From IMG/VR virus record IMGVR_UViG_2654588181_000001: a DNA stretch of 48,351 bases, one strand, 5' to 3'. Positions 1 to 48,351 of the stretch are shown here, piece by piece. The notes beneath the pieces are model-generated. The model did no database searches. It was not told the origin of the DNA and was given only the letters and a program-made list of their open reading frames with translations. The translations under genes were made by a program, and so were the position numbers. Positions within the stretch are counted from its first letter, which is position 1; the number at the start of each line of letters is the position of its first letter. Source of the DNA: a virus (lineage: Duplodnaviria > Heunggongvirae > Uroviricota > Caudoviricetes).

Positions 1-1361
1 TTTACCGTTTCCTGTAAACCGAGGTATTCGATAACGGCAGCAACGGTTGATTTCGCAAGAATATCCCGCCCGACTTTTGTCAGGGTTGCCAGGCTGGCGA
101 CATCATTCCCCGTAAAATACGGAAACTTGTCTGCCGCAGTAGTAAGCCCGGCCAGCGCCGTCAGGGTGGCATCTTTCGGTTGCTTACCCGCAAGCGCGTT
201 AGTCATGGTGGTCGCAAAATTCGGGTCGTTTCCCAGCGCCGCCGCTAACTCGTTCAGCGTATTCAGTGCGTCAGGTGACGAATCTACAAGGGCGGCAATC
301 GCAGCCATAACATAAGCCGTGCTTGCGATCTGAGTATTGTTAGTACCTTTTGGCGCAGTTGGTGTTGTTGGTGTTCCGGTCAGCGCCGGACTGTTCAGGG
401 GCGCTTTCTTGTTCGTTTCATCCATTACCACCTTTATAGCTTTCGATGTCGCGGCCAGTGTTTCAGACGTGCTGTTGGTGGCACTACTGAGCTGAGTTAT
501 TCCCCTTACAGTCAGTGAAGCTACAGGCACATTTGTTATCTGCTCCCACGAATGCGTGTGATTGGACGGAGCCTTTCCGGCCGCAAGATCATACGCTGCC
601 TTAACAGCCTTTGGTGTTGCTGCCAGCGTTTCAGACGTGCTGTTGGTGGCACTACTGAGCTGAACAATCCCTTTTCGCGCTGTGGTAGCGTCCTGTGCGG
701 TGTATTTAGCATTAGCCAGGTCATATGCTGCCTTAACAGCCTTAGGCGTCGCAGCAAGCGTTTCAGACGCGCTATTGGTGGCGCTGCTAAGTTGAACAAA
801 GCCTTTTGAGGTTAAAGTTGCATCAGGATGATTACGTGATTGCTCATGTTTCACAATGGCTTGCTTAAGCCGTTTTGCTGAAACAGCAAGGGAATCATCT
901 GTACCTGCATCAATTTCTTGTTCATTAGCAAATCTTGCCACCCCAACAACAGTTTCGGTCGCGGGAGGATTAATAAACTCAATATCACCAAATGTAATAT
1001 TTTTAGTATCAAGCGTTTTAATTGCTATATCACTTGATATTAAAGCGATAGTAGATGATGCTTTATTTATTATTGCTTGTTCTTGTGAGTATACAGCAAA
1101 CAACGTACCCTTATTCGTATACAATCCTATTGTATGGACAACATACTCATCTTTACTATCATCCTTCGCTGTTACATGAATTGTATCAGGGGAAACAACT
1201 TTGCCACCTATTGTGGTAAGTCGTTTTATTTCGTTTGTTATATTTGTTTGTGAAGTTGACGTGACATAATATCTACTACCTAAACCAACAGAAACAATCT
1301 CAACTTTATTTGTTCCTGTTTTGTTGGCATTAACCAGCTCCTGACGCCCGGCGTCAGTCAT
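1..1361 (-). CDS. tail fibre protein, constant N-terminal part (partial at window edge; continues in frame into 48351..47390 if ends are joined)
   Basis: Minus-strand ORF from ATG at 1359-1361 (MTDAGRQELVNANKTG...) with no stop before position 1; three tandem ~50-aa repeats (GIVQLSSATNSTSETLAATPKAVKAAYDLA); last codons ...AVIEYLGLQETV lie inside the 25-bp inversion crossover repeat; sits downstream of baseplate gpI/gpJ-like genes. Confidence 0.8.
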   Translation of the reverse strand, partial: MTDAGRQELVNANKTGTNKVEIVSVGLGSRYYVTSTSQTNITNEIKRLTTIGGKVVSPDTIHVTAKDDSKDEYVVHTIGLYTNKGTLFAVYSQEQAIINKASSTIALISSDIAIKTLDTKNITFGDIEFINPPATETVVGVARFANEQEIDAGTDDSLAVSAKRLKQAIVKHEQSRNHPDATLTSKGFVQLSSATNSASETLAATPKAVKAAYDLANAKYTAQDATTARKGIVQLSSATNSTSETLAATPKAVKAAYDLAAGKAPSNHTHSWEQITNVPVASLTVRGITQLSSATNSTSETLAATSKAIKVVMDETNKKAPLNSPALTGTPTTPTAPKGTNNTQIASTAYVMAAIAALVDSSPDALNTLNELAAALGNDPNFATTMTNALAGKQPKDATLTALAGLTTAADKFPYFTGNDVASLATLTKVGRDILAKSTVAAVIEYLGLQETV

Positions 1362-1412
1362 CGTAAATAATAATTTACTCACGCTTAATTCCTTGAATTA
1401 ACAAATTGCGAA

Positions 1413-1994
1413 TTAGCACTCGCCAATTAATCGTACATAAGACACAGGCTGACAAGCACCAACAATACCGACACCACCAGAAACATTGGCTGCTTGCGAA
1501 AATGTAAATAATGTTCTTGCCGACTTTGCGCTCTTGATACTTCTTAACGTATCTTCCAACATCTCTTTCGAAGGAACGGCACCATCAAAAGAGTTAATCG
1601 AAGCAACAATTGAGGCTGTATATGGTTCGCCAGGTGGTGATGTTTCAAACCATTCTGTTATGTTTACCTCTCCACCCAAGCTATTTACTACATCTTCAAC
1701 CGCTGCCCTTGTACCCTTTATTCGCTTTGTTCGTATTATTGATTTAAAAACAGAACGCTTTAACGATACAGACCAACTATCCCTCCATGTATCAGCATTC
1801 CATTGCCAAGCTAAATGATCGAGAACAACTGAGTCCAGGTTATCAACAACGCTATATATTTCTGTCTTATATATTAAATTGTTAATTGCTTGTAGTTCAT
1901 CATCAATAGCTTTCGACATAGCTATCACGTTGGGATCTCTAGCTAAGTTAGGAGGTAAAACATCCAACAAGCTAACATTAAAGATATCAGCCAT
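1413..1994 (-). CDS. baseplate assembly protein, P2 gpI-like
   Basis: 193-aa ORF; position between gpJ-like gene and tail fibre; overlaps gpJ-like stop; family call from memory. Confidence 0.7.
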   Translation of the reverse strand: MADIFNVSLLDVLPPNLARDPNVIAMSKAIDDELQAINNLIYKTEIYSVVDNLDSVVLDHLAWQWNADTWRDSWSVSLKRSVFKSIIRTKRIKGTRAAVEDVVNSLGGEVNITEWFETSPPGEPYTASIVASINSFDGAVPSKEMLEDTLRSIKSAKSARTLFTFSQAANVSGGVGIVGACQPVSYVRLIGEC

Positions 1995-3111
1995 CCTCTA
2001 ACCCCGCATACTGGCAATTTATATTTCTCTCTCTGGCGACCTGCGTCTCTCCAACTACAGTAAATACAGGACTTGATATTTCTAATCTTTTAGCCCCGGC
2101 ATTTTTTAAACGTTGAATAATTTCATCTGGATTTATATCTCTTCCCATAACCGAACGTTGCCATTGTTTATACTCATCAAGAGCTTTCTCAACCTCACTT
2201 TGAATTAACGTTGTTCTGTTTTTGTCCGATGAGTTAATCCAGTATTTAATTATTATATCGTATTCAATGCTCTCTGGTTTCTTAACAAGAACTTTATCTG
2301 TGAATGGTCGAATATTAGTTGCAGAGAGAACGCTATTTATCTGCTCTAATAGTTCATCAGAAGGTATATCCCCGTTCTCTAACAAAGAACGGATTTCTAC
2401 AGTTCCGGGCGATGGTGTATATACATTCACATCTTTTATATTCTGATTGGCTGTTCTTGTCCAATATTTATAAGAATCCTCCGGCCCTGCTGTAGACAGT
2501 TTTTCCGGCGACAGTTTTATTCTTTCAGCATAATTATCATCTGACTCTGTATCAGCACCAGAATTAGATGTTGTTAGATTCCTTACGCTGGAAACATACG
2601 GCAACGGAGTCACCAACTCGTTTATTTGCCCAGGTAAAAATCCATTCCCCGATAAGCCAGGTATAACAGCATATCCTGAGACTGTACCAACTGTTTTCCC
2701 AGCTGGTATTTCCAACAAAACATCTGTTTGGAAAATAACACTATTTCCAGTTGAAATTTGAGTGCCAGCAGGTATTGTATATATCCCCGATAATTTTGTT
2801 GACAGATTAAACTCAAATGTAGTCAAGGCAGATTGAGCTTCCAGCCTAGGCGTATCCGTCAGATAGCCTATATGGTCGAGATATTCACCCCCACCATATG
2901 TAAGAAGGTTTTGTTTTGCAGAAAAATCGATAGCTTTTCTTTGCTGTATAATAATCTCACACAATGACAAGATGAATAATCTACGTGGATCAGCAGGTGC
3001 TAATGTTTCACCTGTTATACTCTCAAAAGCCCTGATTGAACGAGTTGTTATATCAGTCGGGTTAGAATCTGCGAAAGTAATATCTGGCAAACCACCGCGC
3101 GGCAACGTCAT
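1987..3111 (-). CDS. baseplate protein, P2 gpJ-like
   Basis: 374-aa ORF in conserved W-J-I baseplate order; overlapping start/stop with neighbours. Confidence 0.75.
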   Translation of the reverse strand: MTLPRGGLPDITFADSNPTDITTRSIRAFESITGETLAPADPRRLFILSLCEIIIQQRKAIDFSAKQNLLTYGGGEYLDHIGYLTDTPRLEAQSALTTFEFNLSTKLSGIYTIPAGTQISTGNSVIFQTDVLLEIPAGKTVGTVSGYAVIPGLSGNGFLPGQINELVTPLPYVSSVRNLTTSNSGADTESDDNYAERIKLSPEKLSTAGPEDSYKYWTRTANQNIKDVNVYTPSPGTVEIRSLLENGDIPSDELLEQINSVLSATNIRPFTDKVLVKKPESIEYDIIIKYWINSSDKNRTTLIQSEVEKALDEYKQWQRSVMGRDINPDEIIQRLKNAGAKRLEISSPVFTVVGETQVARERNINCQYAGLEDG

Positions 3112-3428
3112 TCTCTAACTCCTATCACAAGTTTTGGCCTAATAAAACCATCAGAAACGTCCGTTCTTTCAAAAGTAACAGAATGGATAATCGCTCTAGG
3201 CTCAAACTCACTAATTTTTTGAATTATTTCTCGTGTTGCTGTAGCAATAAAAATTGGGCTAGGGCTATCAACAAGACTTGAATTAACTCCTAATTTTCTG
3301 GCATATGGTACAGTGCCAATCTGAGTATTAATAATAGTAGAGACATTTTGCAATACTTCTTCTACAACTGTTTTGGGCGACCAATCAATCGAGTAAGAAG
3401 GTGATGATATGGTAAACGTATTATTCAT
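3108..3428 (-). CDS. baseplate protein gpW / gp25-like
   Basis: 106-aa ORF, size and position typical of gp25/GPW baseplate wedge protein. Confidence 0.7.
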   Translation of the reverse strand: MNNTFTISSPSYSIDWSPKTVVEEVLQNVSTIINTQIGTVPYARKLGVNSSLVDSPSPIFIATATREIIQKISEFEPRAIIHSVTFERTDVSDGFIRPKLVIGVRE

Positions 3429-3892
3429 AATAATTTACCTAACGCACTTCTAGTTTTTGACTCTATATTGCCAGCAATATCAACTAATGCTTCTTTCAGA
3501 GAGGTCTGTCCGACTTCCTGTAATTTAATGCCGACGATAATCACTCGCGGATTCCCAGTTGGACCGAAATAAGTCCATGATTCCTCTATATCTGTAATTA
3601 TAAAATTACCAAAATACTGAATACCAATTACAACAGGATTTACTTCCTGAATTGATTGCATTGTCCTAAGTAATGAAAGCGCAGCCAATGGAACAATGCC
3701 AAGTGTTGTATCCAACCGCATATTAAAACTAACTTCATCCAGATCTGGACCTATATCCTCCAGAACAGGTTTAAGCCCAATAACATCATGGCGCGCTACA
3801 CGACGCTTTGACGTCCTTTTAAAATTGTTGAACGTATTCACCACTATTGATGAGGCAACAAAAGGCATTGTACCAAGCATACCCACAATCAT
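3425..3892 (-). CDS. hypothetical baseplate-associated protein
   Basis: 155-aa ORF translationally coupled between spike and gpW-like genes. Confidence 0.45.
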   Translation of the reverse strand: MIVGMLGTMPFVASSIVVNTFNNFKRTSKRRVARHDVIGLKPVLEDIGPDLDEVSFNMRLDTTLGIVPLAALSLLRTMQSIQEVNPVVIGIQYFGNFIITDIEESWTYFGPTGNPRVIIVGIKLQEVGQTSLKEALVDIAGNIESKTRSALGKLL

Positions 3893-4509
3893 GCCTGAGC
3901 CTCCGTTGTCGGAGCGTATTCCCCCTGAGCCGTGTGATGGTGGCCTTTAGATTTAATCCCATCAACATCTATATCACCACCAACAACCTTAACATCCCCA
4001 GAAATTGTAGCTGCAACACCTCCAGCAGAAGATCCTTTCATTCCACCTTTGAAGGTTAGTAATCCTTCAACTGTAGCATTTCCGGTAATGATGGTTTCTG
4101 GAGCATCAATAGTTACGGTTCCTGTAGCCTTAACGGTTACATCTCCGACAGCATCAACAAGGAGTAAATTAGATTCTCTGTCTACCTCAATACGAGTTCC
4201 GTTATTAAATCTAATGACGCGTTTATTAACAGTATTAGATGGCGGCTTCTGTGTTTCATCATAAAAACTACCAAGAATAAAACCTTGTTGCGGCCCTGCG
4301 GGATGAAAGATACACAAAACTTGCTCACCAATATCTGGCATCCAGTAATCAGCATTCTTATCCGTATTTTTCACAATAACTGATAACTTTGCCGAAGTGA
4401 CGTTATCCTGATCATCGAAAGTAACTCTTGCTGTAACATCACCATCATCAATATCAGAAACAACGCCAACTCTTATAGTCTGACGTAATAATGTTTCTAA
4501 ATCATTCAT
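3889..4509 (-). CDS. baseplate central spike protein, gpV-like
   Basis: 206-aa ORF with Gly-rich C-terminus (GTVTIDAPETIITGNATVEGLLTFKGG...) typical of gpV/Mu gp45 spikes. Confidence 0.7.
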   Translation of the reverse strand: MNDLETLLRQTIRVGVVSDIDDGDVTARVTFDDQDNVTSAKLSVIVKNTDKNADYWMPDIGEQVLCIFHPAGPQQGFILGSFYDETQKPPSNTVNKRVIRFNNGTRIEVDRESNLLLVDAVGDVTVKATGTVTIDAPETIITGNATVEGLLTFKGGMKGSSAGGVAATISGDVKVVGGDIDVDGIKSKGHHHTAQGEYAPTTEAQA

Positions 4510-4511
4510 AA

Positions 4512-5513
4512 TTAATACCCATTAATTACTCTTCGGACATCAATCGAGGTGGTATAACCACTAGCCCCAATTGAATGCACAGCTTTCGATATAAGATATT
4601 TTCCAGAAAATGAACCGAATCCGTCCAGATTTATAGTTACACCAGCTACCAATCTGGTGTCTCCAACCAATACTAAAGATCCTGTATTTTGATATCTATT
4701 TTTAAGCCGCAAAGCAGCCTTTGCCTTACGTTTTGCTTCATCTAAATTAGCTACCAGTTTTCTTATCTTAAGATTCGACCCATCTTCTACGGATGGATCT
4801 ACCCAAGTATACGAAAGCGACTTTCTTTTTTTAGGTACGCGATATTTGCACGTGCAACTTTTATACAAATCTGTAGATTGTGTGCTAAAGCTATATCTGA
4901 TTATCTCATCAATACCTAACGTAAGCGTAGCGATAGGATCTTTTTGCTCAAACATCTCTTGAGCAAATATTATTAATTGGCTATCAGTGACCTTTAACGA
5001 CAACCCTTCATCCTGGCATAGTCGATGGAGAAATTTTAAATCGCTTTCCTCCATTTGATCTTCACGCGCATAATATGGATTACTATCACCATCAATAAGA
5101 AACAACAGTTCAAGGTTAGCTAATTTAGCTATAGAGGTTGCTATATCTTTAAGAGTTGTTTTTTCCCATGCATTACTTTTTAAATCGCGTCTAATGCCTG
5201 ATGAAACAGGAACAGAAACAGCAGTCACCTCAACAACAGAAGGTGGTCCAGAGCAAGTTATGCCATCTACCTGGAATTTCCCGCACTCAAGGACGATTTG
5301 ATTTATAGGCTTAAAGCTCAAATCAATAAAATCACCCTTTTTAGGTGTCCAGTCTCCAGACCATTTCCCATCATCATTTTTTAATATAATAGAAATATCA
5401 TCGACCTGACCATCTTCATTATCTGTATAAGACATTGACAAAACATCAGGTGACATATGAGCGGTAATATTTACATTCTGATATATAACATCAAAAAGCG
5501 TTTTACGTAACAC
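4512..5513 (-). CDS. tail/baseplate hub protein, gpD (late control D)-like
   Basis: 333-aa ORF between tape measure and spike genes. Confidence 0.7.
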   Translation of the reverse strand: MLRKTLFDVIYQNVNITAHMSPDVLSMSYTDNEDGQVDDISIILKNDDGKWSGDWTPKKGDFIDLSFKPINQIVLECGKFQVDGITCSGPPSVVEVTAVSVPVSSGIRRDLKSNAWEKTTLKDIATSIAKLANLELLFLIDGDSNPYYAREDQMEESDLKFLHRLCQDEGLSLKVTDSQLIIFAQEMFEQKDPIATLTLGIDEIIRYSFSTQSTDLYKSCTCKYRVPKKRKSLSYTWVDPSVEDGSNLKIRKLVANLDEAKRKAKAALRLKNRYQNTGSLVLVGDTRLVAGVTINLDGFGSFSGKYLISKAVHSIGASGYTTSIDVRRVINGY

Positions 5514-5721
5514 TATTGCGTCTCCACGGAGGCAAATTGTTTACTGATATTGGCATAACCGGAGCATCAGGAACTTTAAGAATAATTCCCGCAGAAAAAA
5601 GCACCGTAAAGCGGTGCTCAGTATTAGCATCAATAAGAAGATAAGACAGGTACTCATTACCATACAACTTTAACGCGATACTATCCCATGAGTCCCCTTG
5701 AACCGTTCTATAATCATCCAA
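5503..5721 (-). CDS. tail protein X-like (LysM-like)
   Basis: 72-aa ORF immediately downstream of tape measure gene; VQGDSWDSIALKLYG motif resembles gpX/LysM. Confidence 0.5.
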   Translation of the reverse strand: MDDYRTVQGDSWDSIALKLYGNEYLSYLLIDANTEHRFTVLFSAGIILKVPDAPVMPISVNNLPPWRRNSVT

Positions 5722-8506
5722 AACTTAATCTCCGCTGTTGGAACATATGAGCACTCAATTTCTTCTCAAAATCAGAATATCCCGCATCTAATGCTCTTTT
5801 AGCTGCCGCCTCAGTTTCCTTTGGTGAACCAGCCGGAAGATTGATTACAGGTGAATAGGTTATTCCACCAGTCACAGCATTAACGTTCTGGCGAGGTCCA
5901 GAAGTCCCGGCGGCAGATATCCCGTGAGGTGATAAATTTGATTGCCCGAACTTGGTTGCTATTGCATTCTGTAAGCTGTTATTCCTGCTAACGCCTGATG
6001 CCAGAGTAGTCATTATTGCACCACCTGACTTTGTTAGCTGTGAGAATGGACCTTTTTTCGCGTCAGAGAACGGTAAATACTCACGTACAGAAGAAAAAAC
6101 GCCTTTCACTTCATTAATTAAAGCATTTGCTTTTGATTTTATCCCAGTGATTAACGTCTCAATTATTTTTGCGCCTGACTCACTCCAGTTTATTCCAGAC
6201 AAATAAGCCGTTACAGATTGGAATGCTCTTATAAAGAGTCCAACTGGTGAAAAACGCATAAAAACAGATACCAGTGTATCTATGATTTTCTTTCCTGTTT
6301 CGCTCCAGTTAATACCAGAAAGGTAATTTGTTGTAAGTTTAAATGCTTTAATTAAGAACGGAAGCGGAGACATCCATTTAAAAGCACTAATTAATGTACT
6401 GTAAATTCTTACTCCTGCCGAACTCCAGTTTATGTTGGAAAGATAATCCCATGCTTTACCAAACATAGATATAATCCATCCATTGAGATCAAAGTTTAAG
6501 ATAAAGTTTTTTATAGCTTCAAACGATTTAACTGTATATTCCTTAACAGAAGGCCAAACTCTGACAGCATAATCTCTGATCTTATCCCAGTTCTGATAGA
6601 GCAATATTCCTGCGGCAACCAGCGCAGATATAGCCATCTGAATCCACCCGAAGGGTGTTAGCTTTGTCGCTACAGATAAAGCCAGCATAGCTACCCTACA
6701 CGCTATAACCACACTTTTCATGGTTAGAAACGCACCTGCCGCCATCACAATCTGAGACACAAAATTGGGGTTGTTAGCTACAAATTCACTAATTTTTGTA
6801 ATCAGCGGAACCAAAACACTAAGCGCGGCATTCAAAGCAGGTTGCAAGGCCTGACCAAAACTTAATGATGCATTGCTAGCCTGAATACGTAATTGTTTCA
6901 ATCGCTCCGCATTGTCTTTCGTTATGTTGGCAAAATCGCGGTCAATAACAGCACTTCCAGCACCAAGAGATGTTGCTTTGATTCTCTGGTATTCCTTCCA
7001 GTTTTGAATCATCGGACGAACAAAGTTCTGAACCTGCATATCGCCAAATAGCTCACCAAGTAACTTCTGATCTCCGTTCTTAGTCATTTTCATGACAGAA
7101 TGCATTGCAGCTTCGAATGGATTCTTCCCTTTTTTCTGCGCTGTTGTGACAATTTTATATAAATCTACACCGAAATTTTTCTTTGCTTTTTTTAGTGTTT
7201 CAGGGGAAAGTATTTTCGCCAAAAAGTTGTTCATATTATTAGCAGCCTCATCCGAAGTTGCAGCACCTTTGCGAGCTATCTGCAAAGCTGCCCCCATCGT
7301 CGCGGCGGCTTCTTTACCTCCCATTTTTAATGCCTGGAACTGAGCACCAAGCACAGGAAGATTTTTGGCCATATCTTTAAATTCAAAGTTTCCCTCTTTC
7401 CCTGCCTGAACCAGAATCCCCATTGCAGACTTCATTTGAGATGGATCAATCTTCAATGAGTCACTTAATGTAAATGATGCTTTCGAGACATCGAGGATAT
7501 CAGAGCCAGTAGCTGTAGCTGTTCGCCCAATAGTTAGTAGATTCGCCTGAGCCTCTTTATAATCCTGCCCAGCAGCGACGAGAAAACCCTGAGCGGCCTG
7601 AATATCAGATGCAAACTGGTTGGTGGCCGTTCCGGTAACAAGCATCGCCTGCCCCATCGCCTGAACTTCTTCCGGCTTCATATCTGCCGTAAGACCAATC
7701 ATTTTGTTTTCACGATTGAAATTTGCTGCATTGTTAGCAGCAGCAAATGCACCAGCCGCTACAGCACCAGTTTGTAATCCTGACCTTACAAGTTGACTCT
7801 TTGCCTCACCAAGATGCTCTCGCTTCAATTCACGCTGCCTTTCCAACGCGCGGTTTAACTCCTCCTGAGCACGTTTTACTGCAAGAACATTTTTCCGTGC
7901 TTCAGCCAACGCATTTTTATAGCTGTTAATTTTATCAATACGTTGTTTTTCTAATGCCCGGTTAAGTTCCTCCTGCTGTTTTTTCACTTGCTGAACATTT
8001 GCTCTGGCTAAAGCCAAAGCCGTTCTGTAGCGGTTAACCTGCTCAACGCTACGGACCTGAGCCTCACGATTACGATCAATGCTGGCTTTAAGCTCTTTCT
8101 CTCTTGAGGCCAAAGCTCTGGCAGATGTATCAGCTCCCTGATAGGCAGACTTTAAAGCGGCCAGTTCTTCACGCTGAGAACGTAGTGATGCTCGTAAATT
8201 CGATGAATGTGTTTTTGCCTTCTCAAAGTCACGAAGCATCGCTCTGGTTGGATTGGCCGTGTTTTTTATTTGCTTCTGTAACTCTTCAACGCGAGCGGCA
8301 GCTTTATGATATTCGAGGGCAGTCTGTCCAACCTTTACTTTTACAGATTGTAGCTTTTGAATTTCCCCATGTTCTTTCGTTAATCCAGCAAGCTCGGCAT
8401 TTAATTTAGCAACAGCCTGATTAGCTGTAGTAAAACTTTTGGGGAGAGAGGCGGCAACTTTGCCGCCAATTTCAAAAGCCAGCTTAAAGTTCTTATTGCT
8501 GGCCAT
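5714..8506 (-). CDS. tail tape measure protein
   Basis: 930-aa ORF, coiled-coil repeats (QEELNRALE... duplicated), C-terminal hydrophobic segments, follows frameshifted chaperone pair. Confidence 0.85.
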   Translation of the reverse strand: MASNKNFKLAFEIGGKVAASLPKSFTTANQAVAKLNAELAGLTKEHGEIQKLQSVKVKVGQTALEYHKAAARVEELQKQIKNTANPTRAMLRDFEKAKTHSSNLRASLRSQREELAALKSAYQGADTSARALASREKELKASIDRNREAQVRSVEQVNRYRTALALARANVQQVKKQQEELNRALEKQRIDKINSYKNALAEARKNVLAVKRAQEELNRALERQRELKREHLGEAKSQLVRSGLQTGAVAAGAFAAANNAANFNRENKMIGLTADMKPEEVQAMGQAMLVTGTATNQFASDIQAAQGFLVAAGQDYKEAQANLLTIGRTATATGSDILDVSKASFTLSDSLKIDPSQMKSAMGILVQAGKEGNFEFKDMAKNLPVLGAQFQALKMGGKEAAATMGAALQIARKGAATSDEAANNMNNFLAKILSPETLKKAKKNFGVDLYKIVTTAQKKGKNPFEAAMHSVMKMTKNGDQKLLGELFGDMQVQNFVRPMIQNWKEYQRIKATSLGAGSAVIDRDFANITKDNAERLKQLRIQASNASLSFGQALQPALNAALSVLVPLITKISEFVANNPNFVSQIVMAAGAFLTMKSVVIACRVAMLALSVATKLTPFGWIQMAISALVAAGILLYQNWDKIRDYAVRVWPSVKEYTVKSFEAIKNFILNFDLNGWIISMFGKAWDYLSNINWSSAGVRIYSTLISAFKWMSPLPFLIKAFKLTTNYLSGINWSETGKKIIDTLVSVFMRFSPVGLFIRAFQSVTAYLSGINWSESGAKIIETLITGIKSKANALINEVKGVFSSVREYLPFSDAKKGPFSQLTKSGGAIMTTLASGVSRNNSLQNAIATKFGQSNLSPHGISAAGTSGPRQNVNAVTGGITYSPVINLPAGSPKETEAAAKRALDAGYSDFEKKLSAHMFQQRRLSFG

Positions 8507-8511
8507 TAGTA

Positions 8512-8694
8512 TTAATCCTCATTAAACACATCAATCCATGCGACGATTCGCCTCAACCGAAGCGAAAGCCAGTAGGATATAGGTGTTGATTGAGATGATT
8601 GAGATAGAGAACTCGCGGCCCTCATTATTTGCTTATCAATAGGTTTTTGCTCATCAAAACCTACGAGAGCAAAAAATTCTGTACCTTTTGACAA
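8512..8694 (-). CDS. tail assembly chaperone -1 frameshift extension (fusion product would span 8512..8942)
   Basis: ORF in -1 frame overlapping 3' end of 8661..8942; slippery heptamer T_TTT_TTG on minus strand at 8670..8676. Confidence 0.6.
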   Translation of the reverse strand: MSKGTEFFALVGFDEQKPIDKQIMRAASSLSQSSQSTPISYWLSLRLRRIVAWIDVFNED

Positions 8695-8942
8695 ACTTTA
8701 ACAAAGTCTTTCGCTGGCAATCCATTCAGATACTCTATTGGACGGCCAATACAGCGAGCAGCCAAGGCTGCATGGACTTTATTATCAAGTGATGTTTGAA
8801 CTGAAACATGCCCTTGAGATTGCAGTAAGTCCGATACCTCTAAAATATCACTGCCTTTTAGGTTGTCTAAATCAAGGTTGAGTTCAGTCACCGGCTCAAA
8901 GTCTTCAAAACGATATTCTTTACTTAATTTAACGGTTTCCAT
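8661..8942 (-). CDS. tail assembly chaperone (upstream frame)
   Basis: 93-aa ORF between tail tube and tape measure; ends just after slippery TTTTTTG. Confidence 0.7.
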   Translation of the reverse strand: METVKLSKEYRFEDFEPVTELNLDLDNLKGSDILEVSDLLQSQGHVSVQTSLDNKVHAALAARCIGRPIEYLNGLPAKDFVKVCQKVQNFLLS

Positions 8943-8951
8943 TTTGTCACC

Positions 8952-9473
8952 TTATAAACCTAAATCATCACGAACGCTTTTTAATATATCTTCACCATCA
9001 AAGATACAAATAAAGTTCAACTTATCAATTTCCAAGACTTCTTTTCCATCAATAAATAATTTGATATAGAGAACTTCAAATTCATTCTCTGAATCAGTAG
9101 CCTTTGCCACCTGTAGCGAACCTAAATCCAGTTTTTTAGGGTTTAGCTTCATTGAAGCCCGAATAGGAACCGTTTTATATTTTCCTGTTCCTGCATCATA
9201 AACCTGCTGGCTACCGCGAAAATCTACCTGATGCGATGAGGATAGAAATAATTTTGTACCAGCAGAGGTCAGAGTTCGCCATTTAAGAGAGACAGTCATT
9301 GGTTTGAAATGCCCCAGCGTTCCGCTCTCAAGCTCTCCAGCGATACCTGCACCACTAACAGTTTCTGTCATCATCTCAATTGATGGCAGCTTTGCGTCAG
9401 CAACACCGATAATACGGTTTCCCTCACCGTATACTGTAAAGTTAATAAGTCTCTCAGGAATTTGATTGCTCAA
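8952..9473 (-). CDS. tail tube protein
   Basis: 173-aa ORF directly downstream of sheath gene. Confidence 0.75.
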   Translation of the reverse strand: MSNQIPERLINFTVYGEGNRIIGVADAKLPSIEMMTETVSGAGIAGELESGTLGHFKPMTVSLKWRTLTSAGTKLFLSSSHQVDFRGSQQVYDAGTGKYKTVPIRASMKLNPKKLDLGSLQVAKATDSENEFEVLYIKLFIDGKEVLEIDKLNFICIFDGEDILKSVRDDLGL

Positions 9474-9489
9474 AGCAACCTCCTATTAT

Positions 9490-10953
9490 TTATTCAGAAA
9501 ACAAGTTCAGCAGATAATCAGGATTATATTCCATGACGAACTCTATATCTCTGGCAGGTGAGAATGGTGTCATTTTTACATGGAATTTAACAATCCCGTC
9601 CATCAATGACGTAATCGTGTTTTCAGACTGATCAAAGGTAACAACACCACCTGCAATATCCTGATTACCTGTGAGGCCGTTAAGCCAAATATTCGCACTT
9701 GTAACAATCGATTCAATTAATCGACGGTTTGCAGGATTGTCTATTTTTGACCAATGCGAAAGAATTAACGTATTACCCACCCAGTTAAACATACGTCGGC
9801 AAACACGAAATGCGTCTTTGGGGTCTGTAGATGTTGGATAAATAGCATTACGGTTTCCCCATGATTTCCAACCATCAAAATTAAGGCTTGTTACAATCCC
9901 CTGACCATTTAAGTAGTTTGCCTGGCTAATGTTAAGCCATACTTCACTGCCATCTTTACGTACAGCACCGTCCATCTGTAGTTTTATATTTGACGGAGAA
10001 CGTGATGGAATATCACCATACTGACTATCCAGCAAGCATATTGCGGCCGCTAAATGGGTTGAGTGATGGTAAATATTGTCACCAAGTTTCACCATCGGCC
10101 AGCACACTGTCTGGTTAGCGGCCATGTGATTATTGTTCTGTTTCCATTCAGGAACAGCCGAGTAATCACTGATAGTAGATTTATCGGTCGGTGCATCAGT
10201 TATGGCTTCTGCTTTGAACAATTCACTAATCAACGCGGCTTTAGCCGCCATTAGCTGACCAACTTCACTATCAGAACTAAATCCAGGCGCAATCACTTGT
10301 CCAGGAACCAACTTGAAGCGGGGATACACATCAGACAGTAACTCAAGCCCTGTATTGGCTTTAGTGTTGGAATCCACACCACCGATAATGTCATTTTTAG
10401 TTACGGCACCGGGATCAAGATGCGTATAACTAACCTTAAGAGTAGCGTCTTTTTCGGTAATTTTTCCTCCGCTAATAGCGGTAATGACCGTATAGCCATT
10501 ATCATCCAGCGCCAGCACATAATCGGTATCAACCGTTAACCCTGGCGAATCACCATCTGCTTTTTTCACAACAACAGATTTATATAAGACACCATCGTTA
10601 GAGAGCGTACCTTTCCCGCCAGAAAGTTTTACTACCTCATCAGTTACGTCTTTCTTATGCTTTGCTGGATCAAGCACATTGATAAATACAACTGGCGCAA
10701 CACCATATATTCCAAATGCGACTTTAATTACTTCGCTTAAAGTATATTTCTCGAAGTTTGTGCTATATCCTATTTTAGATACGGCCTCTGCGTATGTATA
10801 AGCAATGATAGGTTTATTTACTGCTGAGGCTGGATCTTCTAACTGATTAACAGGAGCTGTACCAAATGCGACAATCAACCCAGCACTAACTTGTACTGGA
10901 GGAGTTATAGATGTAGCCAGCTCAGATATATAAATACCGTGGCGATATCCCAT
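9490..10953 (-). CDS. contractile tail sheath protein
   Basis: 487-aa ORF preceding tube gene; size/position typical. Confidence 0.85.
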   Translation of the reverse strand: MGYRHGIYISELATSITPPVQVSAGLIVAFGTAPVNQLEDPASAVNKPIIAYTYAEAVSKIGYSTNFEKYTLSEVIKVAFGIYGVAPVVFINVLDPAKHKKDVTDEVVKLSGGKGTLSNDGVLYKSVVVKKADGDSPGLTVDTDYVLALDDNGYTVITAISGGKITEKDATLKVSYTHLDPGAVTKNDIIGGVDSNTKANTGLELLSDVYPRFKLVPGQVIAPGFSSDSEVGQLMAAKAALISELFKAEAITDAPTDKSTISDYSAVPEWKQNNNHMAANQTVCWPMVKLGDNIYHHSTHLAAAICLLDSQYGDIPSRSPSNIKLQMDGAVRKDGSEVWLNISQANYLNGQGIVTSLNFDGWKSWGNRNAIYPTSTDPKDAFRVCRRMFNWVGNTLILSHWSKIDNPANRRLIESIVTSANIWLNGLTGNQDIAGGVVTFDQSENTITSLMDGIVKFHVKMTPFSPARDIEFVMEYNPDYLLNLFSE

Positions 10954-11243
10954 TATTTAATCTCCATGATAGAAGAAGAAACTCTAGAGTACATTACATA
11001 CTCGACACTGGTTTTATCAGAAAGTCTTTTTTCTGCATCTGCAAAATCACTGGTTGCCACAAACAAACACTTTGCACCAGGAATATGTGATATTAATTTT
11101 TCACACTCTGGAGATAAGCCATTCTTAAATAGTTTATGCTTCAAAATTGAGAGTTGAGGGATTGTTGGTCCTATATATACAAATGTTTGAGCAACATCTT
11201 CCTTCTTTTCTATATCTTCTTTACTACTTTTCTTATTAGCCAT
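10953..11243 (-). CDS. hypothetical protein (head-tail region)
   Basis: 96-aa ORF, start overlaps sheath stop region. Confidence 0.45.
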   Translation of the reverse strand: MANKKSSKEDIEKKEDVAQTFVYIGPTIPQLSILKHKLFKNGLSPECEKLISHIPGAKCLFVATSDFADAEKRLSDKTSVEYVMYSRVSSSIMEIK

Positions 11244-11729
11244 TTAGATAAACTCCTGAGACTGAATATTCTGAGGCTTTAATACTAGCCACGTTCCAGT
11301 TGCTTCCGTTATCCAATATGGATATGGTTGATCATCAAACATTCGCCATCTGATATCACCCTGAAAGAGAAATTTCTCTTCAAGTAAAGGCTTCTCCTGA
11401 AAATGAAACATCATCCTTTCAAGAAGAGCCATTACCCATTCATATCCAGTATGGTCCTCACAAAAACCACCTAGAAGAAACTTAACCTTAACTTCATCCG
11501 TTTCAGGCTGCATTCCTCCTTCCGTGGGTCTGATAATCACATGAGGAAATTCTGGCAGTTTATCTGGAGATGGTTGTGATTTAGGAGGCAAGTACCCTTT
11601 AAATATTGTTGGAACAAACAATTTAATATCGCTGTCTGTTTCATCATAAGGAGGCCCCTGCACTAATAAATCATGGAAAACCTCATGTTCCAACCGATTT
11701 TTTATTGCATCTATCAAAAGATTAATCAA
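11244..11729 (-). CDS. hypothetical protein (possible tail completion/neck)
   Basis: 161-aa ORF in head-tail joining block. Confidence 0.45.
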   Translation of the reverse strand: MINLLIDAIKNRLEHEVFHDLLVQGPPYDETDSDIKLFVPTIFKGYLPPKSQPSPDKLPEFPHVIIRPTEGGMQPETDEVKVKFLLGGFCEDHTGYEWVMALLERMMFHFQEKPLLEEKFLFQGDIRWRMFDDQPYPYWITEATGTWLVLKPQNIQSQEFI

Positions 11730-12070
11730 ATCGGCATTCCTCTGTTAGTATTAACAGTGAGAGTTATTTCCAATACACCAACATTATCTGATACTTCATC
11801 AACAATATAATTTTTACCGTTGATTTTCATTGACTGGTCTTTGACAGGGAGAACAGGAAAATCTTTTCTTGAAACAAATAATATTATTTGCCCCTGATTT
11901 ATTCCCTCTGCAAACTCAGCATATGAGCGTTTATTACGCTCATGAATAAGGTCTGTATCAATAACGGCAAGGATATCCTTGCCGTCTATGTTATATGTAT
12001 CGGCAAACTCTTTTTCATTGAGGAATATTGCAGAAATATCTTGCGCTATAACCTCTTTGAAGGAGTTCAT
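11726..12070 (-). CDS. hypothetical protein (possible head-tail connector)
   Basis: 114-aa ORF, translationally coupled. Confidence 0.45.
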   Translation of the reverse strand: MNSFKEVIAQDISAIFLNEKEFADTYNIDGKDILAVIDTDLIHERNKRSYAEFAEGINQGQIILFVSRKDFPVLPVKDQSMKINGKNYIVDEVSDNVGVLEITLTVNTNRGMPI

Positions 12071-12462
12071 TACTTCTTATTACCTTTTTTTTGCGTTGAT
12101 TTTTTCGCATTACTGGTATCAGAAGTAGCTACAGATTCAGATGAATCATCAGCAACCATTTCCTCATTGCCGCCATCATCCTCAAACTCAACCTCGAATA
12201 CACAGCTACCCGCCTCCGTTCGCGTAATCAACCCCGCGTCCACAGCATCATTAACAGCAGATGCGTATCCATGCTCAAAAGCTAACTTAGCAGCATCATA
12301 GCCCCCAGCCGATGCCAAATCACCATCCTCTTCGGTGGCAATAGCATGTCCTGACGCAATCAGTTCGGCAATTCTGGAGTTATCCATTAGCCCATTAAGC
12401 AAACGGCCCGCTTTTAGCGAGCCGTGGCTTATCGTATCAATGTTTTTAATCAGTCTGGCCAT
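12070..12462 (-). CDS. hypothetical head-associated protein
   Basis: 130-aa ORF with acidic low-complexity C-terminus, directly after major capsid gene. Confidence 0.45.
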   Translation of the reverse strand: MARLIKNIDTISHGSLKAGRLLNGLMDNSRIAELIASGHAIATEEDGDLASAGGYDAAKLAFEHGYASAVNDAVDAGLITRTEAGSCVFEVEFEDDGGNEEMVADDSSESVATSDTSNAKKSTQKKGNKK

Positions 12463-13506
12463 TTAAACCACCTTAGCCACCAGATAGGCATCAGCCACAC
12501 CAGGATTAGGCAGTGGAGATGACTTCATGGCAACATAACGGCCAGCCGGCTTACGAGTTACCCAGGTGTCTGGAACTCGTGGCGACTCAACAATCGTCAG
12601 AGTCTTTTCGGCGTCATCTACAAGCTCTACAGCACCATACAGCATCGTTCCTCGACCAGGAGAGCCAAAGAGGATCTTATCTTCCGGTACTAATGGTTCT
12701 GGTTTTCCTGTTTTATCATTGCGAATAAGTTCGTCGTAACCATAAAAATCGACACCTTCAAGATTGCCATAATGAGTTACGCCTTCTTCTAACTCCTTAG
12801 GCTCAATATACCCAAGCTCTTTTCGGCGATTATCAAGATATTTAGTTACTGCTTCATTTTTAACGAAGGCATCAACAACTTTTGCGCCCATTACGGCAAC
12901 ACGAGGTGTAAAACCTGAAGTTAGTGATACCCGACGTTTCCAGTTGCGAACATTGACCAACGGATCTGATTTTGCTGCGCTCCATAAATCATCACCTGTC
13001 AGTTCAAGATATGGTTTATCTCCTTCCTCTTCAGGCCAAAAATAAACTGTGTCATCCACTCCTTCACCAACAATATCAACCTGCCCCGTAAACAAGACTT
13101 GTGCACACATCCATTCTTCACGGCGGTTAACCATTTCATCAAGCTCAAGCAAATCTTTACCTAATTGCGCGGCGGCTCGTTCTGCTGGCGATTTTGCGTT
13201 GTAAATATTCTCACCCGGAAGCCTGTTTAAAAGCAGCTCGGCTGTTGTTACCAAATCAGGTGCAACAAGTGGTGGCTCCAGAGTTCTCGTTACAAAGCCG
13301 CGTCGCTCAACGGTTTTTGAGCCAAAACCTTTACCAACAAACGGAGCCATAGTACGGCCACCGCGAACAAAATCCAGATCAACTTTCTTTGTATTAAAGG
13401 TCTGAACACCAGGAAAAAAGGTACGAAGAAGAAAACGACGAGCCTTGAAATTCTGAATAACAGGCTCAAGCATTGTACGTCGTTCAAAAATATCAATATT
13501 CGGCAT
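12463..13506 (-). CDS. major capsid protein, lambda gpE-like
   Basis: 347-aa ORF; order terminase-W-portal-protease-D-E matches lambda head module. Confidence 0.8.
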   Translation of the reverse strand: MPNIDIFERRTMLEPVIQNFKARRFLLRTFFPGVQTFNTKKVDLDFVRGGRTMAPFVGKGFGSKTVERRGFVTRTLEPPLVAPDLVTTAELLLNRLPGENIYNAKSPAERAAAQLGKDLLELDEMVNRREEWMCAQVLFTGQVDIVGEGVDDTVYFWPEEEGDKPYLELTGDDLWSAAKSDPLVNVRNWKRRVSLTSGFTPRVAVMGAKVVDAFVKNEAVTKYLDNRRKELGYIEPKELEEGVTHYGNLEGVDFYGYDELIRNDKTGKPEPLVPEDKILFGSPGRGTMLYGAVELVDDAEKTLTIVESPRVPDTWVTRKPAGRYVAMKSSPLPNPGVADAYLVAKVV

Positions 13507-13526
13507 AAAAATACGACCTCTTTATA

Positions 13527-13910
13527 TTATGCAGATGGATTTTGTTGTGCGGTATTAAGGAATATCCCAACCTTCCGGCAAGCCAGATATACATCGGCAA
13601 TCTTTGCTGATTCAGGAAGGATAACCGCATGTGCATTGAACATTCCGGTCAGCCATGCTGTTCCAACTTGCGCTGAATCAGTCGCATCAATACTATGTTG
13701 AGCGATACAATACGGTTCTTTTGCCACCCCCTCACCAGAGAGATTTATTGGTGCCACAGTGACAACATTTGTTGTCTGATCAATACTGACAAAAGCAAGC
13801 AACTCACCTCGATTTACTTTACCGCTGGCAAGTTTAATACTTGTTGTAATTGCTGGCATACCACCAGAAATAATCAGATTATCTGGTTCAAATGAAAAAG
13901 ACTCTCGCAT
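13527..13910 (-). CDS. head decoration protein, gpD-like
   Basis: 127-aa ORF immediately upstream of capsid gene. Confidence 0.6.
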   Translation of the reverse strand: MRESFSFEPDNLIISGGMPAITTSIKLASGKVNRGELLAFVSIDQTTNVVTVAPINLSGEGVAKEPYCIAQHSIDATDSAQVGTAWLTGMFNAHAVILPESAKIADVYLACRKVGIFLNTAQQNPSA

Positions 13911-13919
13911 AAACTCACC

Positions 13920-15008
13920 TTAATTTTTATCGCGGTTTTTGAATACTGACCCAATAACATTTTTTACTACTTCAGCTTGTTTATCGCCGTTGTTTTCTGG
14001 TTGATTAACATCAACTGAATCATTCACCTCATTTGCGTCTTCTTGCCGTTGATTAAGAAAGTTTTTGTTACGCGCTCGCTCTGCATTCATAATTTCCAAA
14101 GCAAGTTCAGCCGCAGAAATTCCCGTTTTGAATTTTGCATTCTTAACCAGGTCGTCATGACCTGGAATTACGCTATTCTCGATTGTTTCAATGCGCTCGC
14201 GTTCTGATTTAACGCCCTCGTCTTTACCAGCATTAAAAACCTGATTGTATAATTCTGGATGTTTATTTTTTAATTCATCAAGAGTCACAACATCGTCCTC
14301 ATTTTGTTCATTTAATTCAGTAGATAATTCATTTTTATTTTGTGGCAACTTTGCGAGCGAATCAGGTAATTTTGAAAACCTTGATGCTTCAAAAGTTATT
14401 CCATTGAGCGAAAGCATCCCTTCCTTTATAGAAGCGGATAAGCGCATTGGTTTTTCAACTTCGTCAGCAAATCCAAGCTCTACAGCCTCTTCTGCATTTA
14501 GCCATGTTTCCTGATCCATTAGTTCAATTAATTTATCCTCAGAAAGCCCTGTTTTCTCCTTATATGCAGATAAAATACTATCTCGTATCTTATCCATCAT
14601 CTCAGCAATATCACGTAGTTCATCCGCATCACCAGCAGCAAATGTCCACGGATTATGGATCATCATCATAGCATTAGATGGGATAACAACTTTATCACCT
14701 GCCATTGCAATAATGGTTGCAGCCGATGCAGCAATACCATCAATATAAACAGTAATATTAGCCTTATGACGTTTTAATGAAGAAAGAATAGCTTGAGCAG
14801 TAAAAACAGAACCACCATAACTATTAATTTTTACGTTGATAGCATTTGATGATATATCCTTTAATTTATTAACTATGTCAGAAGAAGAAACCTCATCAAA
14901 TTCGCCAATATATCCGTAGATTAAAAGTTCAGCCGGAGAGTCATCTTCACCCGTGCTATTTTTTATTTCCCACCAATTAGGCATCATCTGTCTCCATATT
15001 TTGTTCAT
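13920..15008 (-). CDS. head maturation protease / scaffold (ClpP/S49-like, lambda gpC-like)
   Basis: 362-aa ORF; N-terminal ClpP-like core, acidic coiled C-terminal half. Confidence 0.75.
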   Translation of the reverse strand: MNKIWRQMMPNWWEIKNSTGEDDSPAELLIYGYIGEFDEVSSSDIVNKLKDISSNAINVKINSYGGSVFTAQAILSSLKRHKANITVYIDGIAASAATIIAMAGDKVVIPSNAMMMIHNPWTFAAGDADELRDIAEMMDKIRDSILSAYKEKTGLSEDKLIELMDQETWLNAEEAVELGFADEVEKPMRLSASIKEGMLSLNGITFEASRFSKLPDSLAKLPQNKNELSTELNEQNEDDVVTLDELKNKHPELYNQVFNAGKDEGVKSERERIETIENSVIPGHDDLVKNAKFKTGISAAELALEIMNAERARNKNFLNQRQEDANEVNDSVDVNQPENNGDKQAEVVKNVIGSVFKNRDKN

Positions 15009-16551
15009 TTACCTCAGAAACAGGAGGCGTAATCAGCCCCAACTCACGGCGAGCATTCTCTTCTCTGCCACAAATTTGTGCGGTTTCTTCCCAGTTAAGA
15101 CCTGACATTTCAGCCGCTTCCTTTTCACGGGTAGAGAATGTTTCCTCAACACGCAGTTTTGCAGCTTTGACTTCTTTAAGGGGATCTAATTGGCCTTGTG
15201 ATGGGCCATACCATTGAGCGCCACTCCATGCAGCGCGATATTCAGGCCCATAAAAAAAACCAGGGGCAATAACACGACCTTTAGCAACGGCTTCGGCCAA
15301 CCATTCCTCATAGATCGGTTGGCAAAATGACTGAACCATCCAGTCACGTCGCATACGGAACATTTTCCAGGCTTCAAGTAATGCGGCCCTGCTAGCGCTA
15401 TAACTTGCTGTAAAATGCTTTACCAAGAGTTCGTAAGGGAGTTCTAAAGCAGCCCCAATTTGACGGCATATGGCGACAACAAAACCATCAAATGCCGTAT
15501 TTGGTCGCCCGGGATTTGCTGTATCTATCGACTCACCTTCACCCAAACTTACTATGGAGCCATTCCCCATTTCTTGGGTGTTATCATCATGGTTATCGAT
15601 CTGCTCGTACTGAGGGATACCCGATTCACCGACTGGTCCATCAGGAGCGTCTGTTTTAATAAAGACAGTAAACATCCCTGACACAACCGCAGCAACCAAT
15701 TCAGCATCGGTGTATCGTCCTAACTGCTTCAATGCTTCAATAACAGGAGCAAGTACAGGAACGCCACGGCGTTGCCCAGGCCTTTCAAAATCCTGCATGA
15801 CATGCAGAATATTTCTTCTTCCTGTTTTACTCCCATATGCGGGAATACGTTCCCACTTGCGGGTTACAAAACCAGAAGTCCCGGCTGGGTGATGTTTTGC
15901 AACCCAGTACGCCACAGGCTCGCTAAATTCACCAACCTCTACGCCACCGTAAAGATTTGGTATAAAACGATCCTCTGGATTGCAAACACGATCACCTTCA
16001 ATTAAATAGACGCACAAATCATATATAACACCCTTACGCTTAATAACTGGTAGCGCAGCAAATATATCGCCAGATGTTAACGCAGATATTTGGACCAATG
16101 ATTGCAATTGTCCAAAAGTACACATTCTTGATGCATCACAATTTGGAGAATCAGCCCATAATCTAAACTCACGCTCAACATGCTTTTCCCATGCTCGCGC
16201 TTCTTCCTGCGTCATCCCCAAGAAATCGGCATCAATGTTCGCATTTAGTTTTAAACCGGAACCAACAACGTTTGTCCTGATAGTTTTTATTGCGCCAACC
16301 GATAGCGGGTTTCCCATGAAGAGATCACGAGAACGCTCACGCAATTTATCTATATTTTTAACAATATCATCATCAGGAGAACCAGCTTTACTAAACCAAC
16401 CCCTTAATGATTTTTTATGAGTGCTTGCACCATGACGTGAATATCCAAGGTTATTAATACCTTCAAGTGCTTCTAACCGTTTTCTTGCCAAAGCTCGATT
16501 TAATGCCCTCTGAGGTGAAAACGGCGCAATAACTCGATCAAGAATATTCAT
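14977..16551 (-). CDS. portal protein, lambda gpB-like
   Basis: 524-aa ORF between gpW-like and protease genes. Confidence 0.8.
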   Translation of the reverse strand: MNILDRVIAPFSPQRALNRALARKRLEALEGINNLGYSRHGASTHKKSLRGWFSKAGSPDDDIVKNIDKLRERSRDLFMGNPLSVGAIKTIRTNVVGSGLKLNANIDADFLGMTQEEARAWEKHVEREFRLWADSPNCDASRMCTFGQLQSLVQISALTSGDIFAALPVIKRKGVIYDLCVYLIEGDRVCNPEDRFIPNLYGGVEVGEFSEPVAYWVAKHHPAGTSGFVTRKWERIPAYGSKTGRRNILHVMQDFERPGQRRGVPVLAPVIEALKQLGRYTDAELVAAVVSGMFTVFIKTDAPDGPVGESGIPQYEQIDNHDDNTQEMGNGSIVSLGEGESIDTANPGRPNTAFDGFVVAICRQIGAALELPYELLVKHFTASYSASRAALLEAWKMFRMRRDWMVQSFCQPIYEEWLAEAVAKGRVIAPGFFYGPEYRAAWSGAQWYGPSQGQLDPLKEVKAAKLRVEETFSTREKEAAEMSGLNWEETAQICGREENARRELGLITPPVSEVNEQNMETDDA

Positions 16552-16787
16552 AAATCTCTTATCACCACTCGTTTAATTCGTGGGCCTCGGCGTATACCTG
16601 CTGATAATCTTTCTACTTCATTACGCCAGTAATCCATCTCTTTTCTGACTTCTGATAAATCCGCACGAGTTAACTGCCGCGTACCAAATTTATATGACTG
16701 ACCGCCAATAGCAATAGCGCGATATGCTTCCCGCCAGACAGATAACATCTCTCTGGCTTCAGTCAGAGAAAATGCTTCATTGTTCAT
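16548..16787 (-). CDS. head-tail joining protein, gpW-like
   Basis: 79-aa ORF between terminase large subunit and portal. Confidence 0.65.
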   Translation of the reverse strand: MNNEAFSLTEAREMLSVWREAYRAIAIGGQSYKFGTRQLTRADLSEVRKEMDYWRNEVERLSAGIRRGPRIKRVVIRDL

Positions 16788-16798
16788 TTATATTTCCT

Positions 16799-18655
16799 CT
16801 ATATGGTTACGCCTTTACTTATAACTCTACGGCGTCTTCTACGTATACCTGACGAGTTCTGCACATACACATTACCTCGCATTTCCTGTTCGGCAAGCCA
16901 GTTAAAATTAGGGTTCAGAATTTCCATCGCGGCAGTTGCATAGTTACGGCAATCAAGAGGCTCGTTACGCTCGTAGACTTTCACCCACTTTTCTTTTGTC
17001 TGCCCATTTTTATATTCAAATATTTTCTTCTCTGATAATAATCCTTTAAAGTATTCGGTATCATATCCTCTGTCAGAATCTAATGGGAAATGCATATAAC
17101 CAGGACCAGGATCATGTAGTTTAATTCTTGCCATGATGGTCCCTTTACCATCATCAACCCCCAAATTAAACAACATAGCACCCACACGGTTATTATTACT
17201 TGGCTTTCCTATAAATGGTAAACCTACCCCACCACGCCCCCTGATAGAGTATATTCGCCTTGATTCTCTCGGCTTAGTAAAGCGATATACCTCTGTCGTA
17301 AAATGCCCACCAGAGTCAATACAAACGGAAGAAATCTGTAATTTTCGACCGTCACGGAATGACCAGCTACGGAGTAAGTATTCATCAAGTTGTTTCCAGA
17401 CAACATCTTGTGCGGGATCACCTGGGAATATTTTATATTCTATCCCCCATGACTCCTTACCTTTTCCCCAACCGACCAATTCACAAACTAAATACGTGTC
17501 CTGTACGTCAACACCAGCACTTAACAATAAAACATCATCTGGTAAAAACTCTTCAAACCTTATTCTGCGTTGCAACAAGTATTCAGGATCGATATCGTCT
17601 TTAGCATCCTCTTTCCATGGCTCACCCAGCTTAAGGTTAATAAACTCCATTAATCCATTTTTATCGCGGTTTCTGGTTGCTTCCGTAAATTCTTCAACCA
17701 GCTCTGACAATGCAACCCACGGGGAGTAAAGACTGTTAATATGAAAACCAACAATACCTTTAACTCCAGTATGTTCAGCTATCCATACCCCCTTCGCCAA
17801 CCAATCAACGTCTGGTTTACCAGATCCGCGCATAATCCCGCCGCACTCACAGCACTCATATCTGGCCGTTTCCGGTAACGCCTCACCTGAATCGCTCTTA
17901 TCCCATCTGACTTGCGACCATTTCATCACCTGCATGGTGCCACAACATGGGCAAGGAACATGGTAGTAACGCTGATCGGAGAGCTTAAACCACTTGTGGA
18001 TTTTGCTCGTTTCCTCCAAAACAGGAGTAGAAACAAAAACTTTCTTACGATTATGAAAGTTGGTAGTACGCTGAATACCTAGTTTTAGTGGGTCGCCCTC
18101 CTGCGTCACACCGTAACGATCAATCTCATCAGCTAACAGTATTCGAATTGGCCTGGATGCAAGACCTGCTGGGGAATTAGCACCAACAAGTGCTATATAT
18201 CCACCAGCGTAATGCTTCATACGTATAGTCGTGCTGGACTTTTTGGCTGCACCGCGCCCCTCTTTCCCTTCATGCAGCTTGTGTTTCAAACCAGGGGAAT
18301 ATTTGAACGTCGGATCAATACGCTCTTTTGAAAAAGCCTCAGCCGCCTCTACCGTTGGATAAATCATCAACTGAGGAGATGGCTCCTGATCTGCAAAGTA
18401 ACCCATAACATTTAGCTGTAATTCGGATTTACCAATTTGCGAGCTACATTGCATCACTACTGTTTCTGTATCAGCGTCACCAATAACATCCATTGGTTCA
18501 CGCAAATATGGCACTCGGCTTGTACGCCACGGCCCTGGCTCTGGAGACGTTCCCGGCGCTACATGACGATACTTATCAGCCCATTCGGAAACAGTTAGCC
18601 GTGATTTAGGGCGAAGCGCACGGAAAAAAGCGGTGCTCCATACTGTTTCGCCCAT
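16799..18655 (-). CDS. terminase large subunit, lambda gpA-like
   Basis: 618-aa ORF with ATPase and nuclease regions; followed by W and portal. Confidence 0.85.
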   Translation of the reverse strand: MGETVWSTAFFRALRPKSRLTVSEWADKYRHVAPGTSPEPGPWRTSRVPYLREPMDVIGDADTETVVMQCSSQIGKSELQLNVMGYFADQEPSPQLMIYPTVEAAEAFSKERIDPTFKYSPGLKHKLHEGKEGRGAAKKSSTTIRMKHYAGGYIALVGANSPAGLASRPIRILLADEIDRYGVTQEGDPLKLGIQRTTNFHNRKKVFVSTPVLEETSKIHKWFKLSDQRYYHVPCPCCGTMQVMKWSQVRWDKSDSGEALPETARYECCECGGIMRGSGKPDVDWLAKGVWIAEHTGVKGIVGFHINSLYSPWVALSELVEEFTEATRNRDKNGLMEFINLKLGEPWKEDAKDDIDPEYLLQRRIRFEEFLPDDVLLLSAGVDVQDTYLVCELVGWGKGKESWGIEYKIFPGDPAQDVVWKQLDEYLLRSWSFRDGRKLQISSVCIDSGGHFTTEVYRFTKPRESRRIYSIRGRGGVGLPFIGKPSNNNRVGAMLFNLGVDDGKGTIMARIKLHDPGPGYMHFPLDSDRGYDTEYFKGLLSEKKIFEYKNGQTKEKWVKVYERNEPLDCRNYATAAMEILNPNFNWLAEQEMRGNVYVQNSSGIRRRRRRVISKGVTI

Positions 18656-18660
18656 GAGGT

Positions 18661-19221
18661 TTATTCTTCCTGCTTAATAAATCGGGATTCCTGGAGCGCC
18701 TGAAGCGCAAAATTAATCTCGTCTTCAATAATGCGTTCGATCTCCCTGGCTGTTTTGCCTTCACAACGGGGAGCTGCTCTTGGAGCAATACTAAATAAGC
18801 GGCTACGCAATTCATTAGCTGCCAGAAATGCATCATCCCTGACCGCATCTTTAGCGATGAGAGAGCCTTCCTTTTCTTCAAATTCAAGGCGTTTCAGCTT
18901 TGCCTGATAAATTTTTTCTGCGGTCTTAGCCTTGTTGAATTGCACTGCAACACCGGAAGTACCACCAGCTAATCCGGCATCATCAGCGGGTAACTCTGGT
19001 TGTTCCGAAGATATCCCATGCCCTCTTTTTCCATTTTCAGCAGATACCTCACGACCAACCTGTCGGCTCGCTTCATAAGCCGCACTAGCTTTATCAAAAT
19101 CCAGCTTGCCGCTTTTCAGCACTGGAATGCGACCGGAACGACAGAGCTTCGTAACCATTGCCGGAGAAATACCTTTTCGGCGGGCAAACTCTGACTTACT
19201 GACGATGGCCATTACTTGCAA
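18661..19221 (-). CDS. terminase small subunit, Nu1-like (HTH)
   Basis: 186-aa ORF immediately upstream of terminase large subunit; N-terminal HTH. Confidence 0.55.
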   Translation of the reverse strand: MQVMAIVSKSEFARRKGISPAMVTKLCRSGRIPVLKSGKLDFDKASAAYEASRQVGREVSAENGKRGHGISSEQPELPADDAGLAGGTSGVAVQFNKAKTAEKIYQAKLKRLEFEEKEGSLIAKDAVRDDAFLAANELRSRLFSIAPRAAPRCEGKTAREIERIIEDEINFALQALQESRFIKQEE

Positions 19222-19802
19222 CCATTAGCAAGATACTGAACAAATCCCTCATGCGTTTCATGCGCGTCGTGGTACTGACGATAAACATCCAGCAACAATG
19301 CAATTTCCATATCCGTCGCGGGAATACGTTCTTTATCAATAGCCAGGTACTTAATTTGAACAACAGGGGAAGAATTATCGTCTTCTTCCTGCGGCTGTTC
19401 ATCGCTTAACATTTCGTCAAGCTCTGCATCATTAAACCCAAGCAGATCAATATCAAAATCATCATCCATTAACGCTTTGACTTCTTCGGCCAGAAGCTGC
19501 ATATCCCAGCCAGCATTTAAGGCCAGCTTGTTATCTGCAATCCTGTAAGCCTTCTTCTGTTTTTCAGAAAGGTTACTCAACCGAATCGCTGGAACTTTAT
19601 CCATTTCCAGAATTTCGGCTGCTGCAAGCCGCCCATGCCCCGCAATCAGTTCATTCTTTTCATCGATCAGCACAGGATTAGTGAAACCGAACTCACGGAT
19701 ACTGTTCACCAACTGTTCAACTTGCTCATCTGAATGAGTCCGTGAATTTTTGGCGTATCTGAGCAGCTTACCGACTGGTAAATATTCGATTTTTAGAGCC
19801 AT
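19212..19802 (-). CDS. ParB-like N-terminal domain protein (paralog 1)
   Basis: 196-aa ORF; ParB/Srx-type motif ...LIDEKNELIAGHGRLAAA...; clear paralog of 22469..23092. Confidence 0.7.
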   Translation of the reverse strand: MALKIEYLPVGKLLRYAKNSRTHSDEQVEQLVNSIREFGFTNPVLIDEKNELIAGHGRLAAAEILEMDKVPAIRLSNLSEKQKKAYRIADNKLALNAGWDMQLLAEEVKALMDDDFDIDLLGFNDAELDEMLSDEQPQEEDDNSSPVVQIKYLAIDKERIPATDMEIALLLDVYRQYHDAHETHEGFVQYLANGCK

Positions 19803-20359
19803 TTTTTAACCGCCATAACACAACAGGTTAAAGAAAACTGTTTAACTTATTGATACTAAAAGAGAAAAATGACGATCTTTTTACTCATAAAAAATCACAC
19901 AAACCAGCATAATCATCTGATTTTATTAAGTTTTTATAAGTAAAAAGGATCTTGAGATGGTGTTTTGGTTAAAAGATTGGATGTATTTGCATGATTTATA
20001 ACGATTTTTATCAGAACAACATCACATTGGTTAAAGATCTGCGCGTATCTTGATGATCTAAAAGAAAATTTTCTACTTTCTTTTTACCAGCACAAATACA
20101 GCAAAAAATCACGTTTTCCCGATATTTTTCAATGAGATGAGTAAATTTCTTTTACCGCAACTTTTAACCTAACTTTTTTCACGTTTAGCTAGCCGAACAT
20201 CGGGGTTCGAATGACCCGCATCCAACGCTTTTGGCCAGAAGGACCCAATTCTGCCGGACGATGAAACGATGCTCGTGCTCCCCCACAGACAGCCAGCGAG
20301 CGACGCTACAGAACACAGTGAATACACTCTGCATAACAACACCATCAACCACACGATGA

Positions 20360-21079
20360 TTAACGAGAGAAGGTCTTAGAAAGAATGTCATCAATAGCCT
20401 TTGTGACTTCATCAGCAAACGCATCCTCACCAGCACGCAGCGCCACGCCATGCCAATCAAGACGCTGCGAATAGTTAGGTTGCTGGATAAACGTAAGGAT
20501 CAACGTAGGACGCCGCCCAACGCGCTGCCAGACGCCTGGTTGAAGCGGGTTACTTGTACCAGGTCGAACAACAAAAAACTCCGTAGGCTTGCCCTGACGG
20601 CGATTTTGATGCGCATCTCGCTGAACTCTTAGGCCAGATAAGACCTGCTGTAATTGCCCCCGCGAAATATTCCCGTATTTGTCCAGCTTTGCGCCGGGAC
20701 CAGGAGCAAGCTGCCAGCCGTTAGGCAAATATCCACCAGCCCTTAGCGCCCCTTCTGAGCGTTTGTACTGTCGTTGGCCACCTTCGATTTGCGGAGTCAA
20801 CGTTACAGGGGCTGGCGTTCCTCCCCATTCACGAGCATACACAATGGCTGTAGGATCACTCTTCTTTGCGGCCAAAACGTAAGTAGAGTTCTGAATCCAC
20901 GGCGTGGGCCTGTCAAATACCCGATTAATTTCATTCTTAATCGCAGCCTGAGAAGCCTTTGCCGTTCTGGTTGCCGCAAGCGCCATTGCGAACGGCAATT
21001 CGCGTTCTTCAAGGCGCTGGAGTTGTCGTTGAATATCCTGAGAAGAAAAATCCATCTTTATCTCAATTCTGTCAGCCAC
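20360..21079 (-). CDS. hypothetical protein
   Basis: 239-aa ORF embedded between ParB-like genes. Confidence 0.5.
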   Translation of the reverse strand: MADRIEIKMDFSSQDIQRQLQRLEERELPFAMALAATRTAKASQAAIKNEINRVFDRPTPWIQNSTYVLAAKKSDPTAIVYAREWGGTPAPVTLTPQIEGGQRQYKRSEGALRAGGYLPNGWQLAPGPGAKLDKYGNISRGQLQQVLSGLRVQRDAHQNRRQGKPTEFFVVRPGTSNPLQPGVWQRVGRRPTLILTFIQQPNYSQRLDWHGVALRAGEDAFADEVTKAIDDILSKTFSR

Positions 21080-21095
21080 CAGCGCCTCCTACACA

Positions 21096-22475
21096 CTACT
21101 TAATCAACGGCCGGAAAGCCGCCAGCACATCATCAGATCGTCCGATTGTTGAACCACCAGGCAACGGCAACTCAAACTCAAAACGAACAGCTTTCTCCAG
21201 ACTCGCCCAACTAAGGGAATCATCGTTAATGACGTGCAAATACCAGCTCTTACAGTTGAATATTGACCGCTTAATCCTGAAACCATGTACACGACACAAC
21301 TGCTTCACTTCCTCATCAGAGTGAAACTTCTGGTAAAACCAGTGCCCCTTCCGGTACAACGCGGTAAAACCGTTATGATCAATAAAATAAAGCCGGCTTT
21401 TGGAACTCGCCGCTTGTGTCTGCTTCAGGACTGTTTCCAGCTCTCCACGGCTACGGCCAGAAAAGAATATTGACCCACCAGCTTTACACAGCCCTTTCAG
21501 AACCGTCAGAACGGACCATTCAGCCTCGACACTATCGACCGAGTTCAAAACGCTATCGCAAATCACGTAGTCGTAACGCCCTCGCGTTTTTAAGTCGTCC
21601 ACCAGCGTATCAATCATCCGGTTTGTTGCGGTCCTATCCAGAGTGTTTCCAGCGCCCTTACGGCGGAAAAGCTCAAGATCATGCAGGTTATATCCCTTTG
21701 CCCTGAGCATTCGCGCGTAGTCTCCCTGACCCGAACCAAAATCAATTCCTCTTGGCGTCTTGGCAATGATCGGGAGGATCAACGACTCATACAGGTTTGA
21801 TTTCAGGCTGCCACCATTACGCAACCGCATAAGCTGCGCATACGTCTGGATGTATGTTGTTTTCTCCAGATGAGAATACTCAAATACACCATAAGTTTTA
21901 TTCAGATAACTTTGGTATTTTTCCTTCTCAACATCAGGGATCACAAACACCGTTAGCGGTGTGCGCGTCATCTTCGCTGCTAATGCATACTGAGCACAGT
22001 GAATAACCTCGCCAGACTGCGTAGCAACACAACCACCCCACGGACCATACTTGATAACCAGTTCCGCTATGTTCTTTCGAACATATGCCATTTTCGCGCG
22101 CATATTGCCTGAAATCTGGCTTGCCGATACCTGAACAAAACCATGCTTATCTCCCAGACCTGACACCCTGCAACGCTCATCTCCGCTATCAAAATCCGTT
22201 CCGTTATGCAGTTGGTTAAACCGTACTTCGTCGTATACCGTCGTTTCACAGGGCAACACATACACCGCAGCACGCGTTATTCCCAACTTACGTAGCGCCT
22301 TCGTCCTTTGGTGTCCCGCCACCAGCAAATCGCCGCGCACTATCAATGGCTTCACAAGCCCCAGCTCCCTGACGCTTTCCGCCAGCCTCGCAAGATCATC
22401 CTCACCGATAAAACGCGGGTTATATTCCGCGCCGCGTAGGTGCGTTATGTCGTAATTGAGATGAAGCATCAGCAC
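21096..22475 (-). CDS. ParB-like N-terminal domain fused to SAM-dependent methyltransferase domain
   Basis: 459-aa ORF; N-terminal ParB-like segment (LVAGHQRTKALRKLG); class-I MTase motif I-like IDFGSGQGDYARML and DYVICDSVLN. Confidence 0.65.
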   Translation of the reverse strand: MLMLHLNYDITHLRGAEYNPRFIGEDDLARLAESVRELGLVKPLIVRGDLLVAGHQRTKALRKLGITRAAVYVLPCETTVYDEVRFNQLHNGTDFDSGDERCRVSGLGDKHGFVQVSASQISGNMRAKMAYVRKNIAELVIKYGPWGGCVATQSGEVIHCAQYALAAKMTRTPLTVFVIPDVEKEKYQSYLNKTYGVFEYSHLEKTTYIQTYAQLMRLRNGGSLKSNLYESLILPIIAKTPRGIDFGSGQGDYARMLRAKGYNLHDLELFRRKGAGNTLDRTATNRMIDTLVDDLKTRGRYDYVICDSVLNSVDSVEAEWSVLTVLKGLCKAGGSIFFSGRSRGELETVLKQTQAASSKSRLYFIDHNGFTALYRKGHWFYQKFHSDEEVKQLCRVHGFRIKRSIFNCKSWYLHVINDDSLSWASLEKAVRFEFELPLPGGSTIGRSDDVLAAFRPLIK

Positions 22476-23092
22476 ACCTCCCCAGCCAGCAATGCGGATA
22501 CAAATCCGATATAGCTGCCATTATCATCAACATAACGAGATACCGCGCAGTCAAAACGATCCGCTTCCTCATCCGTTGCCGGGATTTTATGACCTCCAAA
22601 TGACAGGTACTGAACTTTTACGCCTGATTTGGCCTCATCCTTCTCAAATGGGATATCCATACCCTCTGTGTCATCGTAGACCGCCGCACTCAATAAGTTA
22701 TCCAGTTCGCGCTGAGTAAAACCAATTGAGTCCAGAGCAAAATCATCGGCCGCAAGATCTGCAAGTTCCGCGCTTAACAACTCTTCATCCCAACCAGCAT
22801 TCAGCGGAATACGGTTGTCGGCCAGACGATATGCCTTCTTCTGATTCTCCGTTAGCCCTTCCAGAACAATGCAGGGAACGTCATCCATCCCCAACTGAGT
22901 GGCCGCAGCAATTCGACCATGACCAGCAATTACAACGTTGTTCTCGTCTATCAGGATCGGATTAGTCCATCCGTACTCCTGTATGCTGGCAACAATCTGA
23001 TCTACCTGCTCCACGGAGTGTGTGCGAGCGTTCTTTTCATAACCAATCAACACAGAAAGTGGTAAAGAAACCACATTAAGATGTTTTGTCAT
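22469..23092 (-). CDS. ParB-like N-terminal domain protein (paralog 2)
   Basis: 207-aa ORF; ...ILIDENNVVIAGHGRIAAA...; about half identical to 19212..19802 by eye. Confidence 0.7.
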   Translation of the reverse strand: MTKHLNVVSLPLSVLIGYEKNARTHSVEQVDQIVASIQEYGWTNPILIDENNVVIAGHGRIAAATQLGMDDVPCIVLEGLTENQKKAYRLADNRIPLNAGWDEELLSAELADLAADDFALDSIGFTQRELDNLLSAAVYDDTEGMDIPFEKDEAKSGVKVQYLSFGGHKIPATDEEADRFDCAVSRYVDDNGSYIGFVSALLAGEVC

Positions 23093-23326
23093 GCCGTTTA
23101 TCCGCTAAAATCCCCTCGCTTGTGCAAGCAAGTGGGCCTCGGTTTGTATCCACGGCACCCTGTGGGTATGAATGACTGTCGTCAGGTCGCAACTGACGGC
23201 GGTCGCCCACCTTCCAGTAATAAAAAAGCCACCAGCATTAACTCCACAGCGAGCTGGAGTTAATGAGGCAGCTTTGGTTTGCGCATTATCGCAGCCCCTG
23301 ATAGGCACAAGAGCTGCTGTAATGCG

Positions 23327-23806
23327 TTACGCAGGGATCAAACGGAGGCAGCCGTTATTTACCTCAATACGAGAGTATTCCGGCTTACCATCAACGATTC
23401 CGGTAATGACAAGTTCGCCATCAGATGAGCATTCTTCTTCGTCGTCTTCAAGTACCGCGCCTTCTGGCAAATCAATACAGGCAAAAACAGGGCAGCCAGG
23501 ATGACGTTTATCCTCCATCGCAATCAGCATCGACTCACCGAACCACTCTGTGGTAGCACGGCCATCAGCCGCCTGATAGTGAATCAGATACTGGTTTTCG
23601 CCATTTGCATACTGAGCACGGGCTTGAACTTCTCCCCATTCGTCACTGATACGCATTGTTACCAGTTGGGATAATTCAAACTTAAACGGAACAGACTCTG
23701 CACCAATGGCAATCGGTTTATCTTCTTTCTTTTCCATAACATCACCTGAAAATAAAAAGCCCCGCGACACCGCGAGGCTGTAAGAGTTACTTTCGATAGA
23801 AATCAA
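23327..23806 (-). CDS. hypothetical acidic protein
   Basis: 159-aa ORF, last gene of cassette-1-driven operon; true start may be internal Met. Confidence 0.45.
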   Translation of the reverse strand: MISIESNSYSLAVSRGFLFSGDVMEKKEDKPIAIGAESVPFKFELSQLVTMRISDEWGEVQARAQYANGENQYLIHYQAADGRATTEWFGESMLIAMEDKRHPGCPVFACIDLPEGAVLEDDEEECSSDGELVITGIVDGKPEYSRIEVNNGCLRLIPA

Positions 23807-23935
23807 GGCGCATTTGCTCCCGCTTAAGCCGAAAAGCTCTCTGCGCCACTAAGATGCGCCACAGGACACCAGCAATAACCACCAGCGAGATACAAAAACA
23901 CACGGCCACAACCATCAGAAAAATGCAAAGACCAT

Positions 23936-24148
23936 TCATGAAACTATCCATTTTTCAATGAATACCTCCAGTAATATCAAGAGATACGCCGTACCCAGCG
24001 CGGTTCCTACCGATATAGCTAAGACAAACCTCAAAGATAACGAGGTGTCTTTCGCTTTTCTCCAGACGTAAGCGCCAGCCAGAAATACCAACAAATCTCT
24101 TATTGGAAGCGGAAACCAGAACAAATCACTCGGCATAAGCACGATCAT
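23936..24148 (-). CDS. small membrane protein
   Basis: 70-aa ORF with two hydrophobic segments. Confidence 0.4.
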   Translation of the reverse strand: MIVLMPSDLFWFPLPIRDLLVFLAGAYVWRKAKDTSLSLRFVLAISVGTALGTAYLLILLEVFIEKWIVS

Positions 24149-24425
24149 CTTCCGCTGCTGATTTACACGCCGCAGTTACTGATATATTGATAACCGGTGC
24201 GCTAATCGTGATGGACGACGCTGTCGGTTGACGCGATATAACTGAACGATGGCTATCAAGGAAGTCCACAATCTCATTCAGGCACTCTTTAGCTGCCTCA
24301 TCGTGACTTTTTCCGTATGCTTCATGGAGGACTTTCATCCTCATCATTGCTCCGTCACATATAGTCGAAAGCGCGTAAAGCACATCACTAGCCGCCATTT
24401 CTTTTTTGGTGCTTGTCGAAGGCAT
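24126..24425 (-). CDS. hypothetical protein
   Basis: 99-aa ORF. Confidence 0.4.
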   Translation of the reverse strand: MPSTSTKKEMAASDVLYALSTICDGAMMRMKVLHEAYGKSHDEAAKECLNEIVDFLDSHRSVISRQPTASSITISAPVINISVTAACKSAAEDDRAYAE

Positions 24426-24499
24426 CCCATGTTCTCCTTTGTCTGGATGTAAAAAAGCCCCGGCAATTGCCGAGGCTCGTTGTTCGTTATCGTTACGGT

Positions 24500-24700
24500 T
24501 TAATGCTCGCGTCGTCCGGCGACAACTTCGGATTTGTATTTCAGGTCGCCCAGCAAGAATTGCAGTTTAAGCATCTTTGCCGCCGTGTAGTTCCCTGATT
24601 CCACAACCTCTTTCATGAGGTCATAAACGGCCGCAACATCATCAGCCAGGAACTCTTTGCGTTGCTGCTCAGTCGCACGTTTGAAGGAAATACGCATCAC
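24500..24700 (-). CDS. hypothetical protein
   Basis: 66-aa ORF overlapping stop of upstream gene. Confidence 0.4.
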   Translation of the reverse strand: MMRISFKRATEQQRKEFLADDVAAVYDLMKEVVESGNYTAAKMLKLQFLLGDLKYKSEVVAGRREH

Positions 24701-24966
24701 TCATCATCTCCTGCCGCACATACAACCTCACAAAAAACATCAGCGGAATGTTTCTTTTTGAATGAATGGCGCTCAAAACCGCACTCAATATCAGGCGCAA
24801 AAACATCCACCACATACGGTCTTTCAGAATGTTTGTTTTCCCAACGATAAACCGTAGTGACGTTGAAATGTTTTAACGCTTCACGGAACTCAACGCTGCC
24901 CGTCAGGTTTTTTGAGGTCAGGTATTGCAGGAGGTTTTTTACTACTTCACGGTCTTGTACTTTCAT
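24697..24966 (-). CDS. hypothetical protein (first gene after promoter-leader cassette copy 1)
   Basis: 89-aa ORF; ATG preceded by CCGGAGATAACCCG leader. Confidence 0.5.
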   Translation of the reverse strand: MKVQDREVVKNLLQYLTSKNLTGSVEFREALKHFNVTTVYRWENKHSERPYVVDVFAPDIECGFERHSFKKKHSADVFCEVVCAAGDDE

Positions 24967-25083
24967 CGGGTTATCTCCGGTTTAACCAGGGCGGGTATCG
25001 CTCGGTTTCGGGTATAACCATAGGAAATTTTTTCCCACCTGTAAAGCACCTTTTATATAAATATATAATTATATAATTCTATG
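24967..25083 (-). promoter_or_regulatory. repeated promoter-leader cassette, copy 1
   Basis: Near-identical to 31746..31865 and 41210..41330; -35 TTTACA, 17-nt spacer containing GGAAAAAATTTCC, -10 TATGGT, ~60-nt conserved leader, GGAG then ATG. Confidence 0.6.
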
Positions 25084-25666
25084 CCACTTGCCAGAGAGCA
25101 TCATGCAACTGGATACCTCCATTGCACTGGTTGCCCCAGCCATGCCAGCCATCAGGTAAATCACCGCGAGCAAACAGCTCAATACGGGGAACATCACCTA
25201 ACAGCCTTACCAGCTTGTCACGAACCACATCAGGCTTCCGAGAATGCTCCAGACGAGGCGATGTAAACGACTGAATGATCCCCGCATCAAGGCGGGTCGG
25301 CAGTTTGCCTTTTACCGCAAACAAGCAATCTTCACTGTTTGCACGAGTCATATGCCCCATCCCCATCACCAGCTTATCTGGTTGTCGGCTACCACATTTG
25401 TTCCATGTGAAGCCCTTCATGGTCATCAGCCTGAATCCCCATGCTTTCACCACCAGCAACGCTTCTTCTGGCTGAGTCGGAACCCACCACATGGCCAACA
25501 AACACGATTCAGGATTAGCAAGCTGCCAGACAGGAATACGAGCAATATCCTCAGCTTTCATCGTTGGATACTTAAAACCAGCGCCACGATTCCCATCCTT
25601 ACACTTGTCTTTGTATTCCCAGGGGGGATCTGCATAAATCAGATTAAACAATGCAATTGCCTCCAT
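25079..25666 (-). CDS. DNA N6-adenine methyltransferase, MT-A70-like
   Basis: 195-aa ORF with catalytic DPPW motif (LIYADPPWEY). Confidence 0.75.
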   Translation of the reverse strand: MEAIALFNLIYADPPWEYKDKCKDGNRGAGFKYPTMKAEDIARIPVWQLANPESCLLAMWWVPTQPEEALLVVKAWGFRLMTMKGFTWNKCGSRQPDKLVMGMGHMTRANSEDCLFAVKGKLPTRLDAGIIQSFTSPRLEHSRKPDVVRDKLVRLLGDVPRIELFARGDLPDGWHGWGNQCNGGIQLHDALWQVA

Positions 25667-25973
25667 GTTAGTTGTGTCTCCGGCGCTTATCTCCGGCAGT
25701 CATAACGCTGGCCAGCTCTACAGCAAACACAACGAAAAGGGCACTAACCAGACTGATTAATGCCCTTGCCTGTTGTGTGCCGGATATCGCCCGACAACGC
25801 TGTTTTGGTAACACGGCTACAGTTCCGTGCCGCTCCAGCTTTTACCCCTTTGCGGATAACAGGCCCTGCCTGTAACTTAGCCCCACGTTCGCCCGAAATG
25901 CGCACCAGGCACGCATAAAGATGAGCACGAAGAAGTAACTCCACCGCGCTTATCTTTATGTGTGAGAGTGAAT

Positions 25974-26049
25974 TGGTGGCCCCTACCGGATTTGAACCGA
26001 TGACCGTGCGATTATGAGTCGCCTGCTCTAACCACTGAGCTAAGGGGCC
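25974..26049 (-). tRNA. tRNA with CAU anticodon (Ile2/lysidine type or Met), CCA encoded
   Basis: 76-nt cloverleaf: GGCCCCT acceptor stem, D-arm TAGCTCAGTGGTTAGAGCA, anticodon loop CTCATAA, T-loop GGTTCAAATCC, 3' CCA; first ~42 nt match my recollection of E. coli ileX. Confidence 0.8.
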
Positions 26050-26218
26050 ATATTTGATTTGTTTGTCTGGTGTGGCGCCGCGCACGAAAATCCCAGCCAA
26101 TAAATTCAGGATTTTTGGGCGCGGCGGCATATCAGACAAACATGGTTGATGCGTGCGCCCATGAGAAAAGCGCATAGAATGTTGTAACTATATATTTATA
26201 TAATTATAGAAATATATA

Positions 26219-26428
26219 TTACTTTCGGCAGTTGATTTCCCATGCCCTGTTATGAGCCAGAATATCTTTCTTTGTCTGGCGGTCCATAACATCGATGTCG
26301 TGATCAGTCAGGTAGATGGGCTTTACCCAATCACAGGCGGTATCAACCACCACCGGGACGCTTCCACGACTCCCGCAGCTCGCGATCAACATCGTCATCA
26401 GCCATATGGTTAACACTCTGCTGTACAT
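26219..26428 (-). CDS. o-spanin (Rz1-like lipoprotein), overlapping in alternate frame
   Basis: 69-aa ORF with lipobox-like LIASC; overlaps 3' end of Rz-like gene. Confidence 0.5.
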   Translation of the reverse strand: MYSRVLTIWLMTMLIASCGSRGSVPVVVDTACDWVKPIYLTDHDIDVMDRQTKKDILAHNRAWEINCRK

Positions 26429-26621
26429 TCCCCACCTCTTTTGTCACTTCTATACGCCGCTCCGCAGTGGCTTTTACGGCGGCTGCATTCTCATTAATGC
26501 GCTGCTTTTCAGCTTCATCTTCGGCCTTTTCTCGCCCCTTCATACGACCAAAACCAAACGCGCCGAATGCAACCAATATAATTGTGCCAATAAATGACAA
26601 AACGGCCTTCAAACCAGTCAT
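26343..26621 (-). CDS. i-spanin (Rz-like)
   Basis: 92-aa ORF, N-terminal TM helix then charged coiled region; directly downstream of endolysin. Confidence 0.55.
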   Translation of the reverse strand: MTGLKAVLSFIGTIILVAFGAFGFGRMKGREKAEDEAEKQRINENAAAVKATAERRIEVTKEVGNVQQSVNHMADDDVDRELRESWKRPGGG

Positions 26622-27160
26622 ACCACCACTCGCTCTTTCATCCAGCCGTAGACAAACGACTCATTAGCCTCGCGCTTCTCCGCCAACTCCAGATAGCGTT
26701 CGCCCTGCGTACAGTTCAGCGACGTCAGCATCACCCGTTCGCCGTCTTTTCCCCGATTCCCAAGATAAGCACGCAGCGCATTAATGGTACGTGGACCGAT
26801 TCGTCCATCTGCATCCAAATCGGGATACAGCTTCCCACGCAGATTGAACACATTCAGCCAGCGTTGAAGCATTTTGGACGCCACTGTTGGCCCCATATTC
26901 ACACCGGTATCACACAGCTCTGCGGCAATATCAGAGGATAATGCAGCCACCTGATCAAAGCGTGGTCCGTACCAGTAATCAGCCTCAAGGATTTCCAGTG
27001 CCTGTTCGCGGGTTAAATCGCGCATATCGCCACGGTATCCATGAGCACGGGCAGTGTTCTGAGTAATGCCCCACTTTGTTGGGCCTCCCTTGTCGTCAGG
27101 GTGATCCACATAGCCGCCCTCTTTTCCAAGAACGCTGTTAAAAATCTCATCTTTGGTCAT
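26618..27160 (-). CDS. endolysin (GH108-like muramidase with peptidoglycan-binding domain)
   Basis: 180-aa ORF; N-terminal EGGYVDHPDDKGGPTKWGIT motif. Confidence 0.75.
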   Translation of the reverse strand: MTKDEIFNSVLGKEGGYVDHPDDKGGPTKWGITQNTARAHGYRGDMRDLTREQALEILEADYWYGPRFDQVAALSSDIAAELCDTGVNMGPTVASKMLQRWLNVFNLRGKLYPDLDADGRIGPRTINALRAYLGNRGKDGERVMLTSLNCTQGERYLELAEKREANESFVYGWMKERVVV

Positions 27161-27479
27161 GATTAAACCCTAATGCGTCAACTATCCGCGCCAGATTGCC
27201 CCTGAAATACAGAACAACGATGCAGATAATCAGATTTCCAATAACCACCAGCCAGTGGGATTCTTGATAAAGACCGAACACATAACGGAAGGGAACATTG
27301 GCGTATACAATGACGTAGATATAAGCCAGAAAGGAAACAAATGGACGATGCCTGGAGTCTTTCCGTCGATAAAGCATCAGCGCCATTACTATTACTGTGC
27401 AAAGCACCGCATTAATCAGTGCTGACGGGTCACTGCTTACCATTTGAACCCCCTCCACGTAAGCGGGAAAGCATTCCAA
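27147..27479 (-). CDS. lysis-associated membrane protein (holin/antiholin candidate)
   Basis: 110-aa ORF with hydrophobic helices between holin candidate and endolysin. Confidence 0.45.
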   Translation of the reverse strand: MECFPAYVEGVQMVSSDPSALINAVLCTVIVMALMLYRRKDSRHRPFVSFLAYIYVIVYANVPFRYVFGLYQESHWLVVIGNLIICIVVLYFRGNLARIVDALGFNHDQR

Positions 27480-27825
27480 AGATGCTACCGAGATCCTGGC
27501 TGTTTACGAACGTGAGGATTTTAATGGTCAATGCAGCCACAATAACCGCACCAAGCGCATCCAGAGGACGATCGTTGTAGCTGGTCCATTTGGCAAGAAA
27601 TGAGCCAACTAACGGCGCTCCAATCACTCCAACAATGAACGATGTAAAGAAATAGCCAATCAGCTTGAGACGGCTAATATTCACCGCTGTAGCAACATAG
27701 AAAACAGCGCCAGCAAATGCCCCGAATACAACGCCGTAATCAATACCAGTTGCAATACCAAAAACGCTGGCACCCATCAGGCCACCAGCAGCAACGGCCG
27801 TACCGGAAATTGGTTCTGCTGACAT
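27430..27825 (-). CDS. putative holin
   Basis: Hydrophobic multi-TM ORF; start chosen at ATG 27825 preceded by GAGGA, because the upstream ATG at 27873 lies inside a terminator hairpin. Confidence 0.55.
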   Translation of the reverse strand: MSAEPISGTAVAAGGLMGASVFGIATGIDYGVVFGAFAGAVFYVATAVNISRLKLIGYFFTSFIVGVIGAPLVGSFLAKWTSYNDRPLDALGAVIVAALTIKILTFVNSQDLGSIFGMLSRLRGGGSNGKQ

Positions 27826-27838
27826 TGAAATCCTCGTT

Positions 27839-27868
27839 AAAAAAAAAGCCCCGCCGAAAAGGCAGGGC
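27839..27868 (-). terminator. rho-independent terminator upstream of lysis genes (tR'-like)
   Basis: Minus-strand GCCCTGCC-TTTTC-GGCGGGGC followed by T9. Confidence 0.55.
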
Positions 27869-28561
27869 TTCATAAAGCAACAAATTACGCGGTAATCGCT
27901 TAACGCAGTTTTACTACGTTAAATGAAACACTACACCCAGTTACCACCTAAAACAAGGTTTTCCCATAAAAAAACCTTCATATTGTGGTTAACCGATCAA
28001 TAAAAAAACAATACTTAACTTTTGACCAACCGAACATCCCGACCAGGACTTCCATAATATTCGCCGATATGCCACTGCTTAAGTTGAGTAATCTTCTCCA
28101 ACTTAACGCCCATAGAGTCCAGTTTCTGCCATGTTTTCGGTTGTATGTGCTTCATTACCCGCTCTGAATATCTGAATACTGCTCGTAAGCGCATGGCTTC
28201 TCACTACAGCTTATATAAGTGGTTTTTCCAGCGGTTTTGCGCCGCGCTGCGCTTATCTTTGACTCCCTCTCTGGCAATTCCAGAATATAAGTACAACACC
28301 ACACGGCGGTTGCTAACTCTCAACCACTGGCTGGGATAGCAACGTCTGTATACACGGGAAATAAGCATCTTTGCTTTACGGTTTTTCATCATTTTGCTCT
28401 CCTGCGTTTCTTTGCTGCACGCCGTGCAGCTGCAATACCGGTATGGCGGCGCTTTGGTGCCGGGATGATGTTGTCAGCCATCAGGACATGCGGCTTTGCA
28501 ATTAGCGCAGAAGCCCAAAAACGAGTCGGGTATGGTAACAAGCCGATACATGCCACACGCA

Positions 28562-29101
28562 TTACTCACCTCCTTTGATGCGAATGCCAGCGGCGCGTGG
28601 CACATTAACTTCCACGATGCGCACAGTTGGTTTGTACATCTCGATCGCTGTCAGCCAGTCAGCTCCTGTCATGCGCTTTTCCGCATCGCCATTAGTCCAC
28701 TGAACCGGTACACCAATAGCCTTCATCGCTATTTCTATTTCCCCGGCAATGGCGCTTTTTCCGCAACCAGTAAAACCAGAAACAACGACAAGAACTTCGC
28801 CCCTGGCCGGTTTTATTTCCCGAGCATCCTGTTCCTTAACGCGTTCCTCCAGTTCGTAGACTCTGCATTGCTCTTTATCATCAATCAGATATAACCCAAG
28901 ACATTCGCTTTCTACCCAGCCACCGAAATCATGATCGTAACGCTCACATGAAAACTCACCGTCACCGTCCTTTGTTGGAATTGTGTAACTGTCTAATGGG
29001 CCACCGTACGTCGGTACATTTCCCAATGTCGGATGCTCAATCCACATGAAAAATGCACGTCCGGTTATTGGGCAAATATCTGGTCGCCATTGGTTACTCA
29101 C
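28562..29101 (-). CDS. hypothetical P-loop protein
   Basis: 179-aa ORF; Walker A-like GFTGCGKS in C-terminal half. Confidence 0.5.
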   Translation of the reverse strand: MSNQWRPDICPITGRAFFMWIEHPTLGNVPTYGGPLDSYTIPTKDGDGEFSCERYDHDFGGWVESECLGLYLIDDKEQCRVYELEERVKEQDAREIKPARGEVLVVVSGFTGCGKSAIAGEIEIAMKAIGVPVQWTNGDAEKRMTGADWLTAIEMYKPTVRIVEVNVPRAAGIRIKGGE

Positions 29102-29727
29102 AGGTTGCCCTCCTGAATACGCTTAAACTCAATTACCCATACCCACGGGTTAGATAGCCAGTTCTCTTGCCCGTAAATACCGCGCCAGATATCACCAAAG
29201 CCAACACGATAAACAGCTTCCGGCGGTGTAATTTTGTACGTCGCCGGAGATGCGCCTTCAGCTTTAGCATCTGCCTCGCTCATGTCATGCAGCCGTTCCA
29301 CACGCACGTCGGTTATTTCCAACAGAATGCGGCTGGCCCAACGTGGCATGTGAATCGACGGGGTCCAGCCCTCAGCTGGCTTGCTACTATCTGAGTAATC
29401 AGCCTTGTAATCACACAGTTCAGAAGCCAGAGAGACACCATCTTTGATTTCCTGAATGACATCGTTATCCAGCCAAAAAGCGTTGAATGTTTCACGGACC
29501 CATATGCGATCTCCAACGTTACCGAACGGGCATAAACCATGTTCCGGTGCATCCATAACGTGGGTATAGACACCATTGCGTTTCTTTGTCGGTTTACGGA
29601 TAACCAGGCAGTTATCGGCCCTGACATTTTTTACAGGTCGGCGAGTCTGCGTCTTCCTTCCTTCGAGGATGGCCCGGACCATCTCATCGTTAAAAATCAT
29701 GCCGCGCTCTTTCACTCTCCCTCCCAC
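29098..29727 (-). CDS. hypothetical protein, ASCH/PUA-like N-terminus
   Basis: 209-aa ORF; N-terminal MVRAILEGRKTQTRRPV...GDRIWVRETF pattern recalled from ASCH-domain proteins. Confidence 0.45.
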   Translation of the reverse strand: MGGRVKERGMIFNDEMVRAILEGRKTQTRRPVKNVRADNCLVIRKPTKKRNGVYTHVMDAPEHGLCPFGNVGDRIWVRETFNAFWLDNDVIQEIKDGVSLASELCDYKADYSDSSKPAEGWTPSIHMPRWASRILLEITDVRVERLHDMSEADAKAEGASPATYKITPPEAVYRVGFGDIWRGIYGQENWLSNPWVWVIEFKRIQEGNL

Positions 29728-29956
29728 GTTTTCAGACTTTCACCACAAAACGGGCAAAATGAGACTCGAATAGGTGATTTAGAAAACTCACCGGAACGCA
29801 ACATCACCAAATCAGGTCCACGGGTTAAACTCTCATTCCAGATTTTGTATAGCAGTAAGCCTTTTCTTACTGAGCATTCAGCATCGTGCTCAAGAGACTT
29901 TGCCAATGCAGCACACGGCTCTATTCGATTGCCATTAATTCGACAATTTGATCCAC

Positions 29957-30322
29957 TCACTTCAACTCCTCCCGACGACGTTCCTGAAGCTCTAGCATTG
30001 CGGCTCGGAAATCCTGCCACCATTCCTCATCGGCTACTGGGGTGTTCCGCTCCAGCACCTTGTCCGCATCGGCGATCAGGTTTGCCAGACTCTTGTCTGA
30101 AATCTTCGTTACCGGAGTCGTTGGTTGCTCAACCTGCCCGATAGGTTTTATCGTGCTCAAAAGGAGGCGACGGCGGGAAAGTGGTGCCCCACAACGACGG
30201 CCATCTTCCTTGCGATATGTTTCTTTCGGACCAACACACCAGGTTGTCGGCGTTTCGCGTAACTTCACTTTTTTCTCACCATCAATGGTGATGATTATTC
30301 CGGTATGGGTTTTGATGCTCAT
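29957..30322 (-). CDS. hypothetical protein
   Basis: 121-aa ORF, overlaps upstream gene stop. Confidence 0.45.
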   Translation of the reverse strand: MSIKTHTGIIITIDGEKKVKLRETPTTWCVGPKETYRKEDGRRCGAPLSRRRLLLSTIKPIGQVEQPTTPVTKISDKSLANLIADADKVLERNTPVADEEWWQDFRAAMLELQERRREELK

Positions 30323-30621
30323 GCCACAGCCCCTCTCAACGGCTTAACTTTGGCTAATAAGGTGTTAAACAACATGGAGTTAGGATTCATGCCAAATGGC
30401 AATTCCGGTTTAGCGGAGTAGTACAGGCAACCATTTATTTTCCTGGTTGTTATCTGTCCTTCGGCAACCATGCTTCTCAGTCTGCAACGCATAGAGTTCT
30501 GCGACACACCAATGTGCTCCGCGATTACGTCCACTTTTGAACATGGGTGATCGGTCAGGAAATTAATCACATCTTGGGGGTTAATAATTTTGCGTTTCAT
30601 TGTCGAGGCGTCCTTATACAT
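30319..30621 (-). CDS. small HTH DNA-binding protein (first gene of 4-gene operon); start may be second ATG at 30600
   Basis: 100-aa ORF; AT-palindrome motif and terminator hairpin immediately upstream. Confidence 0.5.
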   Translation of the reverse strand: MYKDASTMKRKIINPQDVINFLTDHPCSKVDVIAEHIGVSQNSMRCRLRSMVAEGQITTRKINGCLYYSAKPELPFGMNPNSMLFNTLLAKVKPLRGAVA

Positions 30622-30677
30622 TTATATAAATATATAATTCTATATACGGCGGGAGACATCCCGCCGTAGGCTTACTG

Positions 30678-31745
30678 TCAGGCTTTCAATAGCGATTCTT
30701 TCAGATATCGGGCATCAGCCAGGGCGTTTGGAGTAATCTTGCGAACCCATGCATTACGGGTTGGACTCCACTTAAAGGCGCGTGATTTAAGCAGCGAACG
30801 AATGTTTGCCTCTGGTTTGCCAGGGAAATAAAACAGGATGCGGTTATCCTCTGGATCTATCTCCATAGAAAAGCCGTCGTATTCTTCGCGCTGTGCTCCT
30901 GTTACAGACTTGACCGATTCAAGCTCCTTAATACGGCTCTGTAGTCGTTTGATTTCGGCGTTATTGTTGCTCAGTGCGTATGAAGGGAATCCGATGCGCC
31001 CACAGAAATCTCCGGCCAGTAACTCTTTGGCTTCGCTTTCTGTAAACCTGAGATCGATTAATGCAGAAAGCTGCTGTATTTGGTCTTTTTTGTATTTGCG
31101 AATGGCCTTATTTGCGGCCTTCATTTTGACGTGTGACTTCATGCAGCCTTGCAGCTTACGAAGCAACTTAAATAGCGCATCAGGATCATCAGACGAAATT
31201 CCATTACGACCAACACCTGCGGCTTTGCTCTCGTAGTGTGATGCTTTACTTTCGCATTCAACAAACGCTTTTCTGAATAACGCATCAGCTTTAGACAAAC
31301 GGCGGCGATGGCCTTTCGCGCTATAATGGTCAACTAAAATCGGCTGGCCTAACGGGATCACATCCAACAGGTCATGCGCTCGCTTATGCGCTACCGCACC
31401 TTCTTTTCTGGCTTTTTCTGCACGAGCAATATATCGGGCAAGACGCGCGTTCTGGCGTTCCTGATAGGTGTTTACGTAATCATCTCCGCGCTGCTGCTGT
31501 TCAAGCCATGCTTTGCGCAGATCTTCTGTTACGTCCACCAGCTCCGCAGGGATACAACCAGTTTGGGCTTCATAAGAGTAACCATCCTCATAGATACGCC
31601 CATCGTCTTCAACAAAGAAAAAGGTTTCGTGCTCATCGCTTTTGACCATACGACCATTAACATGGCGTAATAGGTAGCCAGTATCAGTGCTTAACAGGCT
31701 GTTAGGGTTGTTGATCCAGTCAGAAATAATTACTTGTTTATTCAT
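30678..31745 (-). CDS. conserved hypothetical protein (possibly DUF3560-like)
   Basis: 355-aa ORF directly driven by promoter-leader cassette copy 2. Confidence 0.55.
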   Translation of the reverse strand: MNKQVIISDWINNPNSLLSTDTGYLLRHVNGRMVKSDEHETFFFVEDDGRIYEDGYSYEAQTGCIPAELVDVTEDLRKAWLEQQQRGDDYVNTYQERQNARLARYIARAEKARKEGAVAHKRAHDLLDVIPLGQPILVDHYSAKGHRRRLSKADALFRKAFVECESKASHYESKAAGVGRNGISSDDPDALFKLLRKLQGCMKSHVKMKAANKAIRKYKKDQIQQLSALIDLRFTESEAKELLAGDFCGRIGFPSYALSNNNAEIKRLQSRIKELESVKSVTGAQREEYDGFSMEIDPEDNRILFYFPGKPEANIRSLLKSRAFKWSPTRNAWVRKITPNALADARYLKESLLKA

Positions 31746-31865
31746 CAGATTTCTCCGGTTTAACCAGGGCGGGTATCGCTCGGTTTCGGGTATAACCTTA
31801 GGAAATTTTTTCCCACCTGTAAAGCACTTTTTATATAAATCTATAATTATATATTTATAGATTTT
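31746..31865 (-). promoter_or_regulatory. repeated promoter-leader cassette, copy 2
   Basis: Same ~115-bp element as copies 1 and 3; -10 variant TAAGGT; leader ...CCGGAGAAATCTG ATG. Confidence 0.6.
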
Positions 31866-31914
31866 CGATGTTCCCGATGTCTACACACCATCAAAACAGC
31901 TCAAAATGACACTT

Positions 31915-32292
31915 TTACTCTCTTCGCTTTTTCAAATAGTCGACAACATACGCCCTGGCTTTTGCCAGCTTCCGGCGATACTGTCTGAGACTAAGAGAAA
32001 GGGCGTGGGCTTTATCAATATGCGGTGCATTTATGTCGAGGCCCCGAATCTCCCACGCCCCGTATTCAATTCGGACAACCAGCGCCGCAGTCTCATCAAC
32101 TACCGTGAGGGCCGTCACCGCTCCCTCGATACTAGTTTCCAGTGAGTCATTTGGTGCGCCGCCCCCTCCGGTAAACTGGCAACGCGTAACCATCATCATT
32201 TCTAACATCGACGCGAAACCGCTACGGGCGTTGCAGCCATTGCGCACCCACAGCGCCCATAGCTCAAACAAGCTATCCAGATCGCGTCTCAC
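31915..32292 (-). CDS. hypothetical protein, possible Q-like late antiterminator
   Basis: 125-aa ORF ending 50 bp upstream of cassette copy 2; weak resemblance (LFELWALWVRNG) to a short Q family recalled from phage 21/933W; not verifiable here. Confidence 0.3.
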   Translation of the reverse strand: MRRDLDSLFELWALWVRNGCNARSGFASMLEMMMVTRCQFTGGGGAPNDSLETSIEGAVTALTVVDETAALVVRIEYGAWEIRGLDINAPHIDKAHALSLSLRQYRRKLAKARAYVVDYLKKRRE

Positions 32293-32295
32293 TGT

Positions 32296-32628
32296 TCAGA
32301 TCTCCCGTATCGTGACGGGATAAAGCGCCTCTACCTGCTTTTTCTTCATGATGTAGACGTCTGTTCGCACACCTTTAGTGTCGACACAATCAATCGTCCC
32401 ATCGTCATAAAACACCATGAAATCAAGTTTATAAACGACACCACCTGGCAGATGAAAAGGCACCTGCATAAGAAACGTCACAACGCGGCCAGCTTTTCTC
32501 AGTAGCTTCAGTTCGCAGTAGTAATCAGCCTCTTTTTTGCTATCAAAAGCGATATCATCGACAACAGTTTTTTTATTGCCGTATTTGCTTTTCCTGGTCG
32601 CTGGTTTGCGAAAGCCGGTATATCTCAT
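32296..32628 (-). CDS. hypothetical protein (DUF1064-like)
   Basis: 110-aa ORF; KYGNKKTVVDDIAFDSKKEADYY pattern. Confidence 0.5.
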   Translation of the reverse strand: MRYTGFRKPATRKSKYGNKKTVVDDIAFDSKKEADYYCELKLLRKAGRVVTFLMQVPFHLPGGVVYKLDFMVFYDDGTIDCVDTKGVRTDVYIMKKKQVEALYPVTIREI

Positions 32629-33029
32629 TTGGTATCCCCTGGTACTTCACCAAGACTAAGATCAAACCCAATTTCGTCTTTAACTGACTGCGGCAACAGC
32701 TCCCACGTCTGCGCACACAAAAATTCATCGGTGCCATAACGCTCAACAAAGCGAGCACAATTACTCAGGGGAGGGTGACGAACGGCAATATGCGGAGGCA
32801 CGCGCCCACCACCAGGCACAACACCGCGATGATGTGGTGCGCACAACCCAAAGCTATGGAAGTGGCAATTCTCATCAACGCTGCCGTAATCAGGATCGTG
32901 ATGTAGCTCCGTCCACAGCTCTGGATTCTCAATTTCACGGCCATCAATAATGCAAGCTATGCAACCCACGTGAGTGAGCACCGCTTGTATATAAAGTTTC
33001 TCTTTCTTCGTTGGTGTACGTCCGTTCAT
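32625..33029 (-). CDS. hypothetical Cys/His-rich protein (possible HNH/Ref-like nuclease)
   Basis: 134-aa ORF with CxxC and HH motifs. Confidence 0.4.
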   Translation of the reverse strand: MNGRTPTKKEKLYIQAVLTHVGCIACIIDGREIENPELWTELHHDPDYGSVDENCHFHSFGLCAPHHRGVVPGGGRVPPHIAVRHPPLSNCARFVERYGTDEFLCAQTWELLPQSVKDEIGFDLSLGEVPGDTK

Positions 33030-33262
33030 CAGCGCCCCTTACCATTGATAAAGAGGTTGAACTCGTTGATTAACTGGACATACATGCTTCTGGCCGCGTA
33101 GTTCTTTGCCAGCTCTTTACGGGATGAGATCCCGCAAAACTCACGCAGAATCACAGAGGCCTCAGAACTGTTTGAAACGTTCTTCCCTGTTTTACTGGTC
33201 AGAAAGCGCCAGAATTGGGGATTCTGGCAATGCATCGCAGCACCGCGAACATAACTACTCAT
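33029..33262 (-). CDS. hypothetical protein
   Basis: 77-aa ORF. Confidence 0.35.
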   Translation of the reverse strand: MSSYVRGAAMHCQNPQFWRFLTSKTGKNVSNSSEASVILREFCGISSRKELAKNYAARSMYVQLINEFNLFINGKGR

Positions 33263-33774
33263 TGATGGCCCCCGTCATTTCTGGTGCTTTTCACCGTGCG
33301 GCTTCTTAAAAACCTGCCATCACGAACAACAGACACTTCTCGTTTACCCAACCTCATTTCACGGCGGTAACATTCAGAAAATGCCTCGTCCGGCATCATA
33401 TAAATGCGACGCTTCGCCTCCGTATCCAGAAGGGAACGGCTTGGGGTTACATATAAAAACGACTCATCAATAGGGACAAAACCACGAGCAAGAATTGCTG
33501 GCAGAATGCCAGGAAGAACGCAGAAAACAGCTCCACGATGCAGCAACATCTGGTACTCCATGACCTCCGTTATCCCCGTGACTACTGTTACGGTGTCACG
33601 TCTGTTACGGCTGGCAACCAGTCGCTGCACACGTCCAATTTTCTGATCTACAGATAGATGTTTGCTATCGTTATCAATATGATCGATAACAAATCCTTTA
33701 ATCGTTTGATCAAGGTAGTGCACCACCTGCGATTGAATCTGGTGATTATCACCAAAGAAGGCCAGAATCATCAT
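33259..33774 (-). CDS. hypothetical protein
   Basis: 171-aa ORF in early-right operon. Confidence 0.45.
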   Translation of the reverse strand: MMILAFFGDNHQIQSQVVHYLDQTIKGFVIDHIDNDSKHLSVDQKIGRVQRLVASRNRRDTVTVVTGITEVMEYQMLLHRGAVFCVLPGILPAILARGFVPIDESFLYVTPSRSLLDTEAKRRIYMMPDEAFSECYRREMRLGKREVSVVRDGRFLRSRTVKSTRNDGGHQ

Positions 33775-34265
33775 TCCTCAAGCCTCCCAAGTGCTGAACG
33801 CCGGGCGTTGCTAATCTCCTTATGAATCAGCTCGATATCGCTGGAATCTTTATTCTTAAGCTCCAGCACGGTAATCGCATCACGAACCTCTGAAACGGTT
33901 ACGTGTGAGTGTTTCCAGCGAGCAATGAATCGCGGACCGCGTAGATTGCAACGCTCCGCAGGCATCCCCAGCTCAGAGAAAACCGCTTTCAGCCTTGATA
34001 AGCAGTTAACAGGGAGATTCCCTTTGATCTTGTTCTGCCGAACCGATGTGCCATCGCTACGCTGGCGCTGACGTTCGGCAAAATCTGCCGCCCATTGCTG
34101 GACGTTAATCCGGCCTTCCGAATACGCCACCAGCAGCGTCAGGTTATCCGCACGAGGGAATCTCTCGAAGCGATACCAGGCACCAATCAGTGATGACGTA
34201 AAGCCAAACTTTCTGGCAACACCAATTTGGCCTCCATTTTCGTCAACCCACTCCTGAAAGGTCAT
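33771..34265 (-). CDS. HTH DNA-binding protein, Cro-position early regulator
   Basis: 164-aa ORF divergent from CI-like gene across operator-rich region; N-terminal HTH; SD GGAG upstream. Confidence 0.55.
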   Translation of the reverse strand: MTFQEWVDENGGQIGVARKFGFTSSLIGAWYRFERFPRADNLTLLVAYSEGRINVQQWAADFAERQRQRSDGTSVRQNKIKGNLPVNCLSRLKAVFSELGMPAERCNLRGPRFIARWKHSHVTVSEVRDAITVLELKNKDSSDIELIHKEISNARRSALGRLEE

Positions 34266-34284
34266 TTAACGAACTCCAGTTAAA

Positions 34285-34402
34285 ACCACGATATGTGGTA
34301 TTAAAACCACATATCGTGAGTTTTTCAATGGGCGAAACAAAAAATAACCTTCTATTTGTGGTCCACCTCTCGTCTTACCATGTGAAAACCACTAAATGTG
34401 GT
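34285..34402. promoter_or_regulatory. divergent promoter/operator region with ACCAC-N5-GTGGT operators
   Basis: ACCACGATATGTGGT (34285..34299), ACCACATATCGTG (34306..34318), GTGGTCCAC (34357..34365), ACCACTAAATGTGGT (34388..34402). Confidence 0.65.
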
Positions 34403-34439
34403 AATGTATAAATAACCCACCATTCACGATTGATGAGAC

Positions 34440-35096
34440 ATGAAAAGCAACGACGAGAACATCAAGAAAGAAATAGGTCTGCGCATTCAGACTCTACGGA
34501 AACAATCCGGCATGACTGCCGGAGATCTCCAGCAAGTCACTGGAATAGGCTTAAGCACCTTGCAGAACTATGAGGCCGGATTAAGACAACCATCTATACC
34601 TGCCATCAAGAAAATCGCGCACGCCCTAAAAGCATCAGCGCCTTACATCGCGTGCTTAACAGATAACCCGTTCCCACCCCAGAATACTAACGCTCCTGTT
34701 ATTCCTGGGCTTGTAGCTATAAAAAATGACATAGCATCGCACGCCGGAGAAAAGCCTGTGCTGGCGATAGAACAGGAGATTTTACGAAGCAAGAACATCA
34801 ACCCATCGTCTCTGTCAGTTCTCCAGAGCAACGATGAGTTAATGTCACCAACAATATCCCCTGGCTCCCAAGTCCTGATTAATACAGACGATACAGAGAT
34901 TCATGAGGGGATCTATGCCCTTGAAGACAGAAATGGCCTAGTTGTTTTGAGGCACTGTAGAGTCATACCGGGTGACAATGCTGTTATGCTGTCAACCGAA
35001 AGGGATGCTGAAATGAACACTAAGCATCTGAATAACGAGGAATTTAAGCGTTATAAAGTTCTTGGCCGCGTAGTTAGTGTTGTCAACTGGTTATGA
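34440..35096 (+). CDS. CI-like repressor (HTH plus S24/LexA-like autocleavage domain)
   Basis: 218-aa ORF; N-terminal HTH; C-terminal ELMSPTISPGSQVLIN resembles S24 Ser-nucleophile region. Confidence 0.8.
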   Translation: MKSNDENIKKEIGLRIQTLRKQSGMTAGDLQQVTGIGLSTLQNYEAGLRQPSIPAIKKIAHALKASAPYIACLTDNPFPPQNTNAPVIPGLVAIKNDIASHAGEKPVLAIEQEILRSKNINPSSLSVLQSNDELMSPTISPGSQVLINTDDTEIHEGIYALEDRNGLVVLRHCRVIPGDNAVMLSTERDAEMNTKHLNNEEFKRYKVLGRVVSVVNWL

Positions 35097-35188
35097 TACA
35101 CAGCACGGCGGAAGCCGTGCATTTCTACGCTCAAAAAAACCACATTTTGTGGTTTTGACAACATGTAAAAGTATAAAAGAGGCTACGC

Positions 35189-35563
35189 ATGGAATTACAT
35201 ACAGCCAATAAAAACGAAACTCTGATCACTGCTGGAATCGAAATCCAAGCGTTGAACATAGCGATTGAGTGTATGTTATGCCAAATCATTGATAATGAGA
35301 AAGATATCGACTGGATAGAATCTATCCTTCATCTGGCATCAGAACAAAAAGTCTGCCTCAAAACGGCCTTACAATACGATGTGCCAGCGGTATCGAAGCT
35401 GTGCCAGCCATTGATGGCATATAACAGAGCTATTATTTCTGTATGCCTCATGATTCTCGATGAAAACACCCCTCTTAGCGACCGCTCAGAAGCTGCTCTA
35501 ACCCTCTCACGTAAACAGCGACAGCTAGCAAATCAACTGATATCAACGATAGCTGACCTCTGA
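35189..35563 (+). CDS. hypothetical protein downstream of repressor (superinfection-exclusion position)
   Basis: 124-aa ORF preceded by operator-like ACCACATTTTGTGGT at 35140..35154 overlapping a TTGACA. Confidence 0.45.
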   Translation: MELHTANKNETLITAGIEIQALNIAIECMLCQIIDNEKDIDWIESILHLASEQKVCLKTALQYDVPAVSKLCQPLMAYNRAIISVCLMILDENTPLSDRSEAALTLSRKQRQLANQLISTIADL

Positions 35564-35713
35564 CTGCAAGCGGGCTAACGCCCGCTTATATGATTATAGA
35601 TTTATATAATTATATAAAACGCTTTTCATCCGCCAAAAAGTTGGTTATGCTTACCTCGTTCTATAAATATAGATTTATAGAATTATATAATCAAACACAT
35701 GGAGTCTCGACAA

Positions 35714-36367
35714 ATGACTATCTCTGTAGGTATTTTCAACGGAAAAGGTGGCGTAACCAAATCAACAATTGCCCGTGCTTTAGCAGTTGCTTATGCAAAG
35801 GCTGGCTGGAATGTATGCCTGATCGATATGGATGTGCTTAACGGAACGGTAACGCGTTGGGTACAACGCAGAATGGCCAACAATATCGAACCAGCAATCG
35901 CGGCGCAGCCGTGCGGCACACCATCACAAGTCCAGAAAATCATCGAATCAGAAGTATACGACCTGGTTATCGTTGATGGCGGTGCCTACGCATCTGAATC
36001 AGTACCGAAGCTATCTGAATTTCTGGATATGGTTATTTTGCCAACCCGATTCTCTACCGATGACCTGGAAACCACCGTTAACACTGCTCACGGCATCGTT
36101 AAAAAGGGTGTACCAATCAAGAAAATTTGCATGGTGTTTTCCGGCGCGGCTGAAAACGAAGCTGACTATATTGAAGCCCAAGAGTACCTGGCTAATACGC
36201 CATACTTTGTTGTCGATAAGTACATTCCCCACAAGCCAGCTCTGAGCAAAGCTCAGGATAAGGGCTTAAGCCTCATTGAATGCTCATACGTTGCGCCACG
36301 CAAAAAGGCAGACGACGTTATTCAGGGGATTATCAACCAGCTTGAGGCTCTGACTACTGCCGCGTAA
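35714..36367 (+). CDS. parA: ParA-family partition ATPase
   Basis: Deviant Walker A GIFNGKGGVTKST at N-terminus; ATG at 35714 with GGAG 10 nt upstream. Confidence 0.85.
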   Translation: MTISVGIFNGKGGVTKSTIARALAVAYAKAGWNVCLIDMDVLNGTVTRWVQRRMANNIEPAIAAQPCGTPSQVQKIIESEVYDLVIVDGGAYASESVPKLSEFLDMVILPTRFSTDDLETTVNTAHGIVKKGVPIKKICMVFSGAAENEADYIEAQEYLANTPYFVVDKYIPHKPALSKAQDKGLSLIECSYVAPRKKADDVIQGIINQLEALTTAA

Positions 36368-36410
36368 TATATAATTATAGTTTTATAGATTTATATAAGA
36401 GGGGATACAC

Positions 36411-36659
36411 ATGGCCGCACCATCAAAACCACCAAAGAAGAACAGCAAAGGCGTACCGCCATCGATCGAACAACCGCAAGTTTTCGACCCGACTGAAACG
36501 CCAACCAGAACCAAATCAGGTGGGGCTCAAATGGCGTTTAATGTCGACCCTGAATTTAAACGCGAGTACAAAACGTTCGCCAGCTCAATGGATATGTCAT
36601 TGAAAGAAGTGCTGACAAAGTCTTTTGAGTTACTCAAGGCTCAATACAACCAGAAGTAA
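36411..36659 (+). CDS. small centromere-binding partner (ParG-like RHH)
   Basis: 82-aa ORF directly after parA; disordered basic N-terminus then MAFNVDPEFKREYKTFA RHH-like segment. Confidence 0.55.
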   Translation: MAAPSKPPKKNSKGVPPSIEQPQVFDPTETPTRTKSGGAQMAFNVDPEFKREYKTFASSMDMSLKEVLTKSFELLKAQYNQK

Positions 36660-36688
36660 GAGAAGGTGACGGCCTCCAGCGCCAACTG

Positions 36689-36871
36689 TTGGCCGTCGCG
36701 ACACAACAAGGGGAATTTGTTATGTCCGAACAACAATATACACGGTTACTGAAAACTCGTCTAACCGACCTCAAACGGCTGCAAGCTGGTCGCTTATTTG
36801 CCCTGCTATCCACCAGGCCAGAATGGGTACGTGAAGCAGTTCTGAAAGGCTTAATGCGCTCCAGCGTTTAA
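36689..36871 (+). CDS. hypothetical small protein
   Basis: 60-aa ORF. Confidence 0.3.
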   Translation: MAVATQQGEFVMSEQQYTRLLKTRLTDLKRLQAGRLFALLSTRPEWVREAVLKGLMRSSV

Positions 36872-36880
36872 ATTCAACCA

Positions 36881-36903
36881 TAAAAAAGGCCCCCGAAGGG
36901 GCC
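36881..36903 (-). terminator. rho-independent terminator
   Basis: GGCCCC-CGAA-GGGGCC hairpin followed by T-run on minus strand. Confidence 0.5.
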
Positions 36904-36909
36904 TAATCG

Positions 36910-37029
36910 CTACTTGCTGCTAATGTTTATCGTCACATTCAGAGCGTTATCAGTAATCTTCCAACCCTCCCCATGTGGCGTAAACAAAGCTCCAGTAACA
37001 ACGATAAAAATACACATACAGTATTTTTT
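36910..37029 (-). CDS. small hydrophobic peptide (40 aa) with own SD and terminator
   Basis: MKKYCMCIFIVVTGALFTPHGEGW...; AAGGG 8 nt upstream of ATG; terminator immediately downstream. Confidence 0.35.
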   Translation of the reverse strand, partial: KKYCMCIFIVVTGALFTPHGEGWKITDNALNVTINISSK

Positions 37030-37785
37030 CATTGTGTGGCCCTTACAGGCCGTTTCACGGCATCCCCACCGACGAAAACAACGCGAGAGCAAGCACGGCT
37101 GCTTGTGCTTGCATGTACGGCAACAGGAAATCCTCCCCTAAAGTCGGTGCCCGGGTGCGAATCGGCGGGAAGGTCCACAGGTATTTTACGATTATTTTAA
37201 GATTAGTAATAGGAAAGAAATTAAACGAAAAAAACAGTTTATTTTCACAAAATCAGTAACCTACCCACAATCTGTGAGTTTGCTGACACAACAAGAACCA
37301 CAATTTTTTGATGTATAATAGTGGACTATTATTACCTTTTGAGTAAAATCAATTTGCTGCTTGTGCTTGCGTGGTTGTTTATACAACAACGTAATGCTGA
37401 AAGGACCGCGAATCCGATCAGCACGAAAGAACCGTCCTCAATAGGGCGGTTTTTTTGTTTCTGCCTACCAATAAACCCACGCTATGTGGTTGTCTCTGTT
37501 AAAATCCCGCCGTATTGACATGAATGCGCCATTGGTGGACACTTTCCGAGCCGTAGCAAAATCTACGGTCGGGATTAGCCTCCTGAATAACACGATGGCG
37601 CATACCGCGTTAGCGGTTTTTTTATGCGTAGAGCACTGTTACGCCCAAATTATGGTGGGTCGTACAGGGGCGGAGAAATCCGCGCCGGTTCGTCATTGTG
37701 TCCGGTAAGGCTAACCCTGTACGGCTCACCACCATTTGATTAGCCTCGAATGGCGGTGATAGTTCCATATACTGGAGATATCACA

Positions 37786-37977
37786 ATGACAAACCTACCC
37801 CATGACTATTACGTCAACCTCGTAAAGATCCTTCTCAAGAAAGCCTCATACGCCGATAAATTCCGCCTGGCTGAAATCATCGAGCGCGAAGCTATGCGCA
37901 TCGCCAGCAACGATAACGCTGTTTCTGACGCAAAAATCTCCCTCGTAACCAAAGTAGTTATGGGAGGTGCAAAATGA
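37786..37977 (+). CDS. small ORF overlapping antirepressor start (icd-like position)
   Basis: Stop overlaps ant ATG (ATGA at 37974..37977); start uncertain. Confidence 0.35.
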   Translation: MTNLPHDYYVNLVKILLKKASYADKFRLAEIIEREAMRIASNDNAVSDAKISLVTKVVMGGAK

Positions 37978-39116
37978 AAACGCTTCCGACCGTTAACACC
38001 CTACAGCCTATCCTGCATAACCAGATCCCCGTTATCACTAGTGAACTTCTGGCGCAGTTATACGGAACAAAAATCAAAAACATTTCTGATAACTTTCTGA
38101 ACAACACGACGCGATTCGTAGCCGGAAAGCATTACTTTAAAATTGAAAAAAACGAATTACGCGAGTTCAAGAACAGACCCGAAACAATCGGGTTAGTTGG
38201 TAAAAATGCCCGCTCCCTAATTCTCTGGACCGAACGCGGGGCTGCACGTCACGCTAAAATGCTCGAAACCGATCAGGCGTGGGATGTATTCGAACGGCTG
38301 GAAGACTGCTATTTCAGCCAGAACGCGCAAACGGCCGCGACCGTAACCGTCTCGCCAAACAATGCTCGTGAGGTTGTCGATACGCTCAACGCCAAACCGA
38401 TGTTTTACATTAAGGTGTGCAATAACGAGCCACTCACAACCTCAGCCGATGTTGCCCAGGCATTCAGCACCACAAACAATTCCATCGTTATGGCCATCGA
38501 TGCGCTACGCATTCCTCGCACGGCTGCGGCGCGTCACTTCTTTAAAGAGCAACGACCGTTGGAAGGAAGCGACCGCGAAATAACAATCTATCGCATGACA
38601 AAAGACGGATTTACCTTGCTCATGGAGAGCATCGACGGTCCAGGCGTGAAAGATATCAAGCTGGCCTACATTGAAGCCTTTAACGCTATCAGCAGCGTGT
38701 TAAAAACACAGTACGAGCGTGATCTGGCTAAACGACTGTACCAGGAAAAAACGATTATCCGCGCGGCAACAGAGCATAATCGGCTATTAACGGAACCGAA
38801 CTACAGGAAGGAACTAATCAAGGAGTTTGACAAGGCAACAGGGAAAACCAAAGCGGCGCTAAATCTGCCAGCAATGACTCAGGAAAATGTGATATCAGCC
38901 TTACTTCTTGATCTGCTCAGAAACGCCAGAGCACTTATCAGCTTTGACGAAAACCTGAATCCTCAGCTCAAGCTACTACCACCGACAGGCAAAGTAGTCG
39001 ACCAGGCTGATCACAACAGCATACTCAGCGTACTGGATGCAAACCTGCCAGCCAGGACACTACAGGATCTGATAAAAACATGTGCTGATAAGCTGGCACA
39101 GAAAAGCAGACCATAA
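37974..39116 (+). CDS. antirepressor (Ant-like)
   Basis: 380-aa ORF; N-terminal KilA-N/ORF6N-like segment; operator-like CCCACGCTATGTGGT upstream at 37477..37491. Confidence 0.7.
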   Translation: MKTLPTVNTLQPILHNQIPVITSELLAQLYGTKIKNISDNFLNNTTRFVAGKHYFKIEKNELREFKNRPETIGLVGKNARSLILWTERGAARHAKMLETDQAWDVFERLEDCYFSQNAQTAATVTVSPNNAREVVDTLNAKPMFYIKVCNNEPLTTSADVAQAFSTTNNSIVMAIDALRIPRTAAARHFFKEQRPLEGSDREITIYRMTKDGFTLLMESIDGPGVKDIKLAYIEAFNAISSVLKTQYERDLAKRLYQEKTIIRAATEHNRLLTEPNYRKELIKEFDKATGKTKAALNLPAMTQENVISALLLDLLRNARALISFDENLNPQLKLLPPTGKVVDQADHNSILSVLDANLPARTLQDLIKTCADKLAQKSRP

Positions 39117-39126
39117 CTACAAGGGG

Positions 39127-39339
39127 CTACGGCCCCTTACTCTTTTCTCTCTTATCAACGCCAGAGACTTTCTGAAAATCCTTTCGAATAGCGTCAGCAT
39201 CACGCGCCAAGCCCATACTGGAACGCGTCGCCATATGACGAAAATGATCGACTGCCGGAAACAAAGAAATAATGGACCCAATAGCTTGCAGCAAACTCGC
39301 TTTTCTACGCATCATAATTCCACCATAACCGATAACCAC
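39127..39339 (-). CDS. hypothetical small protein
   Basis: 70-aa ORF ending at bidirectional hairpin after ant; G-rich tract upstream. Confidence 0.3.
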   Translation of the reverse strand: MVIGYGGIMMRRKASLLQAIGSIISLFPAVDHFRHMATRSSMGLARDADAIRKDFQKVSGVDKREKSKGP

Positions 39340-39925
39340 CCTTCAGACACAGCCCCCCCTCCCCCCATACAGGGTGCCCTTTACCGGAGTTCCGGCCCCT
39401 TCTCAAAAGCATCAAAAAAAGCTCGAGATTGAGTACCGGAACTCATGCCACCAGATAGCTCCACATCGTTTCCAATGCTTCGCCGCCGTGTGCGCCCTGT
39501 GGCCCACAATCATGCCATTGGTCGTCTGATATACCTTCTTCTGCTCATAGAGCACAGGCGAGTTGTCGCACTCCTGCCTTTCTCAGACTCGACTTAGTTT
39601 AGATCGCTGTTCCTGGCTTGCGTCAGCACACTTTCCCCTTGTACGCATACCCGCGCGCCACTTCGCCCAAAAACACCGAACCCTACGAAGTGGCAAAGAC
39701 AACGACGCGAGCGTGAGTCTGAAACGGGCACCAGTAAAAAAGGGGTTGCAGGCGCAAAAAGATTTGATTATCTTTAGACGCAAGAAAGCCGCCCCAATCA
39801 AGAGGTGTCTTTTTAAATCCAGCCTACCAAGCAAGATTTAAATTTCAGACTGAAAACCGCCCGGCAAGGCGGTTTTTGTCTTTCTGGCGCTTACATTACA
39901 CCACCATAAAACGATCCGTAAAGGA

Positions 39926-40198
39926 TCATTTGATCCCTTGTTCCAATTCTGACGACACTTTAACCTTTTCCCATACAAGGGTTTGCAGCCTTAACAGAAT
40001 CGCGTCTTTATCAAGGTGTGAAAGATCCTTAACCATATCGTCAAATGACAGAACGCGAATGGCCATCTCAATGACCCTCGGCGGCTCCCCCTTCTCATAT
40101 CGCTTATATGTAGCCAACGATATCCCAAATTCTTCGGCGGCTCGCTCCTGCGTCCAGTTCATCCCACGACGCCATAATTTCAATTCGTAACCCGTCAT
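39926..40198 (-). CDS. XRE-family HTH regulator
   Basis: 90-aa ORF; LKLWRRGMNWTQERAAEEFGISLATYKRYEKG HTH. Confidence 0.6.
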   Translation of the reverse strand: MTGYELKLWRRGMNWTQERAAEEFGISLATYKRYEKGEPPRVIEMAIRVLSFDDMVKDLSHLDKDAILLRLQTLVWEKVKVSSELEQGIK

Positions 40199-40299
40199 TG
40201 CATCCTCTACCTTTCCCTAGATATTCAATAAATTAGACATAGCCACTCACGACAAAATAAGATGTATTAACAATCCAATCTTTAGGCTTTAGGTAAAAA

Positions 40300-40725
40300 A
40301 TGAGTTCATCTGCTTTTGTCACCGTGGTCACTGGTGTAAGTGTTTTTGTTCTAGGCCAACTCATCGTCAAAGGAGCTATTGAGCCTTACATTTCATTCAG
40401 GGAACAACTAGGGAAAATATCCAATCTGTTATTGTGTAACCAAGCAAAAATAGTGAATCCTGGCTCGAACTTAAAGCCAGAAATCATTCATGATCTAAAA
40501 GATTCCGCAGCACAGTTAATGGCGAAATATTCCACTTTACCTTTCTATATCAAAAAGTTACATATCGGCTTTCGTCTTGTTCCATCAGCCACCGAGATTC
40601 TTGGGGCAGCTCGAAATTTGAACTATATAGCGTCAATACATGAAGGTAAGACTGGGGAGAATCCATCTAAGCATCTCGAAGATATTGGCCATATGCTCAA
40701 AATACCAACTACCTATTCAAGCTAA
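40300..40725 (+). CDS. hypothetical membrane-anchored protein (AT-rich moron)
   Basis: 141-aa ORF with N-terminal TM helix; visibly lower GC than flanks. Confidence 0.45.
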   Translation: MSSSAFVTVVTGVSVFVLGQLIVKGAIEPYISFREQLGKISNLLLCNQAKIVNPGSNLKPEIIHDLKDSAAQLMAKYSTLPFYIKKLHIGFRLVPSATEILGAARNLNYIASIHEGKTGENPSKHLEDIGHMLKIPTTYSS

Positions 40726-40828
40726 CCCAATGCAAGTTATCGGCTTGCCCCACAATAAGTTATCTATCTTCAAACACCCCCTATATTAACACTCGCAAAG
40801 TGTCATTTTGACACTTTGCGCATTGTGT

Positions 40829-41209
40829 TTACTTAACGAGGAATAAAAATGGTTTATTGTTAGGCGGTGTAATCGGGGCTGGCTCGCTTTTGCTCATGCG
40901 ATCAGTGTACCAGGCCAACTCCTTGTCAAAGTAAGCCTGATTAAAATAGGCCATGAATGTAGTTTCAAATCCATAACGACCGCTAATACGCAGCATCTGA
41001 TTGCCGTTCTCTGTTTCCAGATATACCTGGGCACGCTCCTGATTCTCCTTCAGCCAAGTTAAAGCCTCATCGCACGAGGACACACGATACTCATCATCGT
41101 AGCCGTCATCGATGCGGCTTGAAGAAGAACGGCAAATCACGCCAACAGAACCAGCCAGGATAGTTTGAATTTTAAGGAAAGCGTTTTTGCGGATTTTAAT
41201 CATGCTCAT
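40829..41209 (-). CDS. hypothetical protein (driven by cassette copy 3)
   Basis: 126-aa ORF; ATG preceded by CCGGAGATAACCCG. Confidence 0.5.
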   Translation of the reverse strand: MSMIKIRKNAFLKIQTILAGSVGVICRSSSSRIDDGYDDEYRVSSCDEALTWLKENQERAQVYLETENGNQMLRISGRYGFETTFMAYFNQAYFDKELAWYTDRMSKSEPAPITPPNNKPFLFLVK

Positions 41210-41330
41210 CGGGTTATCTCCGGTTTAACCAGGGCGGGTATCGCTCGGTTTCGGGTATAACCATAGGAAATTTTTTCCCATCCGCAAAGCACTTTTTATA
41301 TAAATCTATAATTATATAATTCTATGAGCA
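41210..41330 (-). promoter_or_regulatory. repeated promoter-leader cassette, copy 3
   Basis: Same element as copies 1 and 2; -35 variant TTTGCG; preceded by terminator 41326..41358. Confidence 0.6.
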
Positions 41331-41358
41331 CAAAAAAGCCCCTTTGCAACAGGGGCTT
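41326..41358 (-). terminator. rho-independent terminator after antitoxin gene
   Basis: AAGCCCCT-loop-AGGGGCTT followed by T-run on minus strand. Confidence 0.6.
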
Positions 41359-41372
41359 ATCATTCGTTCTGA

Positions 41373-41672
41373 TCAGATGTTAAACGCTATTCGTTTTCCT
41401 GTGGGAAGCTCAACATCCAGGCTTAATTTGCCTCCCATAGCTTCAACGTAACGCTTTAATGTCGCCAGCTTTAAATCATTTCCGCGCTGCTCCAGCTTTG
41501 TTACTGCTGGCTGGCTTATACCCATCGCCTCAGCAACCTGTTTTTGTGATAACTGGAGTTCTTCACGCATCATCTGCAAGCCGACCTCAAGAATCATCTC
41601 ATCTGCCATTTCTTTAATTCGCGCCTGGCTTTCAGGTGAACGGCTGGCAATCACCTCATCTAATGTTCTCAT
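41373..41672 (-). CDS. HTH antitoxin (HigA-like)
   Basis: 99-aa XRE HTH ORF; start overlaps toxin stop (ATGA). Confidence 0.65.
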   Translation of the reverse strand: MRTLDEVIASRSPESQARIKEMADEMILEVGLQMMREELQLSQKQVAEAMGISQPAVTKLEQRGNDLKLATLKRYVEAMGGKLSLDVELPTGKRIAFNI

Positions 41673-42019
41673 TACTTGCTCTCCAGTGTGTTCAGATGTG
41701 CTGCAAACTCATCCTCAGCTATACGCACCAGTTTTTTATAAAACCGCTTATCGTTACTTTTGTCTCCTGCACAAAGAACGATGGCCCGGCGAATCGGATC
41801 GAACGCATAAAAGGCTCTTATCGGACGGCCAGAAAACTGAACGCGAAGCTCTTTCATATTTTTGTACCGAGAACCTTTTACGGTATCGGCATATGGCCTG
41901 GGTAACTCAGGTCCGTAAACCTGTAGATTTTTCAAATCAGCCAAAACCTTTTCCTGAAGAGCGTCTTCTTGCTCATTTAGCCAGTCGTCAAATCGCTGGC
42001 TAAAAAGTACCGTCCACAT
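41672..42019 (-). CDS. RelE/ParE-superfamily toxin (HigB-like)
   Basis: Start at ATG 42019 (MWTVLFSQRFDDWL...); ...ELRVQFSGRPIRAFYAFDPIRRAIVLCAGDKS pattern; upstream inverted TATAACC repeats. Confidence 0.65.
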   Translation of the reverse strand: MWTVLFSQRFDDWLNEQEDALQEKVLADLKNLQVYGPELPRPYADTVKGSRYKNMKELRVQFSGRPIRAFYAFDPIRRAIVLCAGDKSNDKRFYKKLVRIAEDEFAAHLNTLESK

Positions 42020-42263
42020 GCTCAATCCTATAACCTGTAGTTTATACCACTGACTATATAACCCGTAGGTTATAATTTCAAGAAAAACGGGGCTATTTAA
42101 CATAATGGACGTTATCGGCACCACCGGATCACCGTTCATTGTCGGATCTAAAAAATCCGCTCAAAAGATCATGTTTTCCTGGGCGTTTTCCACCGTTTTT
42201 TATGTTGCTTATTTGTTAATGAAATCTCGTTTTCAGTTTCGCCTCATTTTCGACGCGAAAGCC

Positions 42264-42554
42264 CTATTTTTGTGACTTTACTCCTGGCATATGGACTTCC
42301 CAGCGACGAATCCCCATAGCTGCGCAAAAATCAGCCACATAATTCAATCCCGCCCATTCGCGGATACCACCACGGGCTTTTTCAATGAAAACGGCAATCC
42401 CTTTTTTATTGAGAGCAAAAAGCCGCCAGCTTTTTGTCACTTCGTCCTGGGTAGCCACAACACAAGTGAAAGCTCCCATGCGATACAGGTCCAAGAACTC
42501 TTTGCGTGTTTTGCGTACAAGTTCCATAACAAACCTCATATTTGCATGTTTCAA
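42264..42554 (-). CDS. hypothetical protein
   Basis: 96-aa ORF overlapping stop of upstream HTH gene. Confidence 0.4.
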   Translation of the reverse strand: MKHANMRFVMELVRKTRKEFLDLYRMGAFTCVVATQDEVTKSWRLFALNKKGIAVFIEKARGGIREWAGLNYVADFCAAMGIRRWEVHMPGVKSQK

Positions 42555-42850
42555 ACATCTGTTTTGTTATCAATGAAGATTAACCCTAACCCAGCGAAGT
42601 AACACAGCAGCGCCCAGGCTGCATACGGAATGCTGGATCTGGATGTGGACTCCTTTAACATCTGCCAGTTGCGAACATTGCGGCTATCTTTTAAGCCTAG
42701 TTTTTTGGCCAACTGCGAGCCACTCATTCCGGTCAGGCCAATGACTGCCCGAACTTCTCCACATGTAGGAGATTCCCATTCATCCGCTTTTTTTAAACAA
42801 GCCGGATTCAACATTTTTAAAACAGTATCTTTATCCATAACCATCTCCAT
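42551..42850 (-). CDS. small HTH DNA-binding protein (candidate repressor of the GGAAA-N3-TTTCC operators)
   Basis: 99-aa ORF; promoter has same architecture as the repeated cassettes with AGGAAA-N3-TTTCCT in the spacer. Confidence 0.5.
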   Translation of the reverse strand: MEMVMDKDTVLKMLNPACLKKADEWESPTCGEVRAVIGLTGMSGSQLAKKLGLKDSRNVRNWQMLKESTSRSSIPYAAWALLCYFAGLGLIFIDNKTDV

Positions 42851-43229
42851 TTATTATATCTACGATGGTAGGAAATCTTTTCCTATGTGGCAATAGAAAT
42901 TTACTACATTGCGTATAAGACAAGTTTTCTATGTCTAATAGGAAATGATGTTTCTTACGTTTTATCGCGTTCTGATGGCTACTGTGTGCGTATTTATCGA
43001 CGTTTATTGATAAGGCTCGCCCCTTCCTCCTGCAAAGCCCGGCCGTAGGCCTTATTTCGGCCTTATATAAATTGATTTTGTATAGTTCGAAACGCGCCGT
43101 TTCGAAAAGGATGATCAGGCTGCTCCATGCCTCCGGCAAGTGCCGGAGGAGGTATATTTGAGCGTAGCGACTCGAACCGGCGCGAGCTTTAGCTCGCTGC
43201 AAGGGCGAACATATTCACAGGCAAAGCCT

Positions 43230-43481
43230 GCGTAAGTTAAATAAAGAAAGTTTTAATAAAAGAAAGTGATTTTGCATTTATTTGTTTAGTGCATCTATTA
43301 TAAAAAACCATTTGCATATACATATCAAAACTGTGGATAACTTTATTAGCCGATGCCTGTAAAGGCGATATTTTTGCTGTGTTCAGGTTTAGAGAAAACT
43401 AATTTAGATTGTTTTTTGAACAGATATTTTATTGCGACGTAGATAATCCTCCGGTAAAACCGGATTCATCATTCAGGTGGG
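43230..43481. other. candidate replication origin (oriR-like) downstream of repA
   Basis: AT-rich; DnaA box TGTGGATAA at 43332..43340, about 140 bp past repA stop. Confidence 0.45.
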
Positions 43482-44330
43482 TTAATGTTGGAGTGATTTC
43501 CAGGTCTTTCTTAACCTGTTATAACGCTGCTCAACGAGGGATCGTAAATATGCAAGGTCAGCTCCAGGATACATGCCATCAGCAAATTCCTGGCTAACCT
43601 CTCTAGTGATTTGATGACGAAGTTCGGCCTCTCCCTTTTCCCGAACAAGACGCGCAGCTCTCTCCGCTGCTTTCTGTTTTGCCTTTATCTCTCTGGCCGT
43701 CTTCCTCTGACGCCATACATTCTCCATCTGCTCCTGAATAACAATACGCTTATAATCAGCCTCCGTTATCGCTTTTTTAAGCCGTTCGCTATTCTTCGCA
43801 TTGAAGTAATTAAGTTTCTGGCTAACCGCACGTCTCCATGCTTGTTCAGTAATACCAACGGTTTCCAGCAGTTGATCACGAATCTCTATTTTCGCTGGCC
43901 AATACTGTTTATTCACCCGATCCCAGCGACGTTCATAATCAATAAAACCTAACGCTTTCAGTTGCGACAACGCCCTTGTACAGCGTGTTATAGACTTGTT
44001 CCCAGCTTCGGATACGGTAGACAGGCCGCAAAAATCAGCCAACGCCTCAGCACTGGCCAGAACCCGCTTAGAAATGATGTTTACATGGTGCAAAATCGCA
44101 GCAATCACAGCATTAATCGCCCGACGACGATGCTCGTTTATCCGACGCTTCCGCTCTGACGGTTGATTAACGTAGAACGCAACCTCACACGTAAGATCAC
44201 GACCATTAATGCGCTGTAAAGCATCAGATAACACCAGCGGCAGCTTGTGCGTATGGTGCTTTGGAGGCTGGAACTCCGGCGACAAATTACAAACGTAAGC
44301 TGAACGTAGAGACGGCATTGGTCTATCCAT
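43482..44330 (-). CDS. repA: plasmid replication initiator, IncFII RepA-family
   Basis: ...GLSTVSEAGNKSITRCTRALSQLKALGFIDYE... resembles IncFII RepA1 core as recalled; start uncertain (TTG 44360, ATG 44330 or 44318). Confidence 0.75.
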   Translation of the reverse strand: MDRPMPSLRSAYVCNLSPEFQPPKHHTHKLPLVLSDALQRINGRDLTCEVAFYVNQPSERKRRINEHRRRAINAVIAAILHHVNIISKRVLASAEALADFCGLSTVSEAGNKSITRCTRALSQLKALGFIDYERRWDRVNKQYWPAKIEIRDQLLETVGITEQAWRRAVSQKLNYFNAKNSERLKKAITEADYKRIVIQEQMENVWRQRKTAREIKAKQKAAERAARLVREKGEAELRHQITREVSQEFADGMYPGADLAYLRSLVEQRYNRLRKTWKSLQH

Positions 44331-44344
44331 ATGTTCGCTCTTGC

Positions 44345-44457
44345 GTCCACGGAAAACCAACGTATAATGGGAGTTGTCGAGGCGCCCATGGTTAATTGGT
44401 TGTTGGTTTTCCGTGGATGTCGCAAGAAGCCCGCAGATTTATCTGCGGGCTTTTTGT
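44345..44457 (+). ncRNA. candidate countertranscript (CopA-like antisense RNA)
   Basis: Plus-strand 15-bp-stem hairpin (44347..44361 / 44403..44417) plus intrinsic terminator GCCCGCAGA-TTTAT-CTGCGGGC-TTTTT (44428..44457), antisense to repA leader. Confidence 0.35.
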
Positions 44458-44644
44458 TTCCATATCTGGTCATTTTCCAACCAGACACCCACAATCATAA
44501 CCACGTTACGTGGTTTTAAGAGAACTCTACCACAACACTTTCGGTCATGCACGAAGTCTCTCACTGATCGAACGATAATCCACCAGTAAAAGGATCTAAA
44601 TTGGATCTCGTTTTGCGAGCATCATACTACTGGCCTAACTCCAG

Positions 44645-45199
44645 TCAATGATTCCCAGCCGGAAACCTGCGGTAAAGCGTGGATAAGGTAACATCGAAGA
44701 TAATCGCTATCCGCTTACGTGAAACACCATTCGCAATAAGCCTTCCGATCTGTTCCCATTGCTCTGGGGCCAATTTTGAGCGGCGTCCTCCTATCCTGCC
44801 ATTAGCCCTTGCCACCGCCAATCCTGCACGCGTTCTTTCAATCATATTTTCCCGCTCCATCTCTGCGACTGCACTCAGCATCGTGTAGGCAAAGCGGCCA
44901 ATTGAAGTGCTAATTTTTATCCCTTCCGTAATCGAAATAAACTCAATGTTGTTTGATAAAAAATGGTTAAGTAAATCAACAAGATGAATCAGAGAACGCC
45001 CCATTCGATCCAGCTTCCAGACAATAACCGTATCGCCCGGCCGTAACACCTTCAGTAGCTTATCAAGCCCTGGTCGTTTTGATTTAGCACCGGATATTTT
45101 ATCTTCAAAAATCCGGTCACATCCTGAACTCCTGAGCGCCTCCAGTTGTAATTCCAAATTCTGGTCAAAAGTTGACACCCTCGCATAACCATATTGCAT
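44645..45199 (-). CDS. serine DNA invertase (Gin/Cin/Pin/Hin family)
   Basis: 184-aa ORF; N-terminal YARVSTFDQ with catalytic Ser, C-terminal HTH; adjacent to inverted repeat. Confidence 0.9.
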   Translation of the reverse strand: MQYGYARVSTFDQNLELQLEALRSSGCDRIFEDKISGAKSKRPGLDKLLKVLRPGDTVIVWKLDRMGRSLIHLVDLLNHFLSNNIEFISITEGIKISTSIGRFAYTMLSAVAEMERENMIERTRAGLAVARANGRIGGRRSKLAPEQWEQIGRLIANGVSRKRIAIIFDVTLSTLYRRFPAGNH

Positions 45200-45272
45200 A
45201 CTTTCTAAACCGCGATTGTTGCTAAAAGCGGGAAAAAATATCGTTTAGACGACACAGAGGCAATTCGCAAAA

Positions 45273-45297
45273 ACCTCGGTTTACAGGAAACGGTAAA
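45273..45297. repeat. inversion crossover site, left inverted repeat
   Basis: ACCTCGGTTTACAGGAAACGGTAAA = exact reverse complement of 48327..48351 and of 1..25. Confidence 0.8.
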
Positions 45298-46297
45298 CAA
45301 GGCTGGTAACGCCGTGCAAAAGACAGGCGATACCTTGTCCGGTGGACTTACTTTTGAAAACGACTCAATTCTTGCATGGATTCGAAATACCGACTGGGCA
45401 AAGATTGGATTTAAAAATGATGCCGACAGCGATACTGATTCATACATGTGGTTTGAAACAGGCGACAACGGCAATGAATATTTCAAATGGAGAAGCAAAC
45501 AAAGCACCACAACAAAAGACCTGATGAATCTTAAATGGGATGCTTTGTCTGTTCTTGTTAAAGCCCTTTTCAGCAGTGAAGTAAAAATATCGACAGTCAA
45601 TGCACTGAGGATATTTAATTCATCTTTTGGTGCCATTTTTCGTCGTTCTGAAGAATGCCTGCATATCATCCCTACACGAGAGAATGAGGGGGAAAATGGT
45701 GATATAGGGCCACTACGCCCCTTTACGCTTAATCTCAGAACAGGTCGCATAACTATGGGGCATGGTCTGGATGTTACAGGAGATATATTTACAAACCGTT
45801 TTTTAATTAACAGCAGTACAGGCATGTGGATTCATATGCGTGACCAGAACGTTATTATGGGACGTAATGCGGTATCCACTGATGGTGCTCAGGCATTGCT
45901 TCGTCAGGACCATGCCGACCGCAAGTTCATGATAGGTGGATTGGGAAATAAGCAATTTGGCATCTACATGATTAATAACTCAAGGACAGCCAATGGCACC
46001 GATGGTCAGGCGTACATGGATAATAACGGGAATTGGCTTTGCGGCTCGCAAGTTATTCCCGGCAACTATGGCAATTTTGATTCCAGATATGTGAAAGATG
46101 TTCGACTTGGTTCACAGCAATATTATGGAGTGAACAACTGGCAAACATGGAATTTCCAGTGCCCGTCAGGTCATGTATTGTCTGGTATTAATGTTCAGGA
46201 TACAGGGTCCAACTCTGCCGATAATATAGCGGGCGTTTATTACAGACCCGTTCAAAAGTATATAAATGGCACCTGGTATAATGTAGCGAGCGTTTAA
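45273..46297 (+). CDS. alternative tail-fibre C-terminal cassette (silent in this orientation)
   Basis: Open frame through the left repeat (…[25 protein letters not shown]…) with no upstream start; becomes fused to the constant part after inversion. Confidence 0.7.
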
Positions 46298-46298
46298 T

Positions 46299-46826
46299 AT
46301 GATGCACTTAAAGAACATAAAAGCGGGTAACGCTAAAACACTGGAACAGTATGAGTTAACAAAGAAACACGGAGTTATCTGGCTTTACTCTGAGGACGGA
46401 AAAAACTGGTATGAGGAAGTGAAAAACTTTCAGCCAGACACAATAAAGATTGTTTACGATGCAAATAATATTATTGTCGCCATCACTAAAGATGCCTCCA
46501 CGCTTAACCCTGAAGGTTTTAGCGTCGTTGAGATTCCCGATATAACAGCCAATCGTCGTGCCGATGATTCAGGAAAGTGGATGTTTAAGGATGGAGCTGT
46601 AGTTAAACGGATTTATACGGCAGACGAACAGCAACAACAGGCCGAATCACAAAAGGCTGCGTTACTTTCCGAAGCTGAATCAGTCATCCAGCCGCTGGAA
46701 CGTGCTGTCAGGCTGAATATGGCAACAGACGAGGAACGCACACGACTGGAAGCATGGGAACGCTACAGTGTTCTGGTCAGCCGTGTGGATACGGCAAAGC
46801 CAGAATGGCCACAAAAACCAGAGTAA
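46299..46826 (+). CDS. tail fibre assembly chaperone (silent-orientation copy)
   Basis: 175-aa [17 protein letters not shown]...; paralog of 46854..47387. Confidence 0.75.
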
Positions 46827-46853
46827 AATTAAGGCCCGATAGCGGGCCTTCTC

Positions 46854-47387
46854 TCATTCTGGTTGTTCGGGAAACGTTACTGGCAGGCTGGAGGTGTCTG
46901 TAGATTCGACTTTCTGCGCATAGAGCATCCACTCGGTTAATTTTTGTTTATTCTCGTCGGAAATGATGCCCAGCCGTAACTGTGAGTCCCATAGCTGGGT
47001 TTTATCCCTGACGAGCTGTAGCAAGCTTTGCTTTTCATTTTCCACCTGTTGCCGCTGCTCTTCCTCGGTATAAGTTCGCTTTATCACTACGCCATCTTTG
47101 AACATCCATTTACCCGAAATATCAGCCCGGCGATTTGCTGTAATATCAGGTAATTCAACGACGCTTGCGCCTTCTGGATTAATTGCTGAAACATCCTTTT
47201 CAATACAAATAATAACGCCGTTGTGGTCATAGACCATTTTCAACGTATCAGGCTGAAAGTTCTTTTGTTCCTCATACCAGTTTTTCCCATCCTCTGTATA
47301 AAGCCATTTGATGTTAAATTGTTTCGTTAGCTGGTATTGCTCTTTTGTTTTAGGGTTGCCAGCAGTAATATTTTTTAAGTGCATCAT
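46854..47387 (-). CDS. tail fibre assembly chaperone (expressed-orientation copy)
   Basis: 177-aa ORF MMHLKNITAGNPKT...; directly follows fibre C-terminal cassette. Confidence 0.75.
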   Translation of the reverse strand: MMHLKNITAGNPKTKEQYQLTKQFNIKWLYTEDGKNWYEEQKNFQPDTLKMVYDHNGVIICIEKDVSAINPEGASVVELPDITANRRADISGKWMFKDGVVIKRTYTEEEQRQQVENEKQSLLQLVRDKTQLWDSQLRLGIISDENKQKLTEWMLYAQKVESTDTSSLPVTFPEQPE

Positions 47388-47389
47388 AA

Positions 47390-48351
47390 TTAAATACTCC
47401 CCGCGTTATACCACGTTCCATTAATGCAATACTGAATTGGCCTTGCCTGAGTTGTATCAATTAATTCATCACGGTTTCCGTTAACTGACCCCGTAACGAC
47501 ATAACCTGACCTGTCAGACCAGCCGGGACCATTCCATGTCTGAACAGATGACAGACCGCCAAGACGAATACCTGTAATAAACCTTGAGTTACATTCTGCC
47601 TGCGTGTATGCACCAACATCTCCCGCAGAGGGTTTGCGGGTTGTGGTGTAAAACTCTGACCAGTCAGCTTCAAAGCCATAACCATCACGCGCTGAACGAT
47701 AAAAGATACCGCCATTTCTGTAATTCACGCGGAACTGTACAGCAGGGCTGCTCCCCGTATTCATATTGAAGTGGAGGATTAATGTCGATGCGCCACCAAT
47801 ATTTGCGTTATAGACCCCGCTATTCCAGTTCCAGCCAACAGCTTTATCATTTCCGACAGTGCTTCCTGTTTGCCCTAAAGCAAATGCAGGCTGCTGGTTT
47901 TTCGTGTTGTAGTCTCGTCGCCAGCCAGGAGCATAAGCATCACCATGATTAATATAGGTGAATTGAGCGTTAGTAATTCCGCCGCCGCTGGACGTACTCG
48001 GCGTAGTAACGCGTATGGTCATTGCGCCGCGAGTGCCAATAACTTCCACCACAGCACCTGCAAGACAAATATTTCCGCAACCTGTATCTGTAATGACCTT
48101 ATTATTTGCATAAGCCCATGAGCCTTTGCACATCCAGTAAGGATGGTTAAATGCCCCCTGACTCTCCAGCCACGAAATAAATTGCGCAGTTGTCCAGACC
48201 TGACTATCGCCACCAATATCCACCCATGCGCTATATGCGCGACAGGCCCCAATATTTTTGGTGAAGGTATCTTTTCCCGGAATATCTGCGCCGTTCTGGT
48301 TTTTCTGTAATGCGCCAGAAGCCTGATTTACCGTTTCCTGTAAACCGAGGT
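47390..48351 (-). CDS. tail-fibre variable C-terminal part (in frame with constant part at 1..1361 across the junction)
   Basis: Minus-strand frame open from 48351: [18 protein letters not shown]...; Gly-rich distal domain ending INGTWYNAGSI. Confidence 0.8.
   Translation of the reverse strand, partial: LGLQETVNQASGALQKNQNGADIPGKDTFTKNIGACRAYSAWVDIGGDSQVWTTAQFISWLESQGAFNHPYWMCKGSWAYANNKVITDTGCGNICLAGAVVEVIGTRGAMTIRVTTPSTSSGGGITNAQFTYINHGDAYAPGWRRDYNTKNQQPAFALGQTGSTVGNDKAVGWNWNSGVYNANIGGASTLILHFNMNTGSSPAVQFRVNYRNGGIFYRSARDGYGFEADWSEFYTTTRKPSAGDVGAYTQAECNSRFITGIRLGGLSSVQTWNGPGWSDRSGYVVTGSVNGNRDELIDTTQARPIQYCINGTWYNAGSI
48327..48351. repeat. inversion crossover site, right inverted repeat (identical to 1..25)
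   Basis: TTTACCGTTTCCTGTAAACCGAGGT; core resembles gix/cix-type sites as recalled. Confidence 0.8.

Follow-up and report, generated by a model that had tools for sequence, protein, structure and literature searches.

Does the CI-type repressor gene of this element serve a local divergent switch, or does its product act on distant genes as well, and how is the repressor inactivated? An initial annotation of the intergenic region 34266-34439 had described a CI/Cro-type switch with ACCAC-N5-GTGGT operators that recur at two other promoters, and had taken the C-terminal domain of CI to imply RecA-stimulated autocleavage and SOS induction. The window (the whole stretch of 48,351 nucleotides that was analysed) contains structural genes for terminase, portal, capsid, sheath and tape-measure proteins, as well as the plasmid genes for ParA and an IncFII-type RepA. 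Near-identical database records are circular. From the combination of sheath, tape-measure and capsid genes with ParA and IncFII RepA we conclude that the window is a circular E. coli phage-plasmid with a myovirus-type virion module.

A 2-kb region around the switch shows 99% identity to three phages propagated on Yersinia pestis (vB_YpM_39/41/44) and 95-99.5% identity to 58 PLSDB entries, which are circular and non-mobilizable E. coli plasmids with lengths of 46-50 kb. The phage-plasmid family was found in 71 of 5,426 complete E. coli genomes, nearly always plasmid-borne, and also in Citrobacter, Klebsiella (K. aerogenes), Salmonella and Yokenella; its infectious virions were isolated on Y. 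pestis. Literature searches retrieved no description of this family, and the elements of an ETEC phage-plasmid study are of the P1 and SSU5 types, other than the one considered here. The major capsid protein (12463-13506, minus strand) is 45% identical to that of Vibrio phage vB_VpaM_R19R, and the closest phage homologues of CI outside the family are likewise from Vibrio phages (26-30% identity). These similarities suggest a distant link between the enterobacterial phage-plasmid family and Vibrio myophages.

Palindromic sites and the divergent switch

The sequence ACCACNNNNNGTGGT has four perfect matches in the window (O1, O3, Od and Orep in the list below). The number expected in 48 kb is 0.01, and none of 100 shuffled sequences reached four. 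One further copy carries one mismatch (Oant) and another carries two (O2). All six sites are intergenic, and their extended consensus reads aAAACCAC(R)NNN(Y)GTGGTTTt. The putative operators and the features around the switch are:

33771-34265, minus strand: first gene of the leftward early operon, in the 'Cro position' (ORF, 164 aa; PHROG 7452)
34285-34299: operator O1, ACCACGATATGTGGT, perfect; lies over the region where transcription from the leftward promoter PL would start
34300-34328, minus strand: predicted early lytic promoter PL, with -35 TTGAAA (34323-34328), a 17-bp spacer that includes O2, and -10 TTTAAT (34300-34305)
34306-34320: operator O2, ACCACATATCGTGAG, two mismatches; within the PL spacer, 21 bp centre-to-centre from O1
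34347-34362: conserved block with a single good half-site, ACCTTCTATTTGTGGT; 12 of 16 columns invariant in seven relatives
34388-34402: operator O3, ACCACTAAATGTGGT, perfect; overlaps an extended -10-like TGGTAAnGT (34399-34407) before cI
34440-35096, plus strand: CI-like repressor, 218 aa, HTH_3 and an S24-like C-terminal domain that is degenerate and has no Ser/Lys dyad
35103-35128, plus strand: terminator-like hairpin after cI; a full T-run follows in relatives
35139-35153: operator Od, ACCACATTTTGTGGT, perfect; follows the cI terminator and precedes the 124-aa gene
35189-35563, plus strand: gene downstream of Od (ORF, 124 aa; PHROG 7632)
37476-37490: operator Oant, CCCACGCTATGTGGT, one mismatch; upstream of an extended -10-like TGTTAAAAT (37497-37505)
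44500-44514: operator Orep, ACCACGTTACGTGGT, perfect; in the predicted repA promoter region

That the ACCAC-N5-GTGGT palindromes are real is borne out by the four perfect copies against 0.01 expected and by the conservation of their half-sites in relatives. The number in the switch region had to be revised: in place of four intergenic palindromes there are three full operators (O1-O3) and the half-site block at 34347-34362, while the ACCCACC...ACGA stretch at about 34414-34430 is not conserved in relatives. Copies of the operator do recur after cI and ahead of the antirepressor module, and relatives have them in the corresponding places. The coordinates given for these two sites (35140..35154 and 37477..37491) were one base too high, and the second carries a mismatch. 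A third distal site, the perfect copy before repA, had been overlooked. Two degenerate operator-like sites (one and two mismatches) are found at 23049-23084, 21 bp apart like O1 and O2, inside the first codons of a ParB/Srx-like gene (22469-23092, minus strand); they may be due to chance or represent a weak extra target.

Conservation was analysed in seven family members from Citrobacter, Klebsiella aerogenes, Yokenella and Salmonella, the CI proteins of which are 60-66% identical. Their contigs belong to the same phage-plasmid family, the complete ones being 46-49 kb long. In the seven aligned intergenic regions, 28 of the 30 half-site columns of O1-O3 are invariant; among spacer columns the figure is 3 of 15, and among the remaining intergenic columns it is 55 of 129. 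The O1-O2 spacing is 21 bp in every relative and the O2-O3 spacing 82-83 bp. Od is present in all seven, 751-759 bp from O3. Orep is kept, with different spacers, in each relative whose locus extends to repA (L004-L007 and L011), and a one-mismatch Oant occurs at the same aligned position in four family members, including L007, L010 and L011.

Among these 60-66% identical homologues, the HTH of CI (residues 9-75) is almost invariant. As HTH and half-sites are both invariant in all relatives, the comparison yields conservation only and no co-variation linking CI to the sites. Hetero-immune relatives, which would allow a co-variation test, were sought and none was found: all CI homologues retrieved share the same HTH, tblastn with the DUF3560 protein led mostly to unrelated conjugative plasmids, and a capsid protein search reached only distant Vibrio myophages. 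We regard the palindromes as conserved binding sites of the lysogeny repressor, with CI as the presumed binder.

The divergent organization of a CI gene and an early lytic operon was upheld, the operators being superimposed on the lytic promoter and conserved in relatives. The PL pattern TTGnnn-17-TTTAA(T/A) is found in seven of seven family members, each with O2 filling the spacer. With O2 in the PL spacer and O1 over the start region, the predicted geometry is the classical one for repression of an early leftward operon. The TGGTAAnGT motif overlapped by O3 is conserved and lies 33 bp upstream of the cI start, which suggests autoregulation of cI from this putative promoter. All promoters described here are predictions from consensus and conservation, and a promoter scan of the window reported none of them. 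A hairpin formed by O1 and O2, scored by a scan as a terminator (13-14 bp, both strands), was rejected, the spacers not being complementary in L004 or L007. Judged from these relatives, the 14-bp O1/O2 hairpin is peculiar to the lineage of the window and is not the conserved feature.

The 164-aa gene had been assigned to the Cro position, and this is correct in that it is the first gene of the leftward early operon. Its product has no match in Pfam, NCBIfam, PADLOC or PDB; the sole PHROGs match, PHROG 7452, is a family without assigned function. Homologues are confined to this phage-plasmid group (71-99% identity), and the N-terminus is highly conserved. The AF2 model is poor (pLDDT 56), with five predicted helices and an HTH-like pattern by eye. 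Alignment of the 164-aa family profile with the CI family profile by hhalign revealed no similarity.

The site after cI had been described as overlapping a TTGACA hexamer upstream of the 124-aa gene, which the repressor would then also control. The hexamer (35155-35160) in fact abuts the 15-mer, is absent in relatives and has no -10 at 16-18 bp; it was rejected as a promoter element, and control of the 124-aa gene from it is not supported. Neither the scan nor the alignment of the relatives gave a convincing promoter in the stretch that separates the 124-aa gene from the cI terminator. The PHROGs match of the 124-aa protein, PHROG 7632, is a family without assigned function, and neither this protein nor a 171-aa protein has a match in Pfam, NCBIfam or PADLOC. 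AT-rich repeats, TATAGATTTATA(T/G)AATTATATAA, are located at 35580-35700 upstream of parA (35699-36367) and are likely to be the partition site or a par operator.

Distal sites at the antirepressor and replication genes

The antirepressor module downstream of Oant consists of the following elements:

37515-37543, plus strand: second, operator-free promoter of the module, TTGACA-17-GACACT
37550-37623, plus strand: isrK-like leader (Rfam 65.7 bits; gathering threshold 50)
37648-37736, plus strand: C4 antisense RNA (Rfam RF01695, 70.8 bits; gathering threshold 45)
from 37786, plus strand: 63-aa ORF in icd position, its stop overlapping the start of the antirepressor gene
37974-39116, plus strand: ORF6N/Rha antirepressor gene (antirepressor family matches)

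Oant is located 6 bp upstream of the extended -10-like motif (TGTTAAAAT here, TGGTAGATT in relatives). The predicted start of the operator-free promoter coincides with the 5' end of the isrK-like RNA at 37550, and both RNAs are also found in relatives. The loop sequence GTCATTGTG of C4 is complementary to CACAATGAC, which spans the ATG (37786) of the 63-aa ORF. A second C4 segment, AGGCTAA, is complementary to TTAGCCT at 37575 in the leader and at 37740, just after C4. As far as these pairings and the gene order predict, the arrangement of isrK-like RNA, C4 RNA, small ORF and ORF6N/Rha gene is the immI design of P1.

Oant is absent from the L004-type relatives, in which the upstream junction differs; repressor control of the antirepressor would therefore not be universal. 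L004, L005 and L006 (12220-12780) have neither Oant nor the upstream promoter, the antirepressor module being joined directly to the preceding 60-aa ORF, and L005 is also without the isrK-like leader. From these gaps we conclude that the antirepressor module is mosaic within the family.

The surroundings of the module contain further candidate RNA and toxin-antitoxin genes. A strong ryfA-family RNA match (140 bits) lies at 36882-37178 on the minus strand, the same strand as a short hydrophobic ORF. A divergent short transcript (37380-37456, plus strand) ends in a conserved terminator immediately before Oant, and the two together look like a type I toxin-antitoxin system (timP/timR-like) on the phage-plasmid. 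On the other side, a RelE/ParE (Gp49)-type toxin and an HTH antitoxin are encoded at 41373-42139 (minus strand; annotated as HigB2 in the record of the Yersinia phage). Nearby, 39926-40198 (minus strand) encodes a further HTH_3 protein of 90 aa, which could be a second regulator.

The third distal site belongs to the plasmid replicon, for which these elements were found:

43482-44360, minus strand: IncFII-type repA (PF02387, 150 bits)
44341-44456, plus strand: predicted countertranscript directed at the repA leader; promoter TTGCGT-16-TATAAT, a terminator and two hairpins
44494-44532, minus strand: candidate repA promoter elements flanking Orep, an invariant extended -10 TGGTAGAGT (44524-44532) and TATGAT (44494-44499)

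In a near-identical plasmid, PGAP labels the gene product 'plasmid replication initiator RepA'. Orep is about 140 bp upstream of repA and would overlap the repA core promoter whichever of the flanking elements is used. The predicted countertranscript, of about 82 nt, recurs in relatives and has a folding energy of -39 kcal/mol (z = -5.7); an Rfam search of the repA leader gave no CopA-like family at the E-value threshold. Repression of repA by the phage repressor would have to be partial, because the plasmid must replicate in lysogens. Directly upstream of the repA promoter region, a resolvase/invertase gene is found beside tail-fibre genes (44645-45199, minus strand, and 45314-46297, plus strand), an arrangement that suggests a Cin/Gin-like host-range switch.

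Taken from the positions of the sites, one repressor probably controls the early lytic promoter, its own gene, one of the promoters of the antirepressor operon and repA.

The CI repressor and competing explanations

The N-terminal HTH of CI matches HTH_3 (43 bits) and HTH_31 (37.6 bits), both over the cut-off. The C-terminal part remains below threshold for Peptidase_S24 (PF00717; 18.4 bits against a cut-off of 23.3, E = 0.0018). A phmmer search with residues 95-218 against 1.8 billion representative proteins identified remote S24-type repressors (E = 1e-10 to 1e-3). The catalytic columns were read from an alignment of 58 sequences, which included 49 remote homologues together with reference sequences of LexA and lambda CI. 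In the column of the catalytic Ser (LexA S119, lambda CI S149), CI has Leu134, with Ser in 39 of the 58 sequences; in that of the catalytic Lys (LexA K156, lambda CI K192), it has Arg171, with Lys in 36 of 58. Both Leu134 and Arg171 are invariant across the CI family. Ala-Gly is found at CI residues 102-103, and several of ten aligned homologues have SG, gaps, GS or DT instead. Against PDB sequences, CI by itself and the profile of its family aligned with HTH domains only and with no S24 domain, and the AF2 model (pLDDT 61) is too poor to confirm the C-terminal fold.

The proposal that the S24-like domain confers RecA-stimulated autocleavage fails on these data: S24 similarity is sub-threshold, Ala-Gly is not conserved, and the alignment has Leu and Arg at the very positions of the catalytic Ser and Lys by which the initial annotation had wanted the proposal judged. 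SOS induction via CI cleavage likewise finds no support, and LexA-box scans detected none in the cI, ant or repA regulatory regions. The sole perfect LexA-box core in the window, CTGT-N8-ACAG (CTGTTAGTATTAACAG, 11742-11757), is inside a head/tail structural gene and probably a chance match. Since the Ser/Lys dyad is gone, induction should not occur by RecA-stimulated self-cleavage; it would most likely take place via the ORF6N/Rha antirepressor. For annotation in general, an S24-like domain alone is not equivalent to SOS-inducible autocleavage.

The explanation that we consider best for the whole, and likely to be right, is a regulon of a non-cleavable CI that covers the lytic promoter, cI, the antirepressor and repA and is induced by the antirepressor. 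A CI dimer would bind the 15-21-bp palindromes aAAACCAC-N5-GTGGTTTt, and its dead S24-like C-terminus would serve oligomerization. O1 and O2, 21 bp apart, bracket the -10 of PL and would shut off the lytic operon, whereas O3, over the likely cI promoter, would mediate autoregulation. Of the two promoters of the antirepressor module, the upstream one would have its -35 region covered by the weaker Oant. Od may either repress the 124-aa gene or act as an auxiliary looping site. Orep on the repA promoter, upstream of a CopA-like countertranscript, would tie copy number and lytic replication to lysogeny, a coupling to the lysogenic state like that by CB in N15 and phiKO2. Induction would follow from binding of the antirepressor to CI. 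The sites with their enrichment and conservation, the loss of the catalytic residues and the assignment of RNAs and proteins to families are observations; that CI binds the sites, where the promoters lie, in which direction regulation works and how induction takes place are the parts of this model that we infer.

Several other readings of the same sites were weighed. The distal matches could be chance or non-regulatory sequence such as hairpins or terminators, as the terminator-like scoring of O1 and O2 on both strands might indicate, but only the lineage of the window has the long O1/O2 hairpin, 0.01 perfect matches are expected, and the positions are conserved with variable spacers in diverged relatives; we attach almost no weight to this reading. 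The palindromes could also be bound mainly, or in addition, by the 164-aa product as a Cro-like protein, in which case the distal sites would belong to the lytic programme and not to repression in the lysogen. Lambda-type switches do have operators common to Cro and CI, and the highly conserved, HTH-like N-terminus and the five predicted helices of the 164-aa protein would fit. However, no family or structure match indicates an HTH in this protein, palindromic 5-N5-5 sites suit an HTH_3 dimer such as CI, and the Cro proteins of phiKO2, PY54 and probably N15 bind one operator only and not the repA sites (PMC4997575). We therefore regard a Cro-like binder as unlikely. For Od, looping to O1-O3 about 750 bp away, which would strengthen repression or autoregulation as do lambda OL-OR or the flanking sites of phage 186, is a real possibility, if distinctly short of an even one. 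Od is perfect and fully conserved beside cI in all seven relatives, no sigma-70-like promoter was recognized from the cI terminator to the 124-aa gene, the TTGACA is not conserved, and OL of N15 has the corresponding position directly after cB. On the other hand, OL in that position does control its downstream gene, repA, and a weak conserved TAAAGT-like -10 may exist near Od.

A directly SOS-inducible prophage with a lambda-type CI, cleaved through its S24 domain with the help of RecA, would be consistent with the weak Peptidase_S24 match, with the homology of the C-terminal domain to S24-type repressors, most of which have Ser and Lys, and with the Ala-Gly at residues 102-103. We nevertheless hold it to be very improbable: in addition to the invariant Leu134 and Arg171, the match below gathering threshold and the variable Ala-Gly position, the element has an antirepressor module, the usual alternative route. 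The non-cleavable CI with antirepressor-driven induction remains the preferred reading.

Comparison with known systems

The CB repressors of N15 and phiKO2 have no Ser/Lys and no RecA cleavage site; CB binds three OR sites and, at the repA promoter, two OL sites, by which copy number is lowered (PMC4997575). For induction N15 uses an antirepressor, AntC, and its immA locus is under RNA control (PMC4488713). The element studied here resembles N15 and phiKO2 as a plasmid prophage whose repressor combines an HTH with a LexA-like C-terminus without Ser/Lys and cleavage site. Three operators separate the repressor gene from the divergent early gene, and operators in this region and at the repA promoter are conserved here, their binding being predicted. 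Further parallels to N15 are an operator directly downstream of the repressor gene (OL right after cB in the N15 annotation) and induction by an antirepressor, presumed here, next to a separate RNA-controlled anti-immunity locus. The two systems differ in sequence and in genome organization. CI and N15 CB share 24% identity over 165 aligned residues starting in the HTH (E = 7e-5), and the operator is ACCAC-N5-GTGGT instead of the 16-bp TA-N10-TA type. The circular genome with an IncFII-type RepA and a countertranscript contrasts with the linear N15, which has a protelomerase and a large RepA. Here repA is 9 kb from cI and has its own single operator, the virion module is of the myovirus type, and the LexA-box scans revealed no equivalent of a LexA-controlled antC.

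The C1 operators of P1 are dispersed over the genome, repL having one of them, and Ant is repressed by c4 RNA (PMC8546580). P1 and P7 share with the present element a C4-family RNA before the antirepressor operon, which is complementary to the leader and to the beginning of a small ORF overlapping the antirepressor gene, and dispersed repressor operators (putative here) of which one is at a replication gene. Oant may correspond to the operator of the primary repressor that is found in P1 at one of two tandem promoters. In contrast, C1 controls the lytic replicon repL and not a plasmid repA, the antirepressor here is of the ORF6N/Rha type, and about six sites compare with 22 in P1. C1 belongs to a different protein family and recognizes asymmetric 17-bp operators.

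Lambda is similar with respect to the divergent repressor and early lytic genes, the multiple palindromic operators over the lytic promoter, the adjacent pair of sites spaced for cooperative binding, the further site beyond cI and the order of HTH and S24-like domain. Unlike lambda CI, the repressor here has no Ser/Lys dyad and so no autocleavage, the first lytic gene encodes 164 aa without detectable Cro homology, and operators, with predicted control, are also found at plasmid replication and antirepressor genes. In Gifsy phages, antirepressors inactivate the repressors and no cleavage takes place (PMC3121763). A non-cleavable repressor with a separately encoded antirepressor is common to Gifsy, phage 186 and the present element, but the antirepressors of the first two are LexA-controlled, whereas the LexA-box scans of the regulatory regions were negative here and CI and C4 RNA apparently exert the control.

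The replicon itself is related to those of the IncFII plasmids R1 and R100 by a RepA of PF02387 and a predicted stem-loop countertranscript in the leader. In R1, a promoter upstream of repA is repressed by the CopB protein, an arrangement with which Orep may be compared. Here, a predicted phage-repressor operator occupies the promoter; no copB was identified (there was no systematic search), and Rfam gave no CopA match. By these analogies the system would work like those of N15 and P1, its closest analogues, more than like that of lambda, and it is a member of neither family.

It is conceivable, and we propose tentatively as a little less than an even prospect, that a single regulon of a non-cleavable CI joins a lambda-like switch, a P1-like C4/antirepressor module and an IncFII replicon, the repressor replacing CopB at repA. 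These three modules are usually studied in separate model systems. If the proposal is true, replication, synthesis of the antirepressor and lytic transcription would all rise at once on derepression, with induction independent of the SOS response or linked to it only indirectly. As N15 and P1 already exhibit the regulatory logic, the conceptual gain is modest. The regulon map offers direct experimental targets, namely the coupling of copy number to lysogeny, the inducer and the homo-immunity of family members, and on the last of these the invariance of HTH and operators across genera has a bearing.

What the first reader, a model, noticed from the sequence alone, without database searches (positions are those of the whole stretch)
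35581..35700. Dispersed AT palindrome TATAATTATA at six intergenic sites, with two near-copies
The perfect 10-bp palindrome occurs at 25062..25075 (extended to 14 bp), 26199..26208, 31843..31852, 35603..35616 (14 bp), 36370..36379 and 41307..41316. One-mismatch copies lie at 30631..30645 and 35675..35688. Most are flanked by TTTATATAA or ATAGATTTATA. About 0.05 copies of a given 10-mer are expected by chance in 48 kb. Sites sit upstream of parA (two), between parA and its partner gene, at the top of the 30621 operon, in all three cassettes, and near the tRNA. They could be binding sites for the RHH partition protein, another phage regulator, or a host architectural protein.
Basis: seen in the sequence. 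Interest (0 to 1): 0.6.

Follow-up and report, generated by a model that had tools for sequence, protein, structure and literature searches.

The report
Eight partition-protein binding arrays in phage-plasmid
The repeated AT palindrome is real, but it is only the visible part of eight 32-bp arrays (four tandem 8-bp units each) that most likely bind the small protein partnering the plasmid-partition ATPase, linking partition to the promoters of several other genes on this E. coli phage-plasmid.

Summary
TATAATTATA occurs 6 times against 0.06 expected, and 17 times at up to 1 mismatch against 2.4 expected.

The functional unit is not the 10-mer. Each site is an array of exactly four in-phase 8-bp units: TTATATAA, or the oriented variants TTATAGAW/WTCTATAA. 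There are eight arrays, all within 25–41.3 kb of a roughly 48.3-kb circular phage-plasmid.

- Arrays E and F bracket a conserved sigma70-like parA promoter.
- G lies between parA and its 82-aa partner gene.
- A, D and H sit 7 bp upstream of the -35 of a repeated promoter-leader cassette.
- C abuts a ribosome-binding site.
- B has no recognisable promoter context.

A weight matrix trained only on E, F and G scores all eight arrays at 37–43 bits. The next-best site scores 15 and the shuffle maximum is 16.

Serratia/Pantoea relatives keep the same layout, including dispersed arrays. There the central dinucleotide of every unit is AA/TT instead of TA, and the partner's predicted beta-strand changes from QM(A/S)FNV to xMNFNV.

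Best reading: the arrays are operators/centromeres of a ParG/omega-like ribbon-helix-helix partition adaptor that doubles as a plasmid-wide regulator. Binding itself is untested. This is a new variant of a known kind and of moderate interest.

The parts
35586..35617 (+). Array E: TTATATGA TTATAGAT TTATATAA TTATATAA. It follows the terminator hairpin of the 124-aa gene directly and ends 5 bp before the -35 of the parA promoter.
35623..35651 (+). Predicted sigma70-type parA promoter: TTTTCA, 17 bp, TATGCT. It lies between arrays E and F. A promoter in the same position (-35, 17 bp, -10) is found in the Salmonella, Serratia and Pantoea relatives, although the spacer sequences differ.
   Evidence: prediction from sequence; start site not mapped
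35659..35690 (+). Array F: TTCTATAA ATATAGAT TTATAGAA TTATATAA. It starts 7 bp after the -10, so it covers about +1 to +32. It ends 10 bp before the GGAG ribosome-binding site of parA.
35714..36367 (+). parA: a small (217 aa) Walker-type partition ATPase with no N-terminal DNA-binding domain.
36367..36398 (+). Array G: ATATATAA TTATAGTT TTATAGAT TTATATAA. It overlaps the last base of the parA stop codon and ends immediately before the GAGGGG ribosome-binding site of the partner gene.
36411..36659 (+). The 82-aa partner gene. It has a disordered basic N-terminal tail (MAAPSKPPKKNSKGVPP...) and a C-terminal strand-helix-helix (AQMAFNV, helix 47-59, helix 62-81). It is the proposed ribbon-helix-helix centromere-binding protein and regulator.
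25053..25084 (-). Array A, read on the - strand: GCATAGAA TTATATAA TTATATAT TTATATAA. It overlaps the stop codon of the MT-A70 methyltransferase gene and lies 7 bp upstream of the cassette promoter.
25017..25045 (-). Cassette promoter after array A (TTTACA, 17 bp, TATGGT). A leader of about 45 nt with a hairpin follows, then the 89-aa gene at 24697-24966.
26188..26219 (.). Array B: CTATATAT TTATATAA TTATAGAA ATATATAT. It lies between the 92-aa gene and tRNA-Met (25974-26049, - strand). No promoter follows at the standard distance, so I call it a 'bare' array.
30614..30645 (-). Array C, read on the - strand: ATATAGAA TTATATAT TTATATAA ATGTATAA. It follows a terminator hairpin directly and ends 13 bp before the ATG (30600) of a 93-aa winged-helix-like gene.
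31831..31862 (-). Array D, read on the - strand: ATCTATAA ATATATAA TTATAGAT TTATATAA. It lies upstream of the cassette promoter at 31795-31823 (TTTACA, 17 bp, TAAGGT), which drives the 355-aa DUF3560 gene at 30678-31745.
41296..41327 (-). Array H, read on the - strand: TCATAGAA TTATATAA TTATAGAT TTATATAA. It follows the terminator at 41336-41358 and lies upstream of the cassette promoter at 41260-41288 (TTTGCG, 17 bp, TATGGT), which drives the 126-aa gene at 40829-41209.

Best explanation
The window is a complete circular phage-plasmid of about 48.3 kb. It has an IncFII RepA replicon, myovirus structural genes, a CI-type repressor and a P1-like c4/ant module. The palindrome marks eight 32-bp arrays, each made of four contiguous 8-bp units (TTATATAA, with oriented variants).

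I propose that each unit binds one dimer of the 82-aa ribbon-helix-helix protein encoded just after parA, so four dimers coat an array cooperatively. This is how ParG coats its 8-bp-period boxes, how MetJ coats 8-bp met-boxes, and how omega coats its heptads.

- Arrays E (about -43 to -74) and F (about +1 to +32) bracket the parA promoter. Together with G they would form the autoregulatory operator and the centromere on which the N-terminal tails of the bound protein stimulate ParA.
- A, D and H place the same protein 7 bp upstream of the -35 of three copies of an insulated cassette (terminator, array, promoter, structured leader, gene).
- C places it directly in front of a ribosome-binding site.
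- B has no assignable target.

The partition adaptor would therefore also act as a plasmid-wide regulator, most likely a repressor that competes with RNA polymerase contacts upstream of -35. The element would carry several centromere-competent sites spread over 16 kb.

Shown here: the array anatomy, its non-randomness, its position relative to conserved promoter-like hexamers, and its joint change with the par-proximal arrays and the partner protein in relatives.

Inferred: the ribbon-helix-helix fold, who binds, the stoichiometry, the sign of regulation and the centromere activity.
For: 1. Array anatomy.
- All eight sites have exactly four in-phase units scoring above the 99th percentile of background, apart from the outermost unit of array A at about the 98th. 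The flanking units score at background.
- Identity at lag 8 is 75%, against about 42% in shuffles.

2. One family of sites.
- A matrix built only from E, F and G gives 37-43 bits for A, B, C, D and H. The next-best site in the genome scores 15 and the shuffle maximum is 16.

3. Position.
- E and F flank a -35, 17 bp, -10 promoter that keeps its place in Salmonella, Serratia and Pantoea relatives while its spacer diverges.
- A, D and H end 7 bp before TTTACA, 17 bp, TATGGT.
- The CI operators (ACCAC..GTGGT palindromes at 34280-34410) are a different sequence.

4. Joint change in relatives.
- In E. coli/Salmonella-type elements the central dinucleotide of the unit is TA in 36 of 36 par-proximal units and 56 of 60 dispersed units.
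- In Serratia-type elements it is AA/TT in 27 of 28 par-proximal and 44 of 48 dispersed units, and never TA.
- The partner's strand is GAQM(A/S)FNV in the first group and G(K/R)xMNFN(V/M) or RPLNFNV in the second.
- The Serratia plasmids also have 4-5 dispersed arrays, about 85-94 nt or about 14 nt upstream of start codons.

5. Link to the par pair.
- A Saprospiraceae contig carrying a homologous parA-partner pair also has 8-bp-period arrays (ATTTCRTT) upstream of parA and between the two genes.
- I did not check which other genes that contig shares with the window.

6. The partner protein.
- It has a disordered basic tail followed by two helices after a short extended segment.
- A family profile aligns in register with the whole ribbon-helix-helix of ParG (hhalign P = 1.8e-4).
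- 15 of 47 family members touch Pfam RHH_10, 10 of 47 touch Antitox_RHH, and a few touch 56B_RHH, HicB, ParD or NikA-like, all weakly.

7. Precedents.
- ParG coats ACTC boxes separated by 4-bp AT spacers, one dimer per box, at both the operator and the centromere (PMC3130281).
- Omega binds repeat arrays that overlap three promoters and serve as parS, and four contiguous repeats are the minimum for full ParA activation (PMC9499535). Four is exactly the length of every array here.
Against: - No binding, expression or stability data exist for this element. None turned up in the full-text library.
- The joint change rests on essentially two lineages (TA type and AA/TT type) plus one distant case. 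Everything else in these elements also differs between the lineages, so it does not single out the partner as the binder.
- Arrays upstream of -35 coincide with where an AT-rich UP element would lie, so part of their effect could be protein-independent.
- Array B, and one Serratia array (L002 29747-29778), have no promoter context, which a purely regulatory role does not explain.
- Four-unit arrays are much shorter than the 8-12 boxes that ParG needs for good centromere activity.
Confidence: 0.6

Rival explanations
1. The arrays are operators of a different element-encoded regulator, for example the conserved-in-position 124-aa protein at 35189-35563 or an unrecognised small protein. On this reading the par operon is merely one member of that regulator's regulon.
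For: - The cI, 124-aa gene, parA, partner order is kept in Salmonella and Serratia relatives.
- The 124-aa gene ends right at array E.
- The joint change with lineage cannot tell apart proteins that co-diverge.
Against: - The 124-aa protein is only 20-24% identical between lineages. It has no family or domain hit apart from a PHROG of unknown function.
- The winged-helix-like gene after array C is not at that position in the Serratia plasmids.
- 8-bp arrays accompany the parA-partner pair in a Bacteroidota contig.
- Tandem short repeats bracketing the parA promoter are the signature of the partition adaptor's own site in type Ib systems.
Confidence: 0.15
2. The arrays act without a dedicated protein. 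They would be AT-rich UP elements that boost weak promoters through the RNA polymerase alpha subunit, or preferred sites for host nucleoid proteins (H-NS, Fis, IHF) that silence or bend the DNA.
For: - The arrays are 93% A+T.
- They lie at about -43 to -74 of promoters whose hexamers are imperfect.
- They run into an A-tract (AAAAAGTGC) just upstream of the -35, which resembles the proximal UP subsite (the consensus is from my own knowledge).
Against: - Generic AT-richness does not explain the strict 8-bp phase, the fixed length of four units, the sharp boundaries or the lineage-specific central dinucleotide.
- F, G and C lie downstream of or away from any -35.
- Nothing like the IHF consensus (from my own knowledge) is apparent by eye in the array sequences; no pattern search was run.
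Confidence: 0.12
3. The arrays are themselves promoters: the repeated TATAAT would be stacked -10 boxes, or sites for a phage-specific polymerase or sigma factor.
For: - TATAAT occurs on both strands of the palindrome.
- The consensus scan lists hits with TATAAT inside arrays E and F.
- The arrays often follow terminators and precede genes.
Against: - By eye, the arrays at the corresponding positions in the Serratia-type elements (TTAAATAA/ATCTTTAA units) contain no TATAAT.
- A separate, conserved -35, 17 bp, -10 lies downstream of E, A, D and H.
- Arrays C and G end 12-13 bp before a start codon, so a start site downstream of a -10 inside them would leave the ribosome-binding site largely untranscribed.
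- Promoter-like hits in the region are not enriched: 18 against 26 expected.
Confidence: 0.05

Closest known systems
ParF/ParG with the parH centromere and OF operator of plasmid TP228 (type Ib partition)
   Same: - A small Walker ParA is followed by a protein of about 80 aa with a flexible N-terminal tail and a C-terminal ribbon-helix-helix.
- The binding sites are arrays with an 8-bp period (4-bp box plus 4-bp AT-rich spacer), in mixed direct and inverted orientation, upstream of the operon.
- One dimer binds per box, and the same protein is both repressor and centromere binder (PMC3130281).
- The family profile aligns in register with the ParG fold.
   Different: - There is no significant sequence membership: ParG E = 0.8, and no Pfam ParG hit.
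- The unit is an all-AT quasi-palindrome (TTATATAA) rather than ACTC.
- Arrays are 4 units long and split around the promoter, rather than 8 + 12 contiguous boxes.
- Five further arrays lie kilobases away at other genes.
Omega (ParB) / delta (ParA) of pSM19035
   Same: - A ribbon-helix-helix partition adaptor doubles as a global regulator.
- Its repeat arrays overlap the promoters of several operons and are themselves the parS sites.
- Four contiguous repeats are the functional minimum (PMC9499535). All arrays here have four units.
   Different: - Omega uses 7-bp non-palindromic heptads in arrays of 7-10.
- Its host is a Firmicute plasmid, not an enterobacterial phage-plasmid.
- There is no detectable sequence relationship.
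- The regulated genes there are copy control and a toxin-antitoxin; here they are par plus unknown cassette genes.
KorB-OB of RK2 and SopB with the four dispersed centromeres of phage-plasmid N15 (from my own knowledge; N15 was only indirectly touched)
   Same: A partition protein has palindromic sites scattered over the replicon. Those sites sit next to promoters and influence expression of non-partition genes. N15 is also a phage-plasmid.
   Different: Both use large helix-turn-helix ParB proteins (type Ia) that bind single 13-16-bp palindromes and spread or loop. They do not use tandem 8-bp units read by a small ribbon-helix-helix protein.
MetJ repressor and tandem 8-bp met-boxes (from my own knowledge)
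   Same: Ribbon-helix-helix dimers each read one 8-bp quasi-palindromic unit, and 2-5 units are abutted head to tail so that neighbouring dimers contact each other. The geometry is the same as four abutted TTATATAA units.
   Different: MetJ is a chromosomal metabolic repressor that needs a co-repressor. It has no partition role and no homology was shown.

Membership tests
Type Ib (small ParA + ribbon-helix-helix adaptor) plasmid partition systems | Walker-type ParA of about 200-230 aa that lacks the N-terminal DNA-binding domain of type Ia ParAs | tested here: met
   The protein is 217 aa. It hits CbiA/ParA/MipZ P-loop families and phrog_164 'ParA-like partition protein'. It hits NCBIfam ParA_partition at 78.6 bits, below that model's equivalog cut-off of 180.
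Type Ib (small ParA + ribbon-helix-helix adaptor) plasmid partition systems | Adaptor gene immediately downstream of parA, under 100 aa, with a disordered basic N-terminal tail | tested here: met
   The 82-aa ORF starts 44 bp after the parA stop. Residues 1-40 have low pLDDT and no secondary structure. The KPPKK..KG.PP motif is conserved across about 50 clusters of 73-92 aa among the 62 hits; the rest are long proteins matching the low-complexity tail.
Type Ib (small ParA + ribbon-helix-helix adaptor) plasmid partition systems | C-terminal ribbon-helix-helix fold | tested here: inconclusive
Type Ib (small ParA + ribbon-helix-helix adaptor) plasmid partition systems | Centromere/operator made of short tandem repeats next to or overlapping the par promoter | tested here: met
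   Arrays E and F (4 x 8 bp each) bracket the predicted promoter and G precedes the adaptor gene. The same layout is present in Salmonella, Serratia, Pantoea and a Saprospiraceae contig.
Type Ib (small ParA + ribbon-helix-helix adaptor) plasmid partition systems | The adaptor binds the repeats, stimulates ParA ATPase and stabilises a plasmid carrying the repeats | not testable with these tools
   This needs EMSA or footprinting, ATPase assays and stability assays.
ParG family proper (TP228 ParG, PDB 1P94) | Significant sequence similarity to ParG | tested here: not met
   The PDB profile search gives ParG at E = 0.81. No ParG-family Pfam hit appears among 47 family members. The protein works like ParG but is not a sequence member.
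Omega-type global regulator/ParB (pSM19035) | Repeat arrays of the partition adaptor overlapping the promoters of operons other than par | tested here: inconclusive
   Arrays of the same unit type lie 7 bp upstream of the -35 of three cassette promoters and next to the ribosome-binding site of another operon. They change together with the par arrays in relatives. Regulation itself is untested. The repeat is 8 bp rather than 7 bp, and no Omega_Repress hit was seen.
Type Ia ParB with dispersed sites (N15 SopB, RK2 KorB) | Large helix-turn-helix ParB/Srx-domain protein that reads single palindromes | tested here: not met
   The adaptor is 82 aa with no ParB/Srx or HTH domain. The sites are tandem 8-bp units.

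The most novel reading that the evidence does not exclude
The 82-aa partition adaptor is the master regulator of a plasmid-wide circuit. Eight 4 x 8-bp arrays would make the maintenance and accessory third of the phage-plasmid a distributed centromere. At the same time they would form a copy-number-sensing regulon that drives portable, insulated expression cassettes. Each cassette consists of a terminator, an array, a promoter with a second palindromic operator in its spacer, a structured leader and a cargo gene. Different cargo genes have been slotted into these cassettes in E. coli, Salmonella and Serratia lineages.
Probability: 0.3. Interest if true: 0.7.

Novelty: new variant of a known kind. 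Interest (0 to 1): 0.55.

Why it matters
This phage-plasmid family is present in 71 of 5,426 complete E. coli genomes and has relatives in Salmonella, Klebsiella, Yersinia and Serratia. Almost all of its maintenance genes are annotated 'hypothetical'.

If the arrays are the adaptor's sites, the element would be a Gram-negative, phage-borne counterpart of the omega/pSM19035 design: one small ribbon-helix-helix protein that both segregates the replicon and sets expression of several unrelated operons.

It would also provide a compact set of natural specificity variants (TA versus AA/TT core; QMAFNV versus xMNFNV strand) for studying how such proteins read DNA.

It would give an uncharacterised protein family of about 50 clusters a function. 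It would also flag the reusable array-promoter-leader cassette as the place where this family carries its variable cargo.

Tried and rejected
- Identity of the element. I first guessed the pSLy3 group of phage-plasmids. The literature shows pSLy3 belongs to the SSU5 supergroup, whose phages and plasmids (SSU5, pHCM2, pMT1) I recall as roughly 100 kb. It is therefore probably a different element. The vB_YpM_HQ103 paper was not informative.
- Wider relatives.
  - The search for related loci with the 47-sequence alignment failed for lack of a conserved stretch.
  - Scans with distant family members P0020 and P0025 found nothing.
  - The word-index protein search found only close relatives.
- Searching IMG/VR for a 16-nt array fragment returned mostly single chance matches in AT-rich contigs. 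Full-strength arrays (37 bits or more) occurred only in fragments of this family. Two unrelated AT-rich contigs reached 32-33 bits.
- A literature search for the motif returned only primers and unrelated sequences.
- CI operators as the explanation were rejected, because they are ACCAC..GTGGT palindromes at 34280-34410.
- No Rfam family covers the arrays or the cassette leader.
- The pTP33 (Yersinia pestis) relative has no clear phased array upstream of parA. I left it unresolved.

Full report
**1. What the window is**

The first and last 25 bases are identical, so the window is a circular element of about 48.3 kb. Its relatives and main genes are as follows.
- It is 96% identical to three Yersinia pestis myophages, vB_YpM_39/41/44.
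- Its parA-partner gene is found on about 60 non-mobilizable E. coli plasmids of 46-52 kb.
- The par locus is present in 71 of 5,426 complete E. coli genomes, almost always on a plasmid.
- It carries an IncFII RepA at 43482-44360 and a CI-type repressor at 34440-35096.
- It carries a small ParA at 35714-36367 followed by an 82-aa ORF at 36411-36659.
- It carries a P1-like isrK/c4/antirepressor module and one tRNA-Met.

It is therefore a phage-plasmid. It is probably not the pSLy3 group I first suspected.

**2. The observation**

TATAATTATA occurs six times against 0.06 expected. At one mismatch there are 17 hits against 2.4 expected, and sixteen of them fall in eight places at 8-bp offsets from one another. 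A, D and H lie in a 121-nt repeat family, so there are six independent sequence contexts, not eight.

**3. The real unit**

Written in register, every site is four abutted 8-bp units: TTATATAA (self-complementary), TTATAGAW (oriented) or its inverse WTCTATAA.
- Identity at lag 8 is 144 of 192 positions, against 79.8 +/- 6.5 in shuffles of the same bases. Other even lags reach 50-58%.
- The four units score above the 99th percentile of genome background, apart from the outermost unit of array A at about the 98th.
- The units on either side score at background, so each array is exactly four units long.
- A matrix trained only on the three par-proximal arrays scores the other five at 37-41 bits. 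The next-best site scores 15 and the best of 50 shuffled genomes scores 16.
- Read towards the downstream gene, the last unit is TTATATAA in six of the seven arrays with an assignable downstream gene.
- All eight arrays lie between 25.0 and 41.3 kb. None lies in the 23-kb structural-gene block or near repA.

**4. Where the arrays sit**

- Array E follows the terminator hairpin of the preceding gene directly.
- Five base pairs after E comes TTTTCA, 17 bp, TATGCT. Seven base pairs after that hexamer array F begins, and F ends 10 bp before the parA ribosome-binding site.
- A -35, 17 bp, -10 in the same position between the two arrays is present in Salmonella, three Serratia elements and Pantoea, although the intervening sequence differs.
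- G overlaps the parA stop codon and ends immediately before the partner's ribosome-binding site.
- A, D and H each end 7 bp before TTTACA (TTTGCG in H), 17 bp, TATGGT (TAAGGT in D). A nearly identical leader of about 45 nt follows, then GGAG and ATG.
- C follows a terminator and ends 13 bp before the ATG at 30600.
- B lies 139 bp upstream of tRNA-Met, with no promoter at the standard distance.
- The CI operators at 34280-34410 are ACCAC..GTGGT palindromes, unrelated to the arrays.

**5. Relatives**

- A Salmonella plasmid (partner 89% identical) has seven full arrays of the same unit type at the corresponding places, plus a three-unit E. The order of unit variants is shuffled.
- Two Serratia plasmids (CP083756, NZ_CP074139; partner 40-50% identical, ParA 53-54% identical), an IMG/VR contig (L022) and Pantoea contigs keep the whole layout.
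- In those elements the units are TTAAATAA/TTATTTAA/TTAAAGAT/ATCTTTAA.
- They also have dispersed arrays, four or five beyond the par locus, lying 84-94 nt or about 14 nt upstream of start codons.
- The discriminating position is the central dinucleotide of the unit. It is TA in 36 of 36 par-proximal and 56 of 60 dispersed units of the E. coli/Salmonella type. It is AA/TT in 27 of 28 and 44 of 48 units of the Serratia type, and never TA there.

Within each element, therefore, the dispersed arrays follow the par arrays. This argues that one binder reads them all.

The partner's predicted strand is GAQM(A/S)FNV in the TA group. It is GKxMNFN(V/M) or RPLNFNV in the AA/TT group. The two residues that differ are at alternate positions. 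From general knowledge of this fold, alternate strand residues are the ones that would face the DNA.

A Saprospiraceae contig with a homologous parA-partner pair also has 8-bp-period arrays (ATTTCRTT) upstream of parA and between the genes. I did not check which other genes that contig shares with the window.

**6. The partner protein**

- It has no Pfam or NCBIfam hit. It belongs to phrog_6024, of unknown function.
- An exhaustive search found 62 hits. About 50 are clusters of 73-92 aa with the same design: a basic, proline-rich tail with a KG.PP motif, then xLNFKV..EF..E.K.FA...DMSM.ELL...FE.YK. The rest are long proteins that match only the low-complexity tail.
- AlphaFold models give a disordered first 40 residues, a short extended segment and two confident helices.
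- The family profile aligns in register with the whole ribbon-helix-helix of ParG (hhalign P = 1.8e-4, 49% probability).
- Individual members weakly touch six different ribbon-helix-helix Pfam families, led by RHH_10 in 15 of 47.
- Fold searches with the monomer models found nothing.

I treat the fold as probable, not shown.

**7. Mechanism proposed**

The proposal rests on three analogies:
- ParG, which places one dimer per box on 8-bp-period arrays that serve as operator and centromere (PMC3130281).
- MetJ on tandem 8-bp met-boxes (my own knowledge).
- Omega, whose repeat arrays overlap three promoters, serve as parS, and need at least four contiguous repeats to activate ParA (PMC9499535).

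I propose that four adaptor dimers coat each array.
- At parA, E and F would clamp the promoter (autoregulation) and, with G, present tails to ParA (centromere).
- At A, D and H the protein would sit at about -43 to -74, where it can compete with or contact the polymerase alpha subunit.
- At C it would sit between a terminator and a ribosome-binding site.
- The sign of regulation and the centromere competence of single dispersed arrays cannot be decided from sequence. B remains unexplained.

**8. Rivals**

- Another element-encoded regulator cannot be excluded by joint change with lineage alone. However, the only conserved-in-position candidate (the 124-aa protein) is 20-24% identical between lineages and has no family or domain hit apart from a PHROG of unknown function.
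- Generic AT-rich effects (UP element, H-NS) do not explain the phase, the length or the lineage-specific core.
- The 'stacked -10 boxes' reading fails because, by eye, the Serratia-type arrays contain no TATAAT, and a separate conserved promoter lies downstream.

**9. Comparison and novelty**

Functionally this looks like a ParG/omega-type system. By sequence it is not a member of the ParG or omega families.

The dispersal of partition-protein sites to other promoters has precedents in omega, KorB and N15 SopB. What I found no description of is threefold:
- this protein family;
- its all-AT 8-bp unit in uniform four-unit arrays;
- its coupling to a reusable promoter-leader cassette in an enterobacterial phage-plasmid.

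I rate it a new variant of a known kind, with interest 0.55.

Noticed in passing
window 24963-25083, 31741-31861, 41206-41326 (- strand); also L002, L003, L011, L020-L022: The three cassettes share more than the array. The spacer of their promoter holds an inverted repeat that keeps its symmetry while changing sequence between genera: GGAAA-AAA-TTTCC here, and TAGGAC-N5-GTCCTA or ATAGGTC-N5-GACCTAT in Serratia elements. It is a candidate operator for a second, unknown dimeric regulator.
   Followed up: partly
window about 24967-25010, 31746-31788, 41210-41253 (- strand): The cassette leader forms a hairpin just upstream of the AAACCGGAGA ribosome-binding region. Its outer stem reads AACC/GGTT, GGCC/GGCC or GACC/GGTC. 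Two of the four outer pairs change on both sides and none is broken in 11 sequences from four genera. No Rfam family covers it. A second small stem may include part of the GGAG.
   Followed up: partly
window 36882-37178 (-), 37550-37623 (+), 37648-37736 (+), 37750-39116 (+): Rfam gathering-level hits to ryfA, isrK and the C4 antisense RNA. A small ORF and an ORF6N/Rha antirepressor follow. Together they form a P1/P7-type immI (c4-icd-ant) module immediately after the par operon.
   Followed up: no
window 34270-34420: Three ACCACnnAnnTGTGGT-type palindromes lie in the divergent region between the CI-type repressor gene and the leftward early operon. They are probably CI operators and are unrelated to the AT arrays.
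   Followed up: no
window 35701-35716 and 30598-30613 (- strand): parA and the 93-aa winged-helix-like gene after array C share nearly the same translation-initiation context: array, then GGAGTCTCGACAAATG versus GGACGCCTCGACAATG. The Serratia parA genes have it too. This suggests that an array-plus-start module has been duplicated.
   Followed up: no
window 26188-26219; L002 29747-29778: These are 'bare' arrays. Array B, and one Serratia array that is followed directly by a terminator, have no sigma70-like promoter at the standard distance. They may be centromere-only sites or may regulate something not annotated.
   Followed up: partly
window 1-25 and 48327-48351: An identical 25-bp overlap at the two ends of the window. 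It is consistent with a circular assembly that was not trimmed.
   Followed up: no
window 415-807: Three tandem-like copies of a 93-nt repeat (73-83% identical) lie inside the region at the start of the window, probably in a repetitive tail-fibre or structural gene.
   Followed up: no
window 35189-35563: A 124-aa acidic protein (phrog_7632) is always found between the repressor gene and parA in E. coli, Salmonella and Serratia elements. It is only 20-24% identical between lineages and has no domain hit. Its function is unknown.
   Followed up: partly

Follow-up and report, generated by a model that had tools for sequence, protein, structure and literature searches.

The window analysed here, a stretch of 48,351 nucleotides taken at its full length, is a circular ~48-kb myovirus-type element of E. 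coli, and this element is a phage-plasmid rather than a plain plasmid. It carries a gene for a small partition ATPase, parA, followed by a gene for an 82-aa protein and a third, short open reading frame (ORF3). Hairpins and arrays of AT-rich boxes lie around and between these genes, and further arrays are found at a distance from them (Table 1).

Table 1. Positions of the partition genes, repeat arrays and maintenance genes within the window.
Feature	Position	Strand	Description
GC-rich hairpin GCGGGC-TAAC-GCCCGC	35570-35585	+	just past the stop codon of the upstream 124-aa gene
Array A	35586-35617	+	TTATATGA TTATAGAT TTATATAA TTATATAA; distal, upstream of parA
Array B	35659-35690	+	TTCTATAA ATATAGAT TTATAGAA TTATATAA; proximal, starts 73 bp after array A
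parA	35714-36367	+	217 aa; small Walker-type partition ATPase; alternative ATG at 35699
Array C	36367-36398	+	ATATATAA TTATAGTT TTATAGAT TTATATAA; spacer between parA and the small gene
82-aa RHH protein gene	36411-36659	+	proposed centromere-binding adaptor (ParG/omega-like)
Inverted repeat GACGGCC...GGCCGTC	36668-36697	+	conserved; between the small gene and ORF3
ORF3	36722-36871	+	49 aa; PHROG 22022, E 7e-4
Array D	25053-25084	-	reads GCATAGAA TTATATAA TTATATAT TTATATAA on the - strand; then ~85-nt leader and 89-aa ORF (24966-24697)
Array E	26188-26219	-	just past the lysis cassette; upstream of tRNA-Met (25974-26049) and an MT-A70 methyltransferase gene
Array F	30614-30645	-	between a terminator hairpin and the ribosome-binding site/ATG of a 93-aa gene (30600-30319)
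Array G	31831-31862	-	then conserved leader and DUF3560 gene (31745-30678)
Array H	41296-41327	-	directly after the terminator of the HigBA-like pair; then conserved leader and 126-aa ORF (41209-40829)
RelE/HigB-type toxin and HTH antitoxin (HigBA-like pair)	41373-42019		RefSeq annotation mapped from a 99%-identical plasmid
RepA	43482-44318	-	Pfam IncFII_repA, E 7.6e-44

An earlier note on this DNA had placed the ParA gene and its small partner in a set of plasmid-maintenance functions, together with RepA and a toxin-antitoxin pair. Both of these additional elements are present, the former by its Pfam match and the latter by annotation of a near-identical plasmid. A ryfA-type locus is also found on the element. 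Among complete E. coli genomes, the par locus occurs in 71 of 5426 (1.3%), and 71 of its 72 occurrences there are on plasmids of 46-49 kb, which is consistent with stable extrachromosomal maintenance. We considered membership of the pSLy3 phage-plasmid group and dropped it, since according to the literature pSLy3 belongs to the SSU5 supergroup. Our literature search found no paper on the ~48-kb phage-plasmid family or on the Yersinia phages vB_YpM_39/41/44.

ParA had been described as an ATPase with a deviant Walker A motif, and this description holds. The motif, FNGKGGVTKST, includes KGGVTKS, which spans K11...K16 with the signature lysine present, and in alignments it corresponds to KGGSGKT in ParF and to KGGVGKS in ATPases of the MinD/Mrp type. 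The A' motif is LIDMD and Walker B is DLVIVDGG, so all ATPase motifs are retained. The HMM search proposed in the note gives a match to Pfam CbiA (E 1.7e-12; 47.9 bits, above the cut-off of 25.4), PHROG 164 ('ParA-like partition protein') is matched at E 8.9e-39, and residues 6-118 align with ParF (4dzz; E 3e-4). The NCBIfam equivalog model NF041546 (ParA_partition) aligns over its positions 2-200 of 203 with E 4.3e-22, at a score of 78.6 bits that lies under the curated cut-off of 180 bits. Walker A starts at residue 11 and the alignments start at residues 5-6, leaving no N-terminal DNA-binding domain. The RefSeq name is 'ParA family protein'. Judged by sequence comparison, this ParA belongs to the NF041546/ParF superfamily and shares its architecture, yet is a divergent branch.

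[quoted passage not shown] Residues 1-40 are basic and proline-rich and form a flexible tail in the AF2 model (pLDDT 62-68). The tail bears the motif MAxxxKPPKKxxKGxPP, which is conserved though the family is only ~35-45% identical overall. Residues 41-80, modelled at pLDDT 90-95, comprise a beta-strand (41-46, MAFNVD) and two helices (47-59 and 64-80). This accepted model is of a single chain and is based on an alignment of 54 sequences; it replaced a first model from 10 near-identical sequences, which had pLDDT 65 and for which the fold search gave ribosomal noise. Among the best 50 Foldseek matches in the PDB, nearly all are RHH proteins (PutA, CdbA, StnY, AmrZ, CopG, Arc, ParD). These RHH matches have TM-scores of 0.64-0.87 by target length and an rmsd of 1-2.3 A, with individual E-values of at least 0.3 that are non-significant because the domain is so small. 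The core is thus confidently predicted to be a ribbon-helix-helix, and the lack of such a fold, which the earlier note had named as grounds for rejecting its reading, is not what the AF2 and Foldseek results indicate.

Sequence searches with the same protein gave a divided answer to the ParG/RHH HMM check that had been suggested. Pfam RHH_10 matches 19 of the 54 family members, but the 82-aa protein itself has no sequence match in Pfam, NCBIfam or PDB. Likewise, the ParG profile (Pfam PF09274) is not matched by the 82-aa protein and is matched by one of its 54 relatives, at E 0.018. The family profile aligns to ParG (1p94) over the whole RHH domain, that is, the strand and both helices, with E 0.69, and hhalign of this profile against ParG gives 53% probability and a pairwise E of 1.4e-4. 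By these comparisons, the protein is a distant analogue or a possible remote homologue of ParG, and not a member of PF09274. It also matches PHROG 6024, which is without assigned function, and the public records examined all call it 'hypothetical'.

AT-palindrome elements had been noted at three places, two upstream of parA and one between the two genes. Repeats do lie at all three places, but each is a set of four tandem boxes rather than a single palindrome, and they are not peculiar to the par locus, since five further arrays of the same format lie elsewhere in the window. The unit is 32 bp long and consists of four 8-bp boxes, WTATAKAW, and the box TTATATAA is palindromic in itself. Every array contains exactly four contiguous boxes in register, and none of the 32 boxes deviates at box position 4 or 5. 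As the boxes are nearly all A/T and intergenic DNA is AT-rich, the repeats could be supposed to be functionless low-complexity sequence that arose by chance. We find this extremely improbable. A four-box scan of the whole window finds exactly 8 arrays, also with laxer thresholds, against 0 in 20 shuffles, and a 16-nt core pattern has 31 matches where 1.5 are expected. The exact register and the invariant positions, together with syntenic arrays in Salmonella and a different box in Serratia, further contradict a chance origin, which is refuted by these statistics and by conservation.

All eight arrays are oriented toward a downstream gene, and terminator hairpins immediately precede arrays A, F and H. 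Each array terminates in TATAA(A/T/G), resembling a -10 element. In a simple sigma-70 consensus scan, no + strand promoter overlaps arrays A, B or C; the matches there are on the - strand only and arise from the palindromic TATAAT-like boxes. We infer from their context that the arrays carry promoters.

At the par locus, array A starts at the base right after the GC-rich hairpin. This hairpin is likely, from its sequence, to be a terminator insulating the par operon, and the order of hairpin and then array upstream of parA recurs in the Salmonella and Serratia relatives. We propose array A as a candidate centromere or operator. Array B is separated by 10 nt from the GGAG ribosome-binding site of parA, and is proposed as a candidate parA operator overlapping the promoter; the motif downstream of it, GGAnnCTCGACAA-ATG, is conserved in Salmonella, Serratia and relative L009. 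Array C overlaps the parA stop codon and is directly followed by a ribosome-binding site (GAGGGG) and ATG. Beyond the small gene, the inverted repeat has equivalents in Salmonella, Serratia, L009 and L012, and may be an attenuator or an RNA processing site. ORF3 is possibly the third gene of the par operon; its conservation is limited to phage-plasmid relatives, and homologous ORFs are found in L007, L006, L009 and L012.

The five distant arrays are confined to a 16-kb segment in the early/plasmid half of the element, a clustering that is unlike placement chosen purely for partition. One of them precedes the 93-aa gene, whose product is winged-helix-like (MarR/FaeA-like). Arrays D, G and H are each joined to a conserved, structured 5' leader of ~85 nt, which is nearly identical within a genome and divergent between lineages. 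No Rfam family corresponds to this leader, and in the phage records searched it occurs only in the ~48-kb phage-plasmid family.

Several other roles for the arrays were considered. They were rejected as RepA iterons, since none lies near repA (43.5-44.3 kb). They are unlikely to be sites for the host proteins IHF, H-NS or Fis, as the box differs between the E. coli and Serratia lineages. Operators of the cI type are also unlikely, because no array is found in the divergent promoter region of the repressor and tandem 8-bp boxes are unsuited to HTH dimers.

A broader alternative is that the arrays are promoter/operator modules of another phage-plasmid regulator, such as an HTH protein or an unknown factor, or a shared type of AT-rich promoter, and that the par pair uses some of them or another centromere altogether. 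Five of the eight arrays are indeed far from par and ahead of unrelated genes, the -10-like array ends would suit such modules, and the fusion of three arrays to the 85-nt leader resembles the design of a transcription unit more than that of a centromere. On the other hand, the remaining three arrays are at par, one of them directly ahead of the RHH gene, and no array lies in the divergent promoter region of the cI-like repressor (34265-34440). Tandem 8-bp boxes in mixed orientation also fit RHH dimers such as ParG (PMC3130281), and not HTH dimers.

Comparison with relatives bears on the same question. The small gene lies 0-43 nt 3' of a CbiA/ParA gene of 213-224 aa in all eight relatives examined, and lineage-specific repeats with an 8-bp period are found beside the pair in every one. 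In the Salmonella relative, arrays are kept at syntenic places. A Serratia phage-plasmid with 40% identity in the RHH protein carries six arrays, made of boxes of the TTAAATAT/ATTTAAAT type; across whole genomes, arrays of the E. coli type are absent from the Serratia phage-plasmid, and vice versa. This co-variation of box and protein would also be expected if a different, co-diverging regulator were the binder. In non-phage relatives, however, the repeats are limited to the two flanks of the cassette. L005, L010 and L011 are without any phage regulators, and repeats still flank their ParA/RHH cassette and occur nowhere else, which argues against another phage-plasmid regulator as the binder. 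L011 in particular is an ordinary plasmid context, in which a replication gene (RPA), the ParA gene, the small gene and a resolvase gene are found together. We consider the alternative of a different regulator or a shared promoter type rather unlikely. Array C is restricted to the E. coli/Salmonella lineage; the corresponding spacer in L004, L005, L006 and L009-L012 is 0-12 nt long and contains no array.

On our best reading, the cassette is most like ParF/ParG of TP228 and delta/omega of pSM19035. As in TP228, the gene for a small Walker ATPase is followed by that for a protein of ~76-82 aa whose N-terminal tail is flexible and whose RHH domain is C-terminal. In TP228, sites with an 8-bp period upstream of the operon (parH-OF) are both operator and centromere (PMC3130281), and the sites upstream of the operon here are candidates for the same. 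ParG recognises 4-bp boxes with 4-bp AT spacers; the boxes may be direct or inverted, and each is bound by a single dimer (PMC3130281). However, similarity to the TP228 proteins is marginal (E 3e-4 for ParF, and for ParG via the profile only, at 53% probability), and there are several differences. The box is an AT-only near-palindrome here and ACTC in TP228, and the arrays are discrete four-box modules in contrast to the 8+12 contiguous boxes of TP228. Moreover, one array here separates parA from the small gene and five others are at different sites of the replicon, and the tail is rich in lysine and proline where ParG has an arginine-finger region.

The omega protein of pSM19035 is both an RHH adaptor and a regulator, and it acts at multiple parS sites, arrays of short repeats in mixed orientation that lie across the promoters of several operons. 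For ParA activation, omega requires a contiguous run of four repeats or more, and its binding sites overlap with promoters (PMC9499535); this four-repeat minimum is matched by the exactly four boxes in each array of the phage-plasmid. The omega repeats are, by contrast, non-palindromic 7-bp heptads in arrays of 7-10, the family profile aligns weakly to omega (12% probability), and pSM19035 belongs to the inc18 plasmids of Firmicutes, whereas the element studied here is a Gram-negative phage-plasmid in which the presumed targets are for the most part uncharacterised genes of phage or accessory type.

Adaptor sites that are scattered over the replicon, with segregation tied to gene control, are also a feature of KorB-IncC of RK2/RP4 (12 operator sites) and SopAB of N15 (four IR sites), and SopB binding influences phage gene expression in N15. 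The centromere sites IR1-4 of the N15 phage-plasmid are separate from one another (PMC7205306). KorB and SopB differ from the 82-aa RHH adaptor in that they are large HTH ParB proteins of type Ia, and they bind single palindromic sites rather than four-box arrays. The best geometric precedent for four copies of TTATATAA is MetJ, in which tandem 8-bp palindromic met boxes are each bound by one RHH dimer and neighbouring dimers are cooperative (Somers and Phillips, as cited in PMC3130281). MetJ is nevertheless a chromosomal metabolic repressor with a corepressor, and has neither a partition role nor a detectable sequence relationship to the small protein.

The earlier reading of the locus as a type Ib-like ParA with a small RHH centromere-binding partner is supported by the small size of ParA and its deviant Walker A motif, the RHH model, the conservation of the pair in eight of eight relatives and the adjoining repeats. 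We therefore consider it probable that the locus serves the phage-plasmid as an active partition cassette resembling type Ib, with the following mechanism. ParA, as an ATP dimer, would bind the nucleoid non-specifically. The 82-aa protein would dimerise via its C-terminal RHH domain and bind the boxes, with one dimer per WTATAKAW box and the beta-ribbon in the major groove, so that four neighbouring dimers would cooperatively coat one 32-bp array. Its flexible basic tails (KPPKKxxKGxPP) would contact ParA-ATP and stimulate hydrolysis, driving the plasmid copies apart on the nucleoid and thereby stabilising the replicon. Arrays A and B could be centromere and autoregulatory operator at once, and array C a separate control point for the adaptor gene. 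In addition, the adaptor probably controls further operons or has centromeres at dispersed sites: the operons downstream of the promoter-like arrays D-H would probably be repressed or tuned by the 82-aa protein, as with omega and KorB, and these arrays may double as extra partition sites, comparable to the dispersed SopB sites of N15.

The same features could be read in favour of regulation without partition. The pair might mainly be a transcriptional regulator of lysogeny-state genes of the phage, in which the RHH protein represses and ParA assists as a co-repressor or accessory factor. It would then contribute little or nothing to segregation, and stable inheritance would depend on copy control by RepA and on the toxin-antitoxin systems. 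RHH partition proteins can double as repressors (PMC9499535), the arrays are in operator-like positions ahead of at least seven transcription units, and the HigBA-like pair and the ryfA-type locus are also present. We judge this alternative to be quite unlikely, since ParA retains all of its ATPase motifs, and conservation of the tail motif in a family of such low overall identity is what contact with ParA would lead one to expect. On the ordinary plasmid L011, the cassette adjoins replication and resolvase genes, which is a classic position for partition genes. Finally, an IncFII-RepA replicon of 48 kb should have a low copy number and depend on active partition.

Since the eight arrays form a family in the early/plasmid half of the element, the closest analogy for the partition cassette shifts toward omega of pSM19035 or KorB of RK2. 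An extended form of the partition reading, which we put forward tentatively as a possibility, is that the adaptor is the master regulator of a regulon that extends over the phage-plasmid, with the eight arrays being repressible promoters as well as dispersed centromeres. The regulon would then include the DUF3560 protein, the winged-helix regulator, the unit of tRNA-Met and methyltransferase, and two small-ORF operons, and segregation or copy state would be coupled to the expression of lysogeny-state genes. Under such an arrangement, the leader, being near-identical within genomes and divergent between lineages, would point to a second, lineage-specific layer of trans-acting control by RNA or protein.

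There is growing recognition that phage-plasmids carry resistance and virulence genes, and to our knowledge only P1, N15 and a few others have had their maintenance functions worked out in detail. The gene pair itself is an ordinary-looking plasmid partition pair, and if the basic reading alone holds, the locus is a routine type Ib cassette and the gain is chiefly an improvement in annotation. The assignment of an RHH centromere-binding protein together with a defined 8-bp box nonetheless gives a testable handle on curing, incompatibility and stability, and the layout of eight arrays would offer a compact natural system for the question of how a partition adaptor also wires gene expression in an element that has to alternate between life as a plasmid and as a phage. 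Among the carriers of this ~48-kb phage-plasmid family is the reference strain ATCC 25922 (plasmid NZ_CP009073.1).

The best-supported model for the locus is a type Ib partition machine, composed of ParA and the adaptor encoded by the small gene that follows parA. The ParA ATPase with a deviant Walker A motif predicted in the earlier note was confirmed: the motif reads GKGGVTKST, the protein matches Pfam CbiA above threshold and PHROG 164 ('ParA-like partition protein', E 8.9e-39), and its alignment with TP228 ParF spans the Walker A, A′ and B motifs. It also covers the whole NCBIfam ParA_partition model, at 78.6 bits, below the curated cut-off of 180 bits.

The adaptor is annotated as 'hypothetical protein' in all records examined, belongs to PHROG 6024, which has no assigned function, and has no direct sequence match in Pfam, NCBIfam or PDB. 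At E ≤ 0.001, an exhaustive search recovered 62 relatives; some 55 have lengths of 62-117 aa. Their alignment retains an N-terminal motif (MAxxxKPPKKxxKGxPP), a variable linker and a C-terminal pattern (LNFKVxxEFxRExKxFAxxxDxSMxELLxxxFELYK) that constitutes a strand-helix-helix signature. From the family alignment, AlphaFold2 predicts residues 41-80 as an extended segment and two helices (pLDDT 90-95), with residues 1-40 at pLDDT 62-68; the strand is unclosed because the model is a monomer only. Almost all of the best 50 Foldseek matches in PDB are ribbon-helix-helix (RHH) proteins, among them the PutA DNA-binding domain, CdbA, StnY, AmrZ, CopG, Arc, ParD, AtaR and MazE6 (target-normalised TM 0.64-0.87, rmsd 1-2.3 Å), with E-values that are non-significant because the domain is so small. 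Pfam matches among 54 family members were to RHH_10 (19/54, best E 8.8e-6), Antitox_RHH (12/54) and ParG (1/54). ParG 1p94 aligns in register with the family profile (hhalign probability 53%, pairwise E 1.4e-4), and omega does so more weakly; the comparison sequences are what we take to be ParG and omega, the former agreeing with the 1p94 profile alignment. Profile searching, as suggested in the earlier note, thus identified ParA as CbiA and RHH_10 in the adaptor's relatives, but gave no Pfam match for the adaptor itself. The proposed disordered N-terminus and RHH-like core hold at the level of prediction, and since the model, fold matches and family profiles point to RHH, the concern that the small protein lacks this fold was not borne out.

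Features of the window, with leader copies in two related records
Feature	Position	Strand	Details
parA	35714-36367		217 aa
Adaptor ORF	36411-36659		82 aa
Conserved hairpin and 49-aa ORF3	36668-36871		3′ of adaptor gene
Array A	35586-35617	+	TTATATGA TTATAGAT TTATATAA TTATATAA
Array B	35659-35690	+	TTCTATAA ATATAGAT TTATAGAA TTATATAA
Array C	36367-36398	+	ATATATAA TTATAGTT TTATAGAT TTATATAA
Array D	25053-25084	-	
Array E	26188-26219	-	
Array F	30614-30645	-	
Array G	31831-31862	-	
Array H	41296-41327	-	
Leader copies, window	24964-25052, 31743-31830, 41207-41295	-	
Leader copies, L007	6651-6740, 14924-15013, 24054-24143		
Leader copies, L008 (Serratia pJSRIV006_2)	16944-17030, 19281-19366, 26241-26326		
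tRNA-Met (CAT)	25974-26049	-	Downstream of array E, between lysis cassette and MT-A70 methyltransferase gene
cI-like HTH/S24 repressor	34440-35096		Annotation transfer
HigBA-like pair	41373-42019	-	Annotation transfer
RepA, IncFII-type	43482-44318	-	Pfam E 7.6e-44
ryfA RNA match	36882-37178	-	Rfam, 140 bits, E 5e-36; immediately downstream of par operon
isrK match	37550-37623	+	
C4 antisense RNA match	37648-37736	+	
ORF6N/Rha antirepressor	37974-39116		Downstream of isrK and C4 matches

Three repeat elements lie where two AT palindromes upstream of parA and one between the genes had been described; these positions stood, but each element is a tandem array of four 8-bp boxes rather than one palindrome. 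The boxes share the consensus WTATAKAW, in which T4 and A5 never vary (32/32 boxes); TTATATAA is its own reverse complement, and variants such as TTATAGAT and ATCTATAA are found in both orientations. The core pattern matches the window 31 times against 1.5 expected, and a four-box scan returned exactly eight arrays in the window and none in shuffles, with no further arrays in the window at a lower threshold. Chance is excluded as the origin of the repeats.

Comparison with relatives ties the repeats to the cassette. A CbiA/ParA gene (213-224 aa) stands immediately ahead of the small gene in 8/8 relatives examined. The phage-plasmids among them share one gene order (cI-like repressor, small gene, ParA, adaptor, 49-aa ORF), and the others are ordinary plasmid contexts, such as L011 with RPA replication protein, ParA, adaptor and resolvase. 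Short repeats lie beside the cassette in every relative, each with its own, mostly of 8-bp period: ATACATAA/ATATGTAT (L004), TTCTTTAA in both orientations (L009), GTTATTCC (L012), GTAGAAAACCA (L011), TCATGAATGCATG (L010) and TTAGCGAAAT (L005). As the non-phage relatives carry repeats at the two cassette flanks only, and the phage regulators are all absent there, the repeats go with the cassette. Salmonella plasmid pAR-0407-1 (adaptor 89% identical) has the same box and arrays at syntenic positions. Serratia pJSRIV006_2, which combines a siphovirus-type structural module with the same early/plasmid region (adaptor 40% identical), has six arrays of TTAAATAT/ATTTAAAT-type boxes, two of them ahead of parA and the other four elsewhere, and no E. 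coli-type arrays in the whole element. The whole array set thus changes together with lineage, a pattern that, judged from sequence comparison, would be expected of a single element-encoded binding protein and not of a host factor or of an AT-rich tract arisen by chance. That a different regulator binds the arrays is unlikely, given that cassette-linked repeats persist in non-phage relatives and that the box format is typical of RHH proteins.

The hairpin and ORF3 are kept in phage-plasmid relatives (E. coli, Salmonella, Serratia, L009 and L012) and absent from plain plasmid relatives; the par operon may include ORF3 as its third gene.

In the partition model, one RHH dimer would occupy each box, so that four dimers coat a 32-bp array, and the adaptor N-terminal tails would recruit and stimulate nucleoid-bound ParA-ATP, with arrays A and B as centromere and operator. 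DNA binding by the adaptor, promoter activity of the arrays, stimulation of the ATPase and stabilisation are all inferred; a simple sigma-70 consensus scan gave no + strand promoter over arrays A-C. A solely regulatory function, with no part in partition, is improbable, as relatives occur in plasmid contexts, the ATPase motifs are intact and the adaptor tail is conserved. The partition machine would work like TP228 ParFG and pSM19035 delta/omega; the adaptor and ParA stand outside the ParG Pfam family and the ParA_partition equivalog, respectively, because neither qualified for membership. The array format is in keeping with both of these RHH systems. TP228 ParG recognises 4-bp boxes with 4-bp AT-rich spacers in either orientation, one dimer each, and its operator and centromere are adjacent arrays, each functional as a centromere (PMC3130281). 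Omega binds 7-bp repeat arrays overlapping the copS, delta and omega promoters, and at least four contiguous repeats are required for activation of its ParA (PMC9499535).

All eight arrays fall within 25-41.3 kb, the early/plasmid half of the element, and none lies among the structural genes of the window. Arrays D-H are all oriented alike with respect to the gene that follows. GC-rich terminator hairpins immediately precede arrays A, F and H, a position that would put them at the head of insulated transcription units. Array E is followed by a tRNA-Met gene and then a methyltransferase gene. Because five arrays are distant from par, the nearest functional parallels are omega, KorB of RK2 and the IR1-4 sites of phage-plasmid N15, where the adaptor controls other operons or several centromeres are used. 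The N15 sites are dispersed (PMC7205306).

Behind arrays D, G and H lies a leader of ~85 nt, almost the same in all three cases, with a ribosome-binding site and ATG at its end, and the three genes behind it are mutually unrelated. Within one genome the leader copies are near-identical, but those of the E. coli, Salmonella and Serratia elements have diverged from one another. Two hairpins are predicted by RNAalifold: the first, UAGGA-N7-UCCUA, is a DNA palindrome as well, and the second has two pairs with compensatory change (AA/UU to GG/CC). The leader matches no Rfam family and, among phage records, is confined to this phage-plasmid family; possible roles are cis-regulatory RNA or second operator. 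The eight-array layout and conserved leader go beyond the routine. A bolder reading, which we consider less likely than not, is that the adaptor governs both; if so, this would be a compact partition-plus-regulon system in a phage-plasmid.

A GGAnnCTCGACAA-ATG start region comes after arrays B and F (35691-35716 and 30598-30613). It directly follows arrays in E. coli, Salmonella, Serratia and one metagenomic relative (upstream of parA and at 27715-27730 in L006/L008; 2330-2345 in L009), and its RBS-to-ATG spacer is kept across these diverged lineages.

The window is essentially a complete circular phage-plasmid. RefSeq features of a 99%-identical plasmid, mapped onto it, give a P2-like contractile tail, head and packaging genes, a lysis cassette and an antirepressor region. 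The RepA and toxin-antitoxin pair that the earlier note had listed with the partition pair were both found, the latter as HigBA-like. The 1.6 kb around par matches 61 non-mobilisable plasmids of 44-52 kb at 95-99% identity, from E. coli (one in ATCC 25922), E. albertii, Salmonella and Klebsiella; three isolated Yersinia phages, vB_YpM_39/41/44, match it as well. Among 5426 complete E. coli genomes, 71 carry the locus, and 71 of its 72 places are plasmids.

The early/plasmid region that pJSRIV006_2 shares with the window comprises Ref nuclease, DUF1064, cI-like repressor, ParA, adaptor and RepA. The two differ in structural module, lambda-like siphoviral in the Serratia element and contractile-tailed in the window, which indicates exchange of whole modules between phage-plasmids. 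A 124-aa gene (35189-35563, +) between the cI-like repressor and array A matches PHROG 7632, without assigned function; its counterpart (72-130 aa) is syntenic in all phage-plasmid relatives and absent from plain plasmid relatives. Three ParB/Srx N-terminal-domain proteins (19212-23092, -; annotation transfer) adjoin the terminase genes, away from parA and without internal arrays; their role is probably in packaging or nuclease-related, not in partition.

The ryfA match contains a small hydrophobic ORF ending ...KYCMCIFIVVTGALFTPHGEGWKITDNALNVTINISSK, and the hairpin at the right edge of the par region (35570-36905) is the terminator of this locus (36887-36904). The locus is probably toxin-antitoxin-like, of type I, and would extend the maintenance set. 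Beyond it, the isrK and C4 matches, an ash-like gene and the antirepressor form a P1/P7 immI-like antisense-controlled antirepressor module.

Follow-up and report, generated by a model that had tools for sequence, protein, structure and literature searches.

A probable timP/TimR toxin-antitoxin locus of divergent sequence on an Escherichia coli phage-plasmid

The timP/TimR system and other type I toxin-antitoxin systems

The RNA ryfA, first called a non-coding RNA, was recognised in 2020 to be the mRNA that encodes TimP (PMC7667032). [quoted passage not shown] When the timP start codon of Salmonella is mutated, toxicity is lost and the mRNA level is unchanged. In the same organism, timP mRNA is more stable than TimR, and deletion of timR at its native locus causes no growth defect (PMC7667032). 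The pair, which corresponds to ryfA with STnc2070/RyfB1, is described from Salmonella, E. coli and other enterobacteria (Andresen 2020; Eleftheraki and Holmqvist 2024; Eleftheraki 2026). The annotation of E. coli K-12 places timR (b4811), ryfA (b4440) and timP (b4812; 41 amino acids) between sseA and sseB.

There are four stem-loops in the timP leader, of which SL2 contains the TimR site and SL4 traps the SD (PMC11228461, PMC13000454). [quoted passage not shown] A pairing between sites 1 and 2 is the published lock of the inactive conformation.

The paradigm of a post-segregational type I system is hok/sok of plasmid R1, which serves as the model for the maintenance role proposed below. The locus described here would have in common with it the carriage on a plasmid, a small peptide that damages the membrane, and a structured, stable toxin mRNA opposed by an antisense RNA of lower stability. 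However, the sequences are unrelated, and Sok is encoded in cis and overlaps the mok leader. Furthermore, hok is translated only after 3' processing and when coupled to mok, whereas timP mRNA is unprocessed and relies on a pseudoknot switch. In the window (by which we mean the whole 48,351-nucleotide stretch of DNA analysed, IMG/VR record IMGVR_UViG_2654588181_000001), the antitoxin gene does not overlap the toxin gene, unlike in the hok/sok-type arrangement. No hok/sok family reached its Rfam gathering score there, and only ryfA, isrK, C4 and a tRNA reached theirs. The tisB/istR-1, shoB/ohsC and zor/orz systems are closer in layout, with an antitoxin gene beside the toxin gene without overlap and a pairing of ~18-20 nucleotides with the 5' UTR. 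Nevertheless, their RNAs and peptides are unrelated to those discussed here, and their mRNAs need processing or standby sites.

A sequence-only reading of the window had pointed to a layout resembling type I toxin-antitoxin systems, formed by a small minus-strand peptide gene and a nearby repeat. Our analysis bears this layout out, and the two elements very probably constitute a timP/TimR type I toxin-antitoxin locus (timPR) on a ~48-kb E. coli phage-plasmid. This identity is supported by the ryfA RNA model, by homology to TimR and by covarying complementarity between the two RNAs, and the layout is the one by which the published system works (PMC7667032, PMC11228461). The peptide, for which no family had been recognised, has one in TimP, the protein whose mRNA was once read as the non-coding RNA RyfA. 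The system thus already has a name (timP/TimR, formerly "RyfA" RNA), and the window copy is a divergent and unannotated member borne by a mobile element. Its membership rests on RNA evidence because the peptide is a divergent outlier.

Our literature searches found no report of timPR or ryfA on phages or phage-plasmids. A claim to the first plasmid-borne timPR cannot be made, since pGDT4 and two Serratia plasmids have timPR. The plasmid pGDT4 (a conjugative IncFII plasmid of Yersinia pseudotuberculosis, NC_011759) carries a complete timPR in which ryfA scores 235 bits and TimR 96 bits. However, that locus is near the chromosomal type, has its timP annotated by PGAP and lies beside transfer genes, whereas the one in the window lies beside partition and immunity genes.

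Genomic setting and the toxin mRNA

The records closest to the window are E. coli plasmids of 47-50 kb, including plasmid NZ_CP009073 of strain ATCC 25922, which carries RepA, ParA, terminase and myovirus tail genes. Three Yersinia pestis phages of 49 kb are also close. A search of complete E. coli genomes located the terminase and the timPR segment in 72 genomes each and RepA in 71, and timPR is therefore a core gene of this phage-plasmid family. The locus is flanked by a ParA partition operon (35699..36871) and by a module at 37550..39116 in which isrK and the C4 antisense RNA accompany an ORF6N/pRha antirepressor. In a metagenomic relative (L008), the pair is located across this isrK-C4-pRha module, on its other side, and near the same ParA. 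A type II toxin-antitoxin pair of the RelE/ParE family is present in the element family as well; it could already supply addiction and in that respect speaks against a maintenance role for timPR.

Seven related records were inspected, of which three are Yersinia phage genomes and four are E. coli phage-plasmids from RefSeq, and the genes ryfA, timP and timR are unannotated in all seven. Most rows of the E. coli and PLSDB match tables have no feature under the match. For annotation, it matters that the window peptide falls under the score that the NCBI pipeline demands for naming a TimP. The features of the locus are collected in Table 1.

Table 1. Positions of the timP and TimR features in the window
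Feature	Coordinates	Strand	Remarks
timP mRNA (Rfam ryfA)	36882..37178	minus	~297 nt: 146-nt structured 5' UTR, 40-codon ORF, terminator
timP promoter, likely -10 box TAAAAT	37183..37188	minus	predicted from sequence; would put the transcription start at ~37176..37178
SL1	37132..37173	minus	lower stem 93% paired (8-sequence alignment)
Pseudoknot site 1, CACCGAC, in SL1	37143..37149	minus	
Site 2, GCCGU	37117..37121	minus	pairs with ACGGC, the SL4 5' flank, 37049..37053
SL2 (8-bp hairpin)	37089..37112	minus	predicted TimR-binding site 37098..37115
SL3	37055..37086	minus	
Pseudoknot site 3, GUCGGUG, in SL3	37067..37073	minus	
SL4, GGCCU-GUAA-GGGCC	37038..37051	minus	holds the SD AAGGG (37040..37044)
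timP ORF	36910..37032	minus	40 codons and stop; ATG 37032..37030, stop 36912..36910
timP intrinsic terminator	36882..36904	minus	7-bp G+C stem, 4-nt loop, U-run
TimR promoter, TGGACT, 16-nt spacer, TAAAAT	37322..37349	plus	promoter scan
TimR sRNA	37356..37456	plus	101 nt; covariance model, promoter, fold
TimR 5' targeting region	37356..37373	plus	
TimR small hairpin	37367..37394	plus	
TimR conserved hairpin	37395..37423	plus	
TimR terminator with U7 run	37425..37456	plus	

An Rfam scan of the whole window gave a match to RF00126 (ryfA) that spans exactly the timP mRNA of Table 1, with 140.1 bits against a gathering score of 80 and with model positions 1-296 of 296 covered. Relatives score 134-251 bits on this model. 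Counted along the Rfam match, the ATG of the window falls at +147, and its position is identical in K-12 and in the metagenomic relative. In the promoter region, a GTAA.AT motif that includes the -10 region of timP is invariant in six phage-plasmid variants, and the remaining intergenic region diverges. The K-12 ryfA start is 6 nucleotides past TATTAT. A good -35 box was not found for the timP promoter of the window.

The sequence-only reading had placed the ORF at 36910..37029 on the minus strand. Its length of 40 amino acids and the position of its stop stand, and the start is corrected to an ATG located 3 nucleotides farther upstream; a translation of 36907..37029 lacks the initial methionine. 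The gene was also credited with its own SD and terminator. Both are present, the former 7 nucleotides ahead of the ATG and the latter, found by a terminator scan, one nucleotide from the 36881..36903 that had been given. The terminator fold has a dG of -15.6 kcal/mol (z -2.5), and this palindromic hairpin may serve as a terminator for the convergent plus-strand genes that end at 36871, too.

The product (MKKYCMCIFIVVTGALFTPHGEGWKITDNALNVTINISSK, 40 amino acids) has a hydrophobic N-terminal segment and a polar C-terminus. It aligns end to end and in frame with K-12 TimP at 36% identity, and the hydropathy profiles of the two peptides are equal (mean Kyte-Doolittle values for residues 4-18 are 2.16 in the window and 2.13 in K-12). 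The sole family match is to the NCBIfam model toxic_TimP (NF040796), which covers the full length with 23 bits and an E value of 7e-5. This score is below the cut-off of 45 bits, and Pfam gave no match for the peptide. Scores on the TimP model form a gradient from K-12 (86.8 bits) through Erwinia (49.5), Pantoea (43.5) and the metagenomic relative (28.6) to the window. In all homologues the timP ORF is intact, in frame and unchanged in position, with a length of 39-41 amino acids. The dN/dS of the window ORF against the 68%-identical ORF of the metagenomic relative is 0.41.

Only two relatives of the window peptide are found in a large protein database, because ORFs of this size are seldom called. 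Chromosomal TimPs of Erwinia, Pantoea and Yersinia were recovered by a scan of a genome collection with one peptide pattern, which returned only five chromosomal relatives and thus under-samples their distribution. The Erwinia and Pantoea peptides are 43-51% identical to that of the window and score 43-50 bits on the TimP model, and the motif GEGxW..S.N...VTIN is common to the window peptide and the chromosomal TimPs from the scan. The RNAs of these chromosomal relatives score 180-251 bits on the ryfA model. The Erwinia and Pantoea TimPs thus bridge the window peptide to the TimP family.

The antitoxin RNA, its pairing site and the leader switch

The small-RNA region had been drawn at 37326..37470 on the plus strand. 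Our analysis predicts a discrete plus-strand RNA there, with a start that must be moved to ~37356, which makes the repeat the 5' end of the RNA. We place the start at this position because a conserved promoter, a TimR covariance model and the 5' end of K-12 TimR agree on it, so that transcription probably begins at about the first base of the repeat. In relatives, the -35 box of this promoter is kept, as is the larger part of its -10 box. A TATAAT at 37314 with a start at ~37326 was considered as the main TimR start and was rejected, as this box is not conserved in relatives.

Downstream of the second copy of the repeat, the plus-strand sequence is TGCTGAAAGGACCGCGAATCCGATCAGCA, with a strong terminator behind it. 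The K-12 TimR counterpart is TGCTGGAAAGGCCGCGAACCAGACTAGCA, again followed by a terminator, and K-12 TimR begins with GCUG and pairs from its own 5' end. The fold of the window RNA has a dG of -40.3 kcal/mol (z -5.4). There are TimR candidates at eight loci, and they follow one plan in which the 5' targeting region and a small hairpin precede the conserved hairpin, which an A-rich linker joins to the terminator. Their RNAalifold consensus includes seven pairs with compensatory changes.

Since Rfam has no TimR family, five chromosomal TimRs (Erwinia, Pantoea and K-12) were used to build a covariance model, with phage-plasmid sequences excluded. This model matches the window at 37358..37455 on the plus strand with 60.7 bits and an E value of 4e-12, where the runner-up in the window reaches 20 bits, and it recovers the expected site in every relative. 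Two sub-threshold Rfam matches in the TimR region, RNAI (26.7 bits against 47) and Phe_leader, were set aside as generic resemblance to a hairpin followed by a terminator.

An 8-bp hairpin that had been noted in the 5' UTR is present and corresponds to SL2, the TimR-binding site of the known system. Its arms are GCAAGCAC and GTGCTTGC, and its dG is -13.4 kcal/mol (z -3.0). The 15-mer GCTGCTTGTGCTTGC within it occurs, as had been reported, in exactly two plus-strand copies in the window, at 37098..37112 and 37356..37370. When the whole window is shuffled and up to two mismatches are tolerated, 0.18 chance 15-mer matches are obtained on average. In an ungapped scan, the complementarity extends to a TimR-SL2 duplex of 18 bp, in which leader positions 64-81 form 17 Watson-Crick pairs and one G.U with TimR positions 1-18. 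Full-length RNAduplex calculations gave meaningless structures with long interior loops, and ungapped duplex scans and short-segment duplexes were used instead.

The leader site is the same in all homologues, where duplexes of 17-25 bp with differing sequences are formed at leader positions 64-89. The two repeat sites of the window both carry AAGCAGC. In JE86_p3 the shared sequence is AAGCGG, and in ATCC 25922, p98192 and Yersinia phage YpM_41 it is AAACAG, again in both copies. In the metagenomic relative the pairing sequence reads CTAACCTG, and both of its sites have a 17-mer (ATGCAAGCACTAACCTG) that differs from the sequences of these phage-plasmid variants. Erwinia, Pantoea and K-12 each have a duplex of their own, 20-25 bp long, at an unchanged leader position. 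The repeat is thus retained in all relatives examined and its two copies change in concert, which rules out a chance origin. In Yersinia similis, upstream complementarity was not seen in the duplex scan, the reason being that TimR overlaps the timP leader. Cognate TimR-leader duplexes have 17-19 Watson-Crick pairs, as opposed to 5-6 between window and K-12 partners. The window TimR is accordingly predicted to be insulated from the chromosomal timPR of the host, with little cross-talk with K-12 TimR.

In the RNAfold minimum free energy structure of the window leader, sites 1 and 3 are nested with each other, and SL1 and SL3 are lacking. Because RNAfold cannot represent pseudoknots, the leader structure (SL1-SL4 and the pseudoknot) was instead counted on an alignment of eight sequences. 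Overall, 92% of the cells are paired, compared with 37-44% when the partners are slid by 1-3 columns, and nine pairs are changed on both sides. The pseudoknot has seven of seven Watson-Crick pairs in the window (duplex dG -13.3 kcal/mol) and is 100% paired in the eight sequences, with three of its pairs changed on both sides; in K-12 it is formed by CGCUGGC and GCCAGUG. The SL4 stem has 5 bp in the window, compared with 7 bp in K-12, and a dG of -8.9 kcal/mol, and homologues show compensatory changes from C-G to U-A.

The pairing between sites 2 and 4 comprises five Watson-Crick pairs in the window and is 92% kept in the eight homologues, against ~40% in slid controls; no pair among these homologues is changed on both sides. 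The K-12 register of the site 1-2 pairing is absent from the window. There is a 4-bp GGCA/UGCC alternative that overlaps both sites, with -6.5 to -7.0 kcal/mol compared with -10.7 in K-12. This divergent lineage therefore provides independent covariation support for the pseudoknot and keeps the site 2-4 pairing without compensatory changes, and it suggests that strict conservation may not extend to the published site 1-2 lock.

Taken against the chromosomal system, the window copy has an RNA of family RF00126, a peptide of ~40 amino acids with a hydrophobic N-terminus that starts at +147, and a divergent antitoxin that would act in trans. It shares the TimR body (a CUGxxAAAGGxCCGCGAAxC hairpin and a terminator) and the pairing of the TimR 5' end with SL2, and its leader retains the pseudoknot of SL1 with SL3, the SD within SL4 and the pairing of site 2 with site 4. 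It differs in being located on a phage-plasmid, whereas the chromosomal locus lies between sseA and sseB, and in having a spacer between the genes of ~180 nucleotides compared with ~400 in K-12. In addition, its targeting sequence is its own, its SL4 is shorter and its candidate site 1-2 pairing falls outside the published register.

Alternative explanations and a possible role in plasmid maintenance

It is most improbable that the 15-nucleotide repeat is a duplication by chance or recombination that lacks any RNA-RNA function, and that the plus-strand region is only the leader of the isrK-C4-antirepressor operon. The second copy of the repeat does lie ~190 nucleotides upstream of isrK on the same strand. 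However, the low number of matches expected by chance (0.18 per window with two mismatches allowed) and the covariation of the copies in three phage-plasmid variants and in the metagenomic relative contradict this explanation. The region furthermore has a strong terminator of its own and the match to the TimR model (E 4e-12), and a separate promoter-like sequence, TTGACA-N17-GACACT, lies between the TimR terminator and isrK.

We also consider it unlikely that the minus-strand transcript is mainly a regulatory non-coding RNA (RyfA) that tunes the stress response or virulence of the host, with an incidental ORF. Studies of uropathogenic and avian pathogenic strains and of Shigella treat RyfA as an sRNA in stress resistance, biofilm formation and virulence, and conservation is stronger in the RNA structure (140 bits) than in the peptide, whose protein score is sub-threshold. 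Even so, the ORF is preserved in all homologues at the same position and in frame, its dN/dS is ~0.4, and the conserved leader elements are those known to control translation of the ORF; in Salmonella, moreover, it is the start-codon mutation that removes toxicity at an unchanged mRNA level. Quite unlikely, too, is a decaying or silenced passenger of the phage-plasmid that retains the sequence hallmarks and has lost toxin activity. Such a remnant could account for the most divergent TimP in the comparison (22-29 bits against the cut-off of 45), the shorter SL4 and the weak site 1-2 lock. Nevertheless, the locus is intact in essentially all of the ~72 family members, the ORF and TimR are near-invariant although the intergenic spacer has been replaced, and the duplex, the pseudoknot and SL4 are preserved by compensatory changes. 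The metagenomic relative, at 68% identity, retains everything in another gene order.

If the locus is a timP/TimR type I system, as we think very probable, the minus strand would produce the ~297-nucleotide timP mRNA, with its structured leader ahead of a 40-amino acid TimP-like peptide. The plus strand would produce the divergent 101-nucleotide TimR, whose first 18 nucleotides would pair with SL2 of the timP leader. By analogy with Salmonella, the mRNA would be translatable only when the SL1-SL3 pseudoknot has formed and site 2 has opened SL4 to expose the SD. Binding of TimR to SL2 would destabilise this active, pseudoknot-containing fold, prevent ribosome loading and so block translation. 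In the absence of TimR, the small hydrophobic peptide would be made and would damage the inner membrane. What was computed here for the window copy is that both RNAs are homologous to those of the known system, that the ORF, the pseudoknot, SL4 and the site 2-4 pairing are conserved, that the duplex covaries and that all family members have the locus; toxicity, membrane target and translational repression would carry over from the literature on the Salmonella system.

Our best guess is that timPR of the phage-plasmid might serve the maintenance of the plasmid-prophage by post-segregational killing. This role suggests itself because the partition genes adjoin, the locus is universal in the family, timP mRNA outlives TimR in Salmonella and insulation from the host is predicted. 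Post-segregational killing requires a toxin mRNA that outlives its antitoxin, and the stability difference in Salmonella therefore counts in favour of such a role. However, killing on plasmid loss is not a given, because deletion of timR at the native locus in Salmonella has no growth defect.

One possibility, which we put forward tentatively and consider rather doubtful, is that timPR acts as an orthogonal addiction or stress-switch module for which the chromosomal TimR of the host cannot substitute. Perhaps loss of the plasmid-prophage, or shut-off of TimR at induction, would free TimP and permeabilise the membrane. If this is true, it would be the first defined biological function for TimP, and that function could be maintenance of the plasmid-prophage or a link from the partition and immunity region to cell death. 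A copy that is a core gene of its family, has partition genes as neighbours and, by prediction, is insulated from the TimR of the host may be a natural test bed for timPR as a maintenance or killing module.

Divergence of the timP-timR spacer

The spacer between timP and timR (window 37190..37340) contains the promoters of both genes. When the window is aligned with the ATCC 25922 plasmid (L003), a Yersinia phage (L001) and two further phage-plasmid relatives (L004 and L005), this region (alignment columns 120-300) separates the phage-plasmids into two groups whose spacers are essentially non-homologous. Between these groups, the terminase genes share at least 99% identity. Because timP, TimR and the flanking DNA are conserved across both groups while the spacer is not, the alignment suggests promoter-cassette replacement or recombination within the toxin-antitoxin locus.

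Surroundings of the locus

Immediately 3′ of the TimR terminator, the window carries a plus-strand block (37550..39116) of isrK, C4 antisense RNA, a 75-aa ORF and an ORF6N/pRha gene, in that order (see table). These elements look like an anti-immunity module of the phage P1 immI type. The a1/b1 target family RF03163 is additionally matched in L008, a metagenomic relative. The window is without a 573-bp helix-turn-helix gene that is found in the ATCC 25922 plasmid and Yersinia phages, where a single TimR terminator may serve both TimR and this gene. On the other side, the 60-aa ORF stops 11 nucleotides short of the palindromic terminator that it has in common with timP. This ORF has no Pfam match and no annotation in the RefSeq relatives inspected.

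Features of the window and of related elements
Feature	Sequence	Coordinates	Strand	Remarks
tRNA, anticodon CAT	window	25974..26049	-	ARAGORN: Met
60-aa ORF	window	36689..36871	+	3′ of the 82-aa ORF of the ParA operon
isrK	window	37550..37623	+	65.7 bits; first element past TimR terminator
C4 antisense RNA	window	37648..37736	+	70.8 bits
75-aa ORF	window	37750..37977	+	between C4 and antirepressor-like gene
Antirepressor-like protein	window	37974..39116	+	ORF6N and pRha domains
573-bp helix-turn-helix gene	L003	20562..21134	-	directly 3′ of TimR terminator
573-bp helix-turn-helix gene	L001	4832..5404	-	directly 3′ of TimR terminator
Type II RelE/ParE-family toxin with helix-turn-helix antitoxin	L003	24728..25374		same phage-plasmid family

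Copies of timPR elsewhere

In E. coli K-12, the interval between annotated timR and ryfA (L002 ~3030..3290) holds a second TimR-like copy, which is unannotated and retains both the conserved hairpin and the terminator, together with a truncated 5′ fragment of ryfA. The arrangement is a tandem remnant and recalls the Shigella RyfA1/RyfA2 siblings. Of the two TimR copies, it is the annotated, distal one to which SL2 of K-12 ryfA is complementary. K-12 ryfA has matches on two Serratia plasmids as well.

In Yersinia similis (L017), TimR (88 bits; 1342..1436, minus strand) and the 5′ portion of the ryfA match (1370..1653, plus strand) overlap, and thus the antitoxin is cis-antisense. The leader seems to carry the TimR complement in place of the SL1 region, and Ysr224 lies just upstream. 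This locus may be rearranged or wired differently. The conjugative IncFII plasmid pGDT4 of Y. pseudotuberculosis (L022) has a complete timPR at 3835..4298 (ryfA, 235 bits; TimR, 96 bits) with timP annotated, and a weaker second TimR-like match (43 bits) lies just upstream.

Other genes of the phage-plasmid

The homologue of the window's CAT-anticodon tRNA is annotated as tRNA-Ile on the ATCC 25922 plasmid, as against the ARAGORN call of Met; if tRNA-Ile, it would be of the Ile2 type, read after lysidine modification. The same plasmid encodes the type II pair, whose toxin is named HigB2 in Yersinia phage annotation. Since this pair occurs within the same phage-plasmid family, the element may hold two toxin-antitoxin systems.

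Follow-up and report, generated by a model that had tools for sequence, protein, structure and literature searches.

The window, that is the whole stretch of 48,351 nucleotides analysed here, carries an antirepressor gene (ant) preceded by a small ORF and by approximately 450 bp in which no CDS is annotated in RefSeq relatives (Table 1). The elements of this locus follow one another in the order promoter, a1, b1, terminator-like hairpin, c4, a2, b2, small ORF and ant, and annotated P1 immI is matched element by element, including the position of a2 directly past c4 and the 4-nt overlap of small ORF and ant. The original prediction had proposed a P1 immI-type layout with a c4-like antisense RNA, and both proposals held: all elements correspond to annotated P1 immI, and the Rfam scan for C4 (RF01695) was positive, with 70.8 bits against a cut-off of 45 over model positions 1-87. 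We consider it very probable that the locus is the immI-type antirepressor operon, with c4 control, of a ~48 kb E. coli phage-plasmid. This kind of switch is already familiar in phages, and the copy in the window is without annotation in public records. The phage-plasmid family is present in 74 of 5426 complete genomes. Membership in the pSLy3 phage-plasmid group was considered for the element and dropped, given that pSLy3 sits in the SSU5 supergroup and the element has P2-like myovirus tail genes.

Table 1. Coordinates of the operon, its RNA elements and the neighbouring module, as positions in the window
Feature	Coordinates	Strand	Basis
Putative ryfA/timP-type toxin mRNA gene, 40-aa ORF (37032 down to 36913), outside operon	36882..37178	-	Rfam RF00126
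Putative timR-like sRNA gene, outside operon	37322..37458	+	ryfA complementarity, terminator, fold
Predicted operon promoter P_isrK (P1 P51b counterpart)	37515..37543	+	register with P1, Gifsy-1 and relatives
IsrK / c4-a1b1 type small RNA	37550..37623	+	Rfam RF01394
a1 target site GATTAGCCTC	37573..37582	+	exact repeat and complementarity to a'
b1 target site ACACGAUGGCG	37589..37599	+	duplex with c4 loop; position as b1 of relatives
IsrK terminator, ACCGC GUUA GCGGU then U7	37604..37623	+	Rfam fold and terminator scan
C4 antisense RNA gene	37648..37736	+	Rfam RF01695
b' segment, loop of c4 hairpin 2, GGUUCGUCAUUGUGU	37687..37701	+	complementary to b2
a' segment, single-stranded c4 junction, AAGGCUAA	37707..37714	+	complementary to a1 and a2
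a2 target site GATTAGCCTC	37738..37747	+	exact repeat; position as P1 a2
Local hairpin sequestering SD GGAG (37774-77) and 5' edge of b2	37755..37784	+	predicted folds
b2 target site CACAAUGACAAACC, over AUG 37786-88	37782..37795	+	complementary to b'
Small ORF, 63 aa, phrog_7886	37786..37977	+	SD-preceded ATG
Antirepressor gene ant, 380 aa, ORF6N and Rha domains	37974..39116	+	Pfam, PHROG
Terminator-like hairpin past ant	39121..39138	+	terminator scan

As had been predicted, the stop codon of the small ORF overlaps the ant start as ATGA (37974-37977). The small-ORF product corresponds to a 'hypothetical protein' in relatives (WP_000183351.1), and BLASTP found no similarity between it and P1 Icd, or between Ant and P1 Ant1. 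Ant contains the Pfam domains ORF6N (1.4e-20) and Phage_pRha (2.8e-12), falls in PHROG anti-repressor families and shares 73% identity in its first 150 aa with the experimentally characterised AnrP of Gifsy-1. The gene has a strong SD of its own (GGGAGG, 37962-67), so any dependence of Ant on small-ORF translation is an assumption. In related loci, the first gene past c4 may itself be an antirepressor gene (Rha, Bro-N or ORF6N), may encode a member of the 'Derepression' family or may be a small ORF, and the small-ORF-plus-ant arrangement is therefore not universal. A following ORF of at least 80 aa was detected for 6 of 41 small first ORFs, a count made by crude ORF detection in loci of which some are incomplete.

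The ~450 bp upstream of the small ORF had been taken for a single leader but contain three RNA genes together with a promoter belonging to the operon; the transcribed leader would measure ~236 nt, from a predicted transcription start near 37550 to the ATG at 37786. The promoter consists of a -35 element TTGACA (37515-20), a 17-nt spacer and a weak -10 element GACACT (37538-43). A simple promoter scan skipped it because the -10 element matches just three of six positions, and the same scan did not call the TATAAT at 37314-37319. We placed the promoter instead by its register with the annotated P1 P51b and Gifsy-1 isrK promoters and by its fit to the TTGnnn/TATAnT consensus of 40 distinct related loci, which together suggest that the operon is transcribed from 37515-43. 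A search for LexA boxes found none near the operon, and no match to the P1 C1 operator consensus was obtained when up to three mismatches were allowed.

The first RNA of the operon was matched by the Rfam isrK family with 65.7 bits (cut-off 50). It folds into two 5' hairpins, the 3' one of which presents a1 in its loop, followed by a single-stranded b1 and an intrinsic terminator, and the homologous P1 stretch (a1/b1) matches RF03163 (c4-a1b1) as well as isrK, the latter below the cut-off. The terminator was independently called by a terminator scan, and its short stem would fit partial read-through such as that shown for Gifsy-1 IsrK (PMC4825925). Two hairpins followed by T-runs had been noted upstream of the small ORF, and both do exist, although at slightly different positions (stems at 37431-37450 and 37604-37617, T-runs to 37456 and 37623). 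The second of them is this terminator, which ends the IsrK-type RNA carrying a1 and b1.

Predicted pairing and covariation of c4 with its proposed target sites

The c4 sequence folds with -46.1 kcal/mol (z = -6.07; MFE identical to centroid) into a long closing stem, which also shows up as an inverted repeat; the stem surrounds a pair of hairpins, and the junction on the 3' side of the second is single-stranded. This fold is retained in the MFE and centroid structures of the 251-nt leader. By homology to the P1 annotation, mature c4 is predicted at ~37654-37733 (80 nt), with the conserved sequence AAUUAUGG flanking its 5' side and CCACCA at its 3' end, both as in P1. These features agree with a 5' end made by RNase P, excision from a longer RNA, and translational repression in trans by c4, all of which stay predictions here. 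The antisense RNA had been expected within 37320-37640; that placement was off by ~100-300 bases, with c4 lying just downstream of the second hairpin. The interval 37320-37640 takes in the operon promoter and IsrK and leaves c4 outside.

The best duplex partners of a' and b' in this region of the window are exactly the four proposed sites. The 48 kb window contains just two exact copies of GATTAGCCTC, both on the plus strand of the operon leader. The original prediction had seen this repeat and read it as an RNA and its target. Both copies are indeed exact, the first lying 22 nt and the second 1 nt from the positions given for them, and the second ends 38 nt before the ATG, in line with the predicted ~40 nt; their assigned role did not survive, as a1 and a2 are two identical targets of a'. 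An exact 10-mer repeat within 650 nt is expected ~0.2 times by chance and is unconvincing alone, so its significance derives from the family-wide covariation. The a1:a' duplex has an energy of -15.5 kcal/mol, with 9 of 10 nt complementary (37573-82 against 37708-17), and a2 begins 4-5 nt past the predicted c4 3' end, as compared to 4 nt in P1. The loop segment b' (GUCAUUGUG) is complementary to b2 at 13 of 14 nt, and the duplex of b1 with the c4 loop (-15.4 kcal/mol) comprises 11 bp including two G-U pairs.

The position of b2 is informative with respect to the likely target of c4. Each of the eight plasmid-family members has a b2 that lies across the small-ORF AUG and a b' loop with CAU in it; in most relatives, unlike in the window, b2 ends in the SD (GGA/GGAG). 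The ribosome-binding region is therefore indicated as the target. The local hairpin that sequesters the SD appears in both the MFE and the centroid leader folds, and four sequence types of this plasmid family preserve it through compensatory changes. Since the SD is already sequestered in this way, c4 may not be the sole brake.

To follow these pairings across the family we used 113 non-redundant loci, from a sample of at most 120 that was limited to c4 genes whose core is canonical. These loci contain 26 a' types and 57 b' types in 73 combinations, which we refer to as barcodes. A complementary site was present for a2 in 71, for a1 in 63, for b2 in 62 and for b1 in 46 of the 73 barcode types, and a complement of a' of at least 7 nt lies within 8 nt of the c4 end in 71 of them. 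Pairing of a' with a2 reached 98.6%, as compared to 73.1% in shuffles and 27-42% when the site was slid, with 130 versus 30 double-change cells. Similarly, b':b2 pairing was 85.4% versus 56.1% in shuffles, double-change cells numbered 138 versus 53, and cognate b2 duplexes were stronger than non-cognate ones (-15.8 versus -9.3 kcal/mol). At least four a/b barcodes occur among members that are ~90-98% identical over the stretch, each of them consistent at all sites. Plasmid C311_p2 carries a' AGUUCC and b' AUUCCAUGGUGA. The a' type UACGCC is found in 48 of the 113 sampled loci. The covariation is compatible with pairing in trans and with pairing inside the precursor, and does not tell the two apart.

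A proposed switch and competing readings

On the RNA families, fold, complementarities, family covariation and gene layout observed here, we build a model in which c4 processing, its action in trans, translational repression and coupling to ant, together with the decoy role of IsrK and the inactivation of the element's repressor by Ant, are taken by analogy from P1 and Gifsy-1. An HTH/S24-like gene product encoded at 34440-35096 is a candidate for that repressor. Transcription from the 37515-43 promoter would start near 37550, and most transcripts would end at the 37604-23 terminator, giving a ~74-nt IsrK-type RNA that carries a1 and b1. Read-through RNA would contain c4 followed by the mRNA of the 63-aa ORF and ant, and c4 would be excised from it as a ~80-nt RNA, a step carried out by RNase P in P1. 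Through a' and b', c4 would then pair with a2 and b2 of the mRNA, and with b2 lying over the AUG this would block 30S initiation on the small ORF. If Ant synthesis needs small-ORF translation (by coupling and/or Rho polarity, as in P1), Ant would stay off and lysogeny would be kept. The short IsrK-type RNA, which offers both sites, would compete for c4 and in excess would turn Ant on. Points that weigh against the scheme are the weak -10 element, the two G-U pairs needed for b1 pairing in the window, the lack of relationship between the two proteins and P1 Icd and Ant1, the strong SD of ant itself, the location of b2 on the AUG instead of the SD, and the local hairpin over the small-ORF SD.

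A broader reading is possible, and we put it forward tentatively: decoy, c4 and mRNA would form a three-RNA circuit whose independently exchangeable barcodes sort co-circulating phage-plasmids and prophages into immunity groups, shared barcodes would lead to cross-repression or derepression of antirepressors, and P1 c4, Gifsy-1 IsrK/orf45 and P4 CI would be one mechanism.

It seems to us rather unlikely that control is instead of the P4 type, in which the RNA mainly causes premature transcription termination via the upstream, seqA-like sites a1/b1 and the downstream, seqC-like sites a2/b2 and does not block translation initiation. P4 seqA-CI-seqC likewise has sites on either side of the RNA, b1 directly adjoins the terminator hairpin, and the Gifsy-1 authors themselves liken IsrK to seqA (PMC4825925). 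However, the invariable location of b2 on the small-ORF AUG, the matching CAU in the b' loop of the plasmid family and the SD at the end of b2 in most relatives all point to the ribosome-binding region. The two outputs are compatible with each other, since in P1 the repression of icd translation leads to transcriptional polarity.

We regard as improbable a cis switch of the Gifsy-1 type without free c4, in which a1/b1 would pair with a'/b' in cis to keep the mRNA inactive, short IsrK would open this structure in trans, and the c4 fold would be incidental. Compensatory mutations in Gifsy-1 (isrK G28A/G31A with C162U/C159U) do support pairing of IsrK with the Rfam C4 region, and a1/b1 do co-vary with a'/b'. 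Hfq binding, and activation of read-through mRNA translation in trans by the short form, are described for Gifsy-1 only (PMC4825925). Against a cis switch, the MFE and centroid structures of the 251-nt leader contain the c4 fold and no a1b1:a'b' helix, and the c4 fold is strongly favoured (z = -6.1) and fits a covariance model built on many phages. Moreover, the covariation of a2/b2 with a'/b' would be left unexplained, and a processed ~80-nt species was observed in Gifsy-1 itself, where this RNA lies downstream of IsrK and where IsrK read-through and IsrK-dependent activation of anrP translation are also reported (PMC4825925).

The literal layout of the original prediction, with one ~450-nt leader whose promoter includes the TATAAT (37314) and an antisense RNA arising inside 37320-37640, is very improbable. 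A perfect TATAAT is present at 37314-37319, and two terminator-like hairpins do occur downstream of it. However, this TATAAT is without an acceptable -35 element and is absent from Yersinia phages, c4 maps to 37648-37736, a promoter conserved in the family lies at 37515-43, and relatives retain the operon despite a 680-bp insertion that carries an HTH gene in opposite orientation and falls between 37462 and 37473, and thus between the neighbouring timR/ryfA module and the operon. The TATAAT and the first hairpin, thought to belong to the operon leader, go with a putative timR-like sRNA gene. The TATAAT lies just upstream of this gene, which has a promoter-like TGGACT-16-TAAAAT at 37322-49, a predicted RNA at ~37356-37458 with a fold z-score of -5.5, and a terminator whose stem is followed by T7.

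The timR-like RNA is complementary to the 5'UTR of the neighbouring ryfA match (RF00126; 140.1 bits, cut-off 80) over 15 exact nt, or 18 nt with one G-U, a length equalled or exceeded in 1 of 2000 shuffles, and Yersinia phages have a compensatory C-to-T change on both sides of this pairing. We relied on the exact-complement test and the comparison of relatives because whole-RNA duplex prediction was uninformative, shuffles scoring equally. Even with a permissive threshold, Rfam returned nothing for 37150-37560 beyond RNAI and Phe-leader matches that stayed sub-threshold; timR thus lacks a family in Rfam. By sequence, the pair has the features of a timP/timR (ryfA) type I toxin-antitoxin locus, of which timR loci have a published description (PMC7667032), with a putative toxin and putative repression. 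The sRNA is divergent from ryfA, pairs by its 5' end in prediction and closes with an intrinsic terminator.

Finally, we give hardly any credence to the c4 stretch encoding a protein, an 'Ash'/orf45-like ORF forming a real upstream cistron: annotation of relatives includes an 'ash family protein' with its start inside c4 and with 26.1 bits for its N-terminal 39 aa against a Pfam Phage_ASH cut-off of 26.0, and Gifsy-1 orf45 is reported to be translated, but the frame in the window is a 39-aa ORF without an SD or any family match that runs from the terminator T-run to a stop inside a2, the frame is open in relatives only because it continues into the 63-aa ORF, and stem changes in the Rfam alignment and in relatives are compensatory at the RNA level.

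Relation to known immunity systems

Among known systems, P1/P7 immI (P51a/b, a1, b1, c4, a2, b2, icd, ant1/ant2) has the same order and spacing of RNA elements, a c4 of the same Rfam family, the same 4-nt overlap of small ORF and ant, and a promoter in the same register. The differences lie in the proteins, Icd and Ant1 in P1 as compared to a phrog_7886 protein and an ORF6N+Rha antirepressor in the window, and in b2, which is on the SD in P1 and on the AUG in the window. In addition, the a1/b1 element of the window is scored as a complete IsrK, clean terminator included, the -10 element is weak, and a P1 C1-type operator was not matched.

The Gifsy-1 locus of Salmonella, isrK-orf45(STnc1160)-anrP-isrJ (Hershko-Shalev et al. 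2016, PMC4825925), likewise combines IsrK, a C4-family RNA and an ORF6N antirepressor under a promoter in the same register, and our Rfam scan placed isrK and then C4 directly upstream of anrP. There, c4 is directly followed by the antirepressor gene and overlapped by the reported orf45, whereas in the window a separate 63-aa ORF with its own SD stands between c4 and ant, isrJ and an antQ neighbour are lacking, and the module sits on a plasmid-prophage, where that of Gifsy-1 is part of an integrated lambdoid prophage. The Gifsy-1 paper leaves P1, P7 and immI unmentioned and cites P4 CI instead (PMC4825925), and a 2025 review still handles Gifsy-1 IsrK and P1 c4 separately (PMC12197685). The present comparison shows that, as far as their sequences tell, Gifsy-1 IsrK/STnc1160 and P1 a1b1/c4 are the same module.

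Satellite phage P4, with seqA, CI RNA (seqB) and seqC, also makes a processed RNA with complementary sites up- and downstream in the same transcript, and its SeqA RNA was called a structural homologue of IsrK by the Gifsy-1 authors (PMC4825925); however, the effect in P4 is that transcription of replication genes terminates prematurely, and no antirepressor is involved. In P22, sar is a small antisense RNA that limits antirepressor translation (PMC12197685), but it is cis-antisense and made from the opposite strand, whereas c4 of the window is co-transcribed on the same strand and would act at two short barcoded sites.

These findings leave the known mechanism unaltered. They give a proposed function to a 1.1 kb stretch that is blank in RefSeq for this E. 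coli phage-plasmid family, namely that of a secondary immunity switch deciding whether the antirepressor gets made. If the three-RNA circuit with exchangeable barcodes proves true, P1 c4, Gifsy-1 IsrK/orf45 and P4 CI would be unified, though described separately, and unrelated elements sharing barcodes could repress or derepress each other's antirepressors. The variety of barcodes within one family offers a ready test bed for heteroimmunity between plasmid-prophages.

RNA elements and pairing sites of the antirepressor operon

When the entire window was scanned against Rfam, four RNAs scored above the curated cut-offs, namely C4, isrK, ryfA and one tRNA. The original prediction had placed a c4-like antirepressor operon at 37280-39116 and proposed an Rfam check for its antisense RNA; that check was positive, the finding is real, and the interpretation was correct in kind. 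The predicted c4 fold is the expected long stem enclosing two hairpins (z = -6.1), and it is retained in the predicted structure of the 251-nt leader. An alignment of 40 distinct relatives, P1 and Gifsy-1, anchored at the first IsrK hairpin, shows that TTGnnn and TATAnT hexamers 17 nt apart are conserved upstream of IsrK in the register of the annotated P1 promoter P51b, and the corresponding hexamers of the window predict a transcription start near 37550. Further downstream, the SD lies sequestered in a local hairpin (37755-84) that is conserved, and the four family types show compensatory changes in it.

Several motifs of the original prediction were also found, including two hairpins with T-runs (at 37431-56 and 37604-23), the ATGA overlap of the small-ORF stop and the ant start (37974-77), a TATAAT at 37314-19 and an exact 10-nt repeat. 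The first copy of this repeat lies at 37573-82 rather than 37595-604, and the second at 37738-47; because the c4 junction segment a' is complementary to a1 and a2, the two copies of the repeat are the two a sites. The TATAAT was not called in the promoter scan because it has no usable -35; it lies directly upstream of a separate timR-like gene, and relatives do not conserve it in this form. A lone 10-mer repeat or a lone -10 hexamer has no significance by itself. The best duplex partners in an unbiased scan of the region were the same four sites, a1, a2, b1 and b2.

Features of the window and of compared loci (L126-L129, relatives)
Feature	Sequence	Position	Strand	Remarks
tRNA, anticodon CAU	window	25977-26049	-	tRNA-Ile in pP136-7 annotation
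Candidate primary repressor	window	34440-35096		HTH_3 domain
ryfA	window	36882-37178	-	Rfam, 140 bits, cut-off 80
Operon promoter (predicted)	window	37515-20; 37538-43	+	-35 TTGACA; weak -10 GACACT; family alignment register
isrK	window	37550-37623	+	Rfam, 65.7 bits, cut-off 50
a1	window	37573-82	+	GATTAGCCTC in loop of IsrK hairpin 2; complementary to a'
b1	window	37589-99	+	complementary to c4 loop b'
C4 antisense RNA	window	37648-37736	+	Rfam, 70.8 bits, cut-off 45
b', c4 loop	window	37687-701	+	complementary to b1 and b2
a', c4 junction	window	37707-14	+	AAGGCUAA, complementary to GATTAGCCTC
a2	window	37738-47	+	directly 3' of c4; complementary to a'
b2	window	37782-95	+	complementary to b', 13/14 nt; spans AUG at 37786
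95-aa ORF	L129; L126; L128	2667-2954; 2315-2602; 2566-2853		counterpart in window 37624-37743
Insertion-borne gene	L127; L128; L129	1671-2210; 1639-2211; 1739-2311

The leader also holds a perfect 9-nt inverted repeat (ATGCGCCAT at 37524-37532, ATGGCGCAT at 37595-37603), whose arms fall in the promoter spacer and in b1 plus the terminator foot and are both conserved in the plasmid family; it may represent paired operators or have arisen by chance (~0.8 expected). Neither a LexA box nor a P1 C1 operator was present in the scanned neighbourhood of the operon. In addition, 19 nt between ryfA and timR (37248-37266) share 79% identity with the stretch around b2 and the start codon of the small ORF (37782-37800), which may reflect a past recombination event or chance.

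Covariation of the pairing segments

We listed 120 viral contigs with a conserved c4 core, leaving a' and b' unconstrained, and among these listed contigs removal of redundancy left 113 loci, in which 26 types of a' and 57 of b' formed 73 combinations (barcodes). With a site scored as present where a complement of at least 7 nt lay at the expected place, a2 was found in 71 and a1 in 63 of the 73 barcode types of this 113-locus sample, and b2 and b1 in 62 and 46, respectively. For a':a2, 98.6% of cells were paired, as compared to 73% when shuffled and 27-42% with the partner slid, and double changes occurred in five of seven pairs. For b':b2, tested on 12-nt loops only, which were not chosen for success, 85.4% were paired versus 56%, and eight of nine pairs co-vary. 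Cognate duplexes were much stronger than non-cognate ones. Within the window's plasmid family, whose members are ~90-98% identical over this stretch, at least four different barcodes occur, each altered consistently in its a elements (a1, a', a2) and in its b elements (b1, b', b2), and in all compared members b2 covers the AUG of one and the same 63-aa ORF. The barcode AAGGCU/UUCGUCAUUGUGU is common to the window and its complete relative pP136-7 and is absent from the other 112 loci of the sample.

With family memberships, complementarities and covariation established for the window's module, P1 and Gifsy-1 (PMC4825925) serve as guides to its mechanism: c4 would be processed by RNase P, act in trans and repress translation, with coupling to ant and an IsrK-type decoy role likewise expected. 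Because the 17-bp closing stem of c4 has a' at its distal end, and a2 begins only 4-5 nt past this stem, pairing of a' inside the intact folded precursor is sterically unlikely, and we therefore infer that action in trans, or after refolding, is favoured.

Three IMG/VR contigs (L018, L038 and L061) carry two or three c4 genes each, with differing barcodes and, in L018 and L038, at a spacing of ~650 bp, which suggests tandem arrays of c4-controlled cassettes.

A neighbouring ryfA/timR-like module on a phage-plasmid

The 5' part of the reported region is a module separate from the antirepressor operon. In three relatives an insertion of ~680 bp, between window positions 37462 and 37473, separates precisely the first hairpin from the operon promoter. 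Its gene, oriented opposite to the operon and divergent from the isrK promoter, encodes a 190-aa HTH_3 protein that may be a dedicated operon repressor without a counterpart in the window. The first hairpin ends an RNA whose predicted start is at ~37356, behind a promoter-like TGGACT-16-TAAAAT. The first 15 nt of this RNA (18 nt with one G-U) form a perfect complement of a site in the ryfA 5'UTR that precedes the RBS of a 40-aa ORF by >60 nt, and Yersinia phages show C-to-T on both sides of this complementarity. This arrangement fits what has been published on timP/timR type I toxin-antitoxin loci (PMC7667032); the plasmid and prophage terms looked for do not occur in the text of the TimP paper. 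The stretch 36882-37458 contains a ryfA/timP-type toxin RNA (minus strand) and a divergent timR-like sRNA, adjoining the immunity operon on a phage-plasmid. The pair may be a plasmid-addiction module, and both genes are unannotated in RefSeq relatives, where the 1.1 kb from the partition genes to the small ORF is without any annotated feature.

Over the 2 kb around the operon, circular plasmids (~47-50 kb) from E. coli and E. albertii and the Yersinia phages vB_YpM_39/41/44 share 94-98% identity with the window. Since pP136-7 (48,077 bp) carries genes for myovirus tail, capsid and terminase along with RepA, ParA, a RelE/ParE pair and an XRE-type regulator, the window, at 48,351 bases, is essentially one entire phage-plasmid. 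Of 5426 complete E. coli genomes, 74 contain related DNA, nearly always plasmid-borne.

Proteins and comparison with P1 and Gifsy-1

The 63-aa ORF falls in phrog_7886, a family of unknown function, and shows no similarity to P1 Icd. Ant contains ORF6N and Rha domains, matches many PHROG anti-repressor families and is 73% identical to Gifsy-1 AnrP over its first 150 aa; on comparison it is unrelated to P1 Ant1. In the candidate primary repressor Peptidase_S24 is sub-threshold (18.4 bits, cut-off 23.3), and what we take to be the usual Ser-Met and Lys motifs seem, by eye, altered (LMSP, VLGRVV), which would fit a non-cleavable repressor needing an antirepressor for induction.

The 95-aa ORF annotated in relatives ('ash family protein' in L129, 'hypothetical protein' in L126 and L128) starts within the c4 gene and extends into the real 63-aa ORF. 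Its c4-derived N-terminus barely attains the cut-off of Phage_ASH in Pfam and also hits several PHROG families labelled 'transcriptional regulator'; therefore these protein profiles seem to include translations of the c4 RNA gene.

The annotated P1 genome has promoters P51a/b, a1, b1, c4, a2, b2, icd and ant1 in this order, with a2 four bases past c4, b2 just ahead of icd and a four-base icd/ant1 overlap. The window combines RNA parts from curated Rfam families with a P1-like layout and a Gifsy-1-like antirepressor, differing in minor respects: b2 is placed over the AUG, the first cistron has no relation to Icd, the -10 is weak and the barcode is the AAGGCU/UUCGUCAUUGUGU type noted above. As a side observation, the Gifsy-1 orf45/STnc1160 region is a full-score C4 RNA (L002, the Gifsy-1 locus, 2321-2404, 69 bits).

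The operon would not surprise a specialist. A 2025 review gives IsrK and c4 as unrelated systems (PMC12197685), and the 2016 Gifsy-1 paper (PMC4825925) does not mention P1, P7 or immI. Because the P1 a1/b1 stretch matches Rfam c4-a1b1 and, below cut-off, isrK, and Gifsy-1 has isrK and then C4 immediately upstream of anrP, P1, Gifsy-1 and the window share, as judged from these matches, a single RNA module.

Follow-up and report, generated by a model that had tools for sequence, protein, structure and literature searches.

Finding the same inverted repeat in the promoter of a small HTH gene and in the promoters of three gene cassettes of one viral genome raises the question of which protein reads that repeat, and with what effect on the genes behind it. 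The genome concerned belongs to a temperate myovirus of ~48 kb that persists as an IncFII plasmid, i.e. a phage-plasmid, and the stretch of DNA analysed here (48,351 bp, referred to below as the window) is almost the whole of it. Many plasmids of 47-52 kb from E. coli and its relatives match it at ~99% identity, as do the Yersinia phages vB_YpM_39, 41 and 44. Besides the IncFII RepA (43482..44360) and a CI-like repressor with HTH and S24 peptidase domains (34440..35096), it encodes ParA, terminase, portal, sheath, tube and tail-fibre genes and a DNA invertase. At least 80% of the length of the 3.6-kb region that contains the HTH gene (40800-44400) was found in 63 of 5,426 complete E. coli genomes; one carrier is plasmid NZ_CP009073.1 of E. 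coli strain ATCC 25922. The RefSeq annotation of the gene is nevertheless "hypothetical" or a generic HTH protein, and our literature search returned no paper connecting KorC, the repressor family discussed below, with phage-plasmids, and none mentioning the phages closest to the window. Elsewhere in the window we noted a tRNA-Met (CAT) gene (25974-26049, minus strand) amid lysis and methylase genes, as well as a full-length Rfam match to the ryfA sRNA family (140 bits; 36882-37178, minus strand), here inside a phage-plasmid. At 44645-48223 a Hin/Cin-type invertase adjoins opposed tail-fibre ends and tail-fibre assembly genes, an arrangement that suggests a host-range switch.

The initial annotation had proposed that GGAAA-N3-TTTCC is common to the promoters of the HTH gene and of the three cassettes, and had listed a genome-wide motif scan among the checks. 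Scanning the window for GGAAANNNTTTCC gave exactly 4 matches in 48,351 bp (25023, 31801, 41266 and 42871), where 0.10 are expected and none of 100 shuffles reached 4; these represent two independent occurrences rather than four, since the three cassette sites share ancestry through a 121-nt direct repeat (88-96% identity) that contains them. All four sites fall at the four promoters, each between the -35 and the -10, with none elsewhere in the window, and the spacers read at these predicted promoters are indeed 17 nt long. The HTH gene promoter stands as it had been quoted (TTGCCA-CATAGGAAAAGATTTCC-TACCAT, minus strand, 42893..42865), whereas the string given for the cassettes, TTTACA-GGTGGGAAAAAATTTCC-TATGGT, is correct for cassette A (25045..25017) but not for cassette B, which has TAAGGT as its -10, or cassette C, which has TTTGCG as its -35 and a GA linker. 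The full repeat is a 17-bp palindrome, TAGGAAA-N3-TTTCCTA, with 7-bp arms, the last TA of which opens the -10 hexamer. It is perfect at the HTH gene (42869-42885, TAGGAAA-AGA-TTTCCTA), and in the cassettes it reads TGGGAAA-AAA-TTTCCTA, with one mismatch between the arms. Allowing up to 3 mismatches revealed no additional site in a promoter-like position within the window. The predicted -10 hexamers (TATGGT, TAAGGT and TACCAT) match the consensus weakly. Two further results were set aside. A second repeat, TAGGAAA-N5-TTTCTTA (42939-42957, ~55 nt upstream of the perfect site), is probably due to chance, being absent from the Salmonella and Enterobacter relatives, and a scan of 596 Gb of genome contigs for TAGGAAANNNTTTCCTA gave scattered matches in unrelated taxa, at the level expected by chance for 14 fixed bases.

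The gene behind the perfect site, which we call korC-like for reasons given below, lies on the minus strand at 42551..42838 and encodes a predicted repressor of 95 aa. It had originally been drawn as 42551..42850, but the start is most likely at 42838 (MDKDT...), a choice favoured by a GGAG 8 nt upstream, by the RefSeq gene models and by the alignment of homologues. Its promoter (42865..42893, minus strand) reads TTGCCA-CA-TAGGAAAAGATTTCCTA-CCAT, that is, a -35 of TTGCCA (42893-42888), the putative operator TAGGAAAAGATTTCCTA (42885-42869) and a -10 of TACCAT (42870-42865). Just downstream on the same strand is an 87-aa gene (42264..42527), which is probably co-transcribed with korC and is missing from the Salmonella and Enterobacter relatives.

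The three cassettes are also on the minus strand. In cassette A (24963..25083) the promoter reads TTTACA-GG-TGGGAAAAAATTTCCTA-TGGT, with the -35 TTTACA at 25045-25040, the putative operator TGGGAAAAAATTTCCTA at 25037-25021 and the -10 TATGGT at 25022-25017; AT-rich motifs are present as well, and the leader comprises a predicted hairpin (25007-24984), a ribosome-binding site and the ATG (24966) of an 89-aa gene (24697..24966, phrog_6143), after which there is a terminator-like hairpin (24478-24455). Cassette B (31741..31861; -35 TTTACA, 31823-31818; putative operator, 31815-31799; -10 TAAGGT, 31800-31795; predicted leader hairpin, 31785-31762; ATG, 31745) precedes a gene for a 355-aa DUF3560 protein (30678..31745), the C-terminal part of which resembles a PHROG annotated as primase. 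Cassette C (41206..41326; -35 TTTGCG, 41288-41283; putative operator, 41280-41264; -10 TATGGT, 41265-41260; predicted leader hairpin, 41250-41227; ATG, 41209) is shielded from upstream transcription by the higBA terminator (41358-41336) and precedes a 126-aa gene (40829..41209) found only in this phage-plasmid lineage; a predicted model of its product has a small alpha/beta fold with no convincing match to a known fold. Apart from DUF3560, the cargo proteins had no matches in Pfam, NCBIfam, PADLOC or the PDB, the DUF3560 literature was of no help on a cargo role, and none of them matched KlcA or Kle proteins (126-aa protein against KlcA, E 3.5). The initial annotation spoke of accessory genes; the cassettes, which keep both position and cargo, are conserved backbone features of the lineage rather than variable accessory genes.

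Which protein family does the HTH gene belong to? By BLASTP its product is 53% identical over 80 aa to KorC of the IncP-1 plasmid pA1 (E 3e-24), and a tblastn search against plasmids matched IncP-1 plasmid genes annotated as KorC. The homologue P0015, which is more distant, occurs in a klcA-klcB-korC-kleE-korA-incC-korB neighbourhood, and an alignment of 12 homologues has 25 invariant columns. No Pfam or NCBIfam model detects the 95-aa protein, and its PHROG match, to a repressor family, is weak. A KorC family profile searched against the PDB (chains 7dtr_A, 7elm_U and 9vt3_A) aligned to the HTH domain of AcrIF24 (E 1e-7) and to Aca3 (E 5e-3), in agreement with the original description of a small HTH protein. 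IncP-1 plasmids have four global repressors, of which KorC is one, and experiments have established that KorC represses several promoters of IncP-1 and IncU plasmids. Judged by its homology, its size and HTH domain, the geometry of its putative operators and the fact that there are several of them, the 95-aa protein is a member of this family of global repressors.

We read the IncP-1 operators from sequence at promoters reported in the literature to be KorC-repressed. The pA1 klcA promoter reads TTGACG-AT-TAGGACATTTTGCCCTA-ATAT, and the pA1 kleA promoter carries TAGGGCATTTTGCCCTA. The same layout was seen in pAKD34 (TAGGGCAATTTGCCCTA), in pS163-2.1 (TAGGACAAAATGTCCTA), in a conjugative plasmid of Neisseria gonorrhoeae (TAGGATAATTTATCCTA) and in three viral contigs, L143 and L144 (TAGGACGAAAAGTCCTA) and L142. 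In nearly all of these elements the palindrome begins 2-3 nt past a recognisable -35 and its last TA opens the -10, as in the window; in a metagenomic IncP contig it directly follows a KorA operator. Across these elements the outer TAGG/CCTA is constant, whereas the inner three bases are specific to each lineage. In the phage-plasmid clade the recognition helix is SRN(V/L/I)R(N/Y)W, or SRN(V/L)RNW in all but one homologue, and the arm is TAGGAAA, while five other lineages have the helix RT(V/I)R(R/K)W and the operator TAGG(G/A)C(A/G). The SRNVRNW-type helix is thus paired with inner AAA and RT(V/I)R(R/K)W with GCA or ACA; in L142 (RQVRKW) and in the Neisseria plasmid both the helix and the inner bases are different again. 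Since the inner bases found here are unlike those of every characterised KorC operator, recognition is read from this correlated change, which is mainly between two groups. AAA with an asparagine-containing helix and GCA/ACA with T and R/K form a natural pair on which operator reading by KorC could be studied.

Sequence similarity to IncP-1 extends beyond the operator. The cassettes and the IncP-1 klcA and kleA promoters have in common a -35 region AAGTGCTT(G/T)AC, in the form AAAGTGCTTGAC in IncP-1 and AAAGTGCTTTAC in the window, and a leader of the pattern ...CCG.GC....GCCC.GGT....CCGGAGA....CCGATG. By these similarities, the cassettes and the KorC-controlled promoters of klcA and kleA in IncP-1 plasmids go back to one promoter-leader module.

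One may also consider that the palindrome is bound by another regulator, and that the KorC-like protein has a different target. Several more small HTH proteins are encoded within 3 kb, and a 90-aa HTH protein (39926..40198), the HigA antitoxin (41373..41672) or a host factor could be proposed for this role. However, TAGG-N9-CCTA travels in this promoter position with KorC homologues in unrelated backbones (IncP-1 plasmids, the Neisseria plasmid and viral contigs) that do not have those proteins, its inner bases covary with the recognition helix of KorC, and a perfect copy is present at the korC promoter in every relative examined. We therefore regard another regulator as improbable.

Comparison with relatives bears on whether all four sites are maintained. 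In a fully read Salmonella plasmid whose KorC is 64% identical there are exactly four sites, at korC and at three syntenic cassettes that precede the same three genes. The initial annotation had taken absence of the repeat from homologous cassettes of related genomes as evidence against its proposal; in this diverged relative the repeat is present with unchanged arms, and at its cassettes the palindrome is perfect even though the leader and upstream bases differ from those of the E. coli lineage. An Enterobacter relative has kept the site at korC, with changes in the -35 and the flanks. In general, where KorC is 62-64% identical the arms are unchanged and the korC promoter layout is kept while the flanks drift. 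Over 16 loci the arms TAGGAAA/TTTCCTA are invariant, except for a fixed A-to-G at arm position 2 in the cassettes of the E. coli clade, whereas the -35, the linker, the central 3 nt and the -10 all vary. In PLSDB, 62 records carry the full cassette, most of them three times, and a close KorC homologue is present in 62, a co-occurrence that is confined to one phage-plasmid lineage and hence partly reflects shared descent. A truncated cassette, consisting of the AT-rich part, the -35 and half of the operator, lies beside higBA at 3001-3048 of NZ_CP037908.1, where it is cut by IS26 next to a cfr resistance gene, on 28-kb conjugative plasmids. We had considered this as an independent context for the cassette and rejected it, as it is an IS26-cut fragment.

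These comparisons also speak to the idea that only the korC site is functional and that the cassette sites are remnants inherited with an IncP-like promoter module. Such remnants could be carried passively in the 121-nt repeat, and the single arm mismatch of the cassette sites in the window would fit with this. Nonetheless, the Salmonella cassette sites are perfect within diverged surroundings, and across loci it is the arms that stay constant while the hexamers, linker and central triplet do not, so that we give this explanation little credence.

We consider it quite probable that a KorC-family repressor binds the spacer palindrome and represses its own promoter and the three cassette promoters, allowing a burst of expression on entry that is then shut off. 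The repression of these four promoters by the HTH protein through the shared repeat, as proposed originally, is supported by the KorC homology, the operator geometry, the conservation of the sites and their co-occurrence with the gene. In this mechanism a KorC dimer would bind the 17-bp palindrome TAGGAAA-N3-TTTCCTA; as this sequence takes up the spacer and extends over the first two -10 bases, RNA polymerase would be blocked by bound repressor. The perfect operator in the korC promoter would provide negative autoregulation, and the near-perfect operator in each of the three 121-nt cassettes would control the 89-aa gene, the DUF3560 gene and the 126-aa gene. In IncP-1 plasmids KorA and KorC strongly repress klcA, the expression of which rises ~220-fold in new RP4 transconjugants. 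By analogy with RP4 klcA, entry into a cell that is free of KorC would lead to a burst of cassette expression, which would cease as KorC accumulates in the plasmid-prophage state. Binding, repression, timing and any role of the cargo are what we infer from the features described above.

A protein bound within the spacer might instead activate or remodel the promoters, as MerR-type activators do from the same location. The spacers here have the optimal length of 17 nt, which fits repression, whereas MerR-type promoters typically have 19-20 nt; in addition, the site extends into the -10, and every characterised KorC is a repressor. All of this makes activation very unlikely. Lastly, that the korC promoter and the cassettes match by coincidence, although the sequence is A/T-rich and the occurrences independent of one another are only two, is hardly credible given the shuffling result, the identical position of the sites relative to both hexamers and their conservation in diverged relatives.

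The leader hairpin predicted in each cassette is common to the IncP-1 klcA and kleA leaders. Across 11 sequences it is 89% paired, with four pairs changed on both sides, and its covariation of 0.333 exceeds that of shuffles (0.245; 1 of 500), slid controls being far lower. The fold in the window alone is weak (z -1.4), and an Rfam scan of the whole window placed no family at gathering score over the hairpins. We take these results as no more than suggestive of a conserved leader hairpin.

KorC may not act alone, as suggested by an AT-rich motif just upstream of the -35 of each cassette. The core of this motif (TATAGAWTTATATAA), TAGAWTTATA, is present 10 times in the window, where 0.24 are expected. 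Its copies are found upstream of the three cassette promoters (25052-25083, 31830-31861 and 41295-41326), after the DUF3560 gene (30621-30642), three times upstream of parA (35590..35692, plus strand) and once between parA and an 82-aa gene (36370-36400), and their distribution is identical in the Salmonella and Enterobacter relatives. One more TAGAWTTATA match, inside the tape-measure gene (7158-7167), is possibly due to chance. IncP-1 promoters have a KorA operator at the place where the cassettes have the AT-rich motif. Neither the KorA operator GTTTAGCTAAAC next to the -35 nor KorB operators were found above chance in the window, and no KORA domain was present among the scanned proteins. 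A second regulator, a product of the partition locus, may act at the AT-rich motif, for which the 82-aa ParG-like protein (36411..36659) and a 124-aa protein (35189..35563) are candidates. We tentatively raise, as a possibility less likely to be true than not, an IncP-1-style dual-control establishment circuit, in which KorC would act on the spacer palindrome and a par-locus protein on TATAGAWTTATATAA, with entry-phase factors as cargo. Were this true, the cargo could serve in functions such as anti-restriction, anti-defence or replication priming, with a burst of expression at infection that parallels the one of klcA at conjugation. The three conserved cassette genes are, in any case, candidates for early establishment roles.

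The regulon had also been described as separate from the CI operators. Between the CI-like gene and the divergent early operon there are three ACCAC-N6-GTGGT palindromes (34279-34403), which are likely the CI operators, and this intergenic region has no GGAAA/TTTCC site of the KorC type. The candidate CI operators are thus a different palindrome, and the separation holds. In the vicinity of the CI-like repressor, Rfam matches to isrK and C4 antisense RNA (37550-37736) lie just upstream of an ORF6N/Rha-domain gene (37974-39116), a locus that resembles the c4/ant immunity module of P1-type phages.

How does this system compare with known ones? As in phage morons, each cassette is a self-contained promoter-gene unit between phage operons, and terminators flank A and C; unlike morons, the three cassettes have one common promoter-leader and one dedicated repressor, and their position and cargo are conserved across the lineage. 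Aca proteins bind inverted repeats in strong mobile-element promoters, shutting them off after an early burst. The Aca autorepressors AcrIF24 (C-terminal domain) and Aca3 have HTH domains matched by the KorC family profile, which hints at common ancestry and regulatory logic of KorC and some Aca proteins, although the relation in sequence is distant and we identified no anti-CRISPR gene in the window. KorC of RA3, an IncU plasmid, is likewise a global repressor: it coordinates several backbone promoters, belonging to three modules, and at some of these it works jointly with KorB, the partition protein. In RA3, which we compared by regulation, the korC promoter is weak, constitutive and not autoregulated, whereas here the best operator lies in the korC promoter.

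The closest likeness is to the kil-kor regulon of IncP-1 plasmids (RK2/RP4, pA1 and pAKD34) with KorC and its operators (OC), where KorC together with KorA is reported to repress klcA, kleA and kleC. Both have a homologous protein (48-53% identity), a 17-bp TAGG-N9-CCTA palindrome located in the spacer and ending in the first TA of the -10, several operators at promoters of short operons, and a homologous -35 region and 5' leader. They differ in the inner bases of the operator (GCA/ACA in IncP-1, AAA here) and in the recognition helix. Moreover, IncP-1 korC is the last gene of the klcA operon, whereas here it lies beside the IncFII origin, behind a promoter of its own that contains an operator; the IncP-1 cargo (klcA, klcB and kleA-F) is unrelated to the cargo found here, and the host element is a tailed phage. 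By sequence, then, the system is of the KorC/OC kind in a new host element, an IncFII myovirus phage-plasmid. This would give a name and a testable mechanism to four unannotated features of a common element, and indicates that a module of broad-host-range conjugative plasmids, with its repressor, operator geometry, promoter and leader, has been acquired by a tailed phage with a plasmid lifestyle.
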